The translations under genes were made by a program, and so were the position numbers. A stretch of DNA of 64,000 bases from positions 125,376 to 189,375 of IMG/VR virus record IMGVR_UViG_3300019850_000189, one strand, 5' to 3'. The notes under the pieces are model-generated. The model did not search any database. It saw only the letters and a list, made by a program, of their open reading frames with translations, and was not told where the DNA came from. Below, in pieces: positions 1-64,000 of this stretch. Each line of letters begins with the position of its first letter. Position 1 is the stretch's first letter. Source of the stretch: a virus.

Positions 1-23
1 AAATCTTCTTAGGAAGTATAATA

Positions 24-230
24 ATGACAAAGCAGATAACTAAAGCGGCTAGGAACTTGCTCAAGACGAATCATATTCAACTTATTAATCAAGCTCCGCA
101 TAGAATCACTTTGCGTATTAAAGGCAAAAATTATATATTGGAACCAGCTGGCACACTCAAGACGGAAGGCTACACTCCAGAAATAAAACGTTTATTGAGA
201 GATGGCATACTGGGAATATATGGTTCTTGA
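24..230 (+). CDS. hypothetical protein
   Basis: ORF with AGGAAG RBS; overlaps next ORF. Confidence 0.5.
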   Translation: MTKQITKAARNLLKTNHIQLINQAPHRITLRIKGKNYILEPAGTLKTEGYTPEIKRLLRDGILGIYGS

Positions 231-558
231 TAATATCTTTGAAGTAAAAACCGAAGCTATTAAAGCCTTGTTTAAAAATGTTCCAATTAAAATTGTAGAG
301 GCCATCCTATACAAAAAAAAGGAAATATGGGAGAATAAGATGAAAATGCCATTTGCCAAAGGCAAAACTATAAAAGACGCTTCTGAAAAGCCTAAAGAAG
401 ATACACACATATTAAAGGTGGTTTCTAACTTCAGGAAATTGTATCAAAAAAAGAATTCTAATGAAACATATATAGAAAGTAAGAAAGAAAAATTAGAGGA
501 GCAAAACAAAAATGAATTCAAGAAGAACAAACATCGAAAAACTCAGAGAAATGTATGA
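202..558 (+). CDS. hypothetical protein
   Basis: 118-aa Lys-rich ORF in the operon upstream of SSB. Confidence 0.5.
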   Translation: MAYWEYMVLDNIFEVKTEAIKALFKNVPIKIVEAILYKKKEIWENKMKMPFAKGKTIKDASEKPKEDTHILKVVSNFRKLYQKKNSNETYIESKKEKLEEQNKNEFKKNKHRKTQRNV

Positions 559-1354
559 GAAGTCTAAGACGAATAGCAACTTTTCAAATAATTTTTGGTA
601 TCCTCCCGATGAGGAGAATATAATTAGAATTCTCCCTCCGCTAGAGGGCAAGGATGTATTTTACAAAGCAACGGGGACCCATAAATTTGGAGACTATTTC
701 TTTTGGTGCCCAAGATTAACGGAAGGTAAGCGATGCCCAATTTGTGAAGAGAGAAAGCGCAGGTATGAATCTGGCACCGATGTGGATCGCGAAGTTGCCT
801 ACAAACTTAAAGGAAAGAAAAAGTATATTTACAACATAATAGACCGAAAAGGTGATGATCCTATAAAGGTGCAACAGTATATTACAGGTCCCAAGGTCTG
901 GGAAAAAGTTCTTTCGTATTACTTTGATGAGGAATATGGAGCTCTAGATGATATAGAAAAGGGCTACGATTTTAAGTTGATTAAAAAAATGATTTCTTCG
1001 TCAGAGGGAGAATTTGCCAATTACGATGATTCTCGACCAATGAAGACCGCCTCCAAGCTGGCAGATAGCGATGAGGACATTGCGGAGATACTTTCTAATT
1101 TGAAAGACCTGGATACAATAATCAATCTGAAAGATTACGACACAATGAAAGCCGCTTTGGACCGCTTCCTGGTAGAATACTATAATGCTAGCACTTCTGA
1201 TAATGAAGAAATAGTTTCCACCCCCGAGATTAAAACCAAATCAAAGGATAAGAAAAAGCCCGAACCAACACCAACTATCGAAAATGAAGATGAAGCAGAT
1301 ATTGATGATTTTGAAGCCAAGCTGATGAAAGAACTCGCTGAAGATGATGAATAA
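512..1354 (+). CDS. T4 gp32-like single-stranded DNA-binding protein
   Basis: IIRILPP, H..G..FWCP...CPIC zinc site, YIYNI, GPKVWEK, YDDS, acidic C-terminal tail (EDEADIDDFE...EDDE). Confidence 0.8.
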   Translation: MNSRRTNIEKLREMYEKSKTNSNFSNNFWYPPDEENIIRILPPLEGKDVFYKATGTHKFGDYFFWCPRLTEGKRCPICEERKRRYESGTDVDREVAYKLKGKKKYIYNIIDRKGDDPIKVQQYITGPKVWEKVLSYYFDEEYGALDDIEKGYDFKLIKKMISSSEGEFANYDDSRPMKTASKLADSDEDIAEILSNLKDLDTIINLKDYDTMKAALDRFLVEYYNASTSDNEEIVSTPEIKTKSKDKKKPEPTPTIENEDEADIDDFEAKLMKELAEDDE

Positions 1355-1381
1355 AGGACAAATTTAGGTCCTAATCCCACC

Positions 1382-1410
1382 AAATGCCCGGATGTTCCGG
1401 GCATTTTTTT
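1382..1410 (+). terminator. Rho-independent terminator
   Basis: AAATGCCCGGA-TGT-TCCGGGCATTT hairpin followed by T run, after SSB. Confidence 0.85.
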
Positions 1411-1411
1411 A

Positions 1412-1440
1412 TTTACAAAAGTTGTCTTCTGCTATATAAT
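1412..1440 (+). promoter_or_regulatory. sigma70-type early promoter
   Basis: TTTACA-N17-TATAAT, then AGGAGG RBS. Confidence 0.8.
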
Positions 1441-1460
1441 ATTAACAGGAGGTAAACATA

Positions 1461-2426
1461 ATGCCACAGGAACATCAAGTTGAAGTTAAAAAATATATTT
1501 TTAGAGCTCGAGTTGGTTCTCACCTTTATGGACTTAATACTCCAGAATCAGACGAAGATTTTGTGAGCGTATTTATTCCTGGGGAGGATTATATTCTTGG
1601 TCTCAAAAATGTGGATGAGATTGATCGCTCCACTAAGAAATCAGATGCCAAACGTCGAAATAGTCCAGAAGATATCGACGATAAAGCTTATAATATTCAG
1701 AAATTCCTCAAACTTTTAATTAACAATAATCCCAACATTGTGGAGATCTTATTTGCTAGGCCCGAAAATATTATAATCTTAGAACCAGAGTTCAAAGAGC
1801 TTATCGATAATTATGAAAAAATTGTCAGCACTCGTGCCTTTTGGACTTTTACTGGTTATGCTTACTCACAGAGAAAGCACCTTATTATAAAGAGCGAGCG
1901 TTTCAGAGGTCTCACTGAAGCTGTAGAATATCTTGAGAGCATTGGTGTTAATCCGCGCGAGATCACTGAGCTTGAATCTTCAGAGCTCAATCATTTTCTT
2001 AAGTTCTATAAGGGGGAAAAAGGTAATACAGAATTTTTCCACAAAGGAATGCCTCTTGAGCATATTTATAACCGTGTTAAGTCCGAGCTTGATATGTATG
2101 GCTATCGGATTAAGGAGCTTAACTTTACTGGCAAAGGCGGAGAGCTATATGATTCTAAATTCGCTTACCATTTAATTCGGCTTCTCGATGAGGGTAGACA
2201 GCTTCTTGAAACAGGCCATATTGAATTTCCAATTTCTGGAAAAGCTCGCGATGATATTCTAAAGATCCGAAATAAGGAAGTGCCTTTTGAGGATCTCCTG
2301 GAACTTTATGATAAGTATAACTCCGAAATTAAAAAAATTAATGAGAAATCTCCTATCCGCAAAAAGCCAGATTTTAACTGGGCTAATAAATACCTTGTGA
2401 GGATTTTGAAAGAGAGTCTTTTGTGA
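1461..2426 (+). CDS. Pol beta-superfamily nucleotidyltransferase, RlaP/Nuc-transf type
   Basis: RVGSHLYGLNTPESDEDF motif, NPNIVEIL, YDSKFAYHLIRLL, C-terminal KPD. Confidence 0.8.
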   Translation: MPQEHQVEVKKYIFRARVGSHLYGLNTPESDEDFVSVFIPGEDYILGLKNVDEIDRSTKKSDAKRRNSPEDIDDKAYNIQKFLKLLINNNPNIVEILFARPENIIILEPEFKELIDNYEKIVSTRAFWTFTGYAYSQRKHLIIKSERFRGLTEAVEYLESIGVNPREITELESSELNHFLKFYKGEKGNTEFFHKGMPLEHIYNRVKSELDMYGYRIKELNFTGKGGELYDSKFAYHLIRLLDEGRQLLETGHIEFPISGKARDDILKIRNKEVPFEDLLELYDKYNSEIKKINEKSPIRKKPDFNWANKYLVRILKESLL

Positions 2427-2608
2427 GGAAGAGCAAAAAAATAGATATAGCAAAAACCCTCCTAAATGGTGGGATATGGGTTAAGCCCACTCCCGTCAAA
2501 AATTTCTTTATCAAACTGAAAGAGAGAACTATAACGAGAATAGAGTGTGGGCTATGGATATATAGGAATTACTTTCTGTTTGTACTTAGCCTACTATTTA
2601 GCTGGTAG
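2423..2608 (+). CDS. small protein with hydrophobic C-terminus
   Basis: GTGA overlap with upstream stop. Confidence 0.4.
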   Translation: MRKSKKIDIAKTLLNGGIWVKPTPVKNFFIKLKERTITRIECGLWIYRNYFLFVLSLLFSW

Positions 2609-2653
2609 CCATAATTTGTATTATATTTTTTATTGCTAACTCACTCACTAAGA

Positions 2654-2661
2654 CATATATA
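2654..2661 (+). promoter_or_regulatory. CATATATA motif (putative phage middle/late promoter)
   Basis: intergenic copy just before ATG 2670; recurrent motif. Confidence 0.4.
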
Positions 2662-2669
2662 TAATCGAT

Positions 2670-2936
2670 ATGAAAAAAGAAATAGCAAAATCATTCCTCA
2701 AAGATAACATCTTAACTATCGGATATATGACTTCAATACAAATATCGAGCAAGAATGGGCCAACCATTGGCAACGGCCGATTACCAGGTGCTGTCCAGGT
2801 TCCTAATGTATCGCCAAATTCACAAGGCGAGCGATTTAAATTAACTATCACATTAGAATGCTCTCCTGATGATCTCAAGCCTGTCTATTCTGAATTATTA
2901 CCTTATGGAAAAATACTAATATTGAAAATGGAATAA
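2670..2936 (+). CDS. hypothetical protein
   Basis: ORF track, tight packing. Confidence 0.55.
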   Translation: MKKEIAKSFLKDNILTIGYMTSIQISSKNGPTIGNGRLPGAVQVPNVSPNSQGERFKLTITLECSPDDLKPVYSELLPYGKILILKME

Positions 2937-2939
2937 ATC

Positions 2940-3626
2940 ATGCATGATATGTATAAGCTTAAACTTAATCCGCGGGATTTGGCTATTTATGATATGGCCA
3001 GAATATTTTACAATATGATGTCAAGCCATGATCCTAAATCGCATGCACAATGGGCTAATTTTTATAATGCCAGTTATCCACAAAAAGGCAGAAACTGGAA
3101 ATACTTTGAGGAACTTTATGAAGTAATTAAAAATGACAGCCATTTTAACATGAGATGGTTTGTAAATGCTCAGTTAGTTTACCTTGAAAAAGGAAAAACC
3201 ATATGGCCGGCTCAATTGCTAACCAAAAAGGCGATGAATAATTATTTTGAGTATTGCAATAACCGTCGCATAACAATTAAGGGCGACGGTACTAAAGATA
3301 TTATAGCGGCTCTTGTTCATGATAAAAAATTCATGCGAGAATGGCTTAGTGATCATCCAGAAAGCGACTACGCAGATTTCTTTGGCCGAGTGCCGGAAGG
3401 ACTGGTAATGTCAGATGGAATTTATTACGCAATTCAAGGAATGCTATCTGTATTCTTTTTATCAATATCCAAAAATTTCAACATAGTTTACTTAAACCTG
3501 GAACCGGATCTACGAGAAGAAATTGCGACAAAAGGGAGGATTTTAATGTCGCGAGATAAAGTTAGGCTTAATAAGCGGGCCCTGGAGTTAGCAAGAAAAA
3601 TATTCAAAGAGGAAGTGCTATTATGA
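2940..3626 (+). CDS. hypothetical protein
   Basis: 228-aa ORF; ATGA overlap with next ORF. Confidence 0.65.
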   Translation: MHDMYKLKLNPRDLAIYDMARIFYNMMSSHDPKSHAQWANFYNASYPQKGRNWKYFEELYEVIKNDSHFNMRWFVNAQLVYLEKGKTIWPAQLLTKKAMNNYFEYCNNRRITIKGDGTKDIIAALVHDKKFMREWLSDHPESDYADFFGRVPEGLVMSDGIYYAIQGMLSVFFLSISKNFNIVYLNLEPDLREEIATKGRILMSRDKVRLNKRALELARKIFKEEVLL

Positions 3627-3790
3627 CAATAGAATTTTTTACGTATTTGCTTGGATTGGCATTGATGCTTTATAGAGCTGAAATCATAGATTCTAAACAG
3701 ATACAGAAACTTGTAGAGGTGTGCAAGGACAACTCAGACAAATCTATAGAAGATTTATTAACGGAGTTGGAAAGTATTAATAAAAAATAA
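3623..3790 (+). CDS. small hypothetical protein (55 aa, MTIEFFTYLLGLALML...)
   Basis: read manually; below ORF-track cutoff; ATGA overlap. Confidence 0.45.
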   Translation: MTIEFFTYLLGLALMLYRAEIIDSKQIQKLVEVCKDNSDKSIEDLLTELESINKK

Positions 3791-3804
3791 TACTGAAGAA
3801 TCGT

Positions 3805-3987
3805 ATGTCAGATGTCATTAAAGAAATTGATACTGTAGTTACAAAATATGAGGTTAAACCGTCAGTAATGAAAGATATTACCCAAAATTTTGAGCATTCC
3901 TTCAAAGCCACAGAAAATATCGATAAATCCAAGCAGGAAGATATGGCAAAAATTTATGCCAGAGATGGCATCATAATAAGGGGATAA
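3805..3987 (+). CDS. hypothetical protein
   Basis: ORF track. Confidence 0.5.
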   Translation: MSDVIKEIDTVVTKYEVKPSVMKDITQNFEHSFKATENIDKSKQEDMAKIYARDGIIIRG

Positions 3988-3988
3988 A

Positions 3989-4216
3989 ATGAAAATTCAA
4001 CATTTTAATTACACAAGGATGGATGGAGAAGAATCAGAACACACTGTTATTATATTAAAAGAGGACAATGCATATATTGAAGGAATAGATTTGACAAAGC
4101 TTGCAAAACCAGAGCAGCAAAGCATTATCGCGATTCAGAAAGAATATGAGGAAGCATTATCTTCTTTTATGCCATCTTATCGCAAGTTTATTAAAGATAA
4201 TATCAAAGTCCTATAA
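3989..4216 (+). CDS. hypothetical protein
   Basis: ORF with AGGGG RBS. Confidence 0.55.
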   Translation: MKIQHFNYTRMDGEESEHTVIILKEDNAYIEGIDLTKLAKPEQQSIIAIQKEYEEALSSFMPSYRKFIKDNIKVL

Positions 4217-4232
4217 TGAATGGAGAGCCGAG

Positions 4233-5021
4233 GTGGAACTCACAGGTAAAAAACTCAATATTATAACAAGTTGTTATAATAATTTAAATTGTAAACATTG
4301 CTATGTTGATGCATATCTGCCATTGACGGATAATGTATATAACAAGAGGGAAATCGCCAGAATTTTCGATTATTTTAATTCCAAGGGTGTAAATGACGTA
4401 TCATTTATCGGTGGCGAGCCGCTAATGAATACCTTTCGTCTCATGGAAATGTTGAAAATGGGATTAAATTATTTTCAACATTTCTCCTTACTTACCAATG
4501 GCATAATGCTGGAAGAAGCGTTGCTGGATCAGTTGATAGAATTGGGTCTCGCAGAATTAAAAATTAGCCTGTTTTCATTTAATGGAGAAGAGTTCAACAG
4601 CTTGGCTGGTTTGATTAGAAAAATGTATATTCCCAAAGATATAATTGCATATGCCAACAGTAAGCTTACAACTATCCTTTATGTTCCTATTTTTAGTTCG
4701 GAGCTTGGTTATTTAAATAGTAAGGTATTTGAAGGCTTTGACGATTTTATGGCAAGCACCAATAGCAAAAATATCACATTCCTATCCACACTTCCAAATC
4801 AATTCGAAACTATGGATTTTTATAAGAATATAACTGCAGCAGGTAAATTGATTAAAGCAGAGAAGCACCTTGAGATATTTAATACAGGCAAGTATAATAT
4901 TGGATTTTTAGATATTGTCTCGTACGTCAATGAACCTGGTAGATTTTATCTATATCCAGATTTAAAAGTTAGAACAAGCCTTGCCACTCTAGACAGCATA
5001 TACGAAATTTCACAGGGATAA
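4233..5021 (+). CDS. radical SAM protein with CX5CX2C motif
   Basis: CYNNLNCKHCY, FIGGEPL, LLTNG; GTG start at 4233 after GGAG-containing RBS. Confidence 0.75.
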   Translation: MELTGKKLNIITSCYNNLNCKHCYVDAYLPLTDNVYNKREIARIFDYFNSKGVNDVSFIGGEPLMNTFRLMEMLKMGLNYFQHFSLLTNGIMLEEALLDQLIELGLAELKISLFSFNGEEFNSLAGLIRKMYIPKDIIAYANSKLTTILYVPIFSSELGYLNSKVFEGFDDFMASTNSKNITFLSTLPNQFETMDFYKNITAAGKLIKAEKHLEIFNTGKYNIGFLDIVSYVNEPGRFYLYPDLKVRTSLATLDSIYEISQG

Positions 5022-5025
5022 TAAA

Positions 5026-5214
5026 ATGCCAAAAATACCAATGCATTATGACTATAATGCATTTATGAAAGAACTTGACGAAGAAACGGCCGAGATTGTT
5101 GCCGAAATGGATGATAAAATGCACCGAAAGGGTGTCGGTAAAAGAGACCAAATTAAAGAAGAGCTTGTAAAATCAATCAGAGATCGAAACTTTAAATACA
5201 AAAATAAAAAATAG
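5026..5214 (+). CDS. hypothetical protein
   Basis: ORF track. Confidence 0.5.
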   Translation: MPKIPMHYDYNAFMKELDEETAEIVAEMDDKMHRKGVGKRDQIKEELVKSIRDRNFKYKNKK

Positions 5215-5247
5215 TTTAAATTTTGTTAATCTAGAAGCATATATAAA

Positions 5248-5646
5248 ATGAAAAGAAATTACTCAAATATAACATATGAGGAATTTGCCAGGCTGAAGTT
5301 TCCCTTCTTGGCAAAATATGAAGATGAGAATACTTTATATTATATTTACTTTGATAGCGTAATACACATATTGCCCAGCTCGGCGCTGCCGAAACGCTCG
5401 GCGGTAAATATAAGAAACAAAGTAATGGAATTTAAGACTCGATTGAAATATCATGCTTTCAAATCGTCAAATGAACTTAACATATACATCGGAGCTCCTA
5501 TAAAAGATTCAATTGGTAATATTCTTTTTTTACAGAATCTCCATATAGCAAAAACACCAAATGAATTATCCGATATGAAAGAAGGTATAATTCTTGGTTT
5601 ATTTAAATACGAAAAAATAACTTTTTTGAAATCGCGATTTGACTGA
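5248..5646 (+). CDS. hypothetical protein
   Basis: ORF preceded by CATATATA (5238). Confidence 0.55.
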   Translation: MKRNYSNITYEEFARLKFPFLAKYEDENTLYYIYFDSVIHILPSSALPKRSAVNIRNKVMEFKTRLKYHAFKSSNELNIYIGAPIKDSIGNILFLQNLHIAKTPNELSDMKEGIILGLFKYEKITFLKSRFD

Positions 5647-5666
5647 CAATTAAATTATCATTAAAA

Positions 5667-5675
5667 CATATATAG
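5667..5675 (+). promoter_or_regulatory. CATATATAG motif upstream of tubulin gene
   Basis: intergenic, ahead of AAGGAG RBS. Confidence 0.45.
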
Positions 5676-5695
5676 AATCAATAAGGAGTTAATAA

Positions 5696-6694
5696 ATGAA
5701 ACGTTTAATTCTTGGTTGTGGCCAGACAGGTTCACGCCTTGCTGAAATGTTTAAGAGTAAAAATGATGATATTATCACATTTTCAACCGCAGTAGAGGAT
5801 GCCATCGGCTTAAGTAATAATATTCAAGTTTCTGATGAAGGCTCGGGACGTAACTACAACATCGGCCTTAGACTATGGGCCGAAAAGAAGGAAGAAATTG
5901 CTAAAATTCTTGAGCCTTATGAACGTACACGTATTGTATATTTTGCCGCTTTAGGCGGTGGAAGCGGCAGCTCATCAATTAGAATTGTTCTTAATCAGTT
6001 AACACGTCAAAAAAACAAAATTTTATTTGTTGGCATTCTGCCATTCTTAGCCGAGGCAATTCCAGCAACCGCAAATGCAGTTCGGTCCATGCAGTCTCTC
6101 GTATATTATCAAGACAAATGTTCAATTATGTTATTTCCAAATGAACTAATTGGTAAATTTACAGCAAGAGACTATACGGCTATTAACGATCATATAATAG
6201 GCGCCATCAGATGCGTTACAAATCTTAATAGCGAGCTGAATGATTCCAGTTTATATACACCATTATCCATAGATTATCTTGAAGCGGATTCGATTGCTTA
6301 TGCGGGTGGTTTTGTCAATGTTTCTTTTTCAAATTTGGAGGAAGAATCACTTAAATTCATCGGTTATGGCAAGATAAATGAAGCAAAGAATATTCTTGTT
6401 GCGCGCTCTGTATACAGCAAAATAAAACAAGCAGAGGTAGATTCTGAAGCTAACAAACTAATTGAAGTTGTCAAAAAGATAAGTGGTAGAGCCCGCGGGG
6501 CAAGGATTCTTTTTGGTATTATCAGAAATAATTATGATAATATTCTATATATTACCATAGCTGCTGGTCTCAAAATAGGGCACCTGATAGATAAATATAA
6601 AAACCTAGCTATTGACAGAGTGACTAATTACAGAGCAGAAGAAATGCATGAGGATATCATAGATAAAGATGAGAATAAATTCCTTAATGTTTAA
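5696..6694 (+). CDS. tubulin/FtsZ-family GTPase (PhuZ/TubZ-like)
   Basis: N-terminal ILGCGQTGSRLA, signature ALGGGSGSS, EGSGRN, T7-loop-like SIDYLE. Confidence 0.8.
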   Translation: MKRLILGCGQTGSRLAEMFKSKNDDIITFSTAVEDAIGLSNNIQVSDEGSGRNYNIGLRLWAEKKEEIAKILEPYERTRIVYFAALGGGSGSSSIRIVLNQLTRQKNKILFVGILPFLAEAIPATANAVRSMQSLVYYQDKCSIMLFPNELIGKFTARDYTAINDHIIGAIRCVTNLNSELNDSSLYTPLSIDYLEADSIAYAGGFVNVSFSNLEEESLKFIGYGKINEAKNILVARSVYSKIKQAEVDSEANKLIEVVKKISGRARGARILFGIIRNNYDNILYITIAAGLKIGHLIDKYKNLAIDRVTNYRAEEMHEDIIDKDENKFLNV

Positions 6695-6706
6695 GGAGGC
6701 TGCATA

Positions 6707-6850
6707 ATGGCCCTAAAAGGCTTTTCAGGATATAGGCCAGGAGACGGTTCCATACCGCTGTATCAAAAAAACAATAAAAATACTTCATTGCTTGACAAAC
6801 TGAAATTTTGGAAGTGGTTCGTCAATAAAAAACAAACCAAAAATGAATGA
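6707..6850 (+). CDS. small hypothetical protein (47 aa)
   Basis: AAGGAGG RBS; read manually; overlaps 6843 start. Confidence 0.45.
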   Translation: MALKGFSGYRPGDGSIPLYQKNNKNTSLLDKLKFWKWFVNKKQTKNE

Positions 6851-7160
6851 GAATAAAAAACTGGAAAAGTTGCGAGACCTCACGCAAGATATCTCTATTA
6901 TATATAATAATAAATTAGGAAATATAACGCACAACCAGGATGATGGTGATACTTTTGCCGGTAGCATTGTTGAAGCGAAAGATAATAACGAAAAAGCAAT
7001 TGTATTATTATACAGAAGGTCCGGTTCGGATACGTGGCACGTCAGAGCTATTTCTGAAGCAGATGGCGCAAGAGACACTGGAACAAAACAGTTTACAGAT
7101 TTTAATGTTGCCGCGGCCGACTGGAAAAAATTGATATTGAAATTATTGGAAAAATTATGA
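6843..7160 (+). CDS. hypothetical protein, paralogue of 7427-7771
   Basis: shared TW.V.AI...F.....A.W..LI C-terminal pattern. Confidence 0.6.
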   Translation: MNENKKLEKLRDLTQDISIIYNNKLGNITHNQDDGDTFAGSIVEAKDNNEKAIVLLYRRSGSDTWHVRAISEADGARDTGTKQFTDFNVAAADWKKLILKLLEKL

Positions 7161-7414
7161 TAACTTATGTTTATAAATGCCCAAATTGTAATAAAGTAAA
7201 AGAAGTAAAACATTCCATTAAGGAAACTCCAAAGATAATATGTGATATCTGCGGCACAAAAATGAAACGAGTTATACTCGGTGGCCAGGCGACGTTCACC
7301 AAAAAAATCGGTGGAGTGGCGGCCTATCATGGAGAAGGCAAGGAGAGAAAGGCCGGCAGAAAAAAATGGATAAAAGAAAATCCATATTATGACAAGTTAC
7401 CAGACTATCTTTAG
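7157..7414 (+). CDS. FmdB-family zinc-ribbon protein
   Basis: MITYVYKCPNC...H.....P...CDICG..MKR. Confidence 0.8.
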   Translation: MITYVYKCPNCNKVKEVKHSIKETPKIICDICGTKMKRVILGGQATFTKKIGGVAAYHGEGKERKAGRKKWIKENPYYDKLPDYL

Positions 7415-7426
7415 GAGGGCTACATA

Positions 7427-7771
7427 ATGAGTTATGATGAGCACGATACACATTATGGTGAATTGGAACAAATAATTAATAATAATATTGTGGAAACAGC
7501 GGGGTGCGGAGTTAAGAGTTGGGGCGCAATATCCAGCGCGCTTAAAACAGATCAGTTCAATGCCTGGTTATATAAAAAGGGAGCAGGCACATTAGTGGCA
7601 TCGGTCTGGCTTGCCTGGAATAATCATAAAAACACATGGAGTGTTCAAGCTATTCCAGCTCGTGGTACATCTTTTGTAAGCAGATCTGTTGTAAGAATTT
7701 ATACCAGCTTTGCTGATGCTAAAGCACGATGGCAAACACTTATTAACAATAAAATACAAGAAGCCAGTTAA
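7427..7771 (+). CDS. hypothetical protein, paralogue of 6843-7160
   Basis: AGGAGG RBS; shared C-terminal pattern. Confidence 0.6.
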   Translation: MSYDEHDTHYGELEQIINNNIVETAGCGVKSWGAISSALKTDQFNAWLYKKGAGTLVASVWLAWNNHKNTWSVQAIPARGTSFVSRSVVRIYTSFADAKARWQTLINNKIQEAS

Positions 7772-7849
7772 GGAGACATATATAGATATAAGGACCAGAC
7801 TTGCGGGCGGTCTTAAAACAAAAAGATGTGTTATCTAAGGAGGCACACA

Positions 7850-8284
7850 ATGACAAATTTAATTAATTTAACAGACAGTTTTTTCCACCTCAACAAATTT
7901 GATGTACTATTCAGAGATCTATTCGACTCTGATATGGCATTCAACTCTATGATCGACGTCAAGCCAAACTATCCAGTAGATATAAAGGAGACCAAAGACA
8001 GCCTAGAAATTGACATCGCCGCCATTGGGCTCGATAAGAAAGCCATCAAGCTGCAGATAGAAGATAATGACACTCTAATTGTAGAGTACAAAAAGCAGAA
8101 TGAAACTGAAAGTGATGCGAGATATTTATGCAGAGGCATTACTCGTAAAGCTTTTCGGTTTGCCTGGAAAATCGCACCCAAATTCAACATTAATGCGATA
8201 AAGGCAGAAATGGAGAATGGACTTCTTCAGTTGAAGATTCCCGTTTCTCCAGAAGCATCACCAAAATTAATCGATATTAAATGA
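7850..8284 (+). CDS. small heat-shock protein (Hsp20/alpha-crystallin)
   Basis: YPVDIKE, AAIGLDKKAIK, RGITRKAFRFAW, AEMENGLLQLKIP; start at 7850 after AGGAGG. Confidence 0.9.
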   Translation: MTNLINLTDSFFHLNKFDVLFRDLFDSDMAFNSMIDVKPNYPVDIKETKDSLEIDIAAIGLDKKAIKLQIEDNDTLIVEYKKQNETESDARYLCRGITRKAFRFAWKIAPKFNINAIKAEMENGLLQLKIPVSPEASPKLIDIK

Positions 8285-8313
8285 CCCAATGCCGCCCGCG
8301 GGTCTTTTTTTTT
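8283..8313 (+). terminator. Rho-independent terminator
   Basis: GACCC-12-nt loop-GGGTC followed by T9. Confidence 0.75.
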
Positions 8314-8323
8314 AGGAGTTACA

Positions 8324-8674
8324 ATGATGCGCAAGCGAAGAGCACTATATGCGTTCAATTACATAACCATTTCTCTTATGGCATGTTACAGCATAATTAA
8401 TAATATTTCGATTCTAGCTGGAGTTATAATGGTTATAATCAGTTTTATATTTTTATTTCTCCTTGTAACATATATATTCAGTAAAGAAGAGGGAGATTAT
8501 TATATGGCTTCTGCTGTTTTAAATACTATATTAATAATTGTGTTTTTCGGTATTGCAATTCTTGCGAGTGCTATGCATATACCCAAAGTGCTCTACATAA
8601 TATCATTAATCTTAGGGGTCATGTTTAGCATAAACTTTATAAGCGTAACAAATAAAAATAATTCCAGGGAGTAA
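8324..8674 (+). CDS. membrane protein (about 4 TM segments)
   Basis: four long hydrophobic stretches; AGGAG RBS. Confidence 0.65.
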   Translation: MMRKRRALYAFNYITISLMACYSIINNISILAGVIMVIISFIFLFLLVTYIFSKEEGDYYMASAVLNTILIIVFFGIAILASAMHIPKVLYIISLILGVMFSINFISVTNKNNSRE

Positions 8675-8676
8675 AA

Positions 8677-9564
8677 ATGAATAAAAAGCTTAATATAAGC
8701 TATGAAAAAAGTTTTGAATTAAAATGCGGTACCAATGAGCACCAAGCTGCAGCTCTCTATGCTGGGGATGAAATGGACATACCCCGAAAAGTTAGTGGGG
8801 GCAATTTAACATACAATGATTTATTGGATATGGATGTGGCCGCCAACATTGTTGCAGAATTCAAAGAACAAGCTTTCGCAATAACTGAGATGGCTAATCC
8901 AGTTTGTGCTTTCTTGTCGGTCAACCCAGCCAGAGTACTTTTAGAATCAGCCAGTGACAAGATAAATCTAAATGGCAAATGTATTGCCACTAATATGAAA
9001 ATGGGCAATGGCATTATTAGGTATTTTATGGAAAGCGGAAATGTTCCAGAATCGGTTGTAGCTCCCTCATATGATGACTATGGTTTGGAGCTTGCGGTAA
9101 AAAATCTTCCGAAGCTCAAAGTTTATAATACAAATGTGAGACAAATGGCATTTACCGAAATGCGCGTAACAAGATGGGGAATTCTGTGGCAGGAGGCAGA
9201 TAACATTCCCGAAAAACTCAATAATGATGAAAAGCTGGCGTGGGCGGTTGTTAAACATGCCAGAAGTTATGCTGTAGTATGGGTAAAGAATAATACAACT
9301 GTTAGAATTATGCATTCACTTAATAGCATCAATGATGCTATTTCTAATAATATGAGTGAAATGATCTATACTAATTATAAAAATAAAATGTTTAAGCTAT
9401 ATGATGCCATTGTCGCAACCGATATCCCATTCAAGAACGAACAGGCAGCAATGCCCCTCATTCAAAAACACAAAAAAACAATCATATTTCCTGGGACACT
9501 ATATGGAGATGAGCCTACCAAAAAACTAAAATTGATGAAATTCAATCATCTACGTTTAAGTTAA
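8677..9564 (+). CDS. degenerate PurH-like AICAR transformylase domain
   Basis: ELKCGTNEHQAAALY ~ LRYGEN.HQ.AA.Y; LTYNDLLDMD ~ LSYNN..D.D; VVAPSY; LAWAVVKHARSYAVV; catalytic KH replaced by EM; no IMP cyclohydrolase domain. Confidence 0.7.
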   Translation: MNKKLNISYEKSFELKCGTNEHQAAALYAGDEMDIPRKVSGGNLTYNDLLDMDVAANIVAEFKEQAFAITEMANPVCAFLSVNPARVLLESASDKINLNGKCIATNMKMGNGIIRYFMESGNVPESVVAPSYDDYGLELAVKNLPKLKVYNTNVRQMAFTEMRVTRWGILWQEADNIPEKLNNDEKLAWAVVKHARSYAVVWVKNNTTVRIMHSLNSINDAISNNMSEMIYTNYKNKMFKLYDAIVATDIPFKNEQAAMPLIQKHKKTIIFPGTLYGDEPTKKLKLMKFNHLRLS

Positions 9565-9610
9565 ATCTATTTCTTTTTCCATGGTAACTTCTTACAAAAA
9601 TTCACTTCAG

Positions 9611-9644
9611 AAAGATCACAGCCTTTAGGCAGTGATTAGTTCAC
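9611..9644 (+). mobile_element. solo IS200/IS605-like right-end hairpin remnant
   Basis: AAAGATCACAGCCTTTAGGCAGTGATTAGTTCAC: stem with CTTTAG loop ending TAGTTCAC; no tnpA/tnpB in window. Confidence 0.55.
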
Positions 9645-10019
9645 TAACGACATTTAGTTTGGCTTTCACGTCATTATAGGCAACACCTTCATCAACCAAC
9701 TTTTTAACTCTCTGCAGATAAGATTTTCAATTTGCGCCAAGCCTTTCGGATGCTTTATTCCATACGATAAGCCAATCGCCGCGCGACAAAGTTTTCTTTT
9801 GTGCAATGGATGGTTTCTTCGCTTTAGTGTCAGCCATTTGAGCCGGGGCTTTTCTACCTCTCATAACTCTTATTGCAATTGTAATGGCCATCTGAGCTTT
9901 GGATTCTTCGTCACTCACTGCTTCCTGTTGGTTCAATATTGAAACATAAGCATGATATCAAAAGGCCTAATTTCGCCTTTGGCGTAATAGGCTTCATCTA
10001 TAACATTTGTTAAATCCAC
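9625..10019 (-). pseudogene. disrupted hypothetical gene (about 130 aa reconstructed)
   Basis: GTG start with GAGGT RBS; one-base frameshift near 9936; in-frame TGA at 9727-9729 (LGAN*KSYLQRVKKLV); 3' end runs into IS-like hairpin. Confidence 0.5.
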
Positions 10020-10020
10020 T

Positions 10021-10407
10021 TTATTTTACCTCGATAGATTTTATTATTGCCCGTTTTATTTCAAAAAAATTAAATGTATCTATTGTTTCAATATGCGAAA
10101 AAGCTTTTCTTTTAGATAGATCTATTGAGTACTTATCTTCATTTCTAAAAAACCTCATGAATTCTTCAGTTGTAATTTCTATAAGCTCTCTTTGAGATGG
10201 ATCGACAGCTTCCAGTGAAGTAATCCAGCCAGTAAGGACGCCTTTATCGCCAGGCTCAGTTGTTATAACAACATCACTTAAGATTAATATTCTATCATCA
10301 GGATTATGACTATCTAGCTTATATTCTCCTGCATATGACCATTCATAGACAAAAACCAGCTCGCCCTTTGAAACACGATCGAATTTACTTCTATTATATA
10401 TTATCAT
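10021..10407 (-). CDS. hypothetical protein, tandem paralogue of 10441-10809
   Basis: MIIYNRSKF...VFVYE...ILILSDVVITTEPG...LTGW. Confidence 0.7.
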   Translation of the reverse strand: MIIYNRSKFDRVSKGELVFVYEWSYAGEYKLDSHNPDDRILILSDVVITTEPGDKGVLTGWITSLEAVDPSQRELIEITTEEFMRFFRNEDKYSIDLSKRKAFSHIETIDTFNFFEIKRAIIKSIEVK

Positions 10408-10440
10408 AGCTCCTGCCGTTTCGATTTAGTGGAAACCCTT

Positions 10441-10809
10441 TCATTTTAGTTCAATACCCTTGATCATTATTTTTTTCAAGTTACTATATTCTGAGCCCTC
10501 TAATACCTCAACGTGGCTGAGACTATTCACCGCTCCAAAATCCCAACTCCATTGACGCACATCCAGAAAAAAGTCTGACAATGCTTCGCGGGTTATTTCT
10601 TTAATATCCTCTTTCGTTGGTCCAACCGCCTCCATATGGAAACCCCATCCGGTTAGGTACCCCGGCCTGCCTGGCTGGGTGGTAATGATAATTTCACTTA
10701 GCACCAGCACTTGTTCATGCGGAGAGTCATAATCAAATTCATGTTCATAAACATATACTATACTTCCCGCTTTGATGTTAATAAATTTTTTTCTATCATA
10801 GATTACCAT
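10441..10809 (-). CDS. hypothetical protein, tandem paralogue of 10021-10407
   Basis: MVIYDRKKF...VYVYE...VLVLSEIIITTQPG...LTGW. Confidence 0.7.
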   Translation of the reverse strand: MVIYDRKKFINIKAGSIVYVYEHEFDYDSPHEQVLVLSEIIITTQPGRPGYLTGWGFHMEAVGPTKEDIKEITREALSDFFLDVRQWSWDFGAVNSLSHVEVLEGSEYSNLKKIMIKGIELK

Positions 10810-11207
10810 AATTTCTGCTGTTTTGCCTCCTCTGGATAGTATACTTTTTCCAGATAAGCATTAATAACTTTAAGTTTTTCACTATTAGTTTTAGAATTTC
10901 TTAGAGCATCCAATATGCCAGATTTGAAGTATAACTCTGAGGATCCATATAGTATAATTTCATAATTAGCAAAATTATTTTGCTTGGATAATACTCCTAA
11001 AATATAAACCACATTCTGTGTTATTTCATATTCATTATTACCAAGTTTCTTATCTATATAGATAATTTTATTGGCATCATCGATAGATACATTCGCTCCT
11101 GCAATCCCGTATTCTGATAGAAATGACTGTAAATCACCTTCTGTCATTGAAAATACAGGAATGAATACCATCAAAAATATTATTAATAAAACAACTTTTT
11201 TTATCAT
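10803..11207 (-). CDS. putative secreted protein
   Basis: signal-peptide-like MIKKVVLLIIFLMVFIPVFS. Confidence 0.6.
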   Translation of the reverse strand: MIKKVVLLIIFLMVFIPVFSMTEGDLQSFLSEYGIAGANVSIDDANKIIYIDKKLGNNEYEITQNVVYILGVLSKQNNFANYEIILYGSSELYFKSGILDALRNSKTNSEKLKVINAYLEKVYYPEEAKQQKLW

Positions 11208-11467
11208 TATTTTATATCCAATTTGCCCTTTATTTTGGCTAAGTCAATCCTAATTTCGCTAACATTTGATTCATTCAGCGCTATTCCGGCACCATTTCGT
11301 TTGATCTCGGATTGCACTGTTAGTAAATGTTCCTCTATGCGAATAAGTGTTTCTCTGTTCTTGCGCGAACGGTTTAATGATGTGCTGACGAAAGTCGCCG
11401 CGCTTGCTATAATTGCTGCTATTATGATCATTGCCAGCTGTTTGTTAAAGTCCTTGAAGAAGCTCAT
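11207..11467 (-). CDS. single-TM coiled-coil protein
   Basis: TM helix followed by heptad-like tail. Confidence 0.55.
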   Translation of the reverse strand: MSFFKDFNKQLAMIIIAAIIASAATFVSTSLNRSRKNRETLIRIEEHLLTVQSEIKRNGAGIALNESNVSEIRIDLAKIKGKLDIK

Positions 11468-11534
11468 TTTTATGTCCTTTTGGCTTAAGATTCATTATTT
11501 ATCTTTGTTGCTTGTTACATATATATTCGCAAAG

Positions 11535-11861
11535 ATGAAAGAATTAAAATATAAATGTGTTTGTGGTGCCGCTTTTGAGGAGCTTGAAGAGCTCCAGTCT
11601 CATCAAATGGTATGTGTGCTTTTTCGCAAAAGCATAATAAAGCAGATGCCTAAACACAAAGAGAAACAACAGATTAAAGTGGGAGTAAAAAATGTTTCAA
11701 ATAAGATTATCAAAGACGAAAAACCTCCGGGAGAAGAAGAGCATATTAAAAGAGTGCCTTATAAAACAACAAGACGCAGCACAAAAAGCTCATCGGGTGC
11801 TTCATTGGACAAGAGCAACAATCAGAAGATTGAAACGCCTGAAAATGAGAAATCCAGCTAA
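11535..11861 (+). CDS. zinc-finger-like protein
   Basis: YKCVCGAAF......SHQMVC; CATATATA at 11518 upstream. Confidence 0.55.
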   Translation: MKELKYKCVCGAAFEELEELQSHQMVCVLFRKSIIKQMPKHKEKQQIKVGVKNVSNKIIKDEKPPGEEEHIKRVPYKTTRRSTKSSSGASLDKSNNQKIETPENEKSS

Positions 11862-11868
11862 CCTGGAA

Positions 11869-12201
11869 ATGGACCATCCATTTGAGTTAGGCAATGAGAA
11901 AAAGCTTCATTGGATTGATATAATGATAAAATTGCCGCACCTGTTTCGCTGGAAGTGGGATTACGTATATAGCATATATTCCGAAACAGTCTGGAGAGTT
12001 CAAGAAAGCGAAGCGCGTGAGCTGGGATTTGATTACCCAATGAAAAATCCCAAAGATAATGTTGATAAGTTTAGATGCATATATACTGAAGCTGAAGCCA
12101 TAATGGAGAATGAACTAATTCATTATTATGAAGAATGGGTAAAAATTTTTATTCCACAATTTACTAAACGTATAAAAACGGGGACATATGGAAAACGATA
12201 A
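11869..12201 (+). CDS. hypothetical protein
   Basis: start reassigned to ATG 11869. Confidence 0.5.
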   Translation: MDHPFELGNEKKLHWIDIMIKLPHLFRWKWDYVYSIYSETVWRVQESEARELGFDYPMKNPKDNVDKFRCIYTEAEAIMENELIHYYEEWVKIFIPQFTKRIKTGTYGKR

Positions 12202-12457
12202 TGTTGGAATTAGGGATTGGCGGAAACTCACAAGCAATTCGGTAGAAAATTACACAATTAAAGATATGATGTCTGTCATATCTCTGAATCTGGAAGAGTT
12301 TCTTCGAAGCAAAGATGAGAATTATGTGACAGATGCCTTAAACTTACTTGACACAATTCTTTTGACCTATAAGTGCGAAAAAATAGATGAACATTATCTA
12401 TTCACGCCCAATCATGAATTGTTTGTAATTAGCACACCAATATATGTAGGGAGATAA
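12188..12457 (+). CDS. hypothetical protein
   Basis: ORF track, overlapping operon. Confidence 0.55.
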   Translation: MENDNVGIRDWRKLTSNSVENYTIKDMMSVISLNLEEFLRSKDENYVTDALNLLDTILLTYKCEKIDEHYLFTPNHELFVISTPIYVGR

Positions 12458-12462
12458 AAAAC

Positions 12463-12672
12463 ATGACCAAGGAACAACTTAAGAAAAGGGTCGCAAAATT
12501 TCAAGAAGAAACAACAACAAATAAAATTGGCGAGGCTGAAATGTTCGCGAGGAGAAAGATGGCTCAATTTCTTATTATGGAGCGTAAATATACGGAGCAT
12601 ATTATAATGAATGGCCTTGAGGCCAAAGTGAAAATTAATATGGAAATTGAACTTTCGGAGAAAGGTGGTTAA
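12463..12672 (+). CDS. hypothetical protein
   Basis: GGGAG RBS. Confidence 0.55.
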   Translation: MTKEQLKKRVAKFQEETTTNKIGEAEMFARRKMAQFLIMERKYTEHIIMNGLEAKVKINMEIELSEKGG

Positions 12673-12673
12673 T

Positions 12674-12856
12674 GTGCACGACGCAATAGTTAAAATGAGG
12701 AATGAAGAAGTAATAAAAATATCCATGTGTAAAGAACACTCTCAATCGGAGAGTGGCACACTTATTATAGAGAATCATCTGGGAGAAAAATATCTATTTT
12801 CTCCTTACAATTTTTTGTATGCAAAATTCATACCAGCAGACGAGAAGGTAAAATGA
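12674..12856 (+). CDS. hypothetical protein
   Basis: GTG start after AAAGGTGG. Confidence 0.45.
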   Translation: MHDAIVKMRNEEVIKISMCKEHSQSESGTLIIENHLGEKYLFSPYNFLYAKFIPADEKVK

Positions 12857-13053
12857 CCATAAAATTGCATATGATAGATGGCAAAGTTGTCATCAAAAGT
12901 CAGCAAGATGATAAATCTCACATCTTATTCACAGATCCTAAATTTTCTTTAATAGGTCATATTAATAAATTTCACTATGATGGGGATAAACTTATTGTAG
13001 ATGAAATGAATATCGAACGCTTAAGTGTGATCCCTGAAATGCCATCGCAGTAA
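12853..13053 (+). CDS. hypothetical protein
   Basis: ATGA overlap. Confidence 0.5.
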   Translation: MTIKLHMIDGKVVIKSQQDDKSHILFTDPKFSLIGHINKFHYDGDKLIVDEMNIERLSVIPEMPSQ

Positions 13054-13137
13054 ATTTAGAGAGAGCATAGAGTCGGGTTTTATTAAAAATCGAGGGGACA
13101 TTTCGTGGAATTGAGGCAGAAATATTTATGTGGAGAT

Positions 13138-13728
13138 ATGAAGTATGAGAATTTCGAAAATAAGCACAAGGGACAAACTCTGTATGTAATAGGCACTGGT
13201 GCCTCATTGAGGGATTTTGATTGGAACAAAATAAGGGATGAAAACACATTGGCCTACAACAAATCAGTATTTCATATTCCATTTTGGCCAACTTATTATT
13301 GGATATGGGATAGAAATGGCAATGAAGAAAACATTTATAATTTAATGGATTTCGCACCGCTTTCCAAGTTCAGTAAATATAGATGGATTCAGGTAAAGAG
13401 ATTACCAGTAGGAGATCAAAGATTGTTCGGGTCGGAGGGATTACGAAGAGCGGGTAGTTCAGCCATTTATGCTATAGAGCTGGCGCTTTGGATGGGTTTT
13501 GAAAAAATCATTATACTTGGTCAAGATATGTATGTTGATCGATGGTATTCATTCTGGCAGAAGGTAGAAACTCCAGCATCGTTCAAGGCCAATAAAGTCA
13601 AATGGTTTGGCCGCGAGTTGCTGAACGAGTTTCGTAGATTTGAACAAATGAAGGATCGGATATTGGTAGGCCATAGTCCAAGAAGCTTGTTGGTGCAAAA
13701 TGGCATCTTAAACCATATAGAGACATAA
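13138..13728 (+). CDS. DUF115/MAF_flag10 (MptE-like/Maf glycosyltransferase-like) protein
   Basis: KHKGQTLYVIGTGASL, TLAYN, GSSAIYAIELALWMGFEKIIILGQD. Confidence 0.75.
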   Translation: MKYENFENKHKGQTLYVIGTGASLRDFDWNKIRDENTLAYNKSVFHIPFWPTYYWIWDRNGNEENIYNLMDFAPLSKFSKYRWIQVKRLPVGDQRLFGSEGLRRAGSSAIYAIELALWMGFEKIIILGQDMYVDRWYSFWQKVETPASFKANKVKWFGRELLNEFRRFEQMKDRILVGHSPRSLLVQNGILNHIET

Positions 13729-13738
13729 AGGTTAGCAT

Positions 13739-14053
13739 ATGAAACACTTTAAAAAGGGAGATGTGTTTCTCCTCAGCGCCATAAACTCAGACAATCAAAT
13801 AAGCAGCGAGAGCCTTGTAAAGCTCACAAGTGATTCTTCTGCAGGTTATGCTAATGGCATAACGTTAAATGATTATATTATATCTGGCATAGCACATTAT
13901 GATGATCGCGTATTCATACTTTTAAATATGGTAAATGCCCATTTTTATATTAATGAAAAAGATTTTTTAATATCGCAAGATATCAATACTATTATGAACT
14001 TCAAAAAGAAATATTTGGATAGTATATTTACTTGTAAAAATAGAATGAAATAG
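13739..14053 (+). CDS. hypothetical protein
   Basis: ORF track. Confidence 0.55.
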   Translation: MKHFKKGDVFLLSAINSDNQISSESLVKLTSDSSAGYANGITLNDYIISGIAHYDDRVFILLNMVNAHFYINEKDFLISQDINTIMNFKKKYLDSIFTCKNRMK

Positions 14054-14064
14054 CGGATAACCAA

Positions 14065-14406
14065 ATGGAATTAGAACAACTGAAGAACTTAAAAAAGGGA
14101 ACTAATTTTGTATTTAGCTACACCAACAGCATATTTGTTAATATATTTTTTGCAAGTGTATTAAAGATATCAGAAGTTCGACATGAAAAATATATCTTAA
14201 AGCACATCGAGACAGTACATTTCAGTTTCAATGAAAGGACAAATGAAGCTACAATTATGATTTACAGTAATAATCCATATAGCATACCAATACAATTTGA
14301 TAGAGGTTTTGCAGAATATTATCATATAGAATCAAACAAATTTAGAGAAGGCAAGCTGGCTATTCTTAGCCAATTATTTGGTGCGAGTACAGTAAAATTT
14401 CAATAA
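14065..14406 (+). CDS. hypothetical protein
   Basis: ORF track. Confidence 0.55.
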   Translation: MELEQLKNLKKGTNFVFSYTNSIFVNIFFASVLKISEVRHEKYILKHIETVHFSFNERTNEATIMIYSNNPYSIPIQFDRGFAEYYHIESNKFREGKLAILSQLFGASTVKFQ

Positions 14407-14423
14407 AGAAATCAAAGTGAGAT

Positions 14424-14807
14424 ATGAAAAAAAAAATTATAGAAGAGAATCATTCGCAAGTAATCCTTGAAGAGTTAAAAATAGTAAAAAACATTGCGTA
14501 TATTATGGCACACACAGAAGAGGATGCAGACTATGATAAGTTTCTTCATCGTATTGCAAAAGACAGTCTCAATAATGCAATTACGCTATGGAAACGCGTT
14601 AAAAATAAAAACTTCACCTCAGGGATTTTAGATGAAAATATCGATAAGAATGGCCGTAAAATTGCCAAGCAAATTAAAAAACATATAAAATATTACGAGG
14701 GTGTTTTGGCAAATAAAATAACTAAGAAAGAAAGAGAACTTTACGAATATATTATAAAGAACAAAAAGAGGCATTTGGCAATTTTAAATCAAGTAATAGA
14801 AGATTAA
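14424..14807 (+). CDS. hypothetical protein
   Basis: ORF track. Confidence 0.55.
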   Translation: MKKKIIEENHSQVILEELKIVKNIAYIMAHTEEDADYDKFLHRIAKDSLNNAITLWKRVKNKNFTSGILDENIDKNGRKIAKQIKKHIKYYEGVLANKITKKERELYEYIIKNKKRHLAILNQVIED

Positions 14808-14821
14808 TTAAGGAGATAAAA

Positions 14822-15076
14822 ATGGATAGAAAACAAAAAAATGCTGTTAAAAAATGTTTTAATGCTGTCAGTGCTCTTGTTCAAGAGCGGAAAGATGTTA
14901 ATACTCAGATAAATGAAGAGTTTAAAATAACATCAAAAGATATTGGCTGGTCAGTTCAAGGCCTTAAAAATGGTTTCTCTCTATATAAGAGAGGAGTGAG
15001 ACTGGAAGACATCAACGAACTATATGAGGTGTTCGTTGAAATGGATAGTCCCGACAGCCCAGAAGAAGATGAATGA
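14822..15076 (+). CDS. possible T4 DsbA-like dsDNA-binding protein
   Basis: size and pattern (I...K..G......N....LY.....E...ELYE) resemble DsbA; weak. Confidence 0.35.
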   Translation: MDRKQKNAVKKCFNAVSALVQERKDVNTQINEEFKITSKDIGWSVQGLKNGFSLYKRGVRLEDINELYEVFVEMDSPDSPEEDE

Positions 15077-15118
15077 AATTGCTGGATAAGAAACAATAAA
15101 TTATAGAGGAAAATTAAT

Positions 15119-15610
15119 ATGGATGAACTCGGAAAGCTCAGAATACGAGGTAAGGTGCTTAAAAAAAGTCTGGAGCCTAAAGAAAGAGAGAACGCAGTAA
15201 AAGAGCCAAAACAAAATGAACCTATCTATATTACCATGGAAGAAGCTAAAAAACTGGTCGAGGAAGAGGCTAAAAAACAACTTGTAGAAGTACAAGAAAA
15301 AATTCGAAAAATGGAAGAAGATACAGCAGGAAGAACAGACTTCGCTCATGACAAAATAGATCAGGAACCAAATGAAAAAAGCATTCCTCCATCATACGAT
15401 CCCGATAAATCGGAGGTGGTAGTGACTGCCAGAACTATAGTTGACAAAGGCAACTATTTAAACATCTACCGGCTTGGTACTCTTATCTCACAGGTGGCTG
15501 ATTTAATTGTTGGTGAATACTCCGACATGCAAAGTGTAGTAGCCGAGCATACTGGTAAAATGCTCAAAGAATATACAGCTCATCTTAATGAATTTGTTTC
15601 TCGCTTGTAA
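15119..15610 (+). CDS. hypothetical protein
   Basis: GAGG RBS. Confidence 0.6.
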   Translation: MDELGKLRIRGKVLKKSLEPKERENAVKEPKQNEPIYITMEEAKKLVEEEAKKQLVEVQEKIRKMEEDTAGRTDFAHDKIDQEPNEKSIPPSYDPDKSEVVVTARTIVDKGNYLNIYRLGTLISQVADLIVGEYSDMQSVVAEHTGKMLKEYTAHLNEFVSRL

Positions 15611-15786
15611 CAAAGTTCTAAATTGGGAGTAATGATAATGTCAGATGAAACCGAGAGAGCAATGCTGGTTGAGTTAAAGAAAATAAGTCATTTTTTAGAG
15701 CTTCTGTATAATTTATTTTCCAAGTATGACTCGCAAGCTTTGCTTGAACTGGAGGAACTGCGAGCCGCAGAAGAAAAACCAAGAAA

Positions 15787-16197
15787 ATGATCTCAGCATT
15801 GATCAATATTAGTTACCATGTCAATACCTCATCTATAACGCAGATAATTAGAATTGATGCCAAAAGGGGCCACTTAAAATATTTTTTGAATAACAAATAT
15901 ATCGCAGGTAGAAAACTGGATAATAAGTTGCGCGGCTATTACATAGGAGATGGTACCAATATTATCTTTCAGAAAGAAGCTATACATAAAAATGTAATAG
16001 CTATCACATACAAGATAATTGGAAGCATTAAGAAGAATTTTGATGATATTGAATTTACAATTTTTGCTCCGGTTCCAGGAAAATTTCTTTGTTTGGACTG
16101 CCGATATTTCAGAGATGAATATAATCGCTGTTTATATTTCAAAAAGATGAATATTAAATTTAAAAAACACTGCGTAGCATATGAACAGAAGTTCTAA
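15787..16197 (+). CDS. hypothetical protein with C-terminal Cys cluster
   Basis: CLDC...C...C. Confidence 0.55.
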   Translation: MISALINISYHVNTSSITQIIRIDAKRGHLKYFLNNKYIAGRKLDNKLRGYYIGDGTNIIFQKEAIHKNVIAITYKIIGSIKKNFDDIEFTIFAPVPGKFLCLDCRYFRDEYNRCLYFKKMNIKFKKHCVAYEQKF

Positions 16198-16209
16198 TAG
16201 GAGAAATAA

Positions 16210-16878
16210 ATGACAGATTCGGAACGGTTTATGGAGATATTTCACCGCAATATCCTAACCAAATATGAAATAGAAAACGAAATTGTCAGATCTGGGTTCA
16301 ACACAAGCTTTGAGGAACTGCTTAAAAAAGGCTATATTAGGCCAACAGGAAGATCATATCAAAATCATGAGTTTTATGCCCCTAATGTCCAATCATGGAT
16401 AAAGGCAAACTATCCTGTATCCAGATTGGAAGCTATAGATTTAGGGGCCAATTACCGAATGCCTCTCCGGTTCGAGAAATGGTTTGTTGATTATTTACGT
16501 AATGAGCTTAAGTGGAATCAAAATCAAATCCTATTGTGGTGGAACTCGGCATTTGGCCGTTCTTTTGCCGATGCTTACATGCCCAAAGCGATAACAGAAC
16601 TTAATACCAGGCAAAAATTTATAAATGAGATTAAAAAAGAAAAAGAGCGTTTTCAGAATGAACTGGCGACCTTACGCAAAGAAGAACCGAATTATAACAA
16701 GCAATCTGCAGAAAAATATTATAGTCAATCCTCCAGTCTAACAGCAAATAATATGATCAGTTCTATTTTTCACAAGGAGGCCATCATAAAGGATGCTGTA
16801 ACACTTAAATATTTTGCACGGTTTAAACCTGAATTCATTAAATACACCTTTGAAAAAAGTCCGCACTACATCCTATAA
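16210..16878 (+). CDS. hypothetical protein
   Basis: AGGAG RBS. Confidence 0.6.
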   Translation: MTDSERFMEIFHRNILTKYEIENEIVRSGFNTSFEELLKKGYIRPTGRSYQNHEFYAPNVQSWIKANYPVSRLEAIDLGANYRMPLRFEKWFVDYLRNELKWNQNQILLWWNSAFGRSFADAYMPKAITELNTRQKFINEIKKEKERFQNELATLRKEEPNYNKQSAEKYYSQSSSLTANNMISSIFHKEAIIKDAVTLKYFARFKPEFIKYTFEKSPHYIL

Positions 16879-16907
16879 AATACTTATGAATCACAAGGAG
16901 ATCAAAA

Positions 16908-17777
16908 ATGAGTGTAAATCAAACAACAAAATTACCTGGTGATGCGCAGCTGCTACTGCAACATCAAAAAACGCTGTATGATACGAGTATCAAACAACAA
17001 CGTAAAAATTCATTGATCACAATCATAGTTCTGGGCGTTATGCTGTCAATAGCTTTATATTGGTTAGTCAATAACTATCTCAAGTGGCAGATGGAAAAAA
17101 CCGCCACAACACGCGCCTATGAATTGGAAATAGAAAAAGTTAACAATAGGGCGCACTATATTAAAAATGCCATTATTGGTGATTATTATATTGACGATAA
17201 AAAGAAATTTGAAGATTTTATGTTGACGGGCTCCTGGATAATTACAAAAAAATATCATGAGTATAAAAAAAAGATTAAATCTAATAAATTTGCCTCCATG
17301 AATAACAAAGAAATAAGAAAATATCTGGAGATAAGTTTCAAAGGTGCGCAGCTTGTGGGAATTGATCCATATCTGCTTCTGGCTGTGGATAGTGTGGAGA
17401 GCGAATATGATAAAAAAGCCAAAAGCAAGGCTGGGGCCCTAGGGATTTGTCAATTTATGCCGTTAACAGCCAAACTAATTGCAAATTCTTCTACTAATTA
17501 TACAATATTACAGGTAGATGGTTACGAACCAAAAAGGTTGTATGATCCTGTGTATTCAAAAAAGCTACAAATAAGATTTTTACATGATTTATTTGTGTAT
17601 TTTGATGGCCGAGTTGAATGGGTCTTACTGGCTTATAATTGGGGCCCAGATGTAACCGCTAAAAAAAAGTGGGCCGATGGTGATGCTGTTTTTTCTGATC
17701 TAGACAAGGAACAGCAAGAATACGCTACAAAAGTACTTAATGTCTATAATCAACTCAAGATGGGAGTCAAGAATTAA
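16908..17777 (+). CDS. membrane-anchored lytic transglycosylase (SLT family)
   Basis: N-terminal TM; LAVDSVES (catalytic E), AGALGICQFMPLTA, LAYNWGP. Confidence 0.85.
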   Translation: MSVNQTTKLPGDAQLLLQHQKTLYDTSIKQQRKNSLITIIVLGVMLSIALYWLVNNYLKWQMEKTATTRAYELEIEKVNNRAHYIKNAIIGDYYIDDKKKFEDFMLTGSWIITKKYHEYKKKIKSNKFASMNNKEIRKYLEISFKGAQLVGIDPYLLLAVDSVESEYDKKAKSKAGALGICQFMPLTAKLIANSSTNYTILQVDGYEPKRLYDPVYSKKLQIRFLHDLFVYFDGRVEWVLLAYNWGPDVTAKKKWADGDAVFSDLDKEQQEYATKVLNVYNQLKMGVKN

Positions 17778-17889
17778 TGAGATGATAGATTATATAATCC
17801 CGATGTCTTTGTGGCAATTTGAGAAGCCAGAGGATAGAGAATTCAAGCAATGCTTGGTTTTAACAAATCTACAACCATTGTGGCCAAAG
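17770..17889 (+). pseudogene. C-terminal remnant of an HNH endonuclease
   Basis: IDYIIPMSLWQFEKPEDREFKQCLVLTNLQPLW matches HKIYQSYWKFERPEDPEFKQCWALCNLMPIW of the HNH at 35358-36149. Confidence 0.65.
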
Positions 17890-17925
17890 ATAATTTGTGT
17901 GAATATAACCACATGGAGGCATAAA

Positions 17926-18249
17926 ATGGCACCTTGGGGCATAGCAGATGTAGATAAACACAAAAAAGGTCTCACCAAAAAACAGAAAAAGAAGTGGGTA
18001 GCTATCGCCAATGCTATACTCAAGAGAACTGGAAATGAAGGAATGGCGATCGCCACTGCCGACAAAAGATCAGTAAGTGAAGACATGGCATTTATGATAG
18101 AATACATCGCTACCAGTGAAGGTTTAGCCGGTTCAGATAAAATAAATAAATCTCCCATTGACACTTTTGATATTGGTAATAGACACATGATAAATCTAGA
18201 TATTCCACTCAAGGCTAAAAAATCCAGAAAACGTAAAAAAAAAGCATAG
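17926..18249 (+). CDS. ChaB-like/head-associated small protein
   Basis: GGAGG RBS; MAPWGIADVDKHKKGLTKKQKKKWVAIANAIL...EGMAIATA. Confidence 0.45.
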   Translation: MAPWGIADVDKHKKGLTKKQKKKWVAIANAILKRTGNEGMAIATADKRSVSEDMAFMIEYIATSEGLAGSDKINKSPIDTFDIGNRHMINLDIPLKAKKSRKRKKKA

Positions 18250-18360
18250 CTACACCTACCTTTAAATTCCAAGAGCCAATACGTCAGACCGGTATGGGAA
18301 GGTGGCTCAAAGATCCCAATTATTTCCGTAACATAACCAGAAGCTCTTATTAGCACAAAG

Positions 18361-18369
18361 CATATATAG
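18361..18369 (+). promoter_or_regulatory. CATATATAG motif
   Basis: intergenic, before MazG start. Confidence 0.45.
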
Positions 18370-18377
18370 GTGGTACA

Positions 18378-18711
18378 ATGACACTTAATAAATATCAAAA
18401 ACTTGCATGGAAGACTGCATTGTATCCCAACAAGAAAAATAATCTTTATTATCCTTCCCTTGGTCTGGCAGGTAAATCTGGCGAAGTGTGTAATATAATC
18501 AAGAGAGCTATGCGGGATGACAATGGATTCTTAACAAAAGAAAAGAGAGAAAAACTTAAAAAGGAAATTGGGGATGTTCTGTGGTATGTTGCCGCGCTAT
18601 GCAAAGAATTAGATCTGGAGATGGAAAAGGTTGCCGAGGTTAATATAAATAAGCTTCTTTCAAGAAAGAAAGAAAAGAAATAATATTCAGGGAAGTGGTG
18701 ATGATAGATGA
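18378..18711 (+). CDS. mazG: MazG-like NTP pyrophosphohydrolase, frameshifted near 3' end
   Basis: LNKYQ, LGLAGKSGEV, EIGDVLWYVA, NINKL.SR; conserved tail RNNIQGSGDDR* lies in another frame after a GAAA repeat. Confidence 0.8.
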
Positions 18712-19136
18712 ACAGCACTATCAAAAAGCATGGCAAGATCATATTTAGGTCCAGCCTGGCTGTACGATTAGATTCGCATCCAATTATTTATGCGGTATCA
18801 TTCAATGATAACCCACAAGATGCCGAGTGGCAATTATATAGCTATGAAGAAGAAAAATTGTATCCGGCCAAATTCACCAACGTATATAGATTTTACAATG
18901 AAATGGCCTGTGTAGTCACGAGATCAAAACCGCAATACCAATACAACTTTGTAAATAAAAAAGCAGAACTTATTTTTCCAATTGATTTTGACAGTGTGGA
19001 AAAAACCCTCTTTATAAAACCCGTAATGGGGGCCTTTGTTAATGACAAGCACTTTCAAATAGCCATAACCGGCGGAATTAATGCCACCAAAAAGGAACTG
19101 GCGAAACTTCTCTTGGAGTATCATGATGCACACTAA
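18708..19136 (+). CDS. hypothetical protein
   Basis: ATG overlaps the TGA of the alternate-frame MazG tail. Confidence 0.6.
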   Translation: MNSTIKKHGKIIFRSSLAVRLDSHPIIYAVSFNDNPQDAEWQLYSYEEEKLYPAKFTNVYRFYNEMACVVTRSKPQYQYNFVNKKAELIFPIDFDSVEKTLFIKPVMGAFVNDKHFQIAITGGINATKKELAKLLLEYHDAH

Positions 19137-19289
19137 TAAAACATCCAAGCGCGGCCCCGGAGCAATTAGCCCACAGGGACCGGCGGAATCAATACCACCA
19201 AAAAGGAACTGGCAAAACGTCTCTTGGAGTATTATGATGCCCGTTAATAAAATATCTACGCGCGGGCCCGGAGCAACTAGGCCACAGGG
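19068..19289 (+). repeat. tandem direct repeat, 2 x 111 bp
   Basis: ACCGGCGGAAT(T/C)AAT.CCACCAAAAAGGAACTGGC... at 19068 and 19179. Confidence 0.9.
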
Positions 19290-19455
19290 GCCACCGCCTC
19301 CAGGTCAAAAACGCGATGGCGGCCGCATCGGAATATTGTCAATACGCGGCAGCATGATTACGCTCAATAATGAAGATGTTGGCAGTACTAAAGATCTATC
19401 CAAGACTATGAAAAAGCTCCAAAGCATTATTGCTAAAAAATTACTGAAAGAATAA
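19081..19455 (+). CDS. hypothetical protein containing the 37-aa repeat
   Basis: ORF track; likely start 19123. Confidence 0.45.
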   Translation: MPPKRNWRNFSWSIMMHTNKTSKRGPGAISPQGPAESIPPKRNWQNVSWSIMMPVNKISTRGPGATRPQGPPPPGQKRDGGRIGILSIRGSMITLNNEDVGSTKDLSKTMKKLQSIIAKKLLKE

Positions 19456-19508
19456 ATGCTAATCATTTTACAATGGTGCCATTCACTTTCCAGAACTTTA
19501 TTTAATCC

Positions 19509-19590
19509 TTTACAAAACCTCCATATTGTGATAATATATAATTAGGAGTTAAAAAATGATAAAAGATGAAACAAGATTAGAAGCGGAGAT
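19509..19590 (+). repeat. diverged copy of the Pol X promoter, RBS and first codons
   Basis: TTTACAAAACCTCCATATTGTGATAATATATAATTAGGAG...ATGATAAAAGATGAAACAAGATTAGAAGCGGA versus 19755-19843. Confidence 0.85.
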
Positions 19591-19747
19591 GGAGTTTGAA
19601 ATTATTGAACATAATAATTATAGTCCGTCTCAGGAACTTAATGCTGAAGCTGATATTGAGCTAGAAGCTATCCGAAATGAGTTTTACCCTTACAACTCTA
19701 ATGATGAGTTGAATGCTGAAGCATTAATGCAGATAGATTCATTATAA
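19556..19747 (+). CDS. small acidic protein with internal ELNAEA repeat
   Basis: AGGAG RBS; MIKDETRLEAE resembles Pol X N-terminus. Confidence 0.6.
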   Translation: MIKDETRLEAEMEFEIIEHNNYSPSQELNAEADIELEAIRNEFYPYNSNDELNAEALMQIDSL

Positions 19748-19754
19748 AATGTTC

Positions 19755-19783
19755 TTTACAAAATCTCCATATTGTGATATAAT
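19755..19783 (+). promoter_or_regulatory. sigma70-type early promoter
   Basis: TTTACA-N17-TATAAT with extended TG. Confidence 0.8.
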
Positions 19784-19802
19784 ATATAATTAGGAGGAGA
19801 AA

Positions 19803-20327
19803 ATGCCAAAAGATGGAACAAGATTTTTAAGATTAGAAGCGGAAAGAAAAATAAAACCTGTCATAGAGATGCTAAACAGAGCAGGATTTAAATATGAAAT
19901 TTGTGGAAGTTGGCGAAGACAAAAAGAAGATTTAGGAGACATAGATATTTTAGTAGAAAAAGAAAGTGGAAAATATTTAGATCTTAGTAAATTGAACATA
20001 GACTGGTCAGGTGAAGAAAAAGTTGGATTTGAGATTGACGGAATGCATGTAGATATAAAATTTGTTCCCAAGGAAAGCTGGGGGGCTGGTCTTCTTCATC
20101 ACACAGGTTCTAATGGGTTCAATATTAAATTGAGATCAATGGCTAAGAAAAAGGGTTGGAAGCTTAATGAATATGGGTTATTTGATCGGGAAACAGGTGA
20201 AGTCATAGCCCAGAAAAGCGAGATAGAAATTCTGGAATGTCTCATGAATAAAGATTCAGCACAAAAACTTCTTAATCCAACAAAAAGGAAAACTCCAAAT
20301 TGGGTAAAGAAATATTGGAAAATATAA
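19803..20327 (+). CDS. polX: minimal X-family DNA polymerase
   Basis: ICGSWRR...GDIDILV, VDIKF, LLHHTGS..FNIKLR..AKKKGWKLNEYGLF; 174 aa. Confidence 0.85.
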   Translation: MPKDGTRFLRLEAERKIKPVIEMLNRAGFKYEICGSWRRQKEDLGDIDILVEKESGKYLDLSKLNIDWSGEEKVGFEIDGMHVDIKFVPKESWGAGLLHHTGSNGFNIKLRSMAKKKGWKLNEYGLFDRETGEVIAQKSEIEILECLMNKDSAQKLLNPTKRKTPNWVKKYWKI

Positions 20328-20344
20328 TTTAAAAGGATAAATAG

Positions 20345-20530
20345 ATGACTTTATTGAAAAAGATATTGTCAATATTTTTAATTTTTTTAGCAGGTGGAGT
20401 TACTGTTGCGAATCTTTCATATTTGCGATATCATGTACCAAGTCATTATCATGGCAGCTGGATAAAAGTTGCATGCGCTTGTTGTCTAGCTATAATTTTT
20501 GGAATATATATTGCAAGGGGGCATAAATGA
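20345..20530 (+). CDS. small 2-TM membrane protein
   Basis: two hydrophobic segments. Confidence 0.5.
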   Translation: MTLLKKILSIFLIFLAGGVTVANLSYLRYHVPSHYHGSWIKVACACCLAIIFGIYIARGHK

Positions 20531-20877
20531 AAAAAGAACTACTATTTTCTGTGACTAAAAAGGATTTAAAGGTTGATTGGTTTTCCGGCAAGGGAGCCGG
20601 AGGACAATATAGGAATAAACACCAAAATTGCTGCAGGATAAGGCATAAAGATTCGGGCGCTATAGCGACAGCTCAGGAGGAAAGAAGCAGGAAGGCAAAT
20701 TTGGCAAAAGCACTTAAGCGCTTAACCGAGACTACAAAATACAAACTATGGACGAACAGGCGGATATACGAAATCTCAAAGCAGGCAAAAATTGATAAAG
20801 TGGAAATAGAAAGACAGGTTGAAGAGGCCATGAAGCCGGAGAATTTAAAAATTGAATGCTATGAAGCTGGAGAATAA
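20527..20877 (+). CDS. peptide chain release factor homologue (GGQ domain)
   Basis: FSGKGAGGQYRNK...RIRH..SG......EERS...N...A..RL. Confidence 0.85.
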   Translation: MKKELLFSVTKKDLKVDWFSGKGAGGQYRNKHQNCCRIRHKDSGAIATAQEERSRKANLAKALKRLTETTKYKLWTNRRIYEISKQAKIDKVEIERQVEEAMKPENLKIECYEAGE

Positions 20878-20878
20878 T

Positions 20879-21901
20879 ATGAAAAATATAAAAGAACAAA
20901 CCGAAAGTTTAACATTTTGGACAACCGGAGAAAACATGACCAGGGTCCTCAGGGATTTCTGGGAGGAAAGAAACTGCATACACGCATTCGAGACTGCAAA
21001 AGAGGGTCTCGGAATGAATGAGGATCAGGCTATTGATTTATTTGAAGGTAAAATGAAACTCTCTGGAGATACCCGCAAAGATCCTGATCTTCGTTTCATA
21101 AATGATAACTATAATGGAATTAGTGTTGATGATATGATGAATTGGTTTGAACGAAAGTACATTGAGATTAGAACTGATAAACTAAAAGATGATCTCAGTC
21201 TTAGAAATAACATGATTAAATATCTTAACGTTGGCAAAGGCCTTGAAATACGCGATACGCAGCGAGATGCTAAAAATGCTTCCCTCCAGATGGAAAGGAA
21301 AACTTTCGAGTATCTCAGAAATTTAATGTTTCTCTATAATATAACCAATAGGGCCATTGCAGATTTTGAAGTTAAAGTTGAAGAAGCATTAAGAGATGCG
21401 GAGTTCAGTAAAGAAGCAAGTTATATAAAAGATGATATGGATGCTCAGAATGCAAAGGTGCTTTTTGATGCTTCATTACGAAAGCTCAATAGTAGCATAG
21501 TCGCTGCTCCTAAGACGGTGGATGAATTTATTGAAAATGAGAAAAAAATAGATGAGCTTGAAGCGATAAAAGGGAAGCCAAAGGATTCTTCTTCCGGATG
21601 GCTCAGTCCAGCTGGAGATTTTTATCCCTGCCCTTACTTGGGGCATATAGCTCTTGCAAGTAAGCTGGCAGAAGGAATTGTGGAAGGTGTTACTGATGAG
21701 CATGATTTAGAGCTAAAGAAATGGGTTAAAATATCCTCATTTAGGATATATAATTTGGACGGCCATTTCACGAATAAGCAGAAGAATTTTATATTCGATT
21801 TCGCAATAGCACATAAATTAGACAAAATCAGAATAAATGTGACTTTAGTAGATACTAAAAAATTGTTTGATCATTTTGATACGAAAGCTGGAACATTATA
21901 A
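20879..21901 (+). CDS. hypothetical protein
   Basis: GGAG RBS; contains GWLSPAGDFYPC...H. Confidence 0.65.
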   Translation: MKNIKEQTESLTFWTTGENMTRVLRDFWEERNCIHAFETAKEGLGMNEDQAIDLFEGKMKLSGDTRKDPDLRFINDNYNGISVDDMMNWFERKYIEIRTDKLKDDLSLRNNMIKYLNVGKGLEIRDTQRDAKNASLQMERKTFEYLRNLMFLYNITNRAIADFEVKVEEALRDAEFSKEASYIKDDMDAQNAKVLFDASLRKLNSSIVAAPKTVDEFIENEKKIDELEAIKGKPKDSSSGWLSPAGDFYPCPYLGHIALASKLAEGIVEGVTDEHDLELKKWVKISSFRIYNLDGHFTNKQKNFIFDFAIAHKLDKIRINVTLVDTKKLFDHFDTKAGTL

Positions 21902-21996
21902 ATAAAAATGAAGAAATCAAAAGATAAATGAGATCGTACAGAAGGAGATAAGAAAGCAATAATAGCCTATAGGAAAATACGGAGCAATATTAAACA

Positions 21997-22209
21997 ATGG
22001 ATATAGAAAAAAAACAAATTAAAGAAGATGATAGAGGAAAGATGGCCAAGGAGAAAACCGCTAGAGCCAAGAGATTTTTAAATCCAGTCAGCTCGACCGC
22101 TGAAGATGTTATTCGCCTGGCGGCAGAGGAATACAAAAAAGAGCTCGATGCCAAAATGATTGAAAAAATACGGACCAAAGATCATACATATGCCGAAAAG
22201 AAAGATTAA
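21997..22209 (+). CDS. hypothetical protein
   Basis: ORF track. Confidence 0.5.
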   Translation: MDIEKKQIKEDDRGKMAKEKTARAKRFLNPVSSTAEDVIRLAAEEYKKELDAKMIEKIRTKDHTYAEKKD

Positions 22210-22465
22210 AGCCGGCAATATATATATGTCTAATTTGGTTCTGAGGCCTTCTCCAGATTGGAATATATACAAAGTATTAAACCGCAGAAAAACGAATAAT
22301 GGTGATTACATTTATAGAGTCCGGGTTGCAACTGCAACTGGTTTCAAATCTAAAATAGCTATCTGGAGTGATAGAAGGTTTAAAGCTAAATTGTCAAACA
22401 AAATAATAATACCGGCTGATAAAACAACTATTTCCAAGAGATTATTAACTCATGACCGCAAATGA
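22190..22465 (+). CDS. hypothetical protein
   Basis: ORF track, start reassigned. Confidence 0.5.
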   Translation: MPKRKIKAGNIYMSNLVLRPSPDWNIYKVLNRRKTNNGDYIYRVRVATATGFKSKIAIWSDRRFKAKLSNKIIIPADKTTISKRLLTHDRK

Positions 22466-22742
22466 AATCATGCTTAATTCTATTGTTGGCAAGTGGTTCC
22501 AAAGAATTTATCCGGAGCGGCGCACAGAATATCTTTTTGCTAACAAGCTTCAGTTCGGTGGGATACAGATGATTAGTTATCATGCCGACATAGGAAAAAT
22601 GTCAAAGCAGCACTGGCAAAAGATGCCGAGTTTTCGCTCACTAGAATTGATCGAAGATCCTAAGATGATTAAAAAGCTGAATAGCAAAAAAGCATTATAT
22701 TTACTAAAAGAAAGCAATAAGAATGAAATTAAAGAGGGTTGA
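22452..22742 (+). CDS. hypothetical protein
   Basis: ORF track. Confidence 0.5.
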   Translation: MTANEIMLNSIVGKWFQRIYPERRTEYLFANKLQFGGIQMISYHADIGKMSKQHWQKMPSFRSLELIEDPKMIKKLNSKKALYLLKESNKNEIKEG

Positions 22743-22934
22743 TTTAAGCAATTGCGATTTTAAATATGTTAAGCCATAACTCAACCTGGCTATCATAGTT
22801 ATTATTTTGATTTAAGCTTTCTCATTCTATGCAATTAAGTGGTGGATTGGATAACAAAATATATAACTATTTCGAAGAGATGCATGAAATAATAGATCCA
22901 TCTATCAAAGGAGGAGTGGCAAAGGAGATACTAA

Positions 22935-23240
22935 ATGAAAGTACATGGACTTAAATGCAGATCTTGCGGCGATATCATATACAGTCGCGCGCCGCACGAT
23001 TTACATTATTGCTCATGTGGCAATTTTTTTGTAGATGGCGGCCAGGAGAATGATGGCTATAGATATGGGTGGAGTAATATCTATGAGAATTCTTTTGAAC
23101 TTGTAAGTCTTGAGATAGATGTAACCAAAACAGAATTGTATTCTGACTGGAATAATGATATAAACAAATATGGTTGGATATATGGGAAGGATACACCTAA
23201 AAGAAAAAAATTCGTAGCTAAGAGGTTCTTAAAGCAATAA
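22935..23240 (+). CDS. zinc-binding hypothetical protein
   Basis: CRSCGDII.SR..HD...CSCG...VDGG. Confidence 0.65.
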   Translation: MKVHGLKCRSCGDIIYSRAPHDLHYCSCGNFFVDGGQENDGYRYGWSNIYENSFELVSLEIDVTKTELYSDWNNDINKYGWIYGKDTPKRKKFVAKRFLKQ

Positions 23241-23427
23241 ACGGATTCAATTTATAAGAAAGATAAAAATGAGAGCGGTTAATGTTTTCGTCAGTATCTT
23301 TTTGCTTTGGTGTTACCCGTCAGTGTTAAGTTTACATCTCGGATACAAAGAAATACATTTAATGAAGATGAATAACTTGTCGTTATAACATATATATAAA
23401 TAAGAATGATTTGATGAGGAGTCAAAA

Positions 23428-23676
23428 ATGGAAGCTAATCTTCAAGTCTCATTTAATTTAACCAAAAATGTAGATGACTATGAGAGTGTAAAAATCCAGG
23501 GTGGAATAGCGATTCCAATTGAAATAGAAAATGAAGATGATTATAGACAGCAGTTTACGCAATGGCTTCGAGTTATTCAGAAAGAAGTAGTAAATGAAAC
23601 CCACAAATATTATCAAGCCGTTCAAAAAATAAAATTCGAAAAATTCGAAAAGCACAAAAGAGATGATCTTAAATAA
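23428..23676 (+). CDS. hypothetical protein
   Basis: GAGGAG RBS; CATATATA at 23389. Confidence 0.6.
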   Translation: MEANLQVSFNLTKNVDDYESVKIQGGIAIPIEIENEDDYRQQFTQWLRVIQKEVVNETHKYYQAVQKIKFEKFEKHKRDDLK

Positions 23677-23980
23677 GAGTGCTCCAAAAGAAATAAAAAC
23701 TAAATTAGCCAAATTTTTTCTGGGTAAGCAAGCACAGGGATATTGGATGAAATGCAGAATGACTCCACGCCAAGGGGAGCCTTCTTTGTTAAATTCACCG
23801 CATTATGCTACTTTGGGCACTATCATATATATAGATATAGATTACTCACCATATAAAATGATACTTAATGGCTGGCTGCCATGCATAGGCATATCAAGTA
23901 CTGCATTGAGCAAATCGTTGGATATTAGCTTTCTAAATGGAGATATTCCAGATCTTTCTGATGGGCGGCCACTAACATGA
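23663..23980 (+). CDS. hypothetical protein
   Basis: ORF track. Confidence 0.5.
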   Translation: MILNKSAPKEIKTKLAKFFLGKQAQGYWMKCRMTPRQGEPSLLNSPHYATLGTIIYIDIDYSPYKMILNGWLPCIGISSTALSKSLDISFLNGDIPDLSDGRPLT

Positions 23981-24195
23981 ACACTATGTTAGCTATATAC
24001 ATAGTTACTGGAATTATAGCATTCCTTTTAAGTATGTCAGTATTGTTAGTAATATCCGGTATATCGATGATCGCTATTGAATTAGTAGAAAGGTTTATAA
24101 GGTCTATTAGAAGAAAACGTCTTCATCGCAAATCGCCCAAACACTTTGATCAAAAATCAGTGATGGGCAATAGTAGTATTAAATTTTTTGATTGA
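23977..24195 (+). CDS. single-TM membrane protein
   Basis: long hydrophobic N-terminus, basic tail. Confidence 0.5.
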   Translation: MNTMLAIYIVTGIIAFLLSMSVLLVISGISMIAIELVERFIRSIRRKRLHRKSPKHFDQKSVMGNSSIKFFD

Positions 24196-24519
24196 TGCAA
24201 ATGGCTTTTCAGTGCCTATTGCCACCCTTTGTCTCATTTTTTTTTCTACATATGCCCAATCTAAAAATGGCATTTGTTTATTCATCCTGATATCTGTCAA
24301 TTGCCTGAATAAACCTTCCAATGTTTCGGTAGTGAACATTTTTCCTTGGCAGTATGCAAACCACTTCATTGTGGCGGCTCCGCCCATAATATCATGGATA
24401 ATAGTATCAGGGGCTAGACCAACAATAAGATCTTTCCTCTTGTCTACAATAATTGCTCTCTGTTTTAAATAATATGTATTTTTCAAATCTTTTTTACCAA
24501 TTGTCTCATTTAAATTCAT
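24157..24519 (-). CDS. hypothetical protein
   Basis: start reassigned to MNLNE; GAGG upstream. Confidence 0.5.
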   Translation of the reverse strand: MNLNETIGKKDLKNTYYLKQRAIIVDKRKDLIVGLAPDTIIHDIMGGAATMKWFAYCQGKMFTTETLEGLFRQLTDIRMNKQMPFLDWAYVEKKMRQRVAIGTEKPFASIKKFNTTIAHH

Positions 24520-24694
24520 TTTCAATTTCCTCTGAGTACTTGAGAAAATGTATATACATCGCTCGGAAAACATCCTCATATTTTTGATTGTTTAATTTGG
24601 GATGAGATTCGGCATATCTTTTAACCTGATTGGCGTGTATATATACATCGAGCTTCTTGGTTAGGTGTCTTGCTAATTTAGTATAATCTATCAT
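24506..24694 (-). CDS. hypothetical protein
   Basis: AAGGAG RBS. Confidence 0.55.
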   Translation of the reverse strand: MIDYTKLARHLTKKLDVYIHANQVKRYAESHPKLNNQKYEDVFRAMYIHFLKYSEEIENEFK

Positions 24695-24713
24695 ATTTAC
24701 TCCTTGAATTGTT

Positions 24714-24914
24714 TTATTTTTTTGGCATAAGTTTCTGAATCCTAAACTTGTATAATTTTTTTTCGCCCTTGTTTGTTATAACTGTAGGCTGGTTATTTTT
24801 GTCTTTATCGAAGCCCTTTACCTCGGCCTTTTTATTTTTGAATTTGCCCGTTAATATTATATCTCCTATCTTGATGTCGTTTTGTTTCTCTTTGAGTGCC
24901 TGTTTAAATTTCAT
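24714..24914 (-). CDS. small beta-rich protein with MKFKQALKE leader
   Basis: IKIGDIILTGKFKNKKAEVKG. Confidence 0.6.
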   Translation of the reverse strand: MKFKQALKEKQNDIKIGDIILTGKFKNKKAEVKGFDKDKNNQPTVITNKGEKKLYKFRIQKLMPKK

Positions 24915-25115
24915 ATGTTCTAACCCTGAACAGAATAATATTCATCTGCCAAATATCTATATTATCTTGGCGCATATACCCGCGTGAAGGGAAAAACCAA
25001 ACTTGCCAATGCAAATAATAGAATTAGTTCTAATTGTGTCCCCAAAGATAATATAAAGTTAAATAAAAATGGATAAAACTATGAAATTCAAATTAGTATC
25101 GTTGGTAAAAAGAAA

Positions 25116-25532
25116 ATGAACTTAAAACAATTCCTAACAGAACTCGCATTGACGCTGACAGCTAAAACCCCTATAGGCAAAAAGCTCAAGCAGTATAGAG
25201 GCGTTAATTACATTGTATTAGGAGAAAATGAGCCTCCTGATGTTCATGGTATTCCAAAACAATTGGAAGCTTATGGCCGCGGCTGGCTTAATCCAGATGG
25301 CCGAATTGAGGTAGATGGCGGGTCTCATGGCTCGGCCCAGGGCCATCCAAACAGAGCATCTCAAGGCTTTTATTGGGGCGCAGACTACGATAAAGCCTGG
25401 CGATCTCCTGATGGGAAAATGCTCAAGGGAGTAATTTATGTTAGAGGGCGCGCCGGCACAGATGAAAATTGGATAAAGCGAAGCATATATACTATTCTTA
25501 ATTTGATTTTCAACAGACTACCAAGACCTTGA
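25116..25532 (+). CDS. hypothetical protein with MNLKQFLTE leader
   Basis: ORF track. Confidence 0.6.
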   Translation: MNLKQFLTELALTLTAKTPIGKKLKQYRGVNYIVLGENEPPDVHGIPKQLEAYGRGWLNPDGRIEVDGGSHGSAQGHPNRASQGFYWGADYDKAWRSPDGKMLKGVIYVRGRAGTDENWIKRSIYTILNLIFNRLPRP

Positions 25533-25604
25533 AAATGGTACCAGGATATCCACCTGGCTCAAAAGAAAGACACTTATGTCTAAATACGGAGAGGTATTCA
25601 AATC

Positions 25605-25883
25605 ATGATTAAACTAGGCAAAGCTTATCCTGTAATATCAAAATCTTCTTCTTCACCGTATCAAAGATTAATAGTGATACCATTTGCGCACATTACAGGC
25701 ACTATGTATCCTAAACAGCTATATACCTCTTATATATATCAATTGGATGATAATAAATTCTACAGTGCCCCTATTGTCATGACCACGAATCATATTCCAC
25801 TTAAGAAAGTCAAGCTAGCCGAAAAACAAAGCATGATAAAAAAAATATTCCGCAATGAAGACATTTTCAAGAGCTGGCATTAA
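25605..25883 (+). CDS. hypothetical protein
   Basis: GAGG RBS. Confidence 0.55.
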   Translation: MIKLGKAYPVISKSSSSPYQRLIVIPFAHITGTMYPKQLYTSYIYQLDDNKFYSAPIVMTTNHIPLKKVKLAEKQSMIKKIFRNEDIFKSWH

Positions 25884-25886
25884 GCC

Positions 25887-25915
25887 TTTACAAACATTAC
25901 TAAAAGCTGTATAAT
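25887..25915 (+). promoter_or_regulatory. sigma70-type early promoter
   Basis: TTTACA-N17-TATAAT with TG; leads directly into ATG 25922 with no obvious RBS. Confidence 0.8.
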
Positions 25916-25921
25916 ATAAAT

Positions 25922-26239
25922 ATGAGAAGATATTTTCATGCACCGGGTTATATTCTAGATGGCAAATTAGATCAGAACTGCGGCCGAGTAATATTATATG
26001 ATGGATTGATACTGGTTTCTCGAAATGTAGCAAATGATCATAACGATTTGCTAAGAGCTTTTGCCAGGCGGTATAACTTTAAACCAAGATATGTTATTTC
26101 AAATGCTATTCGAATGTATTACAAATATATTCCCGAGGAAGAAGCATATGTAATTTGCGGAGTTCGCCGGATCGACGATGAACTTTTTCTAAAAGATTCA
26201 AAGATCTATTCAATATTAATCAAGGAAGAGTTGAAATGA
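25922..26239 (+). CDS. hypothetical protein
   Basis: ATGA overlap with topoisomerase. Confidence 0.6.
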   Translation: MRRYFHAPGYILDGKLDQNCGRVILYDGLILVSRNVANDHNDLLRAFARRYNFKPRYVISNAIRMYYKYIPEEEAYVICGVRRIDDELFLKDSKIYSILIKEELK

Positions 26240-27987
26240 AGACTGATAATAAAGTAAAATGGAGACAGCTTTCTTATAATGGCCCATCATTCCCCCAAAT
26301 TTACCAGTTAAAAGGCTACGAAATTCCGATCAATATGCCATGGTTTGATGATAAGCCAATTAAGGTTAAATTCCCATCAAATATTGAAGAAATGCTTTAT
26401 CATTGGGCATCTAAAACAAATACGCAATATGTAAAGGATCCTGTATTTAGAGATAACTTCTTTAAAGATCTTAAAGCGGCTGTCCAAACAGTTTTTATTT
26501 CAATGCTACATGAGGCAATGAAAGCCAAGTTCCCAGACGACTGGGATTTTTCAGTAATAGTTTCCGCTATTGAAAAGAAAAAAGAAGCCAGGAAAAACAG
26601 AACCAAAGAAGAGAAGGAAAAAGCCAAGCTTGAAACAGCAGCTCGGAAAGAAAAATATGGATATGCTATGATGGATGGCCATCGTATAGAAATAATGAAT
26701 TACACTGTTGAGCCACCTGGTATTTTCATGGGAAGAGGAAAAAATCCGTTAAGGGGAAGATGGAAGTCACGAATTTATCCCAATGATGTAACGCTTAATT
26801 TGAGCAAAGACGCGCCAATTCCAGTTCCTGATGTTCCTGAGTATATTAGTACTAAATGGAAGAACATAGTCAACAAGCAGGATGCAATGTGGCCGGCTTT
26901 CTGGCTTGATAAATTAACAGGAAATTACAAGTATGTTATGCCAAGCCCGAAGTCATATATTCGGCAGCAGAAGGATATAGAGAAATTTGAAAAAGCCATG
27001 CGGCTAATAAAAAAAATGCCTGAAGCTATCGAGTTTATTAGTAAAAGAATGCAAACAAAGTTTGATAGAGAACCCGCAACAGTCTGTAGTTTAATAGCTC
27101 ATATGGGGTTAAGAGTGGGTGATGAAAAGGACATCGACAGTGAAGCCGAAACTTATGGGGCAACAACATTGTTAAAGAAGCATATTCAAATTAAAGAGAA
27201 TTTCGTATATTTCAATTTTATTGGCAAAGACAGTATTCTATACAAAGAAAAAGTTGAGCTTCCAGATCTTACAGTCAAGAATCTTAAAAGCATTATTAAA
27301 TTCAAAAAACCTAATGAGCAGGTGTTCAACGTGACATCCAATGACATCAATGAACTTCTTGGCAAATTCATGCCTGGGCTTACCGCCAAAGTTTTTAGAA
27401 CTGCTATAGCAACCGCGATAATGGAGAATTATCTTAAACAACATAAAATTAAAAATGCAAGCACCTTGGAAAAAATCAAAGTTTTTAAAGAGGCCAATAT
27501 TTTGGTAGCTCAGAAACTTAATCATCGTAAGACACCAACAGAGAGTGCCATTAATAGCATCTCCAATAAAGAAAATAAATTAGCTGAGATAAACAAGATC
27601 CTAAAAACAATGAAGAAAACGGGCAAAATTGAAATTGTCAGAGCTCTGAAAGAAAAACGTAAAAAGGTTGCAGGATATAAAAAGAAATACAAGAATTCAA
27701 GATTAAGGAATGCTATATCCAGAGCCAATAGTTCTTACGGTGCCAAGAAAAGAAAATGGAAAAATCGAATTAAGAAGCTTGAGGATAGAAAGAATAAGCT
27801 TGACTTTCAGTTGGACTTGCAAAAGAAGACGTTGGATCTTAATCTTGGGACATCACTCACTTCATATGTAAATCCCAGAGTAACTTTTGGATGGGCTAAA
27901 TCAATAAACCTTGAACTAAGACATATATATACAAAAGCAAATATTGAGAGATTTGGCTGGGCCCAGAAAAAGCACAATGTCCTATGA
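26236..27987 (+). CDS. DNA topoisomerase IB, long eukaryote/Nitrososphaerota type
   Basis: W..L...GP.F, VEPPGIFMGRG.NP.RG.WK.RI, MGLRVGDEKD, FIGKDSI, LTAKVFRT, LNH, LGTSLTSYVNPR, RFGWA. Confidence 0.9.
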   Translation: MKTDNKVKWRQLSYNGPSFPQIYQLKGYEIPINMPWFDDKPIKVKFPSNIEEMLYHWASKTNTQYVKDPVFRDNFFKDLKAAVQTVFISMLHEAMKAKFPDDWDFSVIVSAIEKKKEARKNRTKEEKEKAKLETAARKEKYGYAMMDGHRIEIMNYTVEPPGIFMGRGKNPLRGRWKSRIYPNDVTLNLSKDAPIPVPDVPEYISTKWKNIVNKQDAMWPAFWLDKLTGNYKYVMPSPKSYIRQQKDIEKFEKAMRLIKKMPEAIEFISKRMQTKFDREPATVCSLIAHMGLRVGDEKDIDSEAETYGATTLLKKHIQIKENFVYFNFIGKDSILYKEKVELPDLTVKNLKSIIKFKKPNEQVFNVTSNDINELLGKFMPGLTAKVFRTAIATAIMENYLKQHKIKNASTLEKIKVFKEANILVAQKLNHRKTPTESAINSISNKENKLAEINKILKTMKKTGKIEIVRALKEKRKKVAGYKKKYKNSRLRNAISRANSSYGAKKRKWKNRIKKLEDRKNKLDFQLDLQKKTLDLNLGTSLTSYVNPRVTFGWAKSINLELRHIYTKANIERFGWAQKKHNVL

Positions 27988-28316
27988 ACCAAATAATTCA
28001 AATAATAGATATCGCTAGTTCAAGAGAAAGACAAGAGAAAATTGGCAAAATTGCCGAAGTCGTACAAAGAGTGGTCATAGAATATAATAAGAATATTCAA
28101 GAGCCAAGGAATAAGATCGTTGCCAGCTGGCCCGCTGAACTCCTGAGTAAAAAAAACCAGTTATGCGAAATAGAAGTCGGCACAAGTAAAGCACCACGTT
28201 TCTATGACGGGTATTTAAAAGTTGTATTTAGTCCCGAAGAAAGTATAGAGGGGGTGATTAGGAAGGTCAAAAGAGCAGTTGCTTTGACTTTCCTGAAAGA
28301 TGAACCTAGTAAATGA
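27984..28316 (+). CDS. hypothetical protein
   Basis: ATGA overlap. Confidence 0.55.
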   Translation: MNQIIQIIDIASSRERQEKIGKIAEVVQRVVIEYNKNIQEPRNKIVASWPAELLSKKNQLCEIEVGTSKAPRFYDGYLKVVFSPEESIEGVIRKVKRAVALTFLKDEPSK

Positions 28317-28569
28317 AGTTGACATAGTAGTTCGTAATTTATCCGAAGAATTACCGTTAAATATGACTCTCAAAGTAGATCATTTCGAGGATATTCTTGA
28401 TGAAGAGCAAAAAATATACACGCATATGAGGGTGCATCTTGTACTAGTGGAGCAGAAGTTCACCAGCAATAAGCTAACTGACATTATAATTTTGTGCGAC
28501 AGAAATAGCCATATATCTAAGATTAAGAAAATGATCAAGTCGGCTATGGCCAAAGATTTGTTAAGATAA
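28300..28569 (+). CDS. hypothetical protein
   Basis: ORF track. Confidence 0.55.
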   Translation: MNLVNEVDIVVRNLSEELPLNMTLKVDHFEDILDEEQKIYTHMRVHLVLVEQKFTSNKLTDIIILCDRNSHISKIKKMIKSAMAKDLLR

Positions 28570-28573
28570 ATCT

Positions 28574-30010
28574 ATGCTATGCAAATTAGAACTAACAAAC
28601 AATTTAATATTTATCACTTCAAGAAATTATATTATCCAACATATATCCAAGAATTTTACTTATCGCGATATATCTCAAGCTTTTGTTCACGGCAAATTTC
28701 AAAAACACAATGTCCGCATAATTAAACTATTGAAGTTTCAAAGTGATAAATATGCTTCACTCCCTATAGGGTTATTGGATGAATTAAAGTATCTTCTTGA
28801 TAATATAGAAGATATGAATTATAAGATTATAGATAATCGCTCAACAATAAAACATAATTTTACTGATGAGCAAATAAAGAATTGCCTTAACACGCCTTTA
28901 AGGGATTATCAAGTGGATGCGGCAAAAACATTTTTCCGGGAACAGCAAATGATCATGAAAGCAGCTACCGGTTCCGGTAAGACGAAAGTAACGGCTGCAA
29001 TTATAAAGTTATTGGATGTTCCTACTTTAATATTAGCTCACAAGAAGGATCTGGTGCATCAAACAGCCAAAAGATTCATCGAAGATGGTCTCACCAATAT
29101 AGGTATTGTTCAGGGTACAAATATGCACACAGATAAAGTAACCATTGCAACAATTCAGTCTGCACACAAAATAGATCCTAACATTCGCAATAACTTCAAA
29201 ATGGTAGTGTCAGATGAATGCCATAGATGCAACTCTCCTACTTATCAAGCTTTGTTGTCTCAAATGGTGAATACACATTATAAGCTGGGTTTGTCTGCAA
29301 CTCCATACAACAAAGACAAACTGCATAATGCTCTTGTTAAGTCTTGGATAGGTGAGATTAAATTTGATCTGGGAGCAAAAGATCTTATTGCACAAGGATT
29401 CCTGGCTGAGCCAGAAATACATATTATACCAATCCGCAAAGCTGTCCAAGTGAGGCATTTAAAAAGTGGCTATAAAAAATACTCGATAAATATCGAGGAT
29501 TATGGCTGGGTTGGTGCGGAGAGGAATGGCATTATTCACAATGCATATCGAAATGATGTAATAAAAGTGATTGCTGAAAATGCACCGGGACCTGTATTAG
29601 TGCTTGTTAAAAGTATCAAACACGGTGAAAAACTCAATAAAATAATTTCCAATTCAATATTTATTTATGGCGATACAAAAATCGAAGATCGACAAGAGCA
29701 TATTAAAGAATTCGAAGAAGGCAAAAACATAATACTAATCGGCTCCACAATTTTGGATGAAGGAATCGATATCCAGGAACTTAAAACCCTTATTGTATGC
29801 GCAGGAGGTAAATCTTTTATTCGGACCATTCAAAGATTAGGCCGAGCCTTGAGAAAAACTGAGACTAAACATGATGTATTGATATACGATTTTATGGACA
29901 CTACAAATAGATATCTTGAAAAACACAGTAAAGAAAGAATTAAGGCATATCAAAAAGAAGGATTTCAAAAAATAATTTTTGATAAAGGCTATGACGAAAA
30001 CCAAAAGTAA
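28574..30010 (+). CDS. SF2 DExH helicase, T4 UvsW-like
   Basis: LRDYQ, AATGSGKT, SDECH, GLSATP, DEGIDI, IQRLGRALR. Confidence 0.88.
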   Translation: MLCKLELTNNLIFITSRNYIIQHISKNFTYRDISQAFVHGKFQKHNVRIIKLLKFQSDKYASLPIGLLDELKYLLDNIEDMNYKIIDNRSTIKHNFTDEQIKNCLNTPLRDYQVDAAKTFFREQQMIMKAATGSGKTKVTAAIIKLLDVPTLILAHKKDLVHQTAKRFIEDGLTNIGIVQGTNMHTDKVTIATIQSAHKIDPNIRNNFKMVVSDECHRCNSPTYQALLSQMVNTHYKLGLSATPYNKDKLHNALVKSWIGEIKFDLGAKDLIAQGFLAEPEIHIIPIRKAVQVRHLKSGYKKYSINIEDYGWVGAERNGIIHNAYRNDVIKVIAENAPGPVLVLVKSIKHGEKLNKIISNSIFIYGDTKIEDRQEHIKEFEEGKNIILIGSTILDEGIDIQELKTLIVCAGGKSFIRTIQRLGRALRKTETKHDVLIYDFMDTTNRYLEKHSKERIKAYQKEGFQKIIFDKGYDENQK

Positions 30011-30048
30011 TAAGATTATAACCGAGTAACAGCAAAGATAATGGTGTT

Positions 30049-30621
30049 ATGAACTTTAAGTCTATATTAAAAAATATATTATTAGAAGAACATCTGCCGG
30101 GGACGGCCCTTTTTGTTGGCCGTATGCAGCCACTTACAATTGCGCATTATAATATTATAGATGATGCTAGAAAAAAGTATGATTATATTTTTGTAATTAT
30201 AGTTGCGGGTAAATCAAAGAAGAATAACCCGCTAACTTTCAAACAGCGCATAGAATTGGTATATAAAGCTTTTGAAGGCAAAATTCCAATGTCTCATATT
30301 ATAAAGGCGCCGAATGCTTTCACGCCAAGTATCATAGATTATTTGCAAAGATACATCAGTAAAGAAAAACATAAGAATCGGTTTGTAATATTTAGCGGCG
30401 AGGATAGGGCCAATGAATATGTCAACCAAATCGAAAAATATTATAATGGCAGTGCTCAAGTGAATGTGCATATTATTCCGCGGAAAGAGGAAAGCATATC
30501 CGCCACCAAAGTAAGAAAAGCGTTGATGAATGATGATATAAGCAGTTATAAACGTTTGATGCCACATACGCTATGGGATGAATACGAAGAATTGAAACAA
30601 ATAATTAATAATGTTGAGTAA
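30049..30621 (+). CDS. cytidylyltransferase-like (HIGH superfamily) nucleotidyltransferase
   Basis: LFVGRMQPLTIAH, NPL.F..R, FSGEDR, ISATKVRKAL. Confidence 0.8.
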   Translation: MNFKSILKNILLEEHLPGTALFVGRMQPLTIAHYNIIDDARKKYDYIFVIIVAGKSKKNNPLTFKQRIELVYKAFEGKIPMSHIIKAPNAFTPSIIDYLQRYISKEKHKNRFVIFSGEDRANEYVNQIEKYYNGSAQVNVHIIPRKEESISATKVRKALMNDDISSYKRLMPHTLWDEYEELKQIINNVE

Positions 30622-30719
30622 AATTATATGCATTATCTGAGCAATAAAGAATATGATTATATGTAATTTATAGCTCTTGTGAGCTCAAGATAATCTACAG
30701 ATAAAATACACAAGGAGAG

Positions 30720-31163
30720 ATGAATATGCAGATTGAGAAATTTATCGATATGCTGGAACAAAGAGTTGATGAAAAAGCCGCTTCGGCTCTTAATGAAGCT
30801 ATGATACATGGTGAAAATGTACCTGACGCTATTAAAAAGCAATACGGCTTCAAGTGGGCGTATGTGCCAGAGAAATACAATATCCTGATCGGTCTCAAGA
30901 AAGACAGTGATGACCTCGAACATGACAAATGGGAAGTTATTGCCTTCGAGCCTAAAGTCAAAGCTGCAGCAGTTGCCAAGAAGGGAATGGCGAAAGAATT
31001 CGAGAGCATGAATGAAGCCATCGATTTCACAACTTTCACAGAAGTTTCCAAGAGTGGCGACATGAATTTCCTTAAGCTTCTCGAACTTATTAAGGATCTT
31101 CTTGAGAATAAGACTATTGGAGTACTACAGTCAACAGCAGCAAAGCTAAAAACTCGAGGGTAA
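30720..31163 (+). CDS. hypothetical protein, probably virion-associated
   Basis: AAGGAG RBS; LNEA/MNEA motifs. Confidence 0.55.
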   Translation: MNMQIEKFIDMLEQRVDEKAASALNEAMIHGENVPDAIKKQYGFKWAYVPEKYNILIGLKKDSDDLEHDKWEVIAFEPKVKAAAVAKKGMAKEFESMNEAIDFTTFTEVSKSGDMNFLKLLELIKDLLENKTIGVLQSTAAKLKTRG

Positions 31164-31171
31164 GGTAAGCA

Positions 31172-32299
31172 ATGCCTATATATCCTTATGATGAATTAAC
31201 ACCAATAATTCCCGGAAAGCCCAGCCAGGCGCCAAGCGGTTCGGGTAGATCTGGCGCCAAAGTGCCAAAAGATGTTGAGATATGGCCAACCAAAGGACAA
31301 GGCAAGCCAAAACCTGGAGAGCCAGGGGCCGGTAATCCAAAACCTGGAGAGCCAGGGCCGGGCAAGCCAAAACCTGGAGAGCCAGGGCCGGGCAAGCCAA
31401 AACCTGGAGAGCAAACCGCTGGAAAACCAACCTCAAAAAGGACTACCTTAACAGACACAGAGAAAGTTATTGGTGAAAGCGATGGCACAGCCCGAGGAGT
31501 TATCAAGCGAGTTTATGACGAAGCTAAGCGCAAAACGCATAGAATGGCGGGCAAGGCCGGCCAAGAGGCAGGCTCGAGCTTAAGTGTTTTTGAACCATTA
31601 TTAGAAGCTAAAATCAACTGGCCGAGATTATTAAAACAAAAAGTAAAATTTTATGCCGATAAAGTTGGAAGAAAGATGAAGCAGCAGCCAAGCTATCTGA
31701 TGTATCCTTGGAAAGCACAAGCCCAGGTGGGTATTCTCGCAAAAGCACCATTAAGGAAACCGGAAAAGAATTACATATATTTAATATTCGCATTTGACAC
31801 ATCTGGCTCCATTGGGCAAGATGAAATGCAAAATATAGTTAATGAGCTCAATTCAGTCGCAAATACATTTAAGAATGGCACGCAAGGCATCACGGGCAAA
31901 GTATTTGAAATGGAATGGGATACAGCCGTGCATCAATTTACTGAATTCAAGCCATCTCAAAAAATAAAAGTCCTTGGCGGTGGGGGCACCGATCCCACTA
32001 GTATTTTTAAATATATAGATAAAAAAATCAAACGAGAATCTGATGGAAAATATGTACTAGATCTTGGGCCTCAGGATCAGCAGTCAGTAAGAAAATTGCC
32101 TGGCACTAAATATACTACAGCACCATTTCTAGTTATATTTACTGATGGGGATTTTTTTCGTAATCTAAATAAAGCGTCATTGGGAAAAATATATGGCATA
32201 AGTGAAGATAATATATTTTATATACTCACGGACACCGATAAATATATTTATCCGCAAAAAGAAGGAAATCATATTTGGTATGATACTCCCAAATTTTAG
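31172..32299 (+). CDS. vWA-like domain protein (C-terminal half of DUF2201 family) with Pro/Gly repeats
   Basis: KINWPRLL, IFAFDTSGSI, GGGGTD, VIFTDG. Confidence 0.8.
   Translation: MPIYPYDELTPIIPGKPSQAPSGSGRSGAKVPKDVEIWPTKGQGKPKPGEPGAGNPKPGEPGPGKPKPGEPGPGKPKPGEQTAGKPTSKRTTLTDTEKVIGESDGTARGVIKRVYDEAKRKTHRMAGKAGQEAGSSLSVFEPLLEAKINWPRLLKQKVKFYADKVGRKMKQQPSYLMYPWKAQAQVGILAKAPLRKPEKNYIYLIFAFDTSGSIGQDEMQNIVNELNSVANTFKNGTQGITGKVFEMEWDTAVHQFTEFKPSQKIKVLGGGGTDPTSIFKYIDKKIKRESDGKYVLDLGPQDQQSVRKLPGTKYTTAPFLVIFTDGDFFRNLNKASLGKIYGISEDNIFYILTDTDKYIYPQKEGNHIWYDTPKF
31301..31412 (+). repeat. 30-bp coding tandem repeat (GKPKPGEPGP x about 3.7)
   Basis: GGCAAGCCAAAACCTGGAGAGCCAGGGCCG units. Confidence 0.9.
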
Positions 32300-32310
32300 G
32301 AGGAATTGAA

Positions 32311-34605
32311 ATGTCCCTCGGTTTTGAACATCTATTAGACAAAATGAATGTCGAGCTAAACGAACTTGATGCAAGGGGGGCTCTGCAGAAAACAGGAACA
32401 ACAATTAAAAGAGCTCTAACAGCCATTCCGGCAGCATTAAGAGGACTATATAACAAAATGGCAGGTGTCGTCAAATCTGTTGAAAAAGCATGGTTTAGCT
32501 TTCATGCCGCCATTGGCAGATTGAAAAATAACAAATTCGCATTATTTGGAAGAAATGGAAACAAACTCACTCCAGATCTGGATTTTATGAAAAGAGTTGA
32601 ATTTAGCGGGAAGCATGTACCAATGTACAGATATAAGTCTGCAAAATACGGTATGGTAGAAGGATGGCTTCAACCTAATGGCAAAGTTGCTGTAGCTAAA
32701 ATGCATCATGAAGGTGTGCCTTTATTCTATTTAGGTCCTACTGTATTTAACCCCGCCACAATCAAAGTGACCGAATCAATAATAAGTCCAACTGAAAAGA
32801 TTCTACTAGAACAAATATTGATAGAGGCTATTACAGGTAAAGAGGCGGAAGCCCAATTTTCGATGACCAGAAAAGAATCAGAAATGGCATTTAATGTGGA
32901 GAATCTTGTTAGAGAAGTTGTGAAAGAAAAAGAAAGGCCATTGAATGAAAGTGTAATCACTGCCGCAGATTTAGAAGATATATTAGATGATATGGCAACA
33001 GCAGTAGAGGCAAAAGCGCTTGGACGAAGAAAGATGTCATTGCTTCTTTATGGACCTCCTGGCGTTGGTAAGTCTCAGGTAGTTGAGACATTTTTCGAAA
33101 AAAGAGGTTTTAAAGTAACGCTATTAATGATTCAACACGTGCCTATTGAAACTCTCGCTGGTTTTCCAGTTATCGATTTAGAAGGCAAGATGTCAAGCCA
33201 CAAGGGCGTTACAATGATGGTATCTGATATATTACCAGAAAGCACAAGTAAAGCCAATCATCTCCTCTTCCTTGATGAATTTAATGCAGGCAGTCCTGAA
33301 CAGCAGAAGGCAGCAATGAACCTTGCCTTGACAGGTAAAATTGGAACTTATACTTTACCGGTAAATACAGCAATTATTGCGGCTGGCAATGCAGGCGAAA
33401 TAGACCGGGCCACCGCAGTTACAGAATTAGACGCTCCTACATTTCGAAGATTTGTTTATAAGCTTCGTGTAGAACCTGATTTACCTTCGTGGCTGAAATA
33501 TTCCAGGAAAGATACTATTATAACATATGCCGGCGACAAATTAAACATGGGCCCAGTGCTCCCTATTATTACAAGAAACCTTGTCAAGTGGGCTGAAGAA
33601 GTGAAAGATCCTAAAGCTCCATTTGAAAAAATACTCAAAGGTTTTGGTGGCGAATCCGAGACGGGCTGGACAGATCCTGCCACATGGACAGCCTTGGATG
33701 AACAGATGAAGCTTCGAGGCATTAAAGAATTTAAGAATCTTCCAAAAGCCACTCAAAATAAACTGGTTGAAATCGGTAAGAAACAATTTAAGCATTTGAA
33801 AGACGATTTGGAAGCTGGTGCAAGAGCTTATACGATGGGCAAACAGGATGACATACTCAAAACTGTTGGGCCTAGAATTCTGGGCGCTGATTCTACAGAA
33901 CTGGTTTCCGAGATGATAGTCAACTGGGAAGATTTTAAAAGAGAATCTGTACCTACATTAGATGTATTATTAAATTACAAGAATGTAAGAGATAGAGTTG
34001 CTAAATCAAAGGCTATTGATGCTGAAGTTATGATGGCTGAAATGGCCAACGAAATAGTTAACTTCGGCTCGAAAACGGCCATGAAGAAATATATGTCAAA
34101 CAAGGGCATTGGTTATTATAAATCATCTGGAAAAGATCCTTTGGCTCAGGCTCTTATGAATGTTGGGCAGTTTGTCAAAGACTTGGACGTAGGAGCCGAA
34201 ATAATTACAGCTCACTTTGAAGCATTAGCTCCAGCCATTGAAATGAAAAACCAATTGGCACTTGACTGGAAAGCAGGGCTATTGCAGCTTGGCATAGACC
34301 GAATTAAGGCCGGCTGGAATGGTTTCTTACAATCAATAGATAAGCAATTTAAAGATATAGCCGATGCTGATGATAAAGCAAAGTTTGTGTCTATGAAGAA
34401 TAGTGGCGATTATTTTGAGCCAATTATAAAAGCCTCTATGAGAATTAAAGATGCCAAATTAAGACAACAGTTCTTAGATACAGAATCTAAAAACTGGATC
34501 TTGCATCAGTCAAAAGCCAAGAAAAATGTAAAAAAAGAAGAAGACATTGATGATAATGAAATCGTAATAACCGAAGAGATGCTAGAACTAGCAGGGGTAA
34601 AATAA
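32311..34605 (+). CDS. large MoxR-type AAA+ ATPase with N- and C-terminal extensions
   Basis: LYGPPGVGKS, LFLDEFN, AAGN, LD.PTFRRF, DPATW. Confidence 0.85.
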   Translation: MSLGFEHLLDKMNVELNELDARGALQKTGTTIKRALTAIPAALRGLYNKMAGVVKSVEKAWFSFHAAIGRLKNNKFALFGRNGNKLTPDLDFMKRVEFSGKHVPMYRYKSAKYGMVEGWLQPNGKVAVAKMHHEGVPLFYLGPTVFNPATIKVTESIISPTEKILLEQILIEAITGKEAEAQFSMTRKESEMAFNVENLVREVVKEKERPLNESVITAADLEDILDDMATAVEAKALGRRKMSLLLYGPPGVGKSQVVETFFEKRGFKVTLLMIQHVPIETLAGFPVIDLEGKMSSHKGVTMMVSDILPESTSKANHLLFLDEFNAGSPEQQKAAMNLALTGKIGTYTLPVNTAIIAAGNAGEIDRATAVTELDAPTFRRFVYKLRVEPDLPSWLKYSRKDTIITYAGDKLNMGPVLPIITRNLVKWAEEVKDPKAPFEKILKGFGGESETGWTDPATWTALDEQMKLRGIKEFKNLPKATQNKLVEIGKKQFKHLKDDLEAGARAYTMGKQDDILKTVGPRILGADSTELVSEMIVNWEDFKRESVPTLDVLLNYKNVRDRVAKSKAIDAEVMMAEMANEIVNFGSKTAMKKYMSNKGIGYYKSSGKDPLAQALMNVGQFVKDLDVGAEIITAHFEALAPAIEMKNQLALDWKAGLLQLGIDRIKAGWNGFLQSIDKQFKDIADADDKAKFVSMKNSGDYFEPIIKASMRIKDAKLRQQFLDTESKNWILHQSKAKKNVKKEEDIDDNEIVITEEMLELAGVK

Positions 34606-34606
34606 A

Positions 34607-35356
34607 TTGAGCCTTAAGGGTATTATTGATGGCATCGTGCAAAAGGCACAAGATCCTTCTGTGCCTTTTGTGGATGTTGTATTCGAACAGCAAGAAATCA
34701 CCAGACCACCAGAAAGGATCCGTGCGCTTATACAATATCTGATTCCACGAGATGCTCTTTTTGCCACTTTCCTATTAAAAGCCAAATATATAAAAGGTCA
34801 CCCGGGGGTTAATACTGCAGCTGTTAATGTTATAAAGGGCCGCATTAATTTTTACTATAACGAAAATTTCATAAACCAATTCCCTCCAAACCAGCTAATG
34901 TTTATAGTGGCTCATGAATTCTATCACATTGCTAGAATGCATCTAGATCGTGCTGCCAGGAGAAAAATGAATAGTAATCTATACAATATCGCCGCTGATG
35001 AAATCATAAACCATGACATTATATCACAACTCGGCGCGCTTGCCGGTATGAAACTAGAAATGCCGACAATAGATGGCCGACCCATAGGTTTAGAAATTGA
35101 TAAAAGATACGCAAAGAGCCATCCGGATCCTAAATTATGGACGACCGAAAGTCTCTATAGATTTTTAGAGAAAAAAGGACAGTCTAAAGGCAAACCAAAG
35201 CCTCCGAAGAAGAAAGATTTAATGGCGCCGGGTCGAATTGTAAGAGTCGGCAAGGGTGAGGATTACGGTGTTATAAAAAAAGTCAACAAAGACGGAACAT
35301 ATGAAGTTGATCCTCTCACAAAAGAAGAAGTTGAAAAAAGACTTAAAGCGTCATAA
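34607..35356 (+). CDS. HExxH metallopeptidase-like domain (N-terminal half of DUF2201 family)
   Basis: TAAV, YN.NF, FIVAHEFYHIARMH, NIAADEIIN, E.LY..L. Confidence 0.8.
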   Translation: MSLKGIIDGIVQKAQDPSVPFVDVVFEQQEITRPPERIRALIQYLIPRDALFATFLLKAKYIKGHPGVNTAAVNVIKGRINFYYNENFINQFPPNQLMFIVAHEFYHIARMHLDRAARRKMNSNLYNIAADEIINHDIISQLGALAGMKLEMPTIDGRPIGLEIDKRYAKSHPDPKLWTTESLYRFLEKKGQSKGKPKPPKKKDLMAPGRIVRVGKGEDYGVIKKVNKDGTYEVDPLTKEEVEKRLKAS

Positions 35357-35357
35357 A

Positions 35358-36149
35358 TTATTCCCAAACAAATAGATTTTCTCTATGAATTTTTTTATGC
35401 TCATCTTTCCATATTGGCATTAAATTACACAAAGCCCAACATTGTTTAAATTCTGGATCTTCGGGTCTCTCAAATTTCCAGTAGCTTTGATAGATTTTGT
35501 GATGTAGTTCCCATTTTGTGCCATGATTCGCCAAGGTCATTGGCTCCTTTTCTGGATATTTTTTATTAAGTTCTGACATTTGTCTATTTAATTCTATTTG
35601 GAGCTCTTTGAGGGTCCATGAAAGGAGATTTTCCCAATGGCGCCCGTTTTTGTTGCCCTCCAAGGCAGATCTAATCCTATTTCCCATATATATATTTAAT
35701 TTAAACATTGGGTCAGTTCTGCGTTTATTAGCTCGCAAATTGTTGTAATAATCAGGATTTCTTTCCATCATTTTTTGATACAGCTTTTTACGATAGGCCG
35801 GATCCCTTTTTATGGCTCTTTGATACCGCTTTGTGTTATAATCCGGATCTTTCGCGATTCGTTTTTGATACAGCTTTTTATTATAATCCGGGTCTTTTGC
35901 GATTCGATTTTGGTAATGCTCTACATTATAGCTAGGATTTCTTTTAACATTTTTTTTATAATACTCTTTTTTATAAGCTTTTATCTTTTCAATATTTTCT
36001 TCATACCGTTTTCTGCTGATAATCTTCTGACATTCTTTACAATAAAAACCCAATCCGGCTTTGCTACTTTTGTGTTTATTAAATTCGTTTGGATTTTTTA
36101 TTTCGCCGCATTTACCGCATTTTTTCATTTTCTTTGATCCATTGTTCAA
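35358..36149 (-). CDS. HNH endonuclease with N-terminal Zn finger and 15-aa repeats
   Basis: KKCGKCGEIK...EF......G....CKEC; DPDY repeats; WELHH...N...H. Confidence 0.75.
   Translation of the reverse strand: MNNGSKKMKKCGKCGEIKNPNEFNKHKSSKAGLGFYCKECQKIISRKRYEENIEKIKAYKKEYYKKNVKRNPSYNVEHYQNRIAKDPDYNKKLYQKRIAKDPDYNTKRYQRAIKRDPAYRKKLYQKMMERNPDYYNNLRANKRRTDPMFKLNIYMGNRIRSALEGNKNGRHWENLLSWTLKELQIELNRQMSELNKKYPEKEPMTLANHGTKWELHHKIYQSYWKFERPEDPEFKQCWALCNLMPIWKDEHKKIHRENLFVWE
35776..35915 (-). repeat. about 45-bp coding repeats (IAKDPDYNKKLYQKR-like)
   Basis: 3-4 imperfect units inside the HNH gene. Confidence 0.75.
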
Positions 36150-36249
36150 TTAAATGGACAATCAGCCTAGTTCTTTTAAGCATTTTTTTATTAGTTAAAT
36201 TGATAAATCTTTTATATAGATTTTTGTCAATGTCAAAAGATGACTTCAT
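36112..36249 (-). CDS. small ribbon-helix-helix-like protein
   Basis: MKSSFDIDKNLYKRF.......MLKRT.LI..LIEQW. Confidence 0.5.
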   Translation of the reverse strand: MKSSFDIDKNLYKRFINLTNKKMLKRTRLIVHLIEQWIKENEKMR

Positions 36250-36361
36250 TATACTTTCTTTGATTTCTTTCATACTATTATCTTTAGTATATCGTAACAA
36301 AAATGTAATTTTTACTAAAATACTTTCTATTTACAAAGATAAGATAAAGGATAGGCATATA

Positions 36362-37705
36362 ATGCAAAGACTTGTTAATGAAACGAAACAGCTGCTTTCA
36401 TGTGGCGGAGCTGGCGGCCACATGTCTCATGCTTATGATGTTCTATCACCGTCTAGATTCATTGGCTTTATCAATGATTTGCTTAAAGGCCGCACGGAAG
36501 CTTATGAAAAAGTTGATGGCGCCAATTTGATTGTAGGCATCAATAAGTTTGGCAGAGTTGTCTATGCCAGGAGTAAGAAAGCCACTCCAGAATTAGATAT
36601 AGAAAAGAAATTCCCACTGCAGCATCCAGGCTCCGATGCTTTTAGGGCTGGATTTCGAGCTATCCAGAAAGCTTTCAAAAGATTATCAGAGGCAGATAAA
36701 AAGAAATTTGGTCTGGATAAGTATTTTCTCAATGTAGAAATTATTTTCGGTTTTATCCCTAACATAATTCCTTACAGTGAAACTAAAAACTTTATTGTAT
36801 TTCACAATTATGTTAATCCTGGCCCTGATTATGAACCTGTTGATTTTGAAGGTAATCTCAACGGCCTAGCGGCAAAAATTGGTCAGGTTGCTGTTGTTTC
36901 CAAATCAATTAATTACATAGGCACTCCATCAAATCCGGATAGAGTGATTTCTGATAGAACAAGTGTATGGGAATTTAGGGGTCCTATTAAAGTCAGTCCG
37001 GACGAAATTAAGCAAGGGTTGCAACCAGTCTTGAAAGCCTGGAAAAGTATTCCAGAAATTCAGCTCCTGAGGCACGAGAAAAACCAAGAGATTCAACTTG
37101 AGCTCATGCGCACGATAGCAGACAAAATAGGTTCTATTATATTAGCCAAAATGGTTTCAAAATTATCCGGGACTGCCAAATTGAAATTCCCGAAGGAACA
37201 TCCGAGAATAGAAGGATTGGTTGTTAAGTATCGCAAGGGACTAGATCGAGAAACATTATTGAAAATTACTGGCAATTTTAGAGAACTTAATAAAGAATTG
37301 TGGGCGCCTCTTAGAGAAGAACTGGATCCATTGATGAAAAGCTTTAATATTTTTATACTGGATAATATCTTCGGTATTCGCGGAATTAGCAGATTTGCTT
37401 CCAGAACATTGGAAAAATATCATTCTACAGATGAGTTGTTCAGGGAGAGGAGCACAAAAAAGCTTGAAATGCCATTTAACAAAAACAAAATAGATACTAA
37501 AATAGACGAGACAGTAAATAAGCTTGAAGCAATATGGCGGCATCACAAAGGCGATAAGTCAGTAAAAGCTGAAGATGTCAAGAAAGCGCTTCTAATAAAT
37601 GGATACAAATTAAAAAAACTCAAGTATAACATAAATAAAGCCGATAACCTCGGCAATGCCTTCAAGGCTTACATGATAAATATGATGGGTTGGAATAAAG
37701 TATGA
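36362..37705 (+). CDS. phage protein with GGAGGHM.H motif and ligase-like EKVDG motif
   Basis: start reassigned to ATG 36362; YEKVDGANL, RIEGLVV, LLKITG. Confidence 0.6.
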   Translation: MQRLVNETKQLLSCGGAGGHMSHAYDVLSPSRFIGFINDLLKGRTEAYEKVDGANLIVGINKFGRVVYARSKKATPELDIEKKFPLQHPGSDAFRAGFRAIQKAFKRLSEADKKKFGLDKYFLNVEIIFGFIPNIIPYSETKNFIVFHNYVNPGPDYEPVDFEGNLNGLAAKIGQVAVVSKSINYIGTPSNPDRVISDRTSVWEFRGPIKVSPDEIKQGLQPVLKAWKSIPEIQLLRHEKNQEIQLELMRTIADKIGSIILAKMVSKLSGTAKLKFPKEHPRIEGLVVKYRKGLDRETLLKITGNFRELNKELWAPLREELDPLMKSFNIFILDNIFGIRGISRFASRTLEKYHSTDELFRERSTKKLEMPFNKNKIDTKIDETVNKLEAIWRHHKGDKSVKAEDVKKALLINGYKLKKLKYNINKADNLGNAFKAYMINMMGWNKV

Positions 37706-37962
37706 CAAAAAAAAATGCCTATTTTATATACACATCCAGGACGCCTGGAGGCCATTTAGCTTGGGCTGTTGGAAAAGGTGTTATTTTTAACCAAAGCGGA
37801 ACAAAATTTATTATGCGCATTACTAAGATAATTGAATCTGTGCGTGTGAATTTTTTTGTAGATTATATTATTTACCCACGCTGGGATGAAGTTTTCGAAA
37901 CTCTTTCAGAAACAAAATATGCACTATTAAAAATGCTAGTAGAAGGAAAATGGAAAGATTGA
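37702..37962 (+). CDS. hypothetical protein (paralogue family with 37950 and 38216)
   Basis: H.AWAV.K pattern. Confidence 0.55.
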   Translation: MTKKNAYFIYTSRTPGGHLAWAVGKGVIFNQSGTKFIMRITKIIESVRVNFFVDYIIYPRWDEVFETLSETKYALLKMLVEGKWKD

Positions 37963-38219
37963 AACTTGGTGACATAAAATATGTTTTATATACAGGATGG
38001 GGCATACACCATACGCCGGCATGGGCTATATGGAAAGTTCGAATTATTGATTCAGTAGAAACAAGACGGCCTAAAGTGAAATTTTTAGAAAAAAAGTTAA
38101 CTAAATATTTTACTCTTGAAAAAGACATGGAATATAATACTAATCGCAGCGATCTACTCGATGATCTCTCTGAAGCCAAGGAGGAATTAGTTAAAAAAAT
38201 AACAGAAAATCGATTATGA
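37950..38219 (+). CDS. hypothetical protein, tandem paralogue
   Basis: GDIKY...TGW.I.H.PAWAIWKV...K.LEKK...ITENRL. Confidence 0.65.
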   Translation: MERLKLGDIKYVLYTGWGIHHTPAWAIWKVRIIDSVETRRPKVKFLEKKLTKYFTLEKDMEYNTNRSDLLDDLSEAKEELVKKITENRL

Positions 38220-38518
38220 TGACTAATAGAAGGAAAATGGAAAGAATGAAACCGGGTGAAATAAAATATCTTATAAAAACTGGTTGGAGCATAGAACATA
38301 AACCAGCATGGGCCATATGGAAAGTAAAGGTCACCGGTGACATGAACAAAGTCCTTACTGGGCATGGCACTGTAAAATTGCTCGAGAAGAAAATATCAAA
38401 ATTTTTTGCTTTTAAGAGAAATAGCGAATATCCCGCTAGGTCTAATGAGCTATTCGATGAATTCTTCGGAGCCAAGAGGGAGTTACTTAAAAGAATAACA
38501 GAAAATCGATTATGGTGA
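38216..38518 (+). CDS. hypothetical protein, tandem paralogue
   Basis: GEIKY...TGW.I.H.PAWAIWKV...K.LEKK...ITENRL. Confidence 0.65.
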   Translation: MMTNRRKMERMKPGEIKYLIKTGWSIEHKPAWAIWKVKVTGDMNKVLTGHGTVKLLEKKISKFFAFKRNSEYPARSNELFDEFFGAKRELLKRITENRLW

Positions 38519-38856
38519 CTAAAAAATTCAGACTACCTAAGAAAATATGGTTGATATTTTTATTAGAAAAAAATATTGACATAGCTGGAGAAGGCCCTGC
38601 TTGGCATGATATGGAAGAAGTAGTCAAAAAAGTTGCTGGCCGACACGATCATGACTTTGATAGAATTGAAAGCTTCAAAAAGACAATGACAGATTATAAA
38701 CCATTTCTTGAAGTTGGCAGCGAGCTCCGATTTGGTAAAGGCCATCCATGGCAATTCGGCACTATGATATGGAATTTATATACAGGCAATATAACTACTT
38801 TTTTTACACAAGACAAAGATGGCATCATGGATCATATTTTTGTAAGTGGACATTAA
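38512..38856 (+). CDS. hypothetical protein
   Basis: ORF track. Confidence 0.55.
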   Translation: MVTKKFRLPKKIWLIFLLEKNIDIAGEGPAWHDMEEVVKKVAGRHDHDFDRIESFKKTMTDYKPFLEVGSELRFGKGHPWQFGTMIWNLYTGNITTFFTQDKDGIMDHIFVSGH

Positions 38857-39264
38857 ATGATAAAGCAGACAACAATAGAAACTATATTTAATATATTTGA
38901 AGGATATAAAGACCCATTCATGTGGCAATCCATTATATTTCAGATTATAGAGAAACTACCTCTTAAAAAAGAAAGCCCTGATATTGATGCGCTGCTTCAT
39001 TTAGATAGCGATGAAGCAATTAACAGTTCTGATACAATTCGTTGGTTTAATAATCATAAGCAATCATATAATTTTTATCTACTATATGGACGGTTTACAA
39101 ATTTACACGCATCGGGCCAAATTGAGCTCATGCCAGCATCAGTATTGGCGATTAAAAAAAATAAATATAAAGATATTAAAAAATACATAGAATGGTTTGG
39201 GCTAAAGTGTCGTCAGTTTCGACTTATGGAAACATTACAAAAAATTCACGAGATATACAAATGA
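38857..39264 (+). CDS. hypothetical protein
   Basis: ORF track. Confidence 0.55.
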   Translation: MIKQTTIETIFNIFEGYKDPFMWQSIIFQIIEKLPLKKESPDIDALLHLDSDEAINSSDTIRWFNNHKQSYNFYLLYGRFTNLHASGQIELMPASVLAIKKNKYKDIKKYIEWFGLKCRQFRLMETLQKIHEIYK

Positions 39265-39920
39265 ATTGGGAAGATTTTGTTAAAGAATTAAGCGCTAAAC
39301 GTTATAAATCTGATTTACTAAAACAGTTTATGGATGAGTATAATGATGCCGTCATGGAGGCTGCAGCGGAGACCGATGAAAAAGTTATTAATAAAGCCCA
39401 TGATATTATGTATAATACAATAAAAAATGCCCCAGTTCTAGTTGCATTGTCATTAGAGGAATGTTGGCCGGAAGGCGATCTTGGCATGTATGTAAATGAC
39501 ATATGGGGTCAATATGAAAAAATAGTCGAAAAAGTTTATAAATATAAAAAAAGAAATCCTCCGGAACAGCTCCGATTTCCATTCGTAGAACCGATTTCCA
39601 AGACTTATTATCATATACTGAATAAGGAATTAGACAATACCAAGACCCCTTTAATTTATCTCGGAATAGATCCATCAGATACAGAGTTGTCTTATAAAAA
39701 AATTGATAAAACATATAAACGGTTAGAAGAACTGAAACGTGATTGGACAAAAGCATCGGATGAAATAGAATATGAATCCGGAAAATGGTATGATGACATA
39801 TGGAACATGACATCTAAGGAATGGATCAGCATTTCCTTTAATGGCTTTAATGTTGATGCTAAATATTTAAAGGGTGAAGTTTTAAAATATATAATGGAAC
39901 GAGGATCCAAATTGAAATGA
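39261..39920 (+). CDS. hypothetical protein
   Basis: ATGA overlap start at 39261. Confidence 0.6.
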   Translation: MNWEDFVKELSAKRYKSDLLKQFMDEYNDAVMEAAAETDEKVINKAHDIMYNTIKNAPVLVALSLEECWPEGDLGMYVNDIWGQYEKIVEKVYKYKKRNPPEQLRFPFVEPISKTYYHILNKELDNTKTPLIYLGIDPSDTELSYKKIDKTYKRLEELKRDWTKASDEIEYESGKWYDDIWNMTSKEWISISFNGFNVDAKYLKGEVLKYIMERGSKLK

Positions 39921-40048
39921 GAGGCGAATTTATTAAATATATTTTGACAAGATGTACTAAGATAGTAATGCGTAATGATAGAACTCGCTAAATTTATACA
40001 GACTGTCAGGAGCTAATACAGAAATAAACCCAGAATAGGAGCGCTAAA

Positions 40049-40384
40049 ATGTTATTCATAGAGGCGTATAGACAATCTCTAATACCATTCAAAGAGGCCT
40101 ATCGTATGATATATAAGCTTCCTAACGCTCCAAAGATGCCACTAGATAGCTCCAAAGAGGCTATCAGGCAATTTATTGAAAAATATCAAAATGAAGGATA
40201 TAAGATATTTATAATAAGTGATTATGGAGTCTCATTACGGCCGGATTCTTTATTAATGGCAATGGGAGAAAAAGCTTTTTTCAAACTTCGGAAAAAGGTC
40301 AATAAATACGACCTTAGAATGATAGAAGTAAGCGATGTTAAAGATGCCATCGAATGGACATATGATATAGGACTTAGACCATGA
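40049..40384 (+). CDS. hypothetical protein
   Basis: AGGAG RBS. Confidence 0.55.
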   Translation: MLFIEAYRQSLIPFKEAYRMIYKLPNAPKMPLDSSKEAIRQFIEKYQNEGYKIFIISDYGVSLRPDSLLMAMGEKAFFKLRKKVNKYDLRMIEVSDVKDAIEWTYDIGLRP

Positions 40385-41016
40385 TGACACTAGAAAATTT
40401 TTGTTATGGTCTCTTAAAATCCGACGAGCATAGATTACCAGCGTGGCTTTCTGATCTAGCAGCCAGTTTATATGATGTTATAATTGATAGTTTAATTAAT
40501 GCCATTTATGAAGTAAGTCCGGTAATAAGTTATTTATATGATGAAAAAAAACAAGGCAATACCATTCAATCGCACATTGATGCCGCATGGAAATCTTTTG
40601 ATGAATTAAAAACCGTTATGACTGAAATGGTCAAAACAAGTGAAGGCGAATATGTTGACGTGGATGATATCGATAAAAAAGCAGAAGAAGAAGAATGGTC
40701 AGAAAAAGAGAAAAATGATTACTGGGCGGATGAAATTCAGATGCAAATAGATATGTATACTGAGGATGTAAAGATGGAGTATGGCAAAGATTTCTGGGAA
40801 TATTATGGTAAGGATAGAAGCCTGGAATGGCGGTATGAATATGAAGTATCTCACATTCTTCGGCGCAAGGAAGAAGAGCTCGGGGAAGCTTTAGATTTAA
40901 ATGAAGATTCATTCCATGACTTTCTTTTAGACAGTTTTGAATATAATGATGAATTAAATTTAGATAAGCCACTTAAATTTCAAATTATTGCACGTACATT
41001 CGAGATAGAAAAATGA
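40381..41016 (+). CDS. acidic hypothetical protein
   Basis: ATGA overlap. Confidence 0.6.
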   Translation: MMTLENFCYGLLKSDEHRLPAWLSDLAASLYDVIIDSLINAIYEVSPVISYLYDEKKQGNTIQSHIDAAWKSFDELKTVMTEMVKTSEGEYVDVDDIDKKAEEEEWSEKEKNDYWADEIQMQIDMYTEDVKMEYGKDFWEYYGKDRSLEWRYEYEVSHILRRKEEELGEALDLNEDSFHDFLLDSFEYNDELNLDKPLKFQIIARTFEIEK

Positions 41017-41810
41017 ATATAGTTGAATCCATAAGTGAAAAATTTAGAAATGCCAATGCGGCACAGGTGATAGCTAACTATCCAGTTGCCTTTATGAGAT
41101 TGTTGGTTAAAGAAATAGAGAAACGCGTTGGCCGTGTTAAAAATAAATCCAAGGCAAGTAAAGTCGGTAGCATGGTGCTTAGTGAGCCTATCCTGTTCAG
41201 GAATGACAGAGGCAAAATCACTACTAATTTGCTAAGAAAGAGAGTGGATATAAGAGTCAGCCCCAGACAAGCATCTGGTTCTACCTCGTTTGCCACGGAA
41301 GTGGCATTAGAAATGGAAGGCATGAAATTATTAGTTTATCCGACTAGAGAAGCAATCGATATAACAAAGAAAAATGTTGAAGACGTAATAGATAATATTA
41401 TTAATGTTTTGATCACAATAGTAAAGAACGGAAGGCTGCCGAATATTGATAAACAGCATTTTGAGACTATCGGAAAAATATTATCAAAACACAATTTAAT
41501 ATTGAAAGTTAACAAGGTAGGGAGCAAACCAACCGATCGTTATTATGAAATTCATTCGGTAGGTGGTCATTCATTGACTCCGTCAGAACAGGCTCAAGTC
41601 TGGATAGTTATGCCAAAGCTTATTCATTGGATGAATAATCAGAATTTGGCTTTTGATAGTTGGGGATTCTCAATGGACAGCGATTATTTCTTTTTGCGTG
41701 TCTTCATAGAGCATATGCCTCATAAGATAAATAGGCAAAAGTATGCAAAAATGGCGGCCGGTAAGGAAAATATAATTAAGGATATAATAGGGACGAAAAA
41801 TAATGGATAA
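41013..41810 (+). CDS. hypothetical protein
   Basis: ATGA overlap. Confidence 0.6.
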   Translation: MNIVESISEKFRNANAAQVIANYPVAFMRLLVKEIEKRVGRVKNKSKASKVGSMVLSEPILFRNDRGKITTNLLRKRVDIRVSPRQASGSTSFATEVALEMEGMKLLVYPTREAIDITKKNVEDVIDNIINVLITIVKNGRLPNIDKQHFETIGKILSKHNLILKVNKVGSKPTDRYYEIHSVGGHSLTPSEQAQVWIVMPKLIHWMNNQNLAFDSWGFSMDSDYFFLRVFIEHMPHKINRQKYAKMAAGKENIIKDIIGTKNNG

Positions 41811-42117
41811 TACTTCTGTAAAAAAAATAGTGGCAGCTACTCTAAAAGAAAATCAACTGCAAAAAATATCTCAAGAAAAGCGAATGCGATCGCGAAAATG
41901 GATATCATGGTTGGTATGGCTTATTCTAACAGCGGTAAGTTTATATCTTGTTAAAAGTGGCACCACTAATTTAGATATTAATCTTGTGATTAAAATGTTT
42001 GGCATAGTTACTATTATTTATATTTTGGGAAATGTATTTGAGAAATTCATTATGTTATTCGCCAGTAAACTTGCCGAAATAATATCAAAGAAAATTGAAG
42101 GTTTTATAAACTCATAA
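41803..42117 (+). CDS. 2-TM membrane protein, holin-like
   Basis: basic RSRKW followed by two TM helices. Confidence 0.45.
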   Translation: MDNTSVKKIVAATLKENQLQKISQEKRMRSRKWISWLVWLILTAVSLYLVKSGTTNLDINLVIKMFGIVTIIYILGNVFEKFIMLFASKLAEIISKKIEGFINS

Positions 42118-42126
42118 CATATATAG
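42118..42126 (+). promoter_or_regulatory. CATATATAG motif heading the radical SAM cluster
   Basis: immediately after upstream stop; AGGTG RBS follows. Confidence 0.5.
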
Positions 42127-42133
42127 GTGTGAA

Positions 42134-42580
42134 ATGGGATATATATGGACAAATATAACTGCCGGCGCGACTAGGATAAAAGGCCAACATTTGCAAGAAG
42201 TTGTAGATAATGTTAAGAACGCGGAAACGCAACTTGAACTAACCGCGCCAGAAAAGCACACCTGGTCTGCCGGTATGGATTCATTCAATAAGATTCCTAT
42301 ATTACATGATGAGTGGCAGGAGCTTAGAGATGCTACCGATAATTTAGATGATAAAAATTATTGTAGAACTCATGATGTCACACATTATGTTGGCTACGAT
42401 GCCGATCTGCATAGTACATATTGTCCAACGCATTATCCAGATTATTGTAATGACCTGCATATAGGTCATCACGGCTCGCATTTAATATATTATTTTAGTG
42501 GCTATAATTATGATTACCATGGAACACACAAAACTGCATACTACACTAGCAAGGATTCTGTAGTACATCATGGTCACTAA
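42134..42580 (+). CDS. tetrapeptide-periodic His/Tyr/Cys-rich protein 1 (putative modification substrate)
   Basis: duplicated W...I..H..E...D leader, then 18 in-register 4-mers (CRTH DVTH YVGY...). Confidence 0.7.
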   Translation: MGYIWTNITAGATRIKGQHLQEVVDNVKNAETQLELTAPEKHTWSAGMDSFNKIPILHDEWQELRDATDNLDDKNYCRTHDVTHYVGYDADLHSTYCPTHYPDYCNDLHIGHHGSHLIYYFSGYNYDYHGTHKTAYYTSKDSVVHHGH

Positions 42581-42609
42581 ACTATTGTGTGAAGCAGAAG
42601 AGGGAATAA

Positions 42610-42924
42610 ATGGCATTTTCTTGGGTGGAAGATATAAGTAGCGGCGCTTTAATCACTAAAGCGGCTATAGATGAGATCAGGAGTAATGTTGATTCTGTTG
42701 TTGATAACTTATCATCATGTTTTACGCATTACGCTACTTATGATGTTGATTTACATTCCGGGCATGATGGTGCACTATACACTACCTACCAAAATAATTT
42801 GTATACGGGCCTTGATAACGCTTTGTATTCGTATTGCAACGCAAATTACCCAGGCTATCATAATGGTTTAGATTCAACATATAAAGCTTCACATTATACC
42901 TCGTTTTATGCCGATCATTTGTAA
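42610..42924 (+). CDS. tetrapeptide-periodic His/Tyr-rich protein 2 (putative modification substrate)
   Basis: MAFSW..I..G..I....I.EIR..VD leader, then CFTH YATY DVDL HSGH... Confidence 0.7.
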   Translation: MAFSWVEDISSGALITKAAIDEIRSNVDSVVDNLSSCFTHYATYDVDLHSGHDGALYTTYQNNLYTGLDNALYSYCNANYPGYHNGLDSTYKASHYTSFYADHL

Positions 42925-42962
42925 TTGAATATAATGGAGGATTTTTGTACCAATAACTAACA

Positions 42963-44303
42963 ATGAATACTAAAACACTCACTTTGTATGTATCTGACAT
43001 TTGTAATTTAAAGTGCAAATATTGTTTGTGGCCTAAATTCCCACAAATAATGCAACGTGAAAATAAAGACGTCAGATCTTGGATTAGCAGCGGCCGCATG
43101 GCTAATGCCATACAACAGTTCTCATCTAAAAAAAGCTTAGAATTTTTAAGTTTATGGGGCGGCGAACCGACACTAAATTTTGATTTGCTTGCTCCAGAAC
43201 TCGCTAAAATTGCCGACAAATATCCAAATTTATCTGCAATTAGTTTTTCTACAAACTTGAGTACCACTCTCATAGTAAATTACATTATCGATTTTATAAC
43301 ACACATCAATATTATACGCCCTATTAAATTCGACATACAGATATCAATAGATGGCCCTAGTTTTATAAATGATATAAATCGACGCGGAGCTTCTGCCGCG
43401 AAAATTGTTGATAACATAAAATATTTTACTAATAAACTCATAGATAAAAATCTGATTGATAATGTAACATTACATACTAAGTCAACTCTTACTATTGATA
43501 ATATTGTTACACTTCTCAAATATGACGACAAATTTTTCGAGTTTTTCGAGTTTTTCGATCGAGAAAGCGCAAAATGTGGCAAAGTATTTTACACGATGCC
43601 TTCATATGTTTTTCCTGGGCAATATACGCAGAGGCAAGGTGAGATATACGCATTATTCTTATACAAACTTCTTAACTTTGATCTAAATTTGAAATATATA
43701 ACTTCTCCTATAGAAGATGATTTTGTTGTTCGCGCGAAAATGTTGCTGCAAGCATTTGATCGCATAAGACATCGCAGATTTATGGGCGAGTTTTATTCTC
43801 AAGCACATTGTTCTGCTGGTCGCGAGGGTTTTGCCATAGACAAAGATGATCAATTGCATATATGTCATGGCACATTCTTCACTAATGAAGATGTTTTACA
43901 ACAAACAAGTTATAACAAAAATTTCTTCGAAGAAGAAGTTGGTTTTTCTCATGATAAGTTTAATAGTTTTGTCAGGGATGTCGGAGTGATTGATGGTAAT
44001 AATGATTTAAAGCGGTTAAGATTCCAATATTGTAACAGAGCGATACATGATAATTTCGCTTTCATATTGTCCTATAACGAAGCCATGGCTCGTGAGCTGG
44101 TCCTTAGCGGCCAATTATCTAAGACATATATAAACGATGATATAAGAAGTTTACTCTGTGTTTTTGCAGCTTTTAAGAATGGATGTTTAACAGATAATTT
44201 ATGGCAGAATGGAAATATGGCCATATCCAATTCGTCAATATTAAAACTTCTTGGCAATGGCGCTTTCGAATTAATAATGAATTATTTAAAGGATATGCAG
44301 TGA
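42963..44303 (+). CDS. radical SAM protein with partial SPASM/Twitch domain
   Basis: ICNLKCKYC, LWGGEPTL, ISIDGP...ND..R, HCSAG.....ID.D.....CHG. Confidence 0.9.
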   Translation: MNTKTLTLYVSDICNLKCKYCLWPKFPQIMQRENKDVRSWISSGRMANAIQQFSSKKSLEFLSLWGGEPTLNFDLLAPELAKIADKYPNLSAISFSTNLSTTLIVNYIIDFITHINIIRPIKFDIQISIDGPSFINDINRRGASAAKIVDNIKYFTNKLIDKNLIDNVTLHTKSTLTIDNIVTLLKYDDKFFEFFEFFDRESAKCGKVFYTMPSYVFPGQYTQRQGEIYALFLYKLLNFDLNLKYITSPIEDDFVVRAKMLLQAFDRIRHRRFMGEFYSQAHCSAGREGFAIDKDDQLHICHGTFFTNEDVLQQTSYNKNFFEEEVGFSHDKFNSFVRDVGVIDGNNDLKRLRFQYCNRAIHDNFAFILSYNEAMARELVLSGQLSKTYINDDIRSLLCVFAAFKNGCLTDNLWQNGNMAISNSSILKLLGNGAFELIMNYLKDMQ

Positions 44304-45652
44304 CGTTTAAAGCAGAAGAAAAACAACTTTATTTGGACTTTATCGAAAGATATTACTTTGTTCACTGGAGAATGGATCCGCCATACAAATCAGAATATAA
44401 TACTTCCGTGGAATTATTCTTAACTCCTGACTGCGATTTGCAGTGCAAATATTGTTACCTCAATAAATTTGGAGATAAACTATATAGTAAAAATATTCGC
44501 GATTTGAAACAAGTGGTTGAAAATACTCAATTATTATTTGATTATTTCACCAATAATAAACTTTTTCCCAATACAATAGAAATTTTCGCCGGCACCATTC
44601 CAATCTCCGCATATGAAGAAATTTTTGATATAATATATAAGTATGTGAATAGCGCACCAATGCAAAAAGAATTCAATATTATTATTCCAACGAATGCTCT
44701 ATTTGTGCGTGATGAACGCAAAATAAAAATGCTTATTGATTGGACAAAAAAATTTTCAAATATCAATTCTACAATGCACATTTCATATTCATTCGATGGC
44801 AAATATGCAGATCCATTATCCAGACCGGCAAAAAATAAATATTTCAAATATGATGATGAGTTTTATGAGCGAATAAAAGATTTTGCTAGAATAGTGCGGC
44901 CTGGTTTTCATCCAATGATATCTCCGGAAAACATTCATGTATGGCCCCAGAATTTTGATTGGTTTCTAAAATATATAGGTGATACCTACAACTGTGATGA
45001 AAAAGAAGCATTAAATAGCTTATATCTGCTCGAAGTAAGAAATCCAAATTGGCAGGAAAAAGAATTATTACATTTGGCCGACTTTAATTATTATATGACA
45101 AAAAGAATTTTTGATATATATGATGGCAGTCCATCACAATTTGTTAATAAATTTCTCAGAACCACGGCCCTTAATTGGTATACAAATTTTGTTGGTACGA
45201 TAGGTAGAGGCATTGGTTGTTCTATTCAATCCGGGATGTATATCAGGATGGGAGATCTGAGTATTGTACCATGCCACAGAACATCATGGCCGGATTACGA
45301 GAGTGGCCGATTTACCGTAGAAAATAATCAAATAGTCGGATTGGAGCCTGTAAACCCATGGACTCATCTGGCTATAGCCTCATTCAAAGCCGAAAATGGA
45401 TTTGTTTGTTCCCACTGTCCTATAAATTCACTTTGCAGTTTTTATTGTCTGGGCGCAAATTTAGAATTTAACAGAAATTTATTTGTTCCGATACCGAGTG
45501 TATGTAGAATGGAGTATTACAAAATTAAAAGTGTAATCAATAGCTTTAAGCTTTTGGGAATATGGCCGGCATATTATAGATATTTAGAATCCAAAGATAC
45601 AGGTATGCCCAGTTTGTCTAAGCTGAGACAAGCCGAAGCACTAATCATTTAG
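44300..45652 (+). CDS. radical SAM/SPASM protein
   Basis: DCDLQCKYCY, SFDG, GCSI......G.L..VPCHR, CSHCPINSLC...CLG.N...C; GTG start overlapping upstream TGA. Confidence 0.9.
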   Translation: MTFKAEEKQLYLDFIERYYFVHWRMDPPYKSEYNTSVELFLTPDCDLQCKYCYLNKFGDKLYSKNIRDLKQVVENTQLLFDYFTNNKLFPNTIEIFAGTIPISAYEEIFDIIYKYVNSAPMQKEFNIIIPTNALFVRDERKIKMLIDWTKKFSNINSTMHISYSFDGKYADPLSRPAKNKYFKYDDEFYERIKDFARIVRPGFHPMISPENIHVWPQNFDWFLKYIGDTYNCDEKEALNSLYLLEVRNPNWQEKELLHLADFNYYMTKRIFDIYDGSPSQFVNKFLRTTALNWYTNFVGTIGRGIGCSIQSGMYIRMGDLSIVPCHRTSWPDYESGRFTVENNQIVGLEPVNPWTHLAIASFKAENGFVCSHCPINSLCSFYCLGANLEFNRNLFVPIPSVCRMEYYKIKSVINSFKLLGIWPAYYRYLESKDTGMPSLSKLRQAEALII

Positions 45653-45663
45653 AGGGGTATAAA

Positions 45664-46245
45664 ATGACCTATGAAGAAGTAAAACAAGTTTTAAAAGGTA
45701 ATATTTCAAAATATGTAAATTCTTTATTTCCAGATCTATCTATCAATTTTAAGGCTTTGATTGATTATTATATGAATGATCTCGAAAAGCTCATGGATGA
45801 TAAGAAAGTTGATGATATTACAGAACAACTCACAAATGATACTATCACTGTGGCATCTAGAATACGCCATGTACTGATCATGGAAAATATCAGTAAAGCA
45901 GAAATGGACTTTATCACATCTCTCAACTATTTAATATGGAATTGGGCCAAAGCCACCAATACAGAGCAAGCTTTAGCGATTTGTGCACAGAATGACATTC
46001 TGGTAGAAACACAATTCGACCTGAAACGCAACATAACTATTATGCGTCAGTTGGTAGTTGAGGCCGAAAGGATTCTCGCATTTAAACCCAAAGATATGGT
46101 TTTTTCAGGCATGTATTTGGAAAAAATAGATAAATATTTTGAATTTATGAAGAAAAACAAATTAGATACATATGGCTCATTGAATCCGGATGCATTAAAA
46201 CAATTTGAAAAGGAAAAAAATAATGAAAATGATTCTAAAAAATAA
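45664..46245 (+). CDS. helical accessory protein of radical SAM cluster
   Basis: GAGGGG RBS, co-oriented. Confidence 0.6.
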   Translation: MTYEEVKQVLKGNISKYVNSLFPDLSINFKALIDYYMNDLEKLMDDKKVDDITEQLTNDTITVASRIRHVLIMENISKAEMDFITSLNYLIWNWAKATNTEQALAICAQNDILVETQFDLKRNITIMRQLVVEAERILAFKPKDMVFSGMYLEKIDKYFEFMKKNKLDTYGSLNPDALKQFEKEKNNENDSKK

Positions 46246-46384
46246 AAATGGTGAATCTTTTGAACTGGCAATTCCAGATCAAGAATTAATATCCGCTTCT
46301 CAATATCTAGATACTAGCTTGAAGGCAAATGTCGCAAGAATATCGATAGTGTTGGATACACTAAGTCTGTTGCGTAATCCCTAA
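46223..46384 (+). CDS. small protein (53 aa, MKMILKNKNGESFEL...)
   Basis: read manually; AAGGA RBS; bridges 45664 ORF and the GT. Confidence 0.45.
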   Translation: MKMILKNKNGESFELAIPDQELISASQYLDTSLKANVARISIVLDTLSLLRNP

Positions 46385-46386
46385 AA

Positions 46387-47349
46387 ATGAAAATTTTATG
46401 CCTTTTCTATGATGGTGGATATGGTGTAACTAGAGCATCCAATTTGATTTTCAATGCCATTAAGAATGAATACAAAGATACCATAAAACATCTCTCGAAC
46501 ATCAACAATACTTATGTCATATATGACATAATTAAAAATCATAACCCGGATGTTATTGTCACACAGGACTATTTTTCCTGGATTATGAATGCCATCAGCT
46601 GTTACAAAATCGATCACCACGTAAAATCTATTTTATATTCTCTATATATAGATGATATCATCCCCGATGGTCTTGAAACTTTTGACGGTTTTTTTGTTCC
46701 TGAAAATAACTCCATGAAATATTCGAGAAATTGCGTGGCGGCCGCCAGCAGTGTATTCTATTTACCATTGGAGCCTAATTTCAGATATGATATAGAATGG
46801 TCCAAGAGAGAAAACAATTTTATTTATGCCGGCCGAATAGACAGAACGAAACTGAATCTGAAAATATTATCATTACTCGATAAACATCACCAAACGCTGC
46901 ACGTATATGGTGCAATAACTGACCAAAAACATTTTTCTAAGTGCCGCCGTTTTAATTCTTTCAAGTATATGGGTGTGGCCACAACGAATATGATGCCATC
47001 CATTTTTAATAAATACAAGTTTCACATACTATACTCCGAAACTGATTGCTTTTCAATTAGCAGTTTAGAAGCGGCCGCCTGTGGAACAATTCCGATTACT
47101 ATTGGGAGAATACTTAAATGGATGAAAGATTACAGTTTTCAATTTAGCAACATACATGAATTCAGCATCATGCAGCCGGCCTTGCTTATACACGATTTGA
47201 CCAAGTTTTCTATAAATATAAGCAACAAAATAGACAGCAACTATAGAGTTGCGCCCTTTATTGAACAATTCGGTAGAGCGCTTAAGAACCCTGTAAAAAA
47301 CATAAAACCTGTGATAAAAAGTAATTTTATTTCTCATCCACAAAGATAA
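46387..47349 (+). CDS. GT-B glycosyltransferase (GT4-like)
   Basis: NPDVIVT, FIYAGRI...K, YSETDCFSISSLEAAACGTIPI. Confidence 0.8.
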   Translation: MKILCLFYDGGYGVTRASNLIFNAIKNEYKDTIKHLSNINNTYVIYDIIKNHNPDVIVTQDYFSWIMNAISCYKIDHHVKSILYSLYIDDIIPDGLETFDGFFVPENNSMKYSRNCVAAASSVFYLPLEPNFRYDIEWSKRENNFIYAGRIDRTKLNLKILSLLDKHHQTLHVYGAITDQKHFSKCRRFNSFKYMGVATTNMMPSIFNKYKFHILYSETDCFSISSLEAAACGTIPITIGRILKWMKDYSFQFSNIHEFSIMQPALLIHDLTKFSINISNKIDSNYRVAPFIEQFGRALKNPVKNIKPVIKSNFISHPQR

Positions 47350-47368
47350 TAGAACAGTGGAGCAGCAT

Positions 47369-47800
47369 ATGAAACTAAGTCGAGTTATGAAAGAGGCAAC
47401 CAGAATCATCAGTGTGGATCTAAGTAAATCGAGCGATCCTATTGCGCACCCCAAAGCCGGTTTAGGCACCAATAAAATTATCCGTATAGACAAAAACAAA
47501 GAAAGAATTATCCCAAAGGTGCTCAGCAGACAAGAACTTAAAGATCTCGAATATTATATACCAAATCTACCCGATGGTGCCTGGGATACCATCCCCCCTG
47601 AATTCAAACGTTTTTATCATGATTCCATGAATAGCTACCCCGAAGTCACATGGCAGCCTCTTACTTCTCTTGCTAAATGGAGACTTTTGTATAATAAAAT
47701 GAAGAAAAAATATCCAAACATCAATTGGGGAAAAATATACCCACGCAAATTGGCTAACAAACTGCCTCCAGAAGTGCCGAAAGCCTCTAAATCTTTTTAA
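47369..47800 (+). CDS. hypothetical protein with MKLSRVMKE leader
   Basis: GGAG RBS. Confidence 0.55.
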   Translation: MKLSRVMKEATRIISVDLSKSSDPIAHPKAGLGTNKIIRIDKNKERIIPKVLSRQELKDLEYYIPNLPDGAWDTIPPEFKRFYHDSMNSYPEVTWQPLTSLAKWRLLYNKMKKKYPNINWGKIYPRKLANKLPPEVPKASKSF

Positions 47801-47841
47801 TAAATCGCCCGCTATAATTCAAATTAATCCTATGATAAAAG

Positions 47842-47850
47842 CATATATAG
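47842..47850 (+). promoter_or_regulatory. CATATATAG motif
   Basis: intergenic, before ATG 47855. Confidence 0.45.
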
Positions 47851-47854
47851 CCGT

Positions 47855-48538
47855 ATGGATAATGAAATTATGTTAAAGGACCGGCACAAACTGGATAAAA
47901 CACAAAAATGCCAGGATTGCGGCCGAGATATAGATTATGTATTTATAATGTCTGATGATCGTGAGCTATGTCGAACTTGTGCAGCTAAGAGATGGCAGAA
48001 ACGGTTCGCCCCCGAAGAGATATGGGAAGAACTTGATTATAATAGAAAAGCAACTTGGGAATCGGCTGTAGTTAGATATAAAATCATTCGTCATTATACA
48101 CCTCTAAAGGAATCGGACTTGGCCACCAATGTAAAAAAATATCCATTTCTATTAGAATTGACCAAGTATAGAAGAGCCCATCCAGAAATAGATAGAATTA
48201 TAGAGCTCGCCAATGAACATGAAATAATGCCGCGGCATATCAAAAATATGAAATGGCTGCTCGAAAATATAGATAAATTCACCGACCAAAAATATGTTAA
48301 CAATCTATCAAAAAAGATACAACTGCTAGCAAGAATCTCTATTGTATTCCGTTCTTATTATACAGGTCTTCTGAAATATTTATATTTGCATAACTATCTA
48401 ACACAAAAACAACTATCATCAATAGAAAAGAACAACGAGAGATTCAAAAAAAGGATAGCAAAGGCCGCTCTAAGAAGAAATTTTAGATTCGCTGATGGTC
48501 CAAGAGGGCCAATTTTGAGAGAGAATTACGGTAAATGA
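47855..48538 (+). CDS. hypothetical protein with N-terminal Zn finger
   Basis: CQDC...CRTC. Confidence 0.6.
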   Translation: MDNEIMLKDRHKLDKTQKCQDCGRDIDYVFIMSDDRELCRTCAAKRWQKRFAPEEIWEELDYNRKATWESAVVRYKIIRHYTPLKESDLATNVKKYPFLLELTKYRRAHPEIDRIIELANEHEIMPRHIKNMKWLLENIDKFTDQKYVNNLSKKIQLLARISIVFRSYYTGLLKYLYLHNYLTQKQLSSIEKNNERFKKRIAKAALRRNFRFADGPRGPILRENYGK

Positions 48539-49656
48539 ACTATTGGTATCCCACGAGCTATAATACAAATTCTTACTACATCACTGGAGAAGCAGTAGAG
48601 CTTCCTTCATTGCTTGATGTAATTTATAATAACGCAGATTATACCAGTTATCAGAATTTTCGGTTTTATAGTAAGAGCCCGGAAGAGATTCAGCTTATGC
48701 TTGCGGCATACAGAGCGTGTTATAAATATAATAAATCAACTAACAATGAATCAGTATTGTGGCTTGTTGATAGCCCACGAATGACGCATCTAATTCTGAA
48801 TGAGATGGTAGAAGCTGAGATGCGTGGATATAGTAATATCGTAATTCTTGGCATGAAAAATGTAGATAGTAATTTTTTCAAAATCAAAGATGTCTCTGGT
48901 ATAATTAAGCGCATAAAAGACTTAATTAAGAAACATAATGTAAAGGCTGTGATTACGCCATGCGTTAATAAAATCCATAATCGCATATTATCAGAAATTG
49001 ATATCAAGAAAATTGGTATACAGCATGGCACCGGGACCTGGGTCGAAAAGAATTTACTTAATGAAGTGAACATGCACTTTAATTATGGCAAAATAAGCAA
49101 CAAAGAATTTAATAATCCCAAATCTATCATAGCTGGTTATTCTCCTACTAAATTGTTCGAATTTTATCCGAAGGCGGATGAGAATTATATTCTATATGCC
49201 ACTCAAGGTCGCGCTTTTACCAATAAAAAGAATATAATAGAACAATTAGGTATGCTGCGTCTGCAGGATGATTTTGGAATGCCCATAGTTATCAAAGAAC
49301 ATGCCGATGCGACAGGAGAGTTTGCCGGCACAGTGGAAAGAGTTTATAGCGAATCCGGAAATATAAATACAATAGAGCTTGTACGAAAAGCATCAGTGGT
49401 AATCACCAGCTGGTCAGGCACCGGCCTGGAATCTATGTTTTTCAATAAGCCTACCATTATATTGGATACACAAAATGACGGGGGTAAATTCTATAAGACT
49501 TCTGGTTTAGTGATTCCCATGTCATATGAAGTCTTGAAGGCGAGAACATATTTTTTTCTGAGCGGCAACAGGTTAGATATCTCGGGCTACAAGAAAAGAA
49601 TTAATTTTGAAGGCGGCAAACTTGCCAGCAAAATAATCATAGATGCCGTTAAATAA
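48535..49656 (+). CDS. GT-B-fold surface-carbohydrate/glycosyltransferase-like protein
   Basis: GIQHG, IAGYS, ILYATQ, VIKEH, ASVVITSWSGTGLESMFFNKPTIIL. Confidence 0.6.
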   Translation: MNYWYPTSYNTNSYYITGEAVELPSLLDVIYNNADYTSYQNFRFYSKSPEEIQLMLAAYRACYKYNKSTNNESVLWLVDSPRMTHLILNEMVEAEMRGYSNIVILGMKNVDSNFFKIKDVSGIIKRIKDLIKKHNVKAVITPCVNKIHNRILSEIDIKKIGIQHGTGTWVEKNLLNEVNMHFNYGKISNKEFNNPKSIIAGYSPTKLFEFYPKADENYILYATQGRAFTNKKNIIEQLGMLRLQDDFGMPIVIKEHADATGEFAGTVERVYSESGNINTIELVRKASVVITSWSGTGLESMFFNKPTIILDTQNDGGKFYKTSGLVIPMSYEVLKARTYFFLSGNRLDISGYKKRINFEGGKLASKIIIDAVK

Positions 49657-49658
49657 GC

Positions 49659-49687
49659 TTTACAATTCAGTCGGAGTGTGTTATTAT
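49659..49687 (+). promoter_or_regulatory. sigma70-type early promoter
   Basis: TTTACA-N17-TATTAT with TG. Confidence 0.7.
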
Positions 49688-49693
49688 TAACTT

Positions 49694-50107
49694 ATGAAAC
49701 TAGTAGACATTTTCCAAAAGGGAAATATGGTTAGACTCTTCTTTACCAATTTATATGAAGAGGCTTATGGTGATGATTGGGATGATGTTCCATTCGCAGA
49801 CAACAAGGGCCGGGTATATGATAATTTTGTAACTGAAGTGACTGATATTGCCATTCCATTTACTTACGAGGTCATGTTCCTCGAAGAAATAACCAATGAA
49901 TATAATTGGGAGCAGGTGAAAGCGGCAAAAATGCCAGTTCTTATCATAGTTACAATGTCAGAGACGCTGCCAAGGAAAAACGAACATGATTTCATTGAAT
50001 TTGCTTTCAACAATTTTAGTCTTAATCTAGGCGATAAACAAGAAGTAGTGAAGAGAAAAATTGCCAAATTTAATTTGAAACACAAATATAAGATAAAGAT
50101 AATGTGA
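49694..50107 (+). CDS. hypothetical protein
   Basis: YGDDWDDVPF motif; follows promoter directly. Confidence 0.6.
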   Translation: MKLVDIFQKGNMVRLFFTNLYEEAYGDDWDDVPFADNKGRVYDNFVTEVTDIAIPFTYEVMFLEEITNEYNWEQVKAAKMPVLIIVTMSETLPRKNEHDFIEFAFNNFSLNLGDKQEVVKRKIAKFNLKHKYKIKIM

Positions 50108-50116
50108 GGAGTTCCA

Positions 50117-50683
50117 ATGAAAGTTTTATACTATTCTAAAAAACCAGAAATGAAAACATCTCCAGATCATTATTTTGGCGAAAGCGGCGTTATTTGTTTT
50201 GCATATAAGAACGGAGTTATATTATATGCAAAGCCATATAAAGATGGCCATTATATATTTGCCGATGACAAAATAATCGGCGAGTCATTAGTCAATTCAA
50301 GTCACATGACTCACTCTAACTTAGTGAGTCGTTATGCCAATGCTACAAATAGAACAGAAGACAAAAAAACCTGGATAAGAGGCCGAACAAATCCCAGTCA
50401 TGCAAAGGCTAATTTCTGGGGAGATATATCAGAGAAAGAATTATTAAATACTATTTTATTATTAAGAAAATATCATATTTTAAAACGTCAGCCATCCTAT
50501 GAATTTGGCCTGGTATCAAAAGAAGGAGGTTCAAAAAGAGTTAAAATCAACGTGCCTGAAAACATTCATGTTACCCCCATATACACTCACCATGCAATAA
50601 GAAAAAACATATACCGAAAACTTGGTTTAGAAAATAAGATAAAAAAACTCCTAAATAAATTATATGAATCCTTGCGGAAATAG
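50117..50683 (+). CDS. hypothetical protein
   Basis: GAGGAG RBS. Confidence 0.6.
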   Translation: MKVLYYSKKPEMKTSPDHYFGESGVICFAYKNGVILYAKPYKDGHYIFADDKIIGESLVNSSHMTHSNLVSRYANATNRTEDKKTWIRGRTNPSHAKANFWGDISEKELLNTILLLRKYHILKRQPSYEFGLVSKEGGSKRVKINVPENIHVTPIYTHHAIRKNIYRKLGLENKIKKLLNKLYESLRK

Positions 50684-50684
50684 C

Positions 50685-50713
50685 TTTACAATTCACAGTA
50701 AAAGCTGTATAAT
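50685..50713 (+). promoter_or_regulatory. sigma70-type early promoter
   Basis: TTTACA-N17-TATAAT; shares TAAAAGCTGTATAATATAA with the 25887 promoter. Confidence 0.8.
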
Positions 50714-50747
50714 ATAACCATGAAAAATAAAAATACAGGAGAAAAAA

Positions 50748-50906
50748 ATGAATTATCTTTATCAAAATAGACCAAGAAAGAAAGACAAACCGAAGTATAT
50801 ACCTGTTACTAATCTTCCTAGACCGAAGCCTCCAAAATTTTGGAAGCCCACAATGGAAGAAATCAAAAGAAACAGTCTGCTCAGAGATGCTTATGGAATC
50901 AAATAA
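50748..50906 (+). CDS. small basic Pro-rich protein (52 aa)
   Basis: AGGAG RBS; read manually. Confidence 0.45.
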   Translation: MNYLYQNRPRKKDKPKYIPVTNLPRPKPPKFWKPTMEEIKRNSLLRDAYGIK

Positions 50907-50933
50907 AAAAATATATAATTTCAAGGAGATAAA

Positions 50934-52037
50934 ATGTCAAGTCCAGGTGAAGTAAAAAGAAAAATTGATATGATCCTCCCAAAAGAGGGAAAGCAAACAA
51001 TTACACCATTTATTCATGGAGTTCCTGGCATAGGTAAATCAGCAATTGTAAAACAAATTGCTGAAGAAAGAAATATCCAGTGTGTCGATTTAAGGCTGTC
51101 TATGCATGAAGCTTCCGATATCAAGGGCATTCCATATCCAATCCCTGAAGAACAGATTTCAAAATGGTTTCCGCCAGATTTCTTACCGTTTAAAACATCC
51201 AAGAAATATGCAGGTTCCAAGGGAATACTTTTTCTTGATGAGCTTAATCGCGCCGCTCCTGATGTACTGCAAACTGTCTTTCAGCTAGTCCTCGATCGAA
51301 AGGTTGGCGATTTAGAACTTCTTGATGAATGGCATATAGCTTGCGCGGGTAATTTGGGAGATGAAGATGGATGTGATGTAATAGATTTCGATCCTGCTCT
51401 TAACAATAGATTCATACATTTTTATATGGAGCCAAATCTTGAGAGTTGGACAAAATGGGCAGAGCATAACAAGATCAATGATGATATTATATCTTTTATA
51501 AAAGGAAAACCCGCTTATCTTTACAGACAATACAAGGATAAATCTGATAGAAATTTCCTCATCACCCCTCGAAGCTGGGAGAAATTTTCAGATATAATCG
51601 AGTTAAATGCGGCAATTGGTATCAAAGAAACCACCAACATATTAGCAACTGATATAATTGGAGATGCCGCGATTCATTTCATGAAATATTTGGAAGAGAA
51701 AGCGTTAATAGAACCGCGGGATATCCTCAATAAATATGATGCAATTAAACATAAGATTCGTGCTATGAGCCGCGAACAAAAGTATGCTGCCAATCAGGAA
51801 CTTATAGTTTTTATTTCGCAGATGAAGCGAGTTGATAAAAAACACATCAGAAATCTACATACATATCTCACAGAAGAACTGGAAATAGATATACACATCG
51901 CGTTTCTAAAAGAGCTAGCAAAGAAAACTGATCATACAGATGGCAATCATTTTATTGATAAATATCTGGATGAGTATGAGGACGAATCAGATAAAGTAAT
52001 TGAAATTTTGACAGCATCCAATGAGGAAAAAAAATGA
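50934..52037 (+). CDS. MoxR-type AAA+ ATPase
   Basis: IHGVPGIGKS, DIKGIP, LFLDELNRA, CAGN, LNNRF, TPRSWE. Confidence 0.9.
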   Translation: MSSPGEVKRKIDMILPKEGKQTITPFIHGVPGIGKSAIVKQIAEERNIQCVDLRLSMHEASDIKGIPYPIPEEQISKWFPPDFLPFKTSKKYAGSKGILFLDELNRAAPDVLQTVFQLVLDRKVGDLELLDEWHIACAGNLGDEDGCDVIDFDPALNNRFIHFYMEPNLESWTKWAEHNKINDDIISFIKGKPAYLYRQYKDKSDRNFLITPRSWEKFSDIIELNAAIGIKETTNILATDIIGDAAIHFMKYLEEKALIEPRDILNKYDAIKHKIRAMSREQKYAANQELIVFISQMKRVDKKHIRNLHTYLTEELEIDIHIAFLKELAKKTDHTDGNHFIDKYLDEYEDESDKVIEILTASNEEKK

Positions 52038-53368
52038 AATCTGTTAGAATCCCTAAAAAGATAGAAGATATTAGTTTGCGCTGGGTTCAACTGGCCCCAT
52101 TTTTGGCTGAGTTCACAATGAGATTCTATTATCATGAGGCCGAGAAAGGCGAAATGGAAATTCCAACCATGGGTGTTGGCGTTCATCATGGCAGGTTTAA
52201 TTTATATTATGATAAAGAATTTCTGAAGAAAATCCCCAAAAATATTTTAGAATTTGTGCTGATTCATGAAATTATGCATATTGTATCTCTGCATCAGGAA
52301 CGTAAAATGCCTGAGAGGTTGGTGTGGAATATCGCTACTGATATGATTATTAATGATAACATTACTACATTGAAAATAGCTGGCCGGCCGGTCAAATGTT
52401 GGAAAGATGCTGTATATTTAGATCATGCAGTTTCTCAGGGTTATCAAGGAGAGAAGATTTCAGAAGAACTTTATGAATGGCTATTGAAAGAATATAATAA
52501 ATATAAGAAAAAATATGGTTCTAAAGCCGGAGTGTGCAGCTTGCCAAAAGCTGATGATCAGAGCCATAAAGGCGGTAATGCTGATAAAAAGGCCTCCGGC
52601 CAAAATCAGAAAAGCGGTAATTCTGGTAAAGAGTCTTCCGGTCAAGATCAAAAATCAAAAGGCAGCGATTCACCCTTGAAAAGGATGTTCAAGCAAATGG
52701 ACGCTCATGAATGGCTTGAAAAGCAACTCACTGAGATGGATAAAAAAGCTGTCGAAGAGATCGTAAAAAGTGCAAGGATGAGGAGTTGGGGAAGTATGTC
52801 TGGAAACATGGTTGAATATCTTGATAAACTAACAAAAGACAAAACTGTTAATTGGAGACAACTTCTCAGAAAATATACAAACAACTGGAGTTGGGGAAAA
52901 GGCCCGATTAGATTCAGAACCTGGAATAAGCGAAATAGAAGACAGCTTCCATTGCCAGGTTATAAAAGACCTCATAATGAACTTGTTGTAGCTGTTGATA
53001 CATCCGGTTCAATTGACCAGGAATATTTTCAAATGTTTTTCAATGAGGTAGAATCTATCGCAAAAGACAAAGATCGATTAACTATATTAGAGTGTGATAC
53101 GAAAATTAATAATATCTATGATAAATATAGACGTGGAGATTATAGAAAAATACGGCTTGTTGGTCGTGGCGGCACTAATTTTGCTCCGGTTTTTGATTGG
53201 ATGCAGGAGAACGAAAAGCAAAAAAGCCTTCTGATATATTTTACAGATCTTTATGCCGATTGGAATTTCGATACACATGGAATTCATACAATATGGTGCA
53301 CTCCAAACGAAAATGAGGATGCACCAAAGGACAAGGGAAAAACTGTACATATTAAAAAGGGCGTATAG
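52034..53368 (+). CDS. DUF2201-family HExxH metallopeptidase + vWA-like protein
   Basis: IPTMGV, LIHEIMH, NIATDMIIN, VNWRQLL, VAVDTSGSI, GRGGTNF, YFTD. Confidence 0.9.
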   Translation: MKSVRIPKKIEDISLRWVQLAPFLAEFTMRFYYHEAEKGEMEIPTMGVGVHHGRFNLYYDKEFLKKIPKNILEFVLIHEIMHIVSLHQERKMPERLVWNIATDMIINDNITTLKIAGRPVKCWKDAVYLDHAVSQGYQGEKISEELYEWLLKEYNKYKKKYGSKAGVCSLPKADDQSHKGGNADKKASGQNQKSGNSGKESSGQDQKSKGSDSPLKRMFKQMDAHEWLEKQLTEMDKKAVEEIVKSARMRSWGSMSGNMVEYLDKLTKDKTVNWRQLLRKYTNNWSWGKGPIRFRTWNKRNRRQLPLPGYKRPHNELVVAVDTSGSIDQEYFQMFFNEVESIAKDKDRLTILECDTKINNIYDKYRRGDYRKIRLVGRGGTNFAPVFDWMQENEKQKSLLIYFTDLYADWNFDTHGIHTIWCTPNENEDAPKDKGKTVHIKKGV

Positions 53369-53401
53369 TATTAAACAATTCATAAAAAGGAATGTATATT
53401 G

Positions 53402-53833
53402 ATGATAAAATCTTCTGGTTGTATAGTAGTGAAAATATTTGACGGCCAACCTTATATACTATTAGTGCATGCCAGTGGTAACTGGAAAATTAAGCAATTC
53501 GGCATTCCCAAGGGATTGACCAATCAGAATGAGCCATTAGCCCAAGCAGCCATTAGAGAAACTTTAGAAGAGACAGGTGTAACACCAAAAATCATCAAGT
53601 ATATCGGCTATGTAGATCTTAAATCTAGAAACAAGAGGGTGCATGCCTATCTAGCGAAAATCAAAAATGGAAAAATAAATGATAAAAAACAGACGGCTGG
53701 CTATGACAAAAATGAAGTTGATGTCTCTAAATTTTATTCATTGGAGCAGGCTCTCGGTATGTTATATACCTATCAAAAACCGCTGTTAATAAAGGCTAAA
53801 AGCTATATAGAAGAGCACATACATGATTTTTGA
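53402..53833 (+). CDS. NUDIX hydrolase
   Basis: FGIPKG.....E....AAIRETLEETG Nudix box. Confidence 0.9.
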   Translation: MIKSSGCIVVKIFDGQPYILLVHASGNWKIKQFGIPKGLTNQNEPLAQAAIRETLEETGVTPKIIKYIGYVDLKSRNKRVHAYLAKIKNGKINDKKQTAGYDKNEVDVSKFYSLEQALGMLYTYQKPLLIKAKSYIEEHIHDF

Positions 53834-53889
53834 TGAGAGGAGCTATATGTTTTAAAACATATAGATAAAATATTGGAGGCAATTAAAAA

Positions 53890-54111
53890 ATGGCAGATTT
53901 GATAAAGATTAAAAACAGGATAATCAATTTTGATAAAGTTAGGGAGGTCACTTTTTTAGACGAAAGGATAGTCTTAGGACATGATGATAATGCTGCTGAG
54001 GAATGGGTTGTAGTTCCTGATAATGAAATGGGAGGTGGTCATAAAATCACTGCGAGAGAATACAGTATAATAGTGCAAGGGTTACAAAATATCTCTCGTG
54101 TGATTATTTAG
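53890..54111 (+). CDS. hypothetical protein
   Basis: GGAGG RBS. Confidence 0.55.
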   Translation: MADLIKIKNRIINFDKVREVTFLDERIVLGHDDNAAEEWVVVPDNEMGGGHKITAREYSIIVQGLQNISRVII

Positions 54112-54121
54112 GAGAGATAAA

Positions 54122-54544
54122 ATGAATATATCAGAAACTTACTTTTGTATTGTTCGGGTCCGGCGTCGTTTAAAAGGTGACCCTTCAACGACCCGGATTT
54201 ATAGCAATGAGATTGTTACTGCCATCGCTTTTCCTCCAGGTTCTTTTGCTACATTGTATAGACATATATATTCGCCTGGATCACATATACATAGGATTTG
54301 TTACCAACCCGATTTTTGTCCACCATTTCGTAAACCACCGATGTTCATTATTTATTTTACGAAAGATCCGAACGCTTTTTTAATTATTGGTGGAATTAAG
54401 AAAAAAAAGAGATTCAGAAAATTACCATTTAATTATTTTCCTAAGCATATAATAGATGGATGGGCATATGCAATTATAGACGTTTTTATAGATAAGGGCA
54501 TTAAAAACGAAAAAAAAATTAAAATGGAAAGCAGAACTTTATAG
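54122..54544 (+). CDS. hypothetical protein
   Basis: AGGAG RBS. Confidence 0.55.
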   Translation: MNISETYFCIVRVRRRLKGDPSTTRIYSNEIVTAIAFPPGSFATLYRHIYSPGSHIHRICYQPDFCPPFRKPPMFIIYFTKDPNAFLIIGGIKKKKRFRKLPFNYFPKHIIDGWAYAIIDVFIDKGIKNEKKIKMESRTL

Positions 54545-54577
54545 CATATTTACTGCCAATCAAATAGATTTTAGAGC

Positions 54578-54606
54578 TTTACAAATCCCACCTAATATGA
54601 TATAAT
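54578..54606 (+). promoter_or_regulatory. sigma70-type early promoter
   Basis: TTTACA-N17-TATAAT with TG. Confidence 0.8.
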
Positions 54607-54746
54607 ATATTTATAGCATGAAAATATACAAAAAAGAAGAAATCAAAGATATTCTTAATTCCTCAAATAGAGCAATTGAAAAAGGAATAGCCAACGCAAA
54701 AAAACAATTAAAAAACATAACGCAAAAAAATCACTTAAATTCTAGC

Positions 54747-54775
54747 TTTACAAAATATAAAAAATGTTATATAAT
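54747..54775 (+). promoter_or_regulatory. sigma70-type early promoter
   Basis: TTTACA-N17-TATAAT. Confidence 0.8.
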
Positions 54776-54805
54776 AATAATATGAAAACTTCAGGGGGAG
54801 TTAAA

Positions 54806-55216
54806 ATGAAAGCATTAGCAAAAATTAGAAGGTATGATGTATTTGCGGCAACCGAGTTTATCAAGAATTTGAACAATGGCATTCCCGAAGATGTAGCCAA
54901 GGGAGATGCAATTTGGCTGGCGACTTTGGTGGCTGCCAGAAAGTTTTCCAAAGGCTCAACCAAACCAAGAACCAGCAATGGCAAAGACAAGAAATATGCT
55001 GAGAAAAATGGAATTTATACCAGCAAATGGAGACAGCTCTCAGGAATCGATCAAACAGACAAAGTTTATGATAAGAATATTATTCAAAGAATGGGCGAAG
55101 ATTTTTATGAGCAGGTATTTCTTCCAAAACTCAAATCTCTTGTTGAAGCCGGACTGAGTTATAAGGAATATCGAGATTCAGCAAGGGAAGAACTTAACTA
55201 TGCAAAAGCGGCTTAA
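54806..55216 (+). CDS. hypothetical protein
   Basis: GGGGGAG RBS; RRYDVFA, AIWLATLVAARK. Confidence 0.6.
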   Translation: MKALAKIRRYDVFAATEFIKNLNNGIPEDVAKGDAIWLATLVAARKFSKGSTKPRTSNGKDKKYAEKNGIYTSKWRQLSGIDQTDKVYDKNIIQRMGEDFYEQVFLPKLKSLVEAGLSYKEYRDSAREELNYAKAA

Positions 55217-55502
55217 TATAAAGAAAATAATAGCGGATATCATTGAAAAAAGAGATATAAAGCTTTTTCATAGAGGATTATCCGCAGCAGAAAACGGAGA
55301 TCCTAACTTTGGCACCATAAGGAACTATAATATTAGCAATCGCGTTGCTATTATAGAAATATGGAAAAATGCCGAATTGTGGGCTCTCAAAAAGACAAAC
55401 AACTATAAAAAGAACGACCACTTTTACAAATGGTACAAATATAGTTATGCATATTTGAATATTTTAAAATATAAGTTGTGTCATTTGTTGTCAAAGAATT
55501 GA
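55200..55502 (+). CDS. hypothetical protein
   Basis: ORF track. Confidence 0.45.
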   Translation: MQKRLNIKKIIADIIEKRDIKLFHRGLSAAENGDPNFGTIRNYNISNRVAIIEIWKNAELWALKKTNNYKKNDHFYKWYKYSYAYLNILKYKLCHLLSKN

Positions 55503-55816
55503 GATTTTGAAGCAAGAGATGCGCCTACGTGCGTAGAATATACACCAAGTAATATTAATATGGCATTTGTAGTTTCATCAATTTTGATATTATTAGCGAT
55601 TAGAGCCTGTTTTAATTTAGCAATGCCATCGGTTATGCCTAGTATATGGCCATGCTCATCTTCAATTCCACGAGGAAGTAATTCAGATAATGCAACTTCA
55701 ATATCATAAACCGTTTTCTTCTCAGCCTTCATTTTTTTATATATATTCTTTATTTTGTTCCAATCTTTTGCTATTTCATGTAAAGACATCTCGGACAATA
55801 CATTCGCAATATTCAT
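55481..55816 (-). CDS. hypothetical protein with MNIANVLSE leader
   Basis: AGGAGG RBS; start reassigned. Confidence 0.6.
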   Translation of the reverse strand: MNIANVLSEMSLHEIAKDWNKIKNIYKKMKAEKKTVYDIEVALSELLPRGIEDEHGHILGITDGIAKLKQALIANNIKIDETTNAILILLGVYSTHVGASLASKSQFFDNK

Positions 55817-55840
55817 ATTTCCTCCTGGTGCATTATTATC

Positions 55841-55869
55841 TTTACAAAATTCCGAAAGTATGATATAAT
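55841..55869 (+). promoter_or_regulatory. sigma70-type early promoter
   Basis: TTTACA-N17-TATAAT with TG. Confidence 0.8.
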
Positions 55870-55902
55870 ATAAACATAAAAAAAAATAGGTAGGATTATC
55901 AA

Positions 55903-56757
55903 ATGAGGAAATATTATCAAGGTTGTGGAGGAATCGCAAATCCCGATAGTCTGGGCTATTTTGAAGATGGAAGCTATTGTGCTGAAAGAAAGCATGATGG
56001 TATCTGGGCGTCATGTATAGTAAAAAACGGCCGTGCTGAATTCTGGTCAAGAAATGACAAGAAAAAAGTTGAGGGAGATATTTTACATCTCGTTCAATTT
56101 GATCTTTCCTCAGTAGATGACAGTATCCTTACTGGGGAATTAATGGCATTCTCCCAAGCTTCAAAAAAACAAAAGCATATAACTTACAACATTTATGATA
56201 TTATAAAATTCAAGGGACAGGATGTCAGTAATCTTAATATGGTAGAAAGAAGGAAAATAATTGAATCATTAAGCATATATAATGGTAAGTATACTCTTAC
56301 TAAGAGGTATTATTCTGGGTTCAAAGAACTCTTTGATAAAATAGTTGCCGAAGGTGGAGAAGGAATTGTTATAAAAAAGATGAAAGGCAAAACTCCATAT
56401 AGAGGTAACACAAGAAATATTAACTGGTATAAAGTCAAGAAGGAAGTCCGAATTAGCTATGTAATAGCAGGGTTCAATGATTCAGATTGTGATTCATGGC
56501 CTGGTGATATAAAATCAATTCAGGGCGCTCTTTATGATGATGAAGGCAATCTAAGAACTGTTTGTAACATAGGTTCAATGACAGGAGCCGAAAGAAGATG
56601 GTTTTCGGATCATAGAGATGAAGCCATTGGCAAAGTTATAGAATGTAAAGGATATGAAATATTTAAGAGTGGGGCCTTAAGACATCCATCTCTTATAGGA
56701 TTCAGAGATGATGTAGACCCTAAGGAATGTACATTTGAACAGATTAACAGAAAATAA
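55903..56757 (+). CDS. minimal ATP-dependent DNA ligase
   Basis: AERKHDG (motif I), LTGEL, YNIYDI, EGIVIK, WYKVK, OB fold GALRHPS..GFRDD. Confidence 0.85.
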   Translation: MRKYYQGCGGIANPDSLGYFEDGSYCAERKHDGIWASCIVKNGRAEFWSRNDKKKVEGDILHLVQFDLSSVDDSILTGELMAFSQASKKQKHITYNIYDIIKFKGQDVSNLNMVERRKIIESLSIYNGKYTLTKRYYSGFKELFDKIVAEGGEGIVIKKMKGKTPYRGNTRNINWYKVKKEVRISYVIAGFNDSDCDSWPGDIKSIQGALYDDEGNLRTVCNIGSMTGAERRWFSDHRDEAIGKVIECKGYEIFKSGALRHPSLIGFRDDVDPKECTFEQINRK

Positions 56758-57040
56758 AAAAAAGTATCCCAAAATGAAAATTGGTGCAAATACAAATATT
56801 GTAAACAAAATTACGCGCGCGAAGTGCCTTCTATTAAATAAAAGCTGTGACAGCTGCGGCTATCGCACTCTGGCTGAATACTTTGTGAATGAATCAGAAA
56901 AGGCGATATTTTGCCGACCTGAAATTGGCTCACGCAAAACACTTACTTACATGCACCGGCCCGAAAGAGATTATTGTAAGCACTATATATATTTTAAAGA
57001 TGTGGTTGATGATATCAGAACATTAGATAAAATGAGGTAA
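56735..57040 (+). CDS. Cys-containing hypothetical protein
   Basis: CDSC...C...C. Confidence 0.5.
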   Translation: MNRLTENKKKYPKMKIGANTNIVNKITRAKCLLLNKSCDSCGYRTLAEYFVNESEKAIFCRPEIGSRKTLTYMHRPERDYCKHYIYFKDVVDDIRTLDKMR

Positions 57041-57110
57041 ATTAATAAAAGAATATTAGTAGTGAAGTTACAGATACGCATAAAGTTGTCCAATGGTATA
57101 AGGAGCTAAA

Positions 57111-57545
57111 GTGAAAAAAAAGGAAAATTTATTTAGAATTTGTTATTCCGCATCATATGTGGTTTCTGCACTTGGTTGGTGCTTCTATTTTGGTATAATA
57201 GATGGTCTACCAGTACAATTAATGCCAATAGTATTAGTTATTTCTATTATATCAAGTTTCATTTTTATGTCCATATCCGCATTCATTCTATATGTATTAA
57301 TTTTAGGTAGTCACCTTTCGAAGAAAGGCCTTAACCGGCGCATGGAGCGAGTAAAAAGAAAGCTTAAGAATGATTTGGAACGAATAAAAAAACACTCAAC
57401 AAAATTATATACACTGAAAGAGCATGACGAGCTATTATATAAAAAGAAACCTGAAAAAAGCTCTCATGATATTGTTTTAGGCGTTGATTTGGCCAAATAT
57501 TTCCATAATAGTACTCGTAAGCCGGGTGATAGATACGAAGAATGA
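57111..57545 (+). CDS. 2-TM membrane protein
   Basis: AAGGAG RBS, GTG start. Confidence 0.55.
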   Translation: MKKKENLFRICYSASYVVSALGWCFYFGIIDGLPVQLMPIVLVISIISSFIFMSISAFILYVLILGSHLSKKGLNRRMERVKRKLKNDLERIKKHSTKLYTLKEHDELLYKKKPEKSSHDIVLGVDLAKYFHNSTRKPGDRYEE

Positions 57546-57548
57546 TAG

Positions 57549-58163
57549 ATGATCGAAAAGGATGAAATAATGGAAACATATGTTAGTTGTGATATAGAAG
57601 CTGATGGACCCATTCCAGGACCGCACAGCATGCTTAGCATTGGTGCGGCGGCTTTCAAGAATGGGGAATTAATAGATACATTTGAGGCCAACCTCGAAGA
57701 ACTCGAGGGAGCCTCCATGAGTACTGAAACAAAGATCTTTTGGGATAAAAATCCTGAAGCCTGGAAGGCCTGTAGAATAGATCAGCAAGATCCAAAAAAT
57801 GCCATGATTGATTTTCATAAATGGGTTACCATAACATCAAAAGGCACCAGTCCCGTTTTTGTAGCCTTTCCGTTGGGATTCGATTTTACATTTGTATATT
57901 GGTATCTGATGAAATTTGTTGAGCATTCTCCATTTTCATTTTCTGGAATAGATATGAAAACATTCGGCATGTTTATGATGAATTGTGAATACAGAAAAGT
58001 AACAAAGAAAAAGATGCCGCAACGATGGATGAGTGCGGACCACAAACATACTCACAAGGCCATAGATGATGCTATCGAACAGGGATATATATTTATCAAT
58101 ATGCTGAAAGAATACCATAAATTTATTGCTTCCTTGCAACATTCCGACGAAATTGTACTTTAA
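57549..58163 (+). CDS. DEDDh 3'-5' exonuclease (Rv2179c-like exoribonuclease)
   Basis: VSCDIEADGP.PG..SMLSIGA, GFDF, SPFS.SG.D.KT, HTHKAIDDA. Confidence 0.85.
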   Translation: MIEKDEIMETYVSCDIEADGPIPGPHSMLSIGAAAFKNGELIDTFEANLEELEGASMSTETKIFWDKNPEAWKACRIDQQDPKNAMIDFHKWVTITSKGTSPVFVAFPLGFDFTFVYWYLMKFVEHSPFSFSGIDMKTFGMFMMNCEYRKVTKKKMPQRWMSADHKHTHKAIDDAIEQGYIFINMLKEYHKFIASLQHSDEIVL

Positions 58164-58233
58164 CGCCGATTGAGCCGCAAAGCAAAAGTTGTGACACTTG
58201 TTTTGGTTTAAATAAAAAAGGGATAAAGAACAT

Positions 58234-58986
58234 ATGAAAAACAAAGCACTATATATAGTCAAAGAACTCAGAAATGCCGGATATGAAAGTGTATTGGCAG
58301 GTGGCAGCGTTCGCGATATGCTTCTTGGCATCGAGCCTCATGACTATGATATAACCACTAATGCTACTCCTGGAGTTGTTGAAGAGCTCTTTCCAAAAAC
58401 TATTTCAATCGGTAAATCATTTGGCGTTATAGTTGTTATGATAGAAAATGAACCATTTGAGGTGGCTACATGGCGTAATGATGGCGAATACCATGATGGT
58501 AGGCATCCGGATACTGTTACATTTACTTCCATGAAAGAGGATGCAAACCGACGTGATTTTACCATCAATGCTTTGTTCTATGACCCGATAGAAGATAAAG
58601 TTATTGATTATGTGAATGGTCAAGAAGATTTAAAAAATAAAGTTCTTAGATTTGTTGGTGATCCAATAAAAAGAATAGATGAAGATCGCCTAAGAATGTT
58701 AAGGGCTGTGCGTTTTGCCGCAAGGTTTGATTTGTCTATAGATTCTGCCTCCAAGATGGCCATAAAAGAGAATGCTGAGAGAATACATGATGTTTCTAAT
58801 GAAAGAATACAAGATGAACTCACCAAGCTACTGCGCATTGGCAAGCCTAGAATAGCCATAGAGCTTCTTGAGGAAACTAATCTACTCAAAGAGGTACTGC
58901 CCGAAGTTGAGGCCATGAGGAATGTTGAACAGAATCCAGAATTTCATCCCGAAGGTGCAACAGTGCAAAAAATAATTTACGATTAG
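58234..58986 (+). CDS. CCA-adding tRNA nucleotidyltransferase, N-terminal (head/neck) half
   Basis: LAGGSVRDMLLG..PHDYDITT, EVATWR, DANRRDFTINAL, EDRLRMLRAVRF, VSNERI..EL, EQNPEFHPEG. Confidence 0.9.
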   Translation: MKNKALYIVKELRNAGYESVLAGGSVRDMLLGIEPHDYDITTNATPGVVEELFPKTISIGKSFGVIVVMIENEPFEVATWRNDGEYHDGRHPDTVTFTSMKEDANRRDFTINALFYDPIEDKVIDYVNGQEDLKNKVLRFVGDPIKRIDEDRLRMLRAVRFAARFDLSIDSASKMAIKENAERIHDVSNERIQDELTKLLRIGKPRIAIELLEETNLLKEVLPEVEAMRNVEQNPEFHPEGATVQKIIYD

Positions 58987-58989
58987 TGT

Positions 58990-59111
58990 GATAAAAAACG
59001 AAATATTTAACAGAGAATGGTTGGCAAGTAAAAATTATTTGGGCAAGCTAATACAAAAAGAACAAAGAGAAAAGTATCGAAGATAGTTTAGAATACTTAT
59101 TGGGAGAATAA
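58990..59111 (+). pseudogene. C-terminal remnant of a Vsr/DUF559-type endonuclease
   Basis: DKKR(frameshift)YLTENGWQVKIIWAS*YKKNKEKSIEDSLEYLLGE*. Confidence 0.6.
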
Positions 59112-59115
59112 ACTA

Positions 59116-59790
59116 ATGAAACTTGGCCCGAAAATAACATATGATCCAAATAATCCAGAACATAAAGATCCTACTAAATATAAGCTTAATCCTGGCGATG
59201 TTCTTAATCATACCATTATAATGATGGAGAAGTTGTTTGAGAATACCGAGAATCCGAGGGATGAACTTATTTGGGCGGCCTTACTGCATGATATCGGTAA
59301 ACCTGCTACCTTTACTATTGAGGATGGTAAGATCAGAAATCATGCACATGAATTTGTTGGTGCTGAGATGGCCAAAGAATTTATGAAAAATCTAAAATTC
59401 TCTAACAAATTCACCGAAGATGTCTACTGGTTAATCCATGATCATATGCGCATTAAAAAAGCCGCAAAGATGCGCAAATCTAAGCTGAAAAAATTATTGG
59501 CTCAGGAAAACTTGGAAGAGCTTATGTCTCTTGCATATGCAGACTCTTTGGCAGCTACCAAAATGACTGAATGGCATGAGTATATTCTAGAAAAAATAAA
59601 TGAGTTTGAGCCAGAGGAAATAAAGCCGAAGCAACTTGTGAATGGCCACGATTTAATTGAACTTGGTTTCAAGCCAGGTCCAATTTTCAAAAAGATATTG
59701 GAAGAGATCGTAGAATTGCAATTGGAAGAAAAAATAAATACTCGTGAGGAAGCGCTTAAATATGCCAGAAGTAAAAAGGTCAATAGCTAA
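59116..59790 (+). CDS. CCA-adding enzyme, C-terminal HD-domain half
   Basis: GGAG RBS; GDVLNHT, AALLHDIGKP, HAHEFVGA, WLIHDHM, LAYAD, LVNGHDLIELGFKPGP. Confidence 0.9.
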   Translation: MKLGPKITYDPNNPEHKDPTKYKLNPGDVLNHTIIMMEKLFENTENPRDELIWAALLHDIGKPATFTIEDGKIRNHAHEFVGAEMAKEFMKNLKFSNKFTEDVYWLIHDHMRIKKAAKMRKSKLKKLLAQENLEELMSLAYADSLAATKMTEWHEYILEKINEFEPEEIKPKQLVNGHDLIELGFKPGPIFKKILEEIVELQLEEKINTREEALKYARSKKVNS

Positions 59791-59959
59791 ATCTTATCTA
59801 AAGGGCTATAGATGCGTTCATTGCCGTCATAATCATGAGCGCGTCCTTACCTCTGCGACATCAGATCACAAATCAATCCATGTGAAGGCGATCTGTGATC
59901 TGACGGGCAGGACGGTTCCACAAAGTCAATTCTGTATGGGTTTTGAGCTAAAGCAGTAG
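59762..59959 (+). CDS. small Cys-containing protein
   Basis: CVHC...C...C. Confidence 0.45.
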   Translation: MPEVKRSIAKSYLKGYRCVHCRHNHERVLTSATSDHKSIHVKAICDLTGRTVPQSQFCMGFELKQ

Positions 59960-59961
59960 AT

Positions 59962-60504
59962 ATGAAAAAAATTATTTATATTGATATGGATGATGTATTG
60001 GCTGAAACACTGCCGGCTATATGCGATGCTTACAATAAGATATACAAAACATCAATCACCCAAGAGGATATTGATAACTGGAAATTTTATAAATCTCTTG
60101 GGCATGATGATGACGATGGGCAAAGAATAATCAATGAAATTTTTTCTACAGAAAACTTCTGGCTCAATATAGAGCCCAAGTATAACGCTTTCCATATCCT
60201 GGCCGATCTTAATAAAACTTATGAGCTATATGTAGCCAGTGCACCCTTTCCAACCAAAAAATGTATTCCAGATAAAATAACCTGGATGAAAAAACACTTT
60301 CCATTTTTATCATATCACCAGATCATTTTTATTTACAATAAGGGCCTGCTCCGCGGAGATATAATGATTGATGATAAACCGGATAACTTAATTGGTTTCG
60401 ATGGTTTAAAAGTTTTATACAGAACTCCCGTAAACAGGCGATACAATGATTTCGATCACATTGTAAATAATTGGCGCGAAATTAAGAACCTATTTCTCAA
60501 ATAA
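59962..60504 (+). CDS. 5'(3')-deoxyribonucleotidase (NT5C, HAD)
   Basis: IYIDMDDVLA, K..WM..HFP, K.LLRGDIMIDDKP.N. Confidence 0.9.
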   Translation: MKKIIYIDMDDVLAETLPAICDAYNKIYKTSITQEDIDNWKFYKSLGHDDDDGQRIINEIFSTENFWLNIEPKYNAFHILADLNKTYELYVASAPFPTKKCIPDKITWMKKHFPFLSYHQIIFIYNKGLLRGDIMIDDKPDNLIGFDGLKVLYRTPVNRRYNDFDHIVNNWREIKNLFLK

Positions 60505-60592
60505 TTAATATCAAGAATCCCGATTTAATCGCAGCGGTATTGACCACTTCATCAAAGATAATTCTAAATCGGTCCCTTTCCAGGAGAATAGA

Positions 60593-61036
60593 ATGAGCGT
60601 AAAAAAAGCGTATATTATGAATTTTGGTGCAAAATTATCAGATGGTATAGTAGATTCTATTATGGCAGATCACGATATCGAGGAAATTAAACAGATCCAC
60701 ATAAGAGCTTCCCTTAATTTAAAAAAGCATAGTAGCTATATTCAGGTACACGACATTGTAAACAAATATAAAGAATACTTTTTATCAGGTATTCCGATTA
60801 TTGTAAATTTGCCTGGTCTTCCAATATATGTTGCTCACTTGATGACCGAAATTAGCGCCCTGACATCTAAATTACCAGTAATATTAGAATGCGTGAAAGA
60901 TTACGATTCAGATGGAATATTTAGTGAATTTAAATATAAGAGATTGTATGAGGAAGATAGAGAGAGATCTTGGAGCCGTGAGAACTACAAAAGAAGTCCA
61001 AATGATAGAAATACAGATAGACCACAGGATGACTAG
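60593..61036 (+). CDS. Csx15-like (CARF-related Rossmann) protein
   Basis: IMNF...L, PIIVNLPGL...A.LM.EI.A.....P.IL resembles Csx15. Confidence 0.45.
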   Translation: MSVKKAYIMNFGAKLSDGIVDSIMADHDIEEIKQIHIRASLNLKKHSSYIQVHDIVNKYKEYFLSGIPIIVNLPGLPIYVAHLMTEISALTSKLPVILECVKDYDSDGIFSEFKYKRLYEEDRERSWSRENYKRSPNDRNTDRPQDD

Positions 61037-61045
61037 AGGTATTAT

Positions 61046-61780
61046 ATGAAGTTATCCAAGATCTTGAAAGCCGCAACCATCGGAATACTTGGAACTCATG
61101 CTATTAATACATTTAGCAAGAAATATACCACTCCTGGTTATCAAATACGAGCTCCAAAAGCCGATTATGCCCCATCCGCACTTAAACCAATCAAAAAAAG
61201 ACCTGGCTCAAATCCATTGAGCGCAATGCATGTTTATTCCGGCGAATATATAGGCAAATTAATATTTACATGGGATTATTCATGGATGCAGCCAAAAGAA
61301 ACATTGATATATAATAAAAGCGACACAATTGGTTGGCTAAAGGATCGTATACTGAGCGATGCCGACCAAAAAAGCAATTATATTTCATTGAAAAAAATAA
61401 CAAATAGCGAAGTTACATTTGCATTTGAGCCTGAGCTATGGATTAAAGATACACTCAAAGGTGCTTCGGCACAAGCTAAATACTTTAAAAATGGATTACG
61501 AGTTAAATGGTCAGTCCCTCTTCCTGATCTCCCACTCACCAAATATCCAAGGCCCTTCTTGGGGACATATCTGGCCAAGCAGTTTCATAATTATTTTAAT
61601 CACCATAGAAGCCAGATGTCATTTGCCAAACATTGGAAATGGTTAAAAACGATTAACCCTGATGTATTTACATATAGTATAGACTGGTTTAGATTAGAAC
61701 TTATTATGACGCTAAAAAACTCGGTCATATTGGGCGCTCTGCTAACTGCTTTAGGAATAAAACGAGTTCTCAAACCATGA
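61046..61780 (+). CDS. hypothetical protein with hydrophobic termini
   Basis: GAGG RBS. Confidence 0.55.
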   Translation: MKLSKILKAATIGILGTHAINTFSKKYTTPGYQIRAPKADYAPSALKPIKKRPGSNPLSAMHVYSGEYIGKLIFTWDYSWMQPKETLIYNKSDTIGWLKDRILSDADQKSNYISLKKITNSEVTFAFEPELWIKDTLKGASAQAKYFKNGLRVKWSVPLPDLPLTKYPRPFLGTYLAKQFHNYFNHHRSQMSFAKHWKWLKTINPDVFTYSIDWFRLELIMTLKNSVILGALLTALGIKRVLKP

Positions 61781-61795
61781 AACATATATAACTAT

Positions 61796-62122
61796 ATGAC
61801 AGAATTGGACCTTGTCAGGGCTCGTGAAATAGCCATTGATACAAATTATATAATCCAAAGGACTTATCGCGATAGACATAACCAGTATGGTATTTTATGG
61901 GAGCAAATAAAGCTTATAAATGATGGGCTAATAAAGCTTCACTTTCGCCTTCCCCTCTATGTCATAGATGATCCAGAAAATTCAGGAAATATGAAGGAAA
62001 TTGACAAAGTCGTGCTAAAATATAATCAGCATAAAGACAATAAAAAAATGGTAGAAGAATTTACTGACCAAGTGACAAAATTGATTGAGAGATATAAGCA
62101 GAAGACAGTCATTAAGGACTAA
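61796..62122 (+). CDS. hypothetical protein
   Basis: CATATATA at 61783. Confidence 0.55.
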   Translation: MTELDLVRAREIAIDTNYIIQRTYRDRHNQYGILWEQIKLINDGLIKLHFRLPLYVIDDPENSGNMKEIDKVVLKYNQHKDNKKMVEEFTDQVTKLIERYKQKTVIKD

Positions 62123-62147
62123 TCAAAATATAATTCGGGAAAACATA

Positions 62148-62630
62148 ATGATACATAGCAAGCGAAAGGGCAACGCTTTTGAACGACAGGTTTGTGATAT
62201 CTTCAGATCAAGGTTCAATGATAAATTTTCGCGCGTGCCATCTAGCGGGGCTATCGCAACTGCTCAGAAAGAAGAACTTTCCTCAGAAGCAAAAGTAATG
62301 TTATCGGGGGATATAATTGTTCCAAAGAATTTCCGCTTCTCAATCGAGTGTAAATCACGCAGGGAATTTAGTTTATGGGAATTAATTGGCGATGCTAAAG
62401 CGATTGAATGGCAAGAGTGGTTTAAACAGGCGGCTCAAGATGCCAGCAGGTCACACAAAGAACCACTCGTAATCGTCAAGTATAATAATAGACAGATTTT
62501 AGCTATAATGAGTGAGCAATTTTTGAGTGAATTTAGGAATAACAAAGTCAAATATATTCAATATGATAAGATGATCGTGTGCTTACTCAGTAAAATGCTT
62601 GAATTTGATAGAAGTTTCTTTTATAAATAA
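62148..62630 (+). CDS. Hjc-like Holliday junction resolvase/PD-(D/E)xK endonuclease
   Basis: SKRKGNAFER, RVPSSGA, GDII, FSIECK, EWFKQA..DA, PLVIVK.N. Confidence 0.75.
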   Translation: MIHSKRKGNAFERQVCDIFRSRFNDKFSRVPSSGAIATAQKEELSSEAKVMLSGDIIVPKNFRFSIECKSRREFSLWELIGDAKAIEWQEWFKQAAQDASRSHKEPLVIVKYNNRQILAIMSEQFLSEFRNNKVKYIQYDKMIVCLLSKMLEFDRSFFYK

Positions 62631-62820
62631 ATAAGATACTGTGGCTCACTTTTGTAGCCGAAAGCCCTAAGATAATTACTGGTGATTGACAGTCGGCGAC
62701 GCCGACGATCATATAAATTCATTTCTCCCGGGGCGCATGTTTTCCAGGTATTGGTTTTCGTGGCGTCTCGGGTATTTTATTGTATTGGTACTAAAACTTT
62801 ATGAAGAATATTCACCAAAA

Positions 62821-62829
62821 CATATATAG
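62821..62829 (+). promoter_or_regulatory. CATATATAG motif
   Basis: intergenic, before AGGAG RBS of 62844. Confidence 0.45.
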
Positions 62830-62843
62830 TTCCAGGAGAAAAT

Positions 62844-63518
62844 ATGTATTTATCACCCTCTTTAATTAAGACTTTTGAAAGTTGTAAACTCCGTTATAAG
62901 TGGCAATATATAGATAAAATATATAAGCCGCAACCGCTCACCGATGACACCTTATTTGGCCGTTATGTACATAGATTTATGGAACTCTATGAACGAAAAA
63001 AAATTGTAGATATCATCAAGCAGCTTAAAGCAGAATTTGAAATTCCAGATAGGATGGAAAATGACTTGATAACTGCTATATCCAACACAGTCAAATTCCT
63101 TAAACAGTACGGAGAATTAAAATTTGAAAATGAGCAAAAAATATCGGCTATGATTGGCAAACTTCGGCTATCTGGAAAAGCCGACAAAATTTACCTAAAG
63201 CCCCATTCTCTAATAGTTATTGATTTCAAAACCTCCAGAAGATTTTGGAAGGGAATGAATGATTTGCAGTTAAAATTCTATTCACTTGTTTTGCACAAAG
63301 AAAGAAAAATTCCGGCCGAAAATATAGAAACTGTGGTTTATTATAGCTATTTAAATGCAACTGATGCTAATGTTTATAATACAGAAGAAATAAATTATTT
63401 TTTAGAATATCTGAAAGAAACAGCCAGCCATATATATAATACACAAAATTGGGCACCTACCAAAAGCAAGTTGTGCAATTATTGCCAATATAAAGAAGAT
63501 TGTCCTGCATGGAAATAA
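62844..63518 (+). CDS. RecB/Cas4-like PD-(D/E)xK exonuclease with Fe-S staple
   Basis: LSPS.I..F..C...Y, G..VH..ME, GKADKI, IDFKTS, QL..Y, CNYC.Y...CP. Confidence 0.85.
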   Translation: MYLSPSLIKTFESCKLRYKWQYIDKIYKPQPLTDDTLFGRYVHRFMELYERKKIVDIIKQLKAEFEIPDRMENDLITAISNTVKFLKQYGELKFENEQKISAMIGKLRLSGKADKIYLKPHSLIVIDFKTSRRFWKGMNDLQLKFYSLVLHKERKIPAENIETVVYYSYLNATDANVYNTEEINYFLEYLKETASHIYNTQNWAPTKSKLCNYCQYKEDCPAWK

Positions 63519-63543
63519 TGAATTAGCATCTGCCAGGATTTAA

Positions 63544-63933
63544 CTATCGATTAACAACTGTTAACTTTAATTTTCCTATACCAAAAATTTTGTTGATCAT
63601 CTTAATTTTGGCTAACCCCATAGGTACTGGAACTTTCCAGCTGCCTTTGAGAAGCTTCAAATATTCACCAGCACTGATATCGGCAGTTATTACCATATCT
63701 TCCGTTGGCGGCCCATAATAAATATCTATCTGTCCTGGAGATTCAGAAAAATCTAATTGCCAACTTATATCCTCCTTGGGCACAATATATTCTGGATCAA
63801 AAATTACATCATTCACAAGTTGATATCCAAATTTATTGTCCGCAGCATAAGTTAAAATTACTCTTGGCAATAGTTTTTTGATTTCTTTTTTAGCTTCTTG
63901 GCTAGTCATGCTCTTAATCTCCGAATGTCTCAA
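63544..63933 (-). CDS. hypothetical protein, possible SCP2-like fold
   Basis: VITADISAGEYLKLLKG....P..MG..KIK weakly resembles SCP2. Confidence 0.4.
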   Translation of the reverse strand: MRHSEIKSMTSQEAKKEIKKLLPRVILTYAADNKFGYQLVNDVIFDPEYIVPKEDISWQLDFSESPGQIDIYYGPPTEDMVITADISAGEYLKLLKGSWKVPVPMGLAKIKMINKIFGIGKLKLTVVNR

Positions 63934-64000
63934 TAATCAATCGGCGCGCGATTTTAAGTGGTATTTTATTCATATACTTTAGTAATTCAAAGCCAAGCTC

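Follow-up and report, generated by a model that had tools for sequence, protein, structure and literature searches.

A gene cassette of a T4-like phage (42134-47349, + strand, of the 64-kb window, that is, the whole stretch of DNA analysed here) encodes two paralogous proteins with four-residue repeats, two radical SAM enzymes (rSAM1 and rSAM2), an all-helical accessory protein (H190) and a glycosyltransferase-like enzyme, with ORFs where the original prediction had placed them (Table 1). The two enzymes and their helper almost certainly modify the two tetrad-repeat proteins. We consider it probable that the cassette represents an unnamed and widespread protein-maturation system, in which the radical SAM pair and H190 modify the tetrad cores of precursors A and B, the glycosyltransferase (GT) glycosylates them, and the product stays protein-sized. 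We found neither a family in Pfam, NCBIfam or PHROG nor a paper that describes the cassette.

Table 1. Features of the cassette and its borders, in window coordinates
Feature	Coordinates	Strand	Remarks
CATATATAG promoter-like motif	42118..42126	+	8 nt upstream of precursor A gene
Precursor A, 148 aa	42134..42580	+	two N-terminal modules, junction Cys77, 72-aa core
Precursor B, 104 aa	42610..42924	+	one N-terminal module, junction C37, 68-aa core
rSAM1, 446 aa	42963..44303	+	CxxxCxxC residues 14-21 (43002-43025); Twitch-like
rSAM2, 450 aa	44300..45652	+	CxxxCxxC 44432-44455; Cx2Cx5Cx3C 45407-45448; SPASM
H190, 193 aa	45664..46245	+	conserved all-helical accessory protein
59-aa ORF	46205..46384	+	unsupported as gene
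GT-B-like glycosyltransferase, 320 aa	46387..47349	+	frequent cassette accessory
147-aa ORF	47357..47800	+	last gene before next CATATATAG at 47842; basis, position

The layout has the signs of an operon: gaps between genes are short, the rSAM1 stop and rSAM2 start overlap by 4 nt, and no convincing terminator was found. The rSAM2 start is most likely the GTG at 44300, which overlaps the rSAM1 stop (caGTGAcg); an ATG at 44201 was set aside in its favour. The 147-aa ORF at the 3' end probably belongs to the same transcription unit, and a search beside other cassettes found no homologue of it, placing it outside the conserved cassette.

Alignment and repeat statistics agree with the original prediction of two small paralogous proteins that share an N-terminus and a periodic core. 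Precursors A and B are 33% identical over the core (BLASTP, E = 3e-6), and their N-termini can also be aligned. In A, a duplicated N-terminal module precedes a His/Tyr-rich core, and in B a single module precedes a Tyr/His-rich tetrad core. The module follows the consensus M-A/G-F-x-W ... E-I/V-R-x-N-x-D and closes at an invariant Cys; B-type precursors have invariant W5, E22 and junction C37, and the A-type precursor, which is kept in most loci, has the terminus '...ELRD..D..DD.NYC[RK].H'. The module occurs in 374 representative clusters, nearly all of proteins that are 60-250 aa long and begin with it. The cores in the window have a four-residue period, in which aromatic residues 4 or 8 positions apart are over-represented and those 2 or 6 positions apart under-represented; the period was also present among 150 family representatives. 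The tetrad logo gives the consensus [D/N]-[S/T/A/G]-[T/G/S]-[Y/H/V]. The unit [HY]-x-[STAG] occurs 13 times in precursor A (6.8 ± 1.8 in shuffled sequences) and 11 times in precursor B (5.9 ± 1.7), counts that just 3 and 8 of 2000 shuffles matched. No tandem repeat was found at the DNA level in the precursor genes. Cys is not periodic in the cores, which hold 0-3 residues besides the single conserved one at the junction, and it occupies position 1 in only 11% of tetrads.

Both enzymes carry the CxxxCxxC motif of radical SAM proteins, as originally predicted. For rSAM1 (C14/C18/C21), the Pfam Radical_SAM match (PF04055; 4.6e-10, 40.3 bits) lies above the gathering threshold of 29.5 bits, and just three downstream Cys (283, 301 and 408) are invariant in the alignment, a set that looks Twitch-like from sequence. 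For rSAM2 (C45/C49/C52, numbered from the GTG and invariant across 40 homologues), PF04055 gave just 16.3 bits; C307, C325, C370, C373, C379, C383 and C402 are invariant, and these make up the full seven-Cys SPASM signature (Cx2Cx5Cx3C plus three more). Its AF2 model (pLDDT 92.8) matched CteB (Foldseek, 1.8e-10), ChlB, whose structure was solved with a leader peptide, and anSME. The solved structure closest to rSAM1 was also CteB (5wgg). The SPASM HMM TIGR04085 (cut-off 27 bits) gave 14.5 bits for rSAM2 (E = 0.037) and no match for rSAM1. PapB (NF047865) was the best NCBIfam match of rSAM1, with 66.5 bits (rSAM2, 40.6 bits) against a cut-off of 340; a PapB-type ranthipeptide maturase was rejected on these scores and on the scarcity of Cys in the cores. 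In the HMM and structure comparison proposed with the original prediction, both enzymes found their best matches among peptide or protein maturases (PapB, CteB, ChlB and anSME); the cut-offs of TIGR04085 and of the named families were not reached. Because every named maturase HMM scored far under its own cut-off, no reaction type can be transferred to the cassette enzymes.

H190 is modeled by AF2 as seven helices (pLDDT 92.1) and usually lies directly 3' of rSAM2. It has no Pfam, NCBIfam (E ≤ 1) or PHROG match, and a fold search returned no informative hit and no RRE-type fold. The case for the glycosyltransferase comes from its relatives. The window copy matches Pfam Glycos_transf_1 and Glyco_trans_1_4 weakly (~1e-3), below cut-off (PF00534, 18.5 bits; threshold, 26.4), but it aligns with homologues in two other loci (L007 and L010) that bear PF00534 matches, including the fusion domain of L007 (BLASTP, 1.3e-13). 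The original assignment is weak on the window copy's own Pfam score and is backed by homology to GT1-annotated relatives. Members of this family are found within or next to the cassette in about 12 loci and as a fusion with rSAM1 in L007 and L016; many loci have no GT. The 59-aa ORF, which had been counted as a 53-aa gene of the operon, has no Pfam, NCBIfam or PHROG match and no detectable similarity to the ORFs that L003, the single relative compared, has there; as a gene it is unsupported.

We compared 60 non-redundant loci that carry the rSAM2 family, which has at least 484 homologues. They belong to phages, prophages, CPR bacteria and DPANN archaea. The rSAM1 gene adjoins rSAM2 in 53 of the 60, H190 was detected in 44, and precursor candidates were present in 48. 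The leader HMM found precursors in 33 loci, 31 of which have two. Among the remaining 27, a composition-defined precursor adjoins the rSAM pair in 15 and no precursor is present in four; in eight, a contig end at the rSAM pair or less than ~1 kb from it leaves little or no upstream room. The same parts occur in at least two orders, precursor-precursor-rSAM1-rSAM2-H190 and rSAM1-rSAM2-H190-precursor-precursor. The association of precursors with the rSAM pair, for which the original prediction had asked that other phage genomes be searched, is thus kept across dozens of distant loci, and the co-occurrence of the five core genes through changes of gene order argues for a modification cassette that acts on two periodic proteins. 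Neither sequence-level sign named beforehand as speaking against such a cassette was seen: in the loci compared, homologous rSAM pairs do not usually occur without precursors, and the enzymes do not cluster with cofactor- or nucleotide-modifying families.

In the mechanism that we propose, the substrates would be the ribosomally made proteins A and B, with the N-terminal module acting as a recognition module. The translationally coupled rSAM1 and rSAM2 would probably work together with H190 to modify side chains repeatedly along the core. Each repeat would most likely receive one modification, on the (His/Tyr)-x-(Ser/Thr/small) unit that tetrad positions 4-1-2 make up, and this modification may be a three-residue cross-link of the triceptide or HXS type. 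In CPR homologues, Val, Asp or Ala often takes position 4, which rules out an aromatic cross-link as a reaction common to all members. The GT would afterwards glycosylate the core, which is rich in Ser, Thr and Asn. As the cassette encodes no protease, the product probably keeps its N-terminal module and remains protein-sized. The original statement that no exporter is present is true for the phage, but TatA/TatC genes lie beside the cassette in seven cellular loci; because these dedicated genes or a membrane anchor accompany the product, it is likely exported in CPR bacteria and DPANN archaea.

The timing of expression in the phage may be read from CATATATAG, to which we ascribe a putative promoter function on sequence grounds. 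It occurs seven times in the window (1.08 expected), always on the + strand and just upstream of an ORF. In the whole contig there are 13 copies on the + strand and three on the - strand, and at 12 of the 13 an ORF of at least 50 aa begins within ~60 nt. The motif heads genes of replication, recombination and stress (SbcD-like, UvsX-like, SSB, Hsp20, MazG and exonuclease), and no copy stands upstream of capsid, sheath or terminase, the three virion genes tested. In T4-type phages, several promoter classes can drive replication genes. The original description of the motif as late-like is not supported by this distribution, and the inference that the product is a virion fibre loses its main local argument. 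The motif shared with replication and recombination genes suggests that synthesis of the phage product probably precedes virion assembly or proceeds independently of it.

A virion destination for the tetrad proteins, as raised in the original prediction, would place them in or on tail fibres or the virion surface, where rSAM cross-links would give stability or adhesion; it nonetheless has evidence from elsewhere. It invokes the same enzymology as the maturation system that we favour; the destination alone differs. One cassette (L008) is flanked by a minor tail protein (phrog_11445, 1.2e-11) on one side and by a tail-fibre N-terminal domain (phrog_1980, 2.1e-15) on the other, a prophage cassette (L024) lies between a tail protein and holin/endolysin genes, and copies of the N-terminal module are present in large secreted fn3-type proteins. 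The tail-module location in at least these two loci is easier to reconcile with a virion role than with an exported effector. However, accessory (moron) genes are also classically found beside the lysis genes of prophages; the cassette studied here has MoxR, topoisomerase and repair genes around it, is ~120 kb away from the block of capsid, sheath and terminase genes, and shares its motif with the genes listed above; and the cellular copies with Tat genes in CPR and DPANN genomes cannot be virion parts. We regard this destination as unlikely. A role in conflict is less likely still. Here, a matured repeat protein at the envelope would block the entry of competing phage DNA, as superinfection exclusion if phage-encoded or as defence if cell-encoded. 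This is how HxsA acts after maturation by HxsB, HxsC and HxsD (PMC13128918). The architecture is the same, with an adjacent rSAM pair, a small accessory and an exported His-repeat protein as substrate; in one CPR locus (L032), the same enzyme pair accompanies a membrane-anchored protein with 58 consecutive His-x-Ser triplets in place of the tetrad proteins. Tat genes or membrane anchors in cellular loci agree with this role, and expression alongside early- or middle-type genes would suit exclusion. Literal HxS repeats are, however, limited to the relatives L032 and L033 and are absent from the window. The HxsB HMM gave 39 bits against a cut-off of 370, nothing resembled HxsD, and the PADLOC models found only generic viperin-core similarity. 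The phage precursors lack a signal peptide and a peptidoglycan-binding domain, the phage cassette has no export route, and the cores are rich in Tyr and acidic or neutral instead of basic, a misfit with the electrostatic DNA-binding model for HxsA.

It is very improbable that the substrate of the radical SAM enzymes is a nucleotide, DNA base, sugar or cofactor and that the repeat proteins are unrelated neighbours. T4-like phages are known to hypermodify DNA, rSAM1 is weakly similar to MoaA (35 bits) and viperin (27-30 bits), and sugar-nucleotide genes (TAL_FSA and CTP_transf_3) and a third radical SAM gene lie near one cassette (L003). For both enzymes, however, peptide-maturase models and structures outscore MoaA and viperin; the repeat proteins stay with the rSAM pair in phages, CPR bacteria and archaea despite changes of gene order; and where the tetrad proteins are missing, another repeat protein (HxS) stands in their place.

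Radical SAM maturases are best known for small secreted peptides, and protein-scale substrates that keep their leader are only now emerging; examples are HxsA, QhpC and, reported in 2026, protein thioethers of methanogens. The maturation system proposed here adds a large unnamed family, measured by its rSAM2 homologues and precursor clusters, in a unit of two enzymes, two substrates, a helper without a known fold class and often a glycosyltransferase. To our knowledge, almost no secondary modification biology has been described in CPR and DPANN lineages. As a clonable unit of five or six genes, the cassette offers a way to find new radical chemistry on His/Tyr/Ser repeats and a route to learning what phages and episymbionts put at or close to cell surfaces. 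A broader and more speculative reading, which we hold to be unlikely, is that phages and CPR/DPANN organisms share a new class of enzymatically matured tetrad-repeat proteins, glycosylated and cross-linked at the envelope or outside the cell, that would serve attachment or exclusion and have their own paired-rSAM pathway. Its chemistry, one event per tetrad along 70-250 residues, would follow a pattern so far undescribed for radical SAM enzymes. Phages and the obligate episymbionts (CPR and DPANN) all must attach to, or defend, a cell surface.

Among known systems, both enzymes find their best HMM and structure matches in the thioether SPASM maturases CteB (SCIFF), PapB (ranthipeptides) and QhpD. 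The last of these illustrates that an enzyme of this kind can introduce cross-links into a protein subunit which is left uncleaved afterwards. The cassette enzymes differ in scoring far under the family cut-offs and in having no N-terminal RRE domain, and the cassette cores are too poor in Cys for repeated thioethers. The CXXX-repeat system (TIGR04115 maturase; PF27846, tSAM_targ_Cxxx_rpt) likewise has a period-4 repeat protein as presumed rSAM target, but Cys is periodic there and not in the cassette cores, and TIGR04115 gave 22.7 and 16.5 bits for the cassette enzymes (cut-off, 350). A mostly viral atlas cluster with PF27846 resembles precursor A at the feature level (score 0.84), which is a lead only.

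Triceptide radical SAM/SPASM enzymes act on repeated aromatic-x-x motifs that include His and Tyr (PMC11499958). The likeness of their systems (XyeB, GrrM/OscB, FxsB, YhhB, HaaB, HtkB and ChlB) to the cassette lies in ChlB, among the best structure matches of rSAM2, and in the [HY]-x-[STAG] enrichment of the window cores. Their HMMs (TIGR04496, TIGR04261, TIGR04269, NF041707 and NF041718) gave at most 34 bits against cut-offs of 310-450, the best being YhhB (34.0 bits; cut-off, 445). Triceptide systems use one enzyme on short peptides and usually have a protease or exporter; in contrast, the cassette has two enzymes, substrates of 100-280 aa, no protease, and a key position that is non-aromatic in many homologues.

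Of the architectures described so far, the nearest is that of the HXS anti-phage system (HxsD-HxsB-HxsC-HxsA; TIGR03976-03979; Nat Commun 2026, PMC13128918), in which HxsD binds HxsC. An adjacent radical SAM pair, a small accessory and a repeat-bearing, protein-sized substrate are all found in the cassette. Its enzymes, however, are not HxsB and HxsC (HxsB TIGR03978, 39.4 bits for rSAM1 and 15.8 bits for rSAM2), and H190 is unrelated to HxsD (TIGR03976). The repeat period is four in the cassette and three in HXS, and the cassette has two paralogous substrates with a dedicated N-terminal module and without a peptidoglycan-binding domain, often together with a GT. Finally, the cassette is found in phages, CPR bacteria and DPANN archaea and not in enterobacteria.

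The window makes up the final 64 kb of a viral contig from IMG/VR that is 189 kb long. We call the phage T4-like because genes for a tail sheath, a large terminase and a Gp23-type capsid protein (E 5.5e-73) all lie in the first 45 kb of the contig. The cassette studied here encodes two presumed substrates (precursors A and B), two radical SAM enzymes (rSAM1 and rSAM2), a helical accessory protein (H190) and a GT-B-like glycosyltransferase (GT). The gaps between its genes are, in order, 29, 38, −4, 11, 141 and 7 nt, and no convincing terminator was found between the cassette and the next promoter-like motif at 47842. Starting rSAM2 at a GTG codon gives it the same length as all of its homologues. 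No counterpart of the 59-aa ORF was found in L003, the closest non-identical relative, and we do not count this ORF as part of the cassette.

Positions of the cassette genes, of the promoter-like motif and of the membrane-anchored proteins that replace the precursors in three CPR loci
Feature	Location	Strand	Length	Remarks
Cassette region	window 42134-47349	+		order: precursor A, precursor B, rSAM1, rSAM2, H190, 59-aa ORF, GT-like
Precursor A		+	148 aa	first gene of cassette
Precursor B		+	104 aa	second gene
rSAM1		+	446 aa	third gene
rSAM2	GTG start at 44300	+	450 aa from this GTG	start overlaps rSAM1 stop by 4 nt
H190		+	193 aa	downstream of rSAM2
59-aa ORF		+	59 aa	between H190 and GT-like gene, inside the 141-nt gap
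GT-like protein		+	320 aa	last of the listed genes
CATATATAG motif	window 467, 5667, 7777, 18361, 42118, 47842, 62821
Membrane-anchored replacement	L032 3803-4678			58 consecutive His-x-Ser triplets
Membrane-anchored replacement	L033 4146-4580			short HxS run
Membrane-anchored replacement	L041 3919-4569			same anchor, followed by Asp/Ser/Tyr-rich tail

Both enzymes contain the CxxxCxxC motif, and neither has an N-terminal RRE domain. rSAM2 has seven more invariant cysteines, among them Cx2Cx5Cx3C, which together form a full SPASM signature; its AF2 model (pLDDT 92.8) is structurally closest to CteB, ChlB (solved in complex with a leader peptide) and anSME. Only three downstream cysteines are invariant in rSAM1, suggesting from sequence that it carries a single auxiliary cluster. 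The NCBIfam matches of the two enzymes are mostly peptide maturases (PapB, CcpM, RumMC, QhpD, HxsB, DynA, YhhB and others), every one of them far under the family cut-off, and MoaA and viperin score lower than these maturases.

Precursors A and B are paralogues that share an N-terminal module, M-[AG]-F-x-W ... E-[IV]-[RK]-x-N-x-D, in alignments with their relatives. A-type proteins contain the module twice, with the second copy ending in ...ELRD..DYADD.NYC[RK].H, and B-type proteins have a single copy ending in ...DN..C.T[HD]; 24 B-type sequences all share W5, E22 and C37, the junction Cys. A tetrad register begins at the junction Cys and runs on through the core. Across 47 precursors its positions 1-4 are [D/N], [S/T/A/G], [T/G/S] and [Y/H/V/D], each residue class occupying ~45-70% of its position, and Tyr and His together account for 51% of position 4 in the viral branch. 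In the window proteins and 150 family representatives, aromatic residues are spaced by 4 or 8 about 1.5 times as often as expected and by 2 or 6 about half as often. The precursor genes contain no tandem repeat in their DNA; the register is thus maintained in the protein. The unit that spans two adjoining tetrads is (H/Y)-x-(S/T/small), with 13 and 11 copies in the window cores compared to 6.8 and 5.9 in shuffles. A profile of the N-terminal module gathered 374 representative clusters, nearly all of 60-250 aa with the module starting at residue 1. In the clusters P0243 and P0204, the ~30-residue module (...I.A.H..ELR..VD.V) also occurs in tandem inside larger secreted proteins, one of which has an fn3 domain as well as a signal peptide. 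The module may be a general small domain whose use extends beyond a leader.

We found 484 homologues of rSAM2 in a collection of 5.8 billion proteins (E ≤ 1e-3), fetched ~100 loci and used HMMs for the four core parts to search their ORFs. A true rSAM2 orthologue is present in 60 non-redundant loci; of these, 53 have rSAM1 adjoining rSAM2, H190 was detected in 44, and at least one leader-bearing precursor was detected in 33 (two precursors in 31). Inspection of the 27 loci that lack a leader match revealed, in 15, a candidate beside the pair that is rich in Ser/Thr/Gly/Asn/Asp/Tyr/His and has divergent modules (for example Y..LNAVR); in 8, the contig stops at the pair or no more than ~1 kb from it, leaving little or no room upstream, and in the remaining 4 there is room and no candidate. 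The same parts occur in at least two gene orders. The pattern that the original prediction had named as its refutation, namely pairs usually occurring without such precursors, is therefore contradicted. A search for recurrent neighbours returned nothing except the GT; ten loci have a Zn-ribbon ORF. Searches of INPHARED phages by megablast and tblastn gave zero matches to the locus, to rSAM1 or to precursor A. In IMG/VR, pattern scans that started from the single sequence of rSAM1 or of precursor A found no relatives; only a profile-based scan recovered them.

Several loci depart from this layout. L010, a 51-kb phage contig, contains the rSAM1-rSAM2-H190 trio twice (8655-11832 and 16434-19186), and L051 (3580-7853) has two H190 genes in the order rSAM1-H190-precursor-precursor-rSAM2-H190. 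The radical SAM genes of L042, L052, L057, L064, L066, L067 and L068, mostly gut IMG/VR contigs, appear under table 11 as several short ORF fragments, perhaps because stop codons are recoded or because the assemblies contain errors. A distant jumbo-phage group (L072-L100; IMG/VR contigs of 140-280 kb) has two or three clustered radical SAM genes that score only 30-78 bits against the rSAM1 and rSAM2 profiles; they probably represent related phage radical SAM systems that are distinct from this one. In L089, a multi-module ELR-type protein adjoins the radical SAM cluster.

The cassette is present in at least 30 IMG/VR contigs and in 33 GTDB species representatives, every one a MAG. The latter are Parcubacteria, Paceibacterota, Colwellbacteria and Saccharibacteria; Iainarchaeum, Nanohalarchaeota, Woesearchaeota and Nanoarchaeia; Omnitrophota, Thermoplasmata and Thermoprotei; and several Clostridia. 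Some loci are clearly cellular: L006 and L007 lie on contigs of 238 and 291 kb, surrounded by genes for NifU, POR, RecG, RNase Y and type II secretion. TatC and TatA are directly upstream of the cassette in seven cellular loci, five of which encode, in addition, a small protein bearing a twin-arginine signal. In the CPR loci L006 (4195-4464) and L007 (3653-3883), a gene located between TatA and the precursor genes encodes a small protein with an evident twin-arginine signal (RRKFLK); such proteins could be hitch-hiker carriers for precursors that have no signal of their own. In three CPR MAG loci, a membrane-anchored protein replaces the tetrad proteins ahead of the radical SAM pair and H190 (see table). 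Because Tat genes or a membrane anchor accompany the cassette, the product of the cellular copies is almost certainly exported.

H190 is confidently predicted as seven helices (pLDDT 92.1), with no family match in Pfam, NCBIfam or PHROG, no Foldseek match to the model at E ≤ 0.001 and nothing of use in the ESM Atlas. Its best VIA match (9jht_B) has Z = 8.8, compared to ~13 typical for helical bundles. An RRE/PqqD-like domain was rejected, the confident model having no β-strands. A predicted complex of H190 with a B-type leader region scored 0.02 against a mark of 0.32, which is not evidence either way. The window copy of the GT matches weakly when taken alone; the GT1-type family to which it belongs accompanies the cassette in ~12 loci, and in two loci (L007 and L016) it is joined to rSAM1 as a C-terminal fusion. 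A PDB sequence search with the GT and the downstream 373-aa protein gave no meaningful match. L003 has an insertion (6076-9156) between its GT and the homologue of window 48535-49656, with genes for a third radical SAM/SPASM enzyme, a member of the transaldolase/FSA family and a CMP-sugar-type cytidylyltransferase; this hints at a dedicated supply of activated sugar.

We propose that the N-terminal module would act as the recognition element, that rSAM1 and rSAM2 would modify the repeats, with H190 perhaps in an HxsD-like part, and that the GT would decorate the modified repeats. The most economical chemistry would be one cross-link or other C-H functionalisation for each (H/Y)-x-(S/T) unit, because literal HxS repeats are served by the same enzyme family and three-residue motifs centred on His or Tyr are established radical SAM substrates (PMC11499958). 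A strictly aromatic reaction is less likely, since position 4 is often Val or Asp in CPR homologues and since the HXS modification, of +8 Da, is itself still undefined (PMC13128918). Repeated thioethers along the cores were rejected, as the cores have no periodic Cys; more speculatively, the invariant junction Cys might be the site of one thioether or a ligand of a cluster.

The motif CATATATAG, which the original prediction took to be late-like, is real (7 copies in the window vs. 1.08 expected), but it heads genes of the replication and recombination type. It occurs 13 times on the + strand of the contig and 3 times on the − strand, and 12 of the 13 + strand copies lie 8-40 nt ahead of an ORF of at least 50 aa. 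The genes that it heads encode an SbcD-like nuclease, a UvsX-like recombinase, SSB, Hsp20, MazG, an exonuclease and a weak PhuZ-like match, the last a 332-aa protein at window 5696-6694 (PhuZ tubulin, phrog_4733, E 5e-4). No copy lies within 90 nt upstream of the capsid, sheath or terminase genes, and the motif differs from the T4 late TATAAATA box. The late reading is therefore unsupported, and CATATATAG looks like a putative replication-phase promoter class. The motif is strand-specific and promoter-like, usually A-rich and then ACATATATAG.

The phage product could be a virion appendage, an HXS-like envelope effector for exclusion, or an intracellular product. Two relatives, L008 and L024, speak for an appendage; L024 is a prophage with the cassette between a tail protein and an endolysin. 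For the window's phage, a classical late virion protein is disfavoured by the promoter class and by how far the cassette lies from the structural block, although neither is decisive. When ten large neighbours of viral cassettes were compared with PHROG, only a homing endonuclease was recognised, so a general location in a tail module is unsupported.

No model in Pfam, NCBIfam, PHROG or PADLOC names any part of the cassette beyond the generic radical SAM domain, and we found no description of it in the literature on phage, jumbo-phage, CPR and CXXX-repeat radical SAM systems. New here are the CPR/DPANN distribution with its link to Tat genes, the variant with HxS repeats, the fusions of rSAM1 to the GT, the counts of how often the parts co-occur and the corrected promoter class. 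Among described systems, the nearest by architecture is HXS, an anti-phage system in which HxsA is matured by HxsB, HxsC and HxsD; triceptides are nearest by motif logic and the CXXX-repeat system by repeat period. When tested, the cassette fell short of the membership thresholds of all three and thus belongs to none of them, while working, we infer, like them.

Follow-up and report, generated by a model that had tools for sequence, protein, structure and literature searches.

Cys-poor tetrad-repeat proteins encoded beside a conserved radical SAM enzyme pair in a T4-like phage and its metagenomic relatives

Radical SAM peptide chemistry is known, as far as we are aware, from bacterial natural products and not from virus particles. 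The nearest curated entity to the locus described here is the CXXX-repeat system (TIGR04115/TIGR04119, PF27846), which was defined in silico and in which a target protein with Cys at every fourth residue is encoded next to a radical SAM/SPASM maturase. Ranthipeptides and sactipeptides (PapB/PapA freyrasin and CteB/SCIFF) carry thioethers formed on Cys; in ranthipeptides a Cys-x3-Asp/Glu motif is repeated in the core, and CteB has an auxiliary cluster with an open site for the substrate thiol. Triceptides (ChlB, YhhB, XyeB, GrrM) and the His-Xaa-Ser system (HxsA-D) have short His/Tyr-rich repeat arrays modified by SPASM-type radical SAM enzymes, two of which are paired in the Hxs system. Short-period repeats are also found in tail proteins of phage T4, where the gp5 triple beta-helix is an 8-residue repeat and the gp37 needle is reportedly lined with His (His-x-His iron sites). 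A full-text literature search found no description of the phage modules reported below and no chemistry for either their Cys-poor or their Cys-repeat form; in a cyanophage paper a radical SAM maturase is merely listed as an 'antibiotic synthesis gene' (PMC12801897).

The stretch of DNA analysed here (the window, 64,000 nucleotides) is the final 64 kb of a 189-kb viral genome (IMG/VR record IMGVR_UViG_3300019850_000189, positions 125,376 to 189,375). Its gp23-type capsid protein shares only 35% identity with the nearest record, which places the virus as a deep-branching T4-like phage. The window contains a conserved and apparently undescribed phage module made up of two repeat proteins (A1 and A2), two radical SAM enzymes and an accessory protein (D), in the order A1, A2, enzyme 1, enzyme 2, D. 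The repeat proteins and their parts, recognized by translation and periodicity unless stated otherwise, are the following:

42134..42580, + strand: long repeat protein A1, 148 aa
Residues 1-76 (42134-42361), + strand: folded leader domain of A1, as modelled by AlphaFold2
42362-42364, + strand: junction Cys77 of A1
42362-42577, + strand: core of A1, 18 tetrads
42610..42924, + strand: short repeat protein A2, 104 aa (also by leader HMM)
Residues 1-36: single leader of A2, by leader HMM
42718-42720, + strand: junction Cys37 of A2
42718-42921, + strand: core of A2, 17 tetrads and one 3-residue slip (translation and register model)

In both proteins a four-residue register begins at a Cys behind the leader. 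The first-pass annotation, made from the letters of the window, had parsed the two ORFs into tetrads, and this parse matches the translations exactly, the single 3-residue slip of A2 included. It had also named shuffled compositions as a test of the periodicity, and against these the period is significant in both cores. The autocorrelation of the residue class H/Y/L in both cores gives z = +2.9, +4.8 and +3.0 at lags 4, 8 and 12 and z of -3.2 to -4.2 at lags 2 and 6, and a phase-specific composition test at period 4 gives z = +7.2 for A1 and +3.2 for A2 with the A2 slip uncorrected. As lag 8 exceeds lag 4, the window clade also has an octad, in which an aromatic tetrad alternates with a D-x-x-L tetrad. 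The register is not a DNA repeat, since Tandem Repeats Finder (score 30) finds none over 42100-42950, in agreement with the earlier claim that no tandem repeat exists at the DNA level. The sole near homologue of A2 (P0002, 87% identity) keeps the register and has the slip at the identical place. Structural constraint alone could hold such a register.

The leader had been noted twice in A1 and once in A2, and a leader HMM matches accordingly. In A1 it recognizes residues 1-37 (i-E 2.4e-13) and residues 58-77 (i-E 0.23), the second copy being partial so that A1 holds about one and a half leaders, while A2 gives one match (i-E 1.9e-18); the double match recurs in the long proteins encoded elsewhere, with i-E values reaching 7.7e-6. 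In an AlphaFold2 monomer model built on 42 aligned sequences, residues 1-77 of A1 have a pLDDT of 92-97, and as modelled the long-form leader is a confidently folded domain of about 77 residues and not a short peptide tag. The core is drawn as helix in the same model, at low confidence (pLDDT 45-63) and with no beta structure. Two proposals had been made for this core, a beta-solenoid carrying His/Tyr ladders and an array of repeated cross-link sites. The solenoid or metal ladder finds no support in the monomer model, whose core has no beta structure, or in the His/Tyr richness, which is confined to one clade, though such a fold is possible in a trimeric fibre; an array of cross-link or modification sites fits the operon context. 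Comparison of the A1 model with PDB, BFVD and VIA wide gave generic helical matches only.

The repeat proteins belong to a family that is spread across phages. An exhaustive HMMER search with A1 returned 40 representatives, 38 of which share one architecture, in which a leader helix is followed by a linker that contains a conserved Trp, by a further helix with D-x-x-D-D-x-N-Y-C at its end, and by the repeat. P0064 and P0068, long proteins among the 40 matches, proved to be unrelated repeat proteins and were rejected as spurious. In 42 long-protein sequences W5, D69 and C77 are invariant. The register is kept by the homologues, whose loss of it would have spoken against the period: across 56 cores the period-4 z has a mean of 9.2, and the period-3 z a mean of -0.15; 48 of the 56 exceed a period-4 z of 3, and the best period is 4 or 8 in all except one (55/56). 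A cyclic 4-state model, fitted to the 56 homologous cores from the junction Cys onward (4,657 residues), needs only 33 slips and yields 1,131 clean tetrads. By tetrad position, the main residues in the 56 cores are as follows:

Tetrad position 1: D 23%, N 19%, Y 16%, C 9%, H 8%
Tetrad position 2: S 27%, A 14%, T 14%, G 13%
Tetrad position 3: T 28%, G 21%, S 20%
Tetrad position 4: Y 22%, H 22%, V 12%, D 11%

Individual tetrads vary widely, none being seen more than 11 times in 1,131, and therefore the trait that is conserved is which class of residue stands at a given position; at position 1, about 86% of the residues bear S, O or N. Richness in His and Tyr is limited to the window clade, and relatives use Asp, Asn, Val, Ser and Thr at the same positions; several cores (L005, L006 and L008) are almost without aromatic residues. 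Within one phage the core compositions of A1 and A2 are correlated (r 0.84, against 0.68 between phages), a value reached by none of 10,000 permutations. Core lengths range from about 30 to 170 residues.

Cys is rare in these cores and tightly placed. Core Cys falls at tetrad position 1 in 108 of 109 cases, and the junction context Y-C-x-T/S/G-H is repeated around internal Cys. Asp or Asn stands at +4 of the junction Cys in 32 of 56 cores. Among 76 family members the junction Cys is present in 73; 33 have just one Cys, one is without any, and in two it is the junction Cys that is missing, yet all of these keep the tetrads and both enzymes. PHROGs, Pfam (in a copy without PF27846) and NCBIfam (at E <= 0.1) gave no family for A1 or A2. 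A Pfam-detectable Peptidase_S74 domain is found in none of the 76 members, both window proteins included; one Cys-poor member, P0065, ends in the first 12 residues of the S74 motif, the only one of the 76 to do so. All relatives of the module come from metagenomes: 50,697 records of cultured phages gave no match to the module by megablast or to enzyme 1 and A1 by tblastn, and among 185,579 species genomes there was a single match, to a phage contig that had been binned into an Omnitrophota MAG. A Cys-repeat protein used as query against the cultured phages also gave no match, for which the low-complexity filter is the probable cause.

Downstream of the repeat proteins the window encodes the remaining genes:

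42963..44303, + strand: radical SAM enzyme 1, 446 aa (Pfam Radical_SAM, 4.6e-10)
44300..45652, + strand: radical SAM enzyme 2, from a probable GTG start at 44300 (longest ORF from 44201, 483 aa)
45664..46245, + strand: accessory protein D, 193 aa, found 3' of enzyme 2 in 8/8 loci anchored on the radical SAM gene
46387..47349, + strand: GT4-like glycosyltransferase, 320 aa (weak Pfam Glycos_transf_1 match, 1.5e-3)

Enzyme 1 has its CxxxCxxC motif at residues 14/18/21, with no N-terminal extension, and the three further Cys at 283, 301 and 408, kept in 9/9 orthologues, suggest one partial (twitch-like) auxiliary cluster. The probable GTG start of enzyme 2 overlaps the stop of enzyme 1; in the numbering of the 483-aa ORF its CxxxCxxC lies at 78/82/85 and seven SPASM Cys lie at 340, 358, 403, 406, 412, 416 and 435. 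Both enzymes keep the CxxxCxxC and the auxiliary-cluster Cys in 9/9 orthologues at 27-38% identity. Their family matches are to peptide maturases throughout, none of them near its cut-off. PapB is the best NCBIfam match of both, at 66.5 bits for enzyme 1 and 40.6 bits for enzyme 2 against a cut-off of 340, and the alignment of enzyme 2 to the PapB model covers positions 3-326 of 330 (E 1.7e-10) at a score far below that cut-off. The nearest solved structures to enzyme 1 are CteB (5wgg, 4e-12) and ChlB (9gm3, 2e-10). A third radical SAM gene lies in the window 38 kb upstream of the module, at 4101-5021 (+), with a 306-aa product that matches Pfam Radical_SAM at 2.1e-14 and phrog_1802.

Protein D has orthologues in the family that are helical and of about 170 aa. 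It is modelled by AlphaFold2 (pLDDT 80) as an all-helical bundle of seven helices, which led to the rejection of a winged-helix RiPP recognition element as its identity, and it ends in a motif of the type P-x-A-x-E-L-S-x-x-Y-L. No family for D was found in PHROGs, Pfam or NCBIfam, and its model gives only generic helical matches in PDB. The GT4-like protein has weak GT-B matches in PDB and is an optional module member, missing from most loci; orthologues could be aligned from L007, L009, L010 and L050, of which that of L007 matches Glycos_transf_1 at 1.8e-8, and a similar-looking but truncated ORF is present in L052. The gap between D and the GT4-like gene (46245-46387) may hold an ORF of about 50 aa, as an earlier reader noted.

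Repeat proteins and enzymes are linked in both directions in about 17 viral loci, and the linkage is kept in every related locus examined. Each of the loci anchored on enzyme 1 (L003-L010) has two repeat proteins, both enzymes and D, and 7/8 have them in the order of the window. The exception is L004 (1514-3853 and 8486-9437), where the repeat proteins follow the enzymes and D, and a 779-aa HNH/homing endonuclease is encoded upstream; this arrangement may be a rearrangement by a mobile element. A second set, anchored on the repeat proteins, was found independently (L043-L052, with L048 the same contig as L003 and L049 cut short), and all of those that extend far enough have the same gene order (8/8), with the enzymes rearranged in L050; D lies downstream of enzyme 2 in all eight that reach past enzyme 2. 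L050 encodes three repeat proteins (137-859, 5310-5984 and 6001-6771), has another enzyme order with the GT4-like gene between, and has Ile instead of the junction Cys in its two short-type proteins. One sub-branch has, directly ahead of the long repeat protein, a conserved gene whose product of 353-401 aa matches no family (L048, the same as L003, at 4909-5994; L044 at 4900-5997; L046 at 4939-6000; L043 at 4788-5993), and this product could belong to the module as well. Across the about 17 loci, neither a protease nor an exporter or immunity gene was recognised within the module.

Most of these loci sit within tail or tail-fibre gene blocks. In relatives the module lies 3' of genes for a tape measure protein, tail proteins and a J-like fibre and of a small ORF with homology to tail-fibre C-termini, and in some relatives it is followed by DUF2341 fibre-like proteins or lysis genes. 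In L009 a 594-aa protein (2745-4529) has a Laminin_G_3 (concanavalin-like lectin) domain and a C-terminus made of a leader-like segment and a tetrad core; immediately 3' of its gene come those for an ordinary short repeat protein and the enzyme pair. The window itself is different, and this counts against a tail-associated reading, for the module is surrounded there by replication-type and unknown genes, with no recognisable tail genes adjoining and with no annotation obtainable for genes around it.

The module of the window is preceded by a short sequence that is shared with other operons:

42118..42126, + strand: promoter-like motif CATATATAG, 8 bases 5' of the start codon of the first gene (A1)
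467, 5667, 7777, 18361, 42118, 47842 and 62821, + strand: sites of CATATATAG in the window, with four more elsewhere in the genome and an ORF start just 3' of them

Exact copies of the motif stand 10-45 bases 5' of 11 + strand ORFs in the 189-kb genome, and it is probably a middle or late promoter element of this phage. The ORFs behind it encode SSB, a PhuZ-like protein, Hsp20, MazG, the repeat-protein operon, an exonuclease and others. Since SSB, Hsp20, MazG and exonuclease genes carry it too, the motif is not specific to structural genes, and it was rejected as a guide to expression timing for the same reason; its presence before SSB and exonuclease genes counts against a structural reading of the repeat proteins.

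More distant loci (L011-L041) encode Cys-repeat proteins beside radical SAM genes. The leader profile is homologous to the helical domain of these Cys-repeat phage proteins (hhalign 95.3%, E 2.4e-8, 64 columns). Many of them carry the tail-fibre chaperone domain Peptidase_S74 at their C-terminus, in some as part of the same ORF and in others divided between it and the one that follows. In the split cases (L035, 4160-4675 and 4693-4953; L030, 6055-6666 and 6678-6959) the first ~12 residues of the domain (S-D-x-R-L-K-x-x-I-x-Y-L) stand at the end of the Cys-repeat ORF, and the following ORF encodes profile positions 16-56; the split could be real, could mark a recoding site or could be an artefact of sequencing. 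One radical SAM protein of the Cys-repeat loci matches the enzyme 1 profile specifically (1e-16 to 1e-25) and another prefers the enzyme 2 profile (for example 1e-19 versus 2e-10), so the enzyme pair is common to both forms of the module. With a homologous leader domain and a shared enzyme pair, the window module is thus a Cys-poor sister branch of the Cys-repeat fibre group.

The reading preferred here, at a probability of roughly 0.6, is that A1 and A2 would be the substrate proteins of a dedicated phage radical SAM pair, that they would be modified by these enzymes, and that the product is probably tail-associated. Each substrate would consist of a folded N-terminal recognition or assembly domain, the nearly invariant junction Cys and a C-terminal tetrad array. 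The tetrad spacing would be under strong selection, and we infer that the enzyme pair may act repeatedly along the array, modifying one unit per tetrad or octad. The product would remain a protein, most likely of the tail or tail-fibre apparatus, and would not be a cleaved and exported peptide. As to the chemistry, the side chain at position 1 (through S, O or N) might, speculatively, form a bond to a neighbouring carbon that loss of a hydrogen has activated, or the change might be one that needs no thiol, for instance epimerisation or the coupling of two carbons. The chemistry could not be on thiols alone, because position 1, which is Cys in the sister modules, is here mostly Asp, Asn, Tyr or His. 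A narrower form of this proposal, in which each tetrad of a tail-associated protein would receive from the pair one thiol-independent covalent staple (C-O, C-N or C-C), so that a ladder is formed, is distinctly doubtful; if true, it would mean that Asp, Asn, Tyr and His stand where sister modules have Cys, and that a virion part is hardened or patterned enzymatically by a radical SAM chemistry not yet described.

An alternative that is possible, if unlikely, is that only Cys would be modified in the manner of sactipeptides and ranthipeptides, with one thioether at the junction and at most four others, the tetrads being an unmodified structural repeat such as a trimeric beta-helix or a fibre strand, which could be lined with metal-binding His, Asp, Tyr and Cys as in T4 gp37. 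The invariance of the junction Cys in the 42 long proteins and its presence in 73 of 76 members point this way, as does the Asp/Asn at +4, which is like the PapB C-x-x-x-D motif. The best family matches of both enzymes are to thioether formers (PapB, CcpM, the SCIFF maturase and CteB), and the three auxiliary Cys of enzyme 1 would leave an open cluster site for a substrate thiol. For the unmodified repeat it can be added that the residues at position 1 are all good metal ligands and that the octad of the window clade is reminiscent of the T4 gp5 triple beta-helix with its repeat of 8 residues. However, AlphaFold2 draws the core without beta structure, in what is a monomer model only, and both enzymes are retained with the one member that has no Cys and with the two that lack the junction Cys. 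Chemistry on thiols only would leave most of the array unused, because 33 of 76 members have a single Cys in addition to these three exceptions, and two conserved enzymes and a helper would be much machinery for a single bond.

It is also conceivable, though quite improbable, that the module encodes a classical RiPP, whose leader would be bound by the enzymes and cut off and whose modified core would be set free as a bioactive peptide, acting, for instance, on the host or against rival bacteria or phages. The leader-core layout directly upstream of radical SAM enzymes of the peptide-maturase type is consistent with such a peptide, as are the strongly conserved junction motif and the position of the window module outside a recognisable structural block. 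Yet none of the about 17 loci shows the protease, exporter or immunity gene of such a pathway, most of them lie within tail modules, and the long-form leader is a folded 77-residue domain homologous to a domain of tail-fibre-type proteins. The cores, moreover, are about 30 to 170 residues long, and in L009 the unit is the C-terminus of the 594-aa lectin-domain protein. A scaffold for glycosylation at Ser/Thr of positions 2-3 or at an Asn-x-Ser/Thr sequon, with the radical SAM enzymes in a secondary role, is highly improbable, for although a GT4-like gene lies 3' of the module here and is found in L007, L009, L010 and L050 (and as the truncated ORF of L052), positions 2-3 are rich in Ser/Thr and Asn is common at position 1, that gene is missing from most loci where both radical SAM enzymes are always there, and Asn at position 1 shows no association with Ser/Thr at position 3.

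If A1 and A2 are modified to become tail parts, phages would have a new route by which to build or diversify host-recognition structures. The Cys-poor branch is informative in that tetrad spacing, leader domain and both enzymes are kept while Asp, Asn, Tyr and His replace Cys; it can show what the spacing is for, and whether thioethers are all that the enzymes make, any other product being new enzyme chemistry. As the proteins are small and the enzymes few, the question is directly testable.

Compared with known systems, the T4 gp37 and gp5 fibres resemble the proposed product in having short-period repeats in a tail protein and His at fixed positions, and the window clade adds its octad; no radical SAM enzymes are needed there, and no similarity of sequence or fold was found in PDB, BFVD or VIA wide. 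Triceptides and the His-Xaa-Ser system share the short His/Tyr-rich arrays modified by SPASM-type radical SAM enzymes; the two paired Hxs enzymes are matched by the pair of the window module, and ChlB, a triceptide maturase, is the second nearest solved structure of enzyme 1. The period is 4 here and not 3, however, and no aromatic position is conserved family-wide, position 1 being 42% Asp/Asn and position 4 23% Val/Asp across the family, with His/Tyr at positions 1 and 4 in the window phage. The YhhB, GrrM, FxsB and AmcB models score 14.6-34 bits against cut-offs of 310-445, and the HxsB model 39.4 and 15.8 bits against 370.

To the ranthipeptides and sactipeptides the module is related through PapB, the best family match, and CteB, the nearest structure, and the junction C-x-x-x-D/N resembles the PapB motif. 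The ranthipeptide motif is repeated in the core, whereas the window family usually has the junction Cys only; its substrates are also much larger, with a folded leader, no protease or exporter, and enzyme scores far below the cut-offs.

The CXXX-repeat system, to which the phage Cys-repeat fibre proteins of L011-L041 correspond, remains the closest. The window family differs from it in that Cys makes up 9% of position 1, junction included, and so is not found at every fourth residue although period 4 is kept, and in that enzymes 1 and 2 score 22.7 and 16.5 bits with TIGR04115, below its cut-off of 350 bits. Relative to the Cys-repeat loci, it also has no Pfam-detectable S74 domain and a different helper protein, D showing no similarity to the small helper proteins of those loci (hhalign probability 0.3%). 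In the protein atlas, viral clusters bearing PF27846 are a weak lead for A1 (score 0.81, TM 0.59). What the window module has in common with the CXXX-repeat system is a target gene that adjoins a radical SAM/SPASM maturase, and with the Cys-repeat fibre proteins its family shares a helical domain that precedes the repeat, a Cys right after the helix, an enzyme 1-like and enzyme 2-like pair in tail-fibre neighbourhoods and, as in L037 and L040 where Cys recurs at every fourth residue, the same spacing.

What the first reader, a model, noticed from the sequence alone, without database searches (positions are those of the whole stretch)
58234..59790. CCA-adding enzyme split into two genes by a decayed Vsr/DUF559 endonuclease
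The canonical EQNPEFHPEG-DV..HT motif is broken. ORF1 ends HPEG-ATVQKIIYD* and ORF2, with its own GGAG RBS, starts MKLGPKITYDPNNPEHKDPTKYKLNP-GDVLNHT. The roughly 130-bp spacer translates (one frameshift, one stop) to DKKR.YLTENGWQVKIIWAS*YKKNKEKSIEDSLEYLLGE*, the typical C-terminus of Vsr/DUF559 endonucleases. Both halves keep all catalytic motifs. Established precedent: the mobE homing endonuclease splits nrdA of phage Aeh1 and the halves assemble in trans. Inference: a homing endonuclease inserted in a surface loop and was mostly deleted, leaving a two-subunit CCA enzyme. The spacer looks too short and unstructured for a group I intron.
Basis: partly seen in the sequence, partly recalled or inferred. 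Interest (0 to 1): 0.8.

Follow-up and report, generated by a model that had tools for sequence, protein, structure and literature searches.

The report
Endonuclease scar splits phage CCA enzyme
A 189-kb phage encodes its tRNA CCA-adding enzyme as two genes because a selfish endonuclease cassette, now mostly deleted, cut the gene in two; the cassette left two short conserved peptides that probably hold the halves together, a fix proven so far only for one phage ribonucleotide reductase.

Summary
ORF1 (58234-58986) is the head and neck of a class II CCA-adding enzyme. ORF2 (59116-59790) is its HD/body/tail part. Intact relatives read HPEGDV without a break, so the window carries a 237-nt insert (58957-59193).

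The 129-nt spacer is the last 39 codons of a zinc-finger plus Vsr-like homing endonuclease gene. That gene is whole (270-275 aa) at the same site in three metagenomic relatives. It is gone in two others, and an intact allele 92% identical to one of those shows the empty site.

All carriers share a 9-aa tail (ATVQKIIY[DE]) and a 26-aa leader (MKLGPK..YDP.NPEHKDP.KYKLNP). Both evolve as proteins (dN/dS 0.06-0.11). Both enzyme halves stay under purifying selection.

An intron, an intein, read-through and misassembly are excluded or very unlikely. The same tail/leader pair also flanks a second split site, in the head domain of other phage cca genes, beside GIY-YIG, a zinc-finger ORF with no nuclease family match, and IS605 inserts.

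The closest precedent is Aeh1 nrdA/mobE.

The parts
58234..58956 (+). Native N-terminal part of cca (head and neck, M1-G241), ending at the G of HPEG
   Evidence: Pfam PolyA_pol and PolyA_pol_RNAbd. 63% identical to the intact 437-aa P0002. All invariant head motifs kept.
58957..58986 (+). Cassette-borne C-terminal tail ATVQKIIYD plus stop
   Evidence: Absent from intact homologues. The same tail occurs in L008, L011, L012, L013, L020 and L009/L010 with synonymous codon changes; 6 of 8 third positions vary.
58987..58992 (+). About 6 nt left of the endonuclease gene's 5' untranslated region, and the deletion junction
   Evidence: Alignment of the cassettes.
58993..59111 (+). Remnant of the last ~39 codons and stop of a zinc-finger/Vsr-like homing endonuclease gene. 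It has an in-frame TAA at 59049-59051. Its last codons carry the GGAG (59103-59106) that serves ORF2.
   Evidence: Ungapped 75-81% nt identity to the 3' ends of the L008/L012 endonuclease genes. Weak Pfam MTES_1575 match to the C-terminal end of the profile.
59116..59193 (+). Cassette-borne N-terminal leader of ORF2 (M1-P26)
   Evidence: Absent from intact homologues. Conserved in 6 loci at this site, and 13-18 of 22 residues shared with 4 loci split at another cca site. 22 of 26 third positions vary; dN/dS 0.06-0.11.
59194..59790 (+). Native C-terminal part of cca (HD domain, body and tail; G27-S224 plus stop)
   Evidence: Pfam HD and tRNA_NucTran2_2. HD-domain H/HD/H/H/D residues kept. The read-through model matches CCA-adding enzyme structures.

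Best explanation
Shown: a free-standing homing endonuclease cassette inserted into the phage's cca gene (class II tRNA nucleotidyltransferase with an HD domain) at the conserved HPEG|DV codons. The cassette reads: tail peptide, stop, hairpin, zinc-finger/Vsr-like endonuclease gene, ribosome-binding site, start, leader peptide. In this phage about 735 nt of the endonuclease gene were later deleted. Its last 39 codons remain, and they still supply the ribosome-binding site of ORF2.

Inferred: the gene is now expressed as two polypeptides from one transcript. ORF1 is head and neck plus a 9-aa tail. ORF2 is a 26-aa leader plus HD, body and tail. The two halves reassemble non-covalently into a working CCA-adding/repair enzyme. 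The tail and leader start and end at what was one peptide bond, and they act as a clasp. This is the role shown by experiment for the insertion-derived tails of NrdA-a/NrdA-b in phage Aeh1.
For: Insert boundaries: intact relatives read HPEGDV.

Full endonuclease gene at the same site in L008, L012 and L013, with the window's spacer aligning to its 3' end.

Occupied versus empty site: L011 differs from the intact L014 by one clean 118-nt insert, with about 92-94% nt identity over the first ~1,140 aligned bases.

Decay series: whole gene (L008, L012, L013), 39-codon remnant (window), 41-nt spacer (L020), 1-nt spacer (L011, whose tail ends in the endonuclease's own last two codons).

The tail and leader are translated and constrained: dN/dS 0.06-0.11, with variation concentrated at third codon positions.

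Both halves are under purifying selection in two carriers: L008 vs L012 give dN/dS of about 0.11 (N half) and 0.09 (C half). All invariant catalytic residues are kept.

On a tree of 122 N-halves the split state needs 4 changes, at least 3 of them forced by supported branches. So the insert was gained or lost repeatedly.

The read-through model has pLDDT 86 and matches CCA-adding enzymes 6qy6 and 1miv over both halves.

Functional context: at least 34 of the phage's 36 tRNA genes lack an encoded CCA.

Precedent: PMC3045599.
Against: No experiment or structure shows that the halves bind. The AlphaFold model of the read-through gives the tail and leader low confidence (pLDDT 32-65). No alignment rows covered them and an artificial linker joined them.

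No close relative of this particular phage was found (best 63% identity). Selection on the window's own halves is therefore judged only from retained invariant residues.

The host has its own CCA enzyme, so the phage copy could be dispensable.

CCA-adding activity, as opposed to poly(A) or partial (CC/A) activity, cannot be told from sequence. All NCBIfam matches fall below their cut-offs.
Confidence: 0.75

Rival explanations
1. The two halves are decaying pseudogene fragments. The endonuclease insertion killed cca, and the phage relies on the host enzyme.
For: The endonuclease gene itself has decayed here, with an in-frame stop and a large deletion. A host CCA enzyme presumably exists.
Against: Both ORFs are intact, and all 59 invariant residues are kept. 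Seven independent loci keep both halves open, where the contig reaches them. Between two carriers dN/dS is about 0.1 for each half, and 0.06-0.11 for the tail and leader. The split persists after complete loss of the endonuclease gene.
Confidence: 0.08
2. Both halves are functional but work apart. ORF1 is a minimal nucleotidyltransferase and ORF2 a free HD phosphohydrolase, and no complex forms.
For: The split falls at a domain boundary, the entry to the HD domain. 483 phage records match ORF1 but only 13 match ORF2, so many phage enzymes lack this C-terminal part.
Against: ORF2 carries the tRNA_NucTran2_2 body/tail region, which is part of the same enzyme in every intact relative. The tail and leader, absent from intact enzymes, are strongly conserved as peptides at the two new ends. 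That is hard to explain unless the ends interact. The genes stay adjacent and translationally coupled in all carriers.
Confidence: 0.1
3. The insert is a small group I (or other self-splicing) intron with a decayed endonuclease ORF. Splicing restores one mRNA.
For: Phage endonuclease genes often sit in group I introns at conserved sites. At 237 nt the insert is near the lower size limit of such introns.
Against: No Rfam match at E<=10. The fold energy is worse than shuffles, z=+1.18. None of the four junctions that would restore GAA-GGN-GAT has a U before the 5' splice site together with a G at the intron's 3' end (sequence). The homologous insert is only 115-118 nt in L011. The flanks evolve as coding sequence with their own stop, ribosome-binding site and ATG.
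Confidence: 0.03
4. The tail and leader are the halves of a split intein that ligates the two proteins.
For: In the 'fractured genes' of Dassa et al. 2009 (PMC2677866) the same kind of Vsr-like endonuclease gene with an upstream hairpin lies between split-intein halves. An earlier, unchecked note of this scan reports such a uvsX in this same genome.
Against: Tail plus leader total 35 aa, far below an intein fold (established knowledge). There is no Cys/Ser/Ala-1 block A. The leader ends ...KLNP before Gly, so there is no terminal Asn followed by a Cys/Ser/Thr nucleophile.
Confidence: 0.01
5. Assembly or sequencing artefact, or read-through/frameshifting that yields one protein.
For: In the window ORF1 and ORF2 happen to lie in the same frame.
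Against: Four stops separate the ORFs. In L011 and L020 the halves lie in different frames. The same architecture appears in seven independent assemblies.
Confidence: 0.01

Closest known systems
Aeromonas phage Aeh1 nrdA-a / mobE / nrdA-b (Friedrich et al. 2007, cited from the introduction of the next paper; Crona et al. 2011, PMC3045599)
   Same: [quoted passage not shown] The new C- and N-terminal tails come from the insertion. In Aeh1 they are essential for activity.
   Different: The host gene differs (cca, not nrdA), and so does the endonuclease family (zinc finger plus Vsr-like). Here the endonuclease gene is largely deleted. The tails are not unique to one phage: they recur, under purifying selection, in at least 7 loci at this site and in 6 contigs (at least 4 distinct elements) at a second cca site beside other inserts. 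No biochemistry exists here.
'Fractured genes' with split inteins and free-standing Vsr-like or GIY-YIG endonuclease genes (Dassa et al. 2009, PMC2677866); I-Bth0305I as the structural representative of the Vsr-like family (Taylor et al. 2011, PMC3239194)
   Same: The kind of endonuclease is the same. Vsr is the top solved structure by sequence profile and by fold, and I-Bth0305I (3r3p) also appears in the fold list. There is a hairpin upstream of the endonuclease start. That paper also saw loci where the endonuclease gene has been lost while the split remains.
   Different: There are no split-intein halves here, only 9-aa and 26-aa peptides. The host gene is not one of the DNA synthesis and repair enzymes listed there; 'CCA' and 'nucleotidyltransferase' have no occurrences in that paper.
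Intact class II CCA-adding enzymes with an HD domain (for example Tunturiibacter phage Tunturi_5 gp279; NCBIfam TIGR02692 and NF009814; structures 6qy6 and 1miv for the transferase part)
   Same: Colinear domains and all conserved motifs. The model of the read-through superposes on solved CCA-adding enzymes with TM 0.70-0.74, normalised to the target.
   Different: The enzyme is encoded as two polypeptides with 35 extra residues at the break.

Membership tests
Class II tRNA nucleotidyltransferase (CCA-adding type) with C-terminal HD domain | PolyA_pol head domain with GGxVRD, DxD, RRD and the EDxxR template motif, plus the neck (PolyA_pol_RNAbd) | tested here: met
   Pfam 1.4e-39 and 3.3e-18. 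G23 G24 R27 D28, D37 D39, R106 R107 D108, and E150 D151 R154 are invariant and present.
Class II tRNA nucleotidyltransferase (CCA-adding type) with C-terminal HD domain | HD domain (H...HD...H...H...D) and tRNA-binding body/tail | tested here: met
   Pfam HD 5.8e-15 and tRNA_NucTran2_2 2e-11. ORF2 H32, H58-D59, H78, H110 and D143 are invariant.
Class II tRNA nucleotidyltransferase (CCA-adding type) with C-terminal HD domain | Overall fold of solved CCA-adding enzymes | tested here: met
   Read-through model: pLDDT 86. Foldseek 6qy6 E=2.5e-21, 1miv E=3.4e-19.
Class II tRNA nucleotidyltransferase (CCA-adding type) with C-terminal HD domain | Single polypeptide | tested here: not met
   Two ORFs separated by four stops.
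Class II tRNA nucleotidyltransferase (CCA-adding type) with C-terminal HD domain | CCA addition rather than poly(A), CC-only or A-only addition | not testable with these tools
   NCBIfam CCA and PcnB models score alike, all below their cut-offs, also for the intact P0002.
Vsr-like (PD-(D/E)xK) homing endonucleases | Vsr-type nuclease domain in the full-length gene | tested here: met
   A profile of 36 relatives hits only Vsr in the PDB (E=0.002), with the D...E.xGxxxH...D...GW...WE motifs colinear. Foldseek top hits are 1vsr and 1cw0 (prob 0.97-0.99), and 3r3p I-Bth0305I (prob 0.77). Pfam MTES_1575 (7e-6) and DUF559 (1e-3) are below their cut-offs. Evidence is moderate, not strong.
Vsr-like (PD-(D/E)xK) homing endonucleases | Intact endonuclease ORF in this window | tested here: not met
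   Only the last ~39 codons remain, with an in-frame stop. The nuclease domain has no copy elsewhere in the 189-kb genome.
Vsr-like (PD-(D/E)xK) homing endonucleases | Occupied and empty alleles of one conserved target site | tested here: met
   L011 vs L014. The split state is scattered on the cca tree.
Vsr-like (PD-(D/E)xK) homing endonucleases | Site-specific cleavage and homing | not testable with these tools
   Needs expression of the L008-type enzyme and cleavage assays.
Endonuclease-fragmented 'genes in pieces' with insertion-derived tails (Aeh1 NrdA type) | Host gene split at the endonuclease insertion into two adjacent genes, with extra terminal peptides absent from intact homologues | tested here: met
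Endonuclease-fragmented 'genes in pieces' with insertion-derived tails (Aeh1 NrdA type) | The halves assemble and the tails are needed for activity | not testable with these tools
Only indirect support exists: purifying selection on the tail and leader.
Fractured gene with split intein | N- and C-intein halves with terminal splicing residues | tested here: not met
   A 9-aa tail and a 26-aa leader. The leader ends LNP before Gly.
Group I intron | Conserved catalytic core and sufficient length in all carriers | tested here: not met
   No Rfam match at E<=10. Fold z=+1.18. The insert is 115-118 nt in L011.

The most novel reading that the evidence does not exclude
The tail ([TGF]V[RQ]KI[IL][YE]..) and the leader (MKLGPx3[YF]DPxNP[ED]H..xKY) form an autonomous, portable two-piece 'clasp'. 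It would be a non-splicing counterpart of a split intein. Mobile endonuclease cassettes carry it along, so that they can cut an enzyme gene in two at different places without killing it. The same pair flanks two unrelated break points of cca (the HPEG|DV entry to the HD domain and the head-domain loop before Y.xxGR.P). It sits beside at least four kinds of insert: zinc-finger/Vsr-like, GIY-YIG, a zinc-finger ORF with no nuclease family match, and IS605 TnpA/TnpB.
Probability: 0.4. Interest if true: 0.8.

Novelty: new variant of a known kind. Interest (0 to 1): 0.6.

Why it matters
Fragmentation of an enzyme gene by a homing endonuclease, rescued by insertion-derived tails rather than by RNA or protein splicing, rests on one studied case (Aeh1 NrdA). 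Its authors suggested it might be a general mechanism.

This locus and its relatives give comparative evidence for that. There is a natural decay series, from a whole endonuclease gene to a clean scar. There is an empty-site allele. The tails are conserved as peptides across lineages whose host proteins are only 45-60% identical.

The same tail/leader pair at a second break point, beside other endonucleases, makes a direct question testable: is this a self-sufficient heterodimerising tag? If it is, it explains how intron-less and intein-less endonuclease genes can colonise essential genes. It would also be a compact natural tool for split proteins.

For phage biology, it shows that a tRNA 3'-end repair or maturation enzyme is kept under selection as a two-subunit protein. 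The phage has 36 tRNA genes, almost none with an encoded CCA.

Tried and rejected
- As a substitute I folded the in-frame read-through (table 6) with intact homologues as the alignment. The cores are confident, but the tail and leader have pLDDT 32-65 and are uninformative.
- Alignment A3, which mixed split and intact rows, misaligned the tails and leaders. I did not use it.
- blastn of the region against phage genomes found no match.
- ORF2 found no close relative in IMG/VR with the peptide patterns used.
- A search for longer (unsplit) proteins that contain the leader found none; this is weak evidence.
- DNA-pattern scans for the leader in IMG/VR returned only split loci. The GTDB-genome scan returned a single locus, L025, also split. 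So no ancestor with an unbroken tail-leader loop was found.
- The same genome holds no DNA or peptide paralogue of the remnant and no nuclease-domain match.
- Promoter and terminator scans gave no more sites than shuffles.
- tblastn of the L019 fragment against phage genomes found no leader-bearing relative.
- P0039/L007, a bacterial contig whose cca is broken at the same HPE motif, looks like a plain frameshift with no cassette. I set it aside.
- Literature searches found no paper that describes a split cca.

Full report
**Context.** The window is the last 64 kb of a single 189,375-bp contig of about 35% G+C. ARAGORN finds 36 tRNA genes on it. Around the finding lie an ATP-dependent ligase (55903-56757), an Rv2179c-like 3'-5' exoribonuclease (57549-58163) and an NT5C nucleotidase (59962-60504).

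**Observation.** ORF1 (58234-58986, 250 aa) carries the PolyA_pol head and the RNA-binding neck. ORF2 (59116-59790, 224 aa) carries an HD domain and the tRNA_NucTran2_2 region. ORF1 ends HPEG-ATVQKIIYD*. ORF2 starts with a 26-residue leader before GDVLNHT. A GGAG lies 9 nt upstream of its ATG.

On the intact gene of Tunturiibacter phage Tunturi_5, ORF1 residue G241 and ORF2 residue G27 map to the same codon. The closest relatives also read HPEGDV without interruption: P0002 (437 aa, 63% identical) and a 436-aa IMG/VR protein in L002. So the window holds a 237-nt insert, 58957-59193.

**What the spacer is.** A metagenomic contig (L008) encodes an N-half that is only 56% identical to ORF1 yet ends in the identical tail ATVQKIIYD*. 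A 271-aa ORF follows, and then a C-half that starts with a homologous leader. L012 and L013 have the same layout, with ORFs of 275 and 270 aa.

These ORFs have an N-terminal C2H2-type zinc finger. Their C-terminal domain matches MTES_1575/DUF559 weakly in Pfam. A profile of 36 relatives hits only E. coli Vsr in the PDB (E=0.002), with the catalytic motifs colinear. An AlphaFold model (pLDDT 88) has 1vsr and 1cw0 as its top Foldseek hits, and the I-Bth0305I catalytic domain is also listed. The family is large: 5,592 cluster representatives at E<=0.001.

Window bases 58993-59109 align without gaps to the 3' ends of these genes, 88/117 nt to L008 and 88/109 nt to L012. The frame is kept, with one in-frame TAA (59049-59051). 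Relative to L008, about 735 nt are missing: the 5' untranslated hairpin and codons 1-232. The phage has no other copy of the nuclease domain.

**A decay series and an empty site.**
- In L020, a 54.8-kb IMG/VR contig, only a 41-nt spacer separates the halves.
- In L011 the stop of the N-half and the ATG of the C-half are one base apart. The tail ends in the endonuclease's own last two codons (...GGAGAATAA), which also provide the ribosome-binding site.
- L014 encodes an intact 435-aa enzyme. Its DNA is about 92-94% identical to L011 over the first ~1,140 aligned bases and differs by one clean 118-nt insert, bounded by a GGAG repeat. Because 118 is not a multiple of three, no read-through can fuse the halves there.

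On a maximum-likelihood tree of 122 N-halves, the five split genes fall among intact ones. The split state needs four changes, at least three of them forced by well-supported branches. The insert has therefore been gained or precisely lost several times.

**Are the halves and the new ends functional?**
- Every one of the 59 columns invariant among 31 intact homologues is retained.
- Between two carriers (L008, L012) dN/dS is 0.044/0.415 for the N-half and 0.021/0.243 for the C-half. Split L011 against intact L014 gives 0.19.
- In the tail, 6 of 8 third codon positions vary, against 2 first and 1 second. In the leader, 22 of 26 third positions vary, against 11 first and 8 second. Ala and Val of the tail use all four codons.
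- Pairwise dN/dS of tail plus leader is 0.06-0.11. These 35 residues are therefore translated and constrained as protein.
- Their dN (0.04-0.14 among five carriers) is several times lower than that of the host halves (0.32-0.55). Their dS (0.6-1.4) is lower than the mostly saturated dS of the host halves. This hints at a more recent common origin of the cassette, but 33 codons are few.

**Rivals.**
- Intron: no Rfam family matches at E<=10. The RNA is less stable than its shuffles, z=+1.18. No junction has the canonical U/G ends. The homologous insert is as short as 115-118 nt.
- Split intein: 35 residues with no splicing termini.
- Read-through: four stops here, and different frames in L011 and L020.
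- Misassembly: seven independent assemblies share the layout.
- Pseudogene, or independently acting halves: these remain possible but fit the selection data poorly.

**Structure.** The in-frame read-through, folded with intact homologues, gives a confident two-part model (pLDDT 86, pTM 0.75). It superposes on CCA-adding enzymes (6qy6, 1miv; TM 0.70-0.74, normalised to the target). The break lies at the entry to the first helix of the HD domain. The tail and leader are modelled with low confidence, so nothing can be said about their shape.

**The same peptides at a second site.** Pattern scans for the leader found further loci: L019, L021, L022, L024, L023 and L025. In these a cca gene is split in the head domain, between FE[VI]A.[FL]R.. 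and Y..[TS]GR.P.

Their C-fragments begin MKLGP.EPYDP[NK]NP[DE]H....KY, sharing 13-18 of 22 residues with the leaders at the HPEG site. Their N-fragments end ...[GTF]VRKI[IL]E(K)*, compared with ...TVQKIIY[DE]* at the HPEG site.

The intervening genes differ:
- GIY-YIG in L022 and L025.
- In L023, a 295-aa ORF with no nuclease family match in Pfam. Its C-terminus looks HNH-like by eye only. Its N-terminus shares the zinc finger of the Vsr-like enzyme (41% over 34 aa).
- An IS605 TnpB ORF, matched by Pfam, in L021. A TnpA-like ORF beside it, and the same ORFs in L024, were recognised by eye only.

So the tail/leader pair is not tied to one endonuclease or to one break point. The simplest reading is that it is an autonomous association module that cassettes carry along. 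This is an inference.

**Comparison with what is known.** The arrangement works like Aeh1 nrdA-a/mobE/nrdA-b. There, tails that arose with the insertion are essential for activity (PMC3045599). It also resembles the fractured genes of Dassa et al. in the Vsr-like endonuclease, the upstream hairpin and the occasional loss of the endonuclease gene, but it has no split intein (PMC2677866).

No paper in the library describes a split cca. Earlier notes of this scan, unchecked by me, describe head-domain cca splits in other phages, and one first-reader note describes a split just after HHPEG in another genome. My own loci confirm that both sites recur.

**Verdict.** This is a new host gene and site for a known kind of gene fragmentation. 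The new feature is that the rescuing peptides are conserved and shared between sites and endonuclease types.

Noticed in passing
L019:650-1024; L021:3587; L022:1538; L024:5535; L023:1135(-); L025:163(-): Other phage or metagenome cca genes are split in the head domain, before Y..[TS]GR.P and RRD.TINA. Their C-fragments start with a leader homologous to the window's (13-18 of 22 residues). Their N-fragments end in a related tail (..VRKIIE..).
   Followed up: partly
L021:1948-3422 and L024:3896-5370, compared with L022: An IS200/IS605 element has landed inside the GIY-YIG cassette that splits cca. L022 has the same cassette without it. Only the L021 TnpB ORF was matched by Pfam; the TnpA-like ORF and the L024 copy were recognised by eye.
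   Followed up: partly
L012:2215-2985 (-): A second endonuclease gene (four NUMOD3 motifs plus a Vsr domain, Pfam 3e-7) lies on the opposite strand just after the cca C-half and overlaps its 3' end by about 35 nt.
   Followed up: no
L008:1735-1768; L013:~155-185; L020:~5470-5495 (-): A hairpin sits just upstream of the endonuclease start (GCCCTCTGCTA...TAGCAGAGGGC in L008), as Dassa et al. described for fractured genes. A remnant of it survives in the 41-nt spacer of L020.
   Followed up: no
L008 vs L012: The endonuclease genes are more diverged at synonymous sites (dS 1.04) than the cca halves that flank them (dS 0.24-0.42). This suggests exchange of the endonuclease gene between cassettes, or faster evolution.
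   Followed up: no
genome C1:78638-105220 (upstream of the window): ARAGORN finds 36 tRNA genes. None is followed by CCA, and at most two could end in an encoded CCA. One is called tRNA-Pyl, which may be an amber suppressor; the anticodon was not checked.
   Followed up: partly
window 57549-58163: An Rv2179c-like 3'-5' exoribonuclease gene lies directly upstream of the split cca on the same strand. Together they look like a tRNA 3'-end turnover and repair module.
   Followed up: no
L007:1162-2282: On a 164-kb metagenomic contig with bacterial-type neighbouring genes, cca is broken at the same HPE motif into 262-aa and 112-aa ORFs that overlap by 7 nt, with no cassette. This looks like a frameshift or a sequencing error.
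   Followed up: no
genome C1:71902-72681 (-): A 260-aa ORF matches only the N-terminal (non-nuclease) part of the endonuclease profile (E=2e-4). It may be a related DNA-binding module.
   Followed up: no
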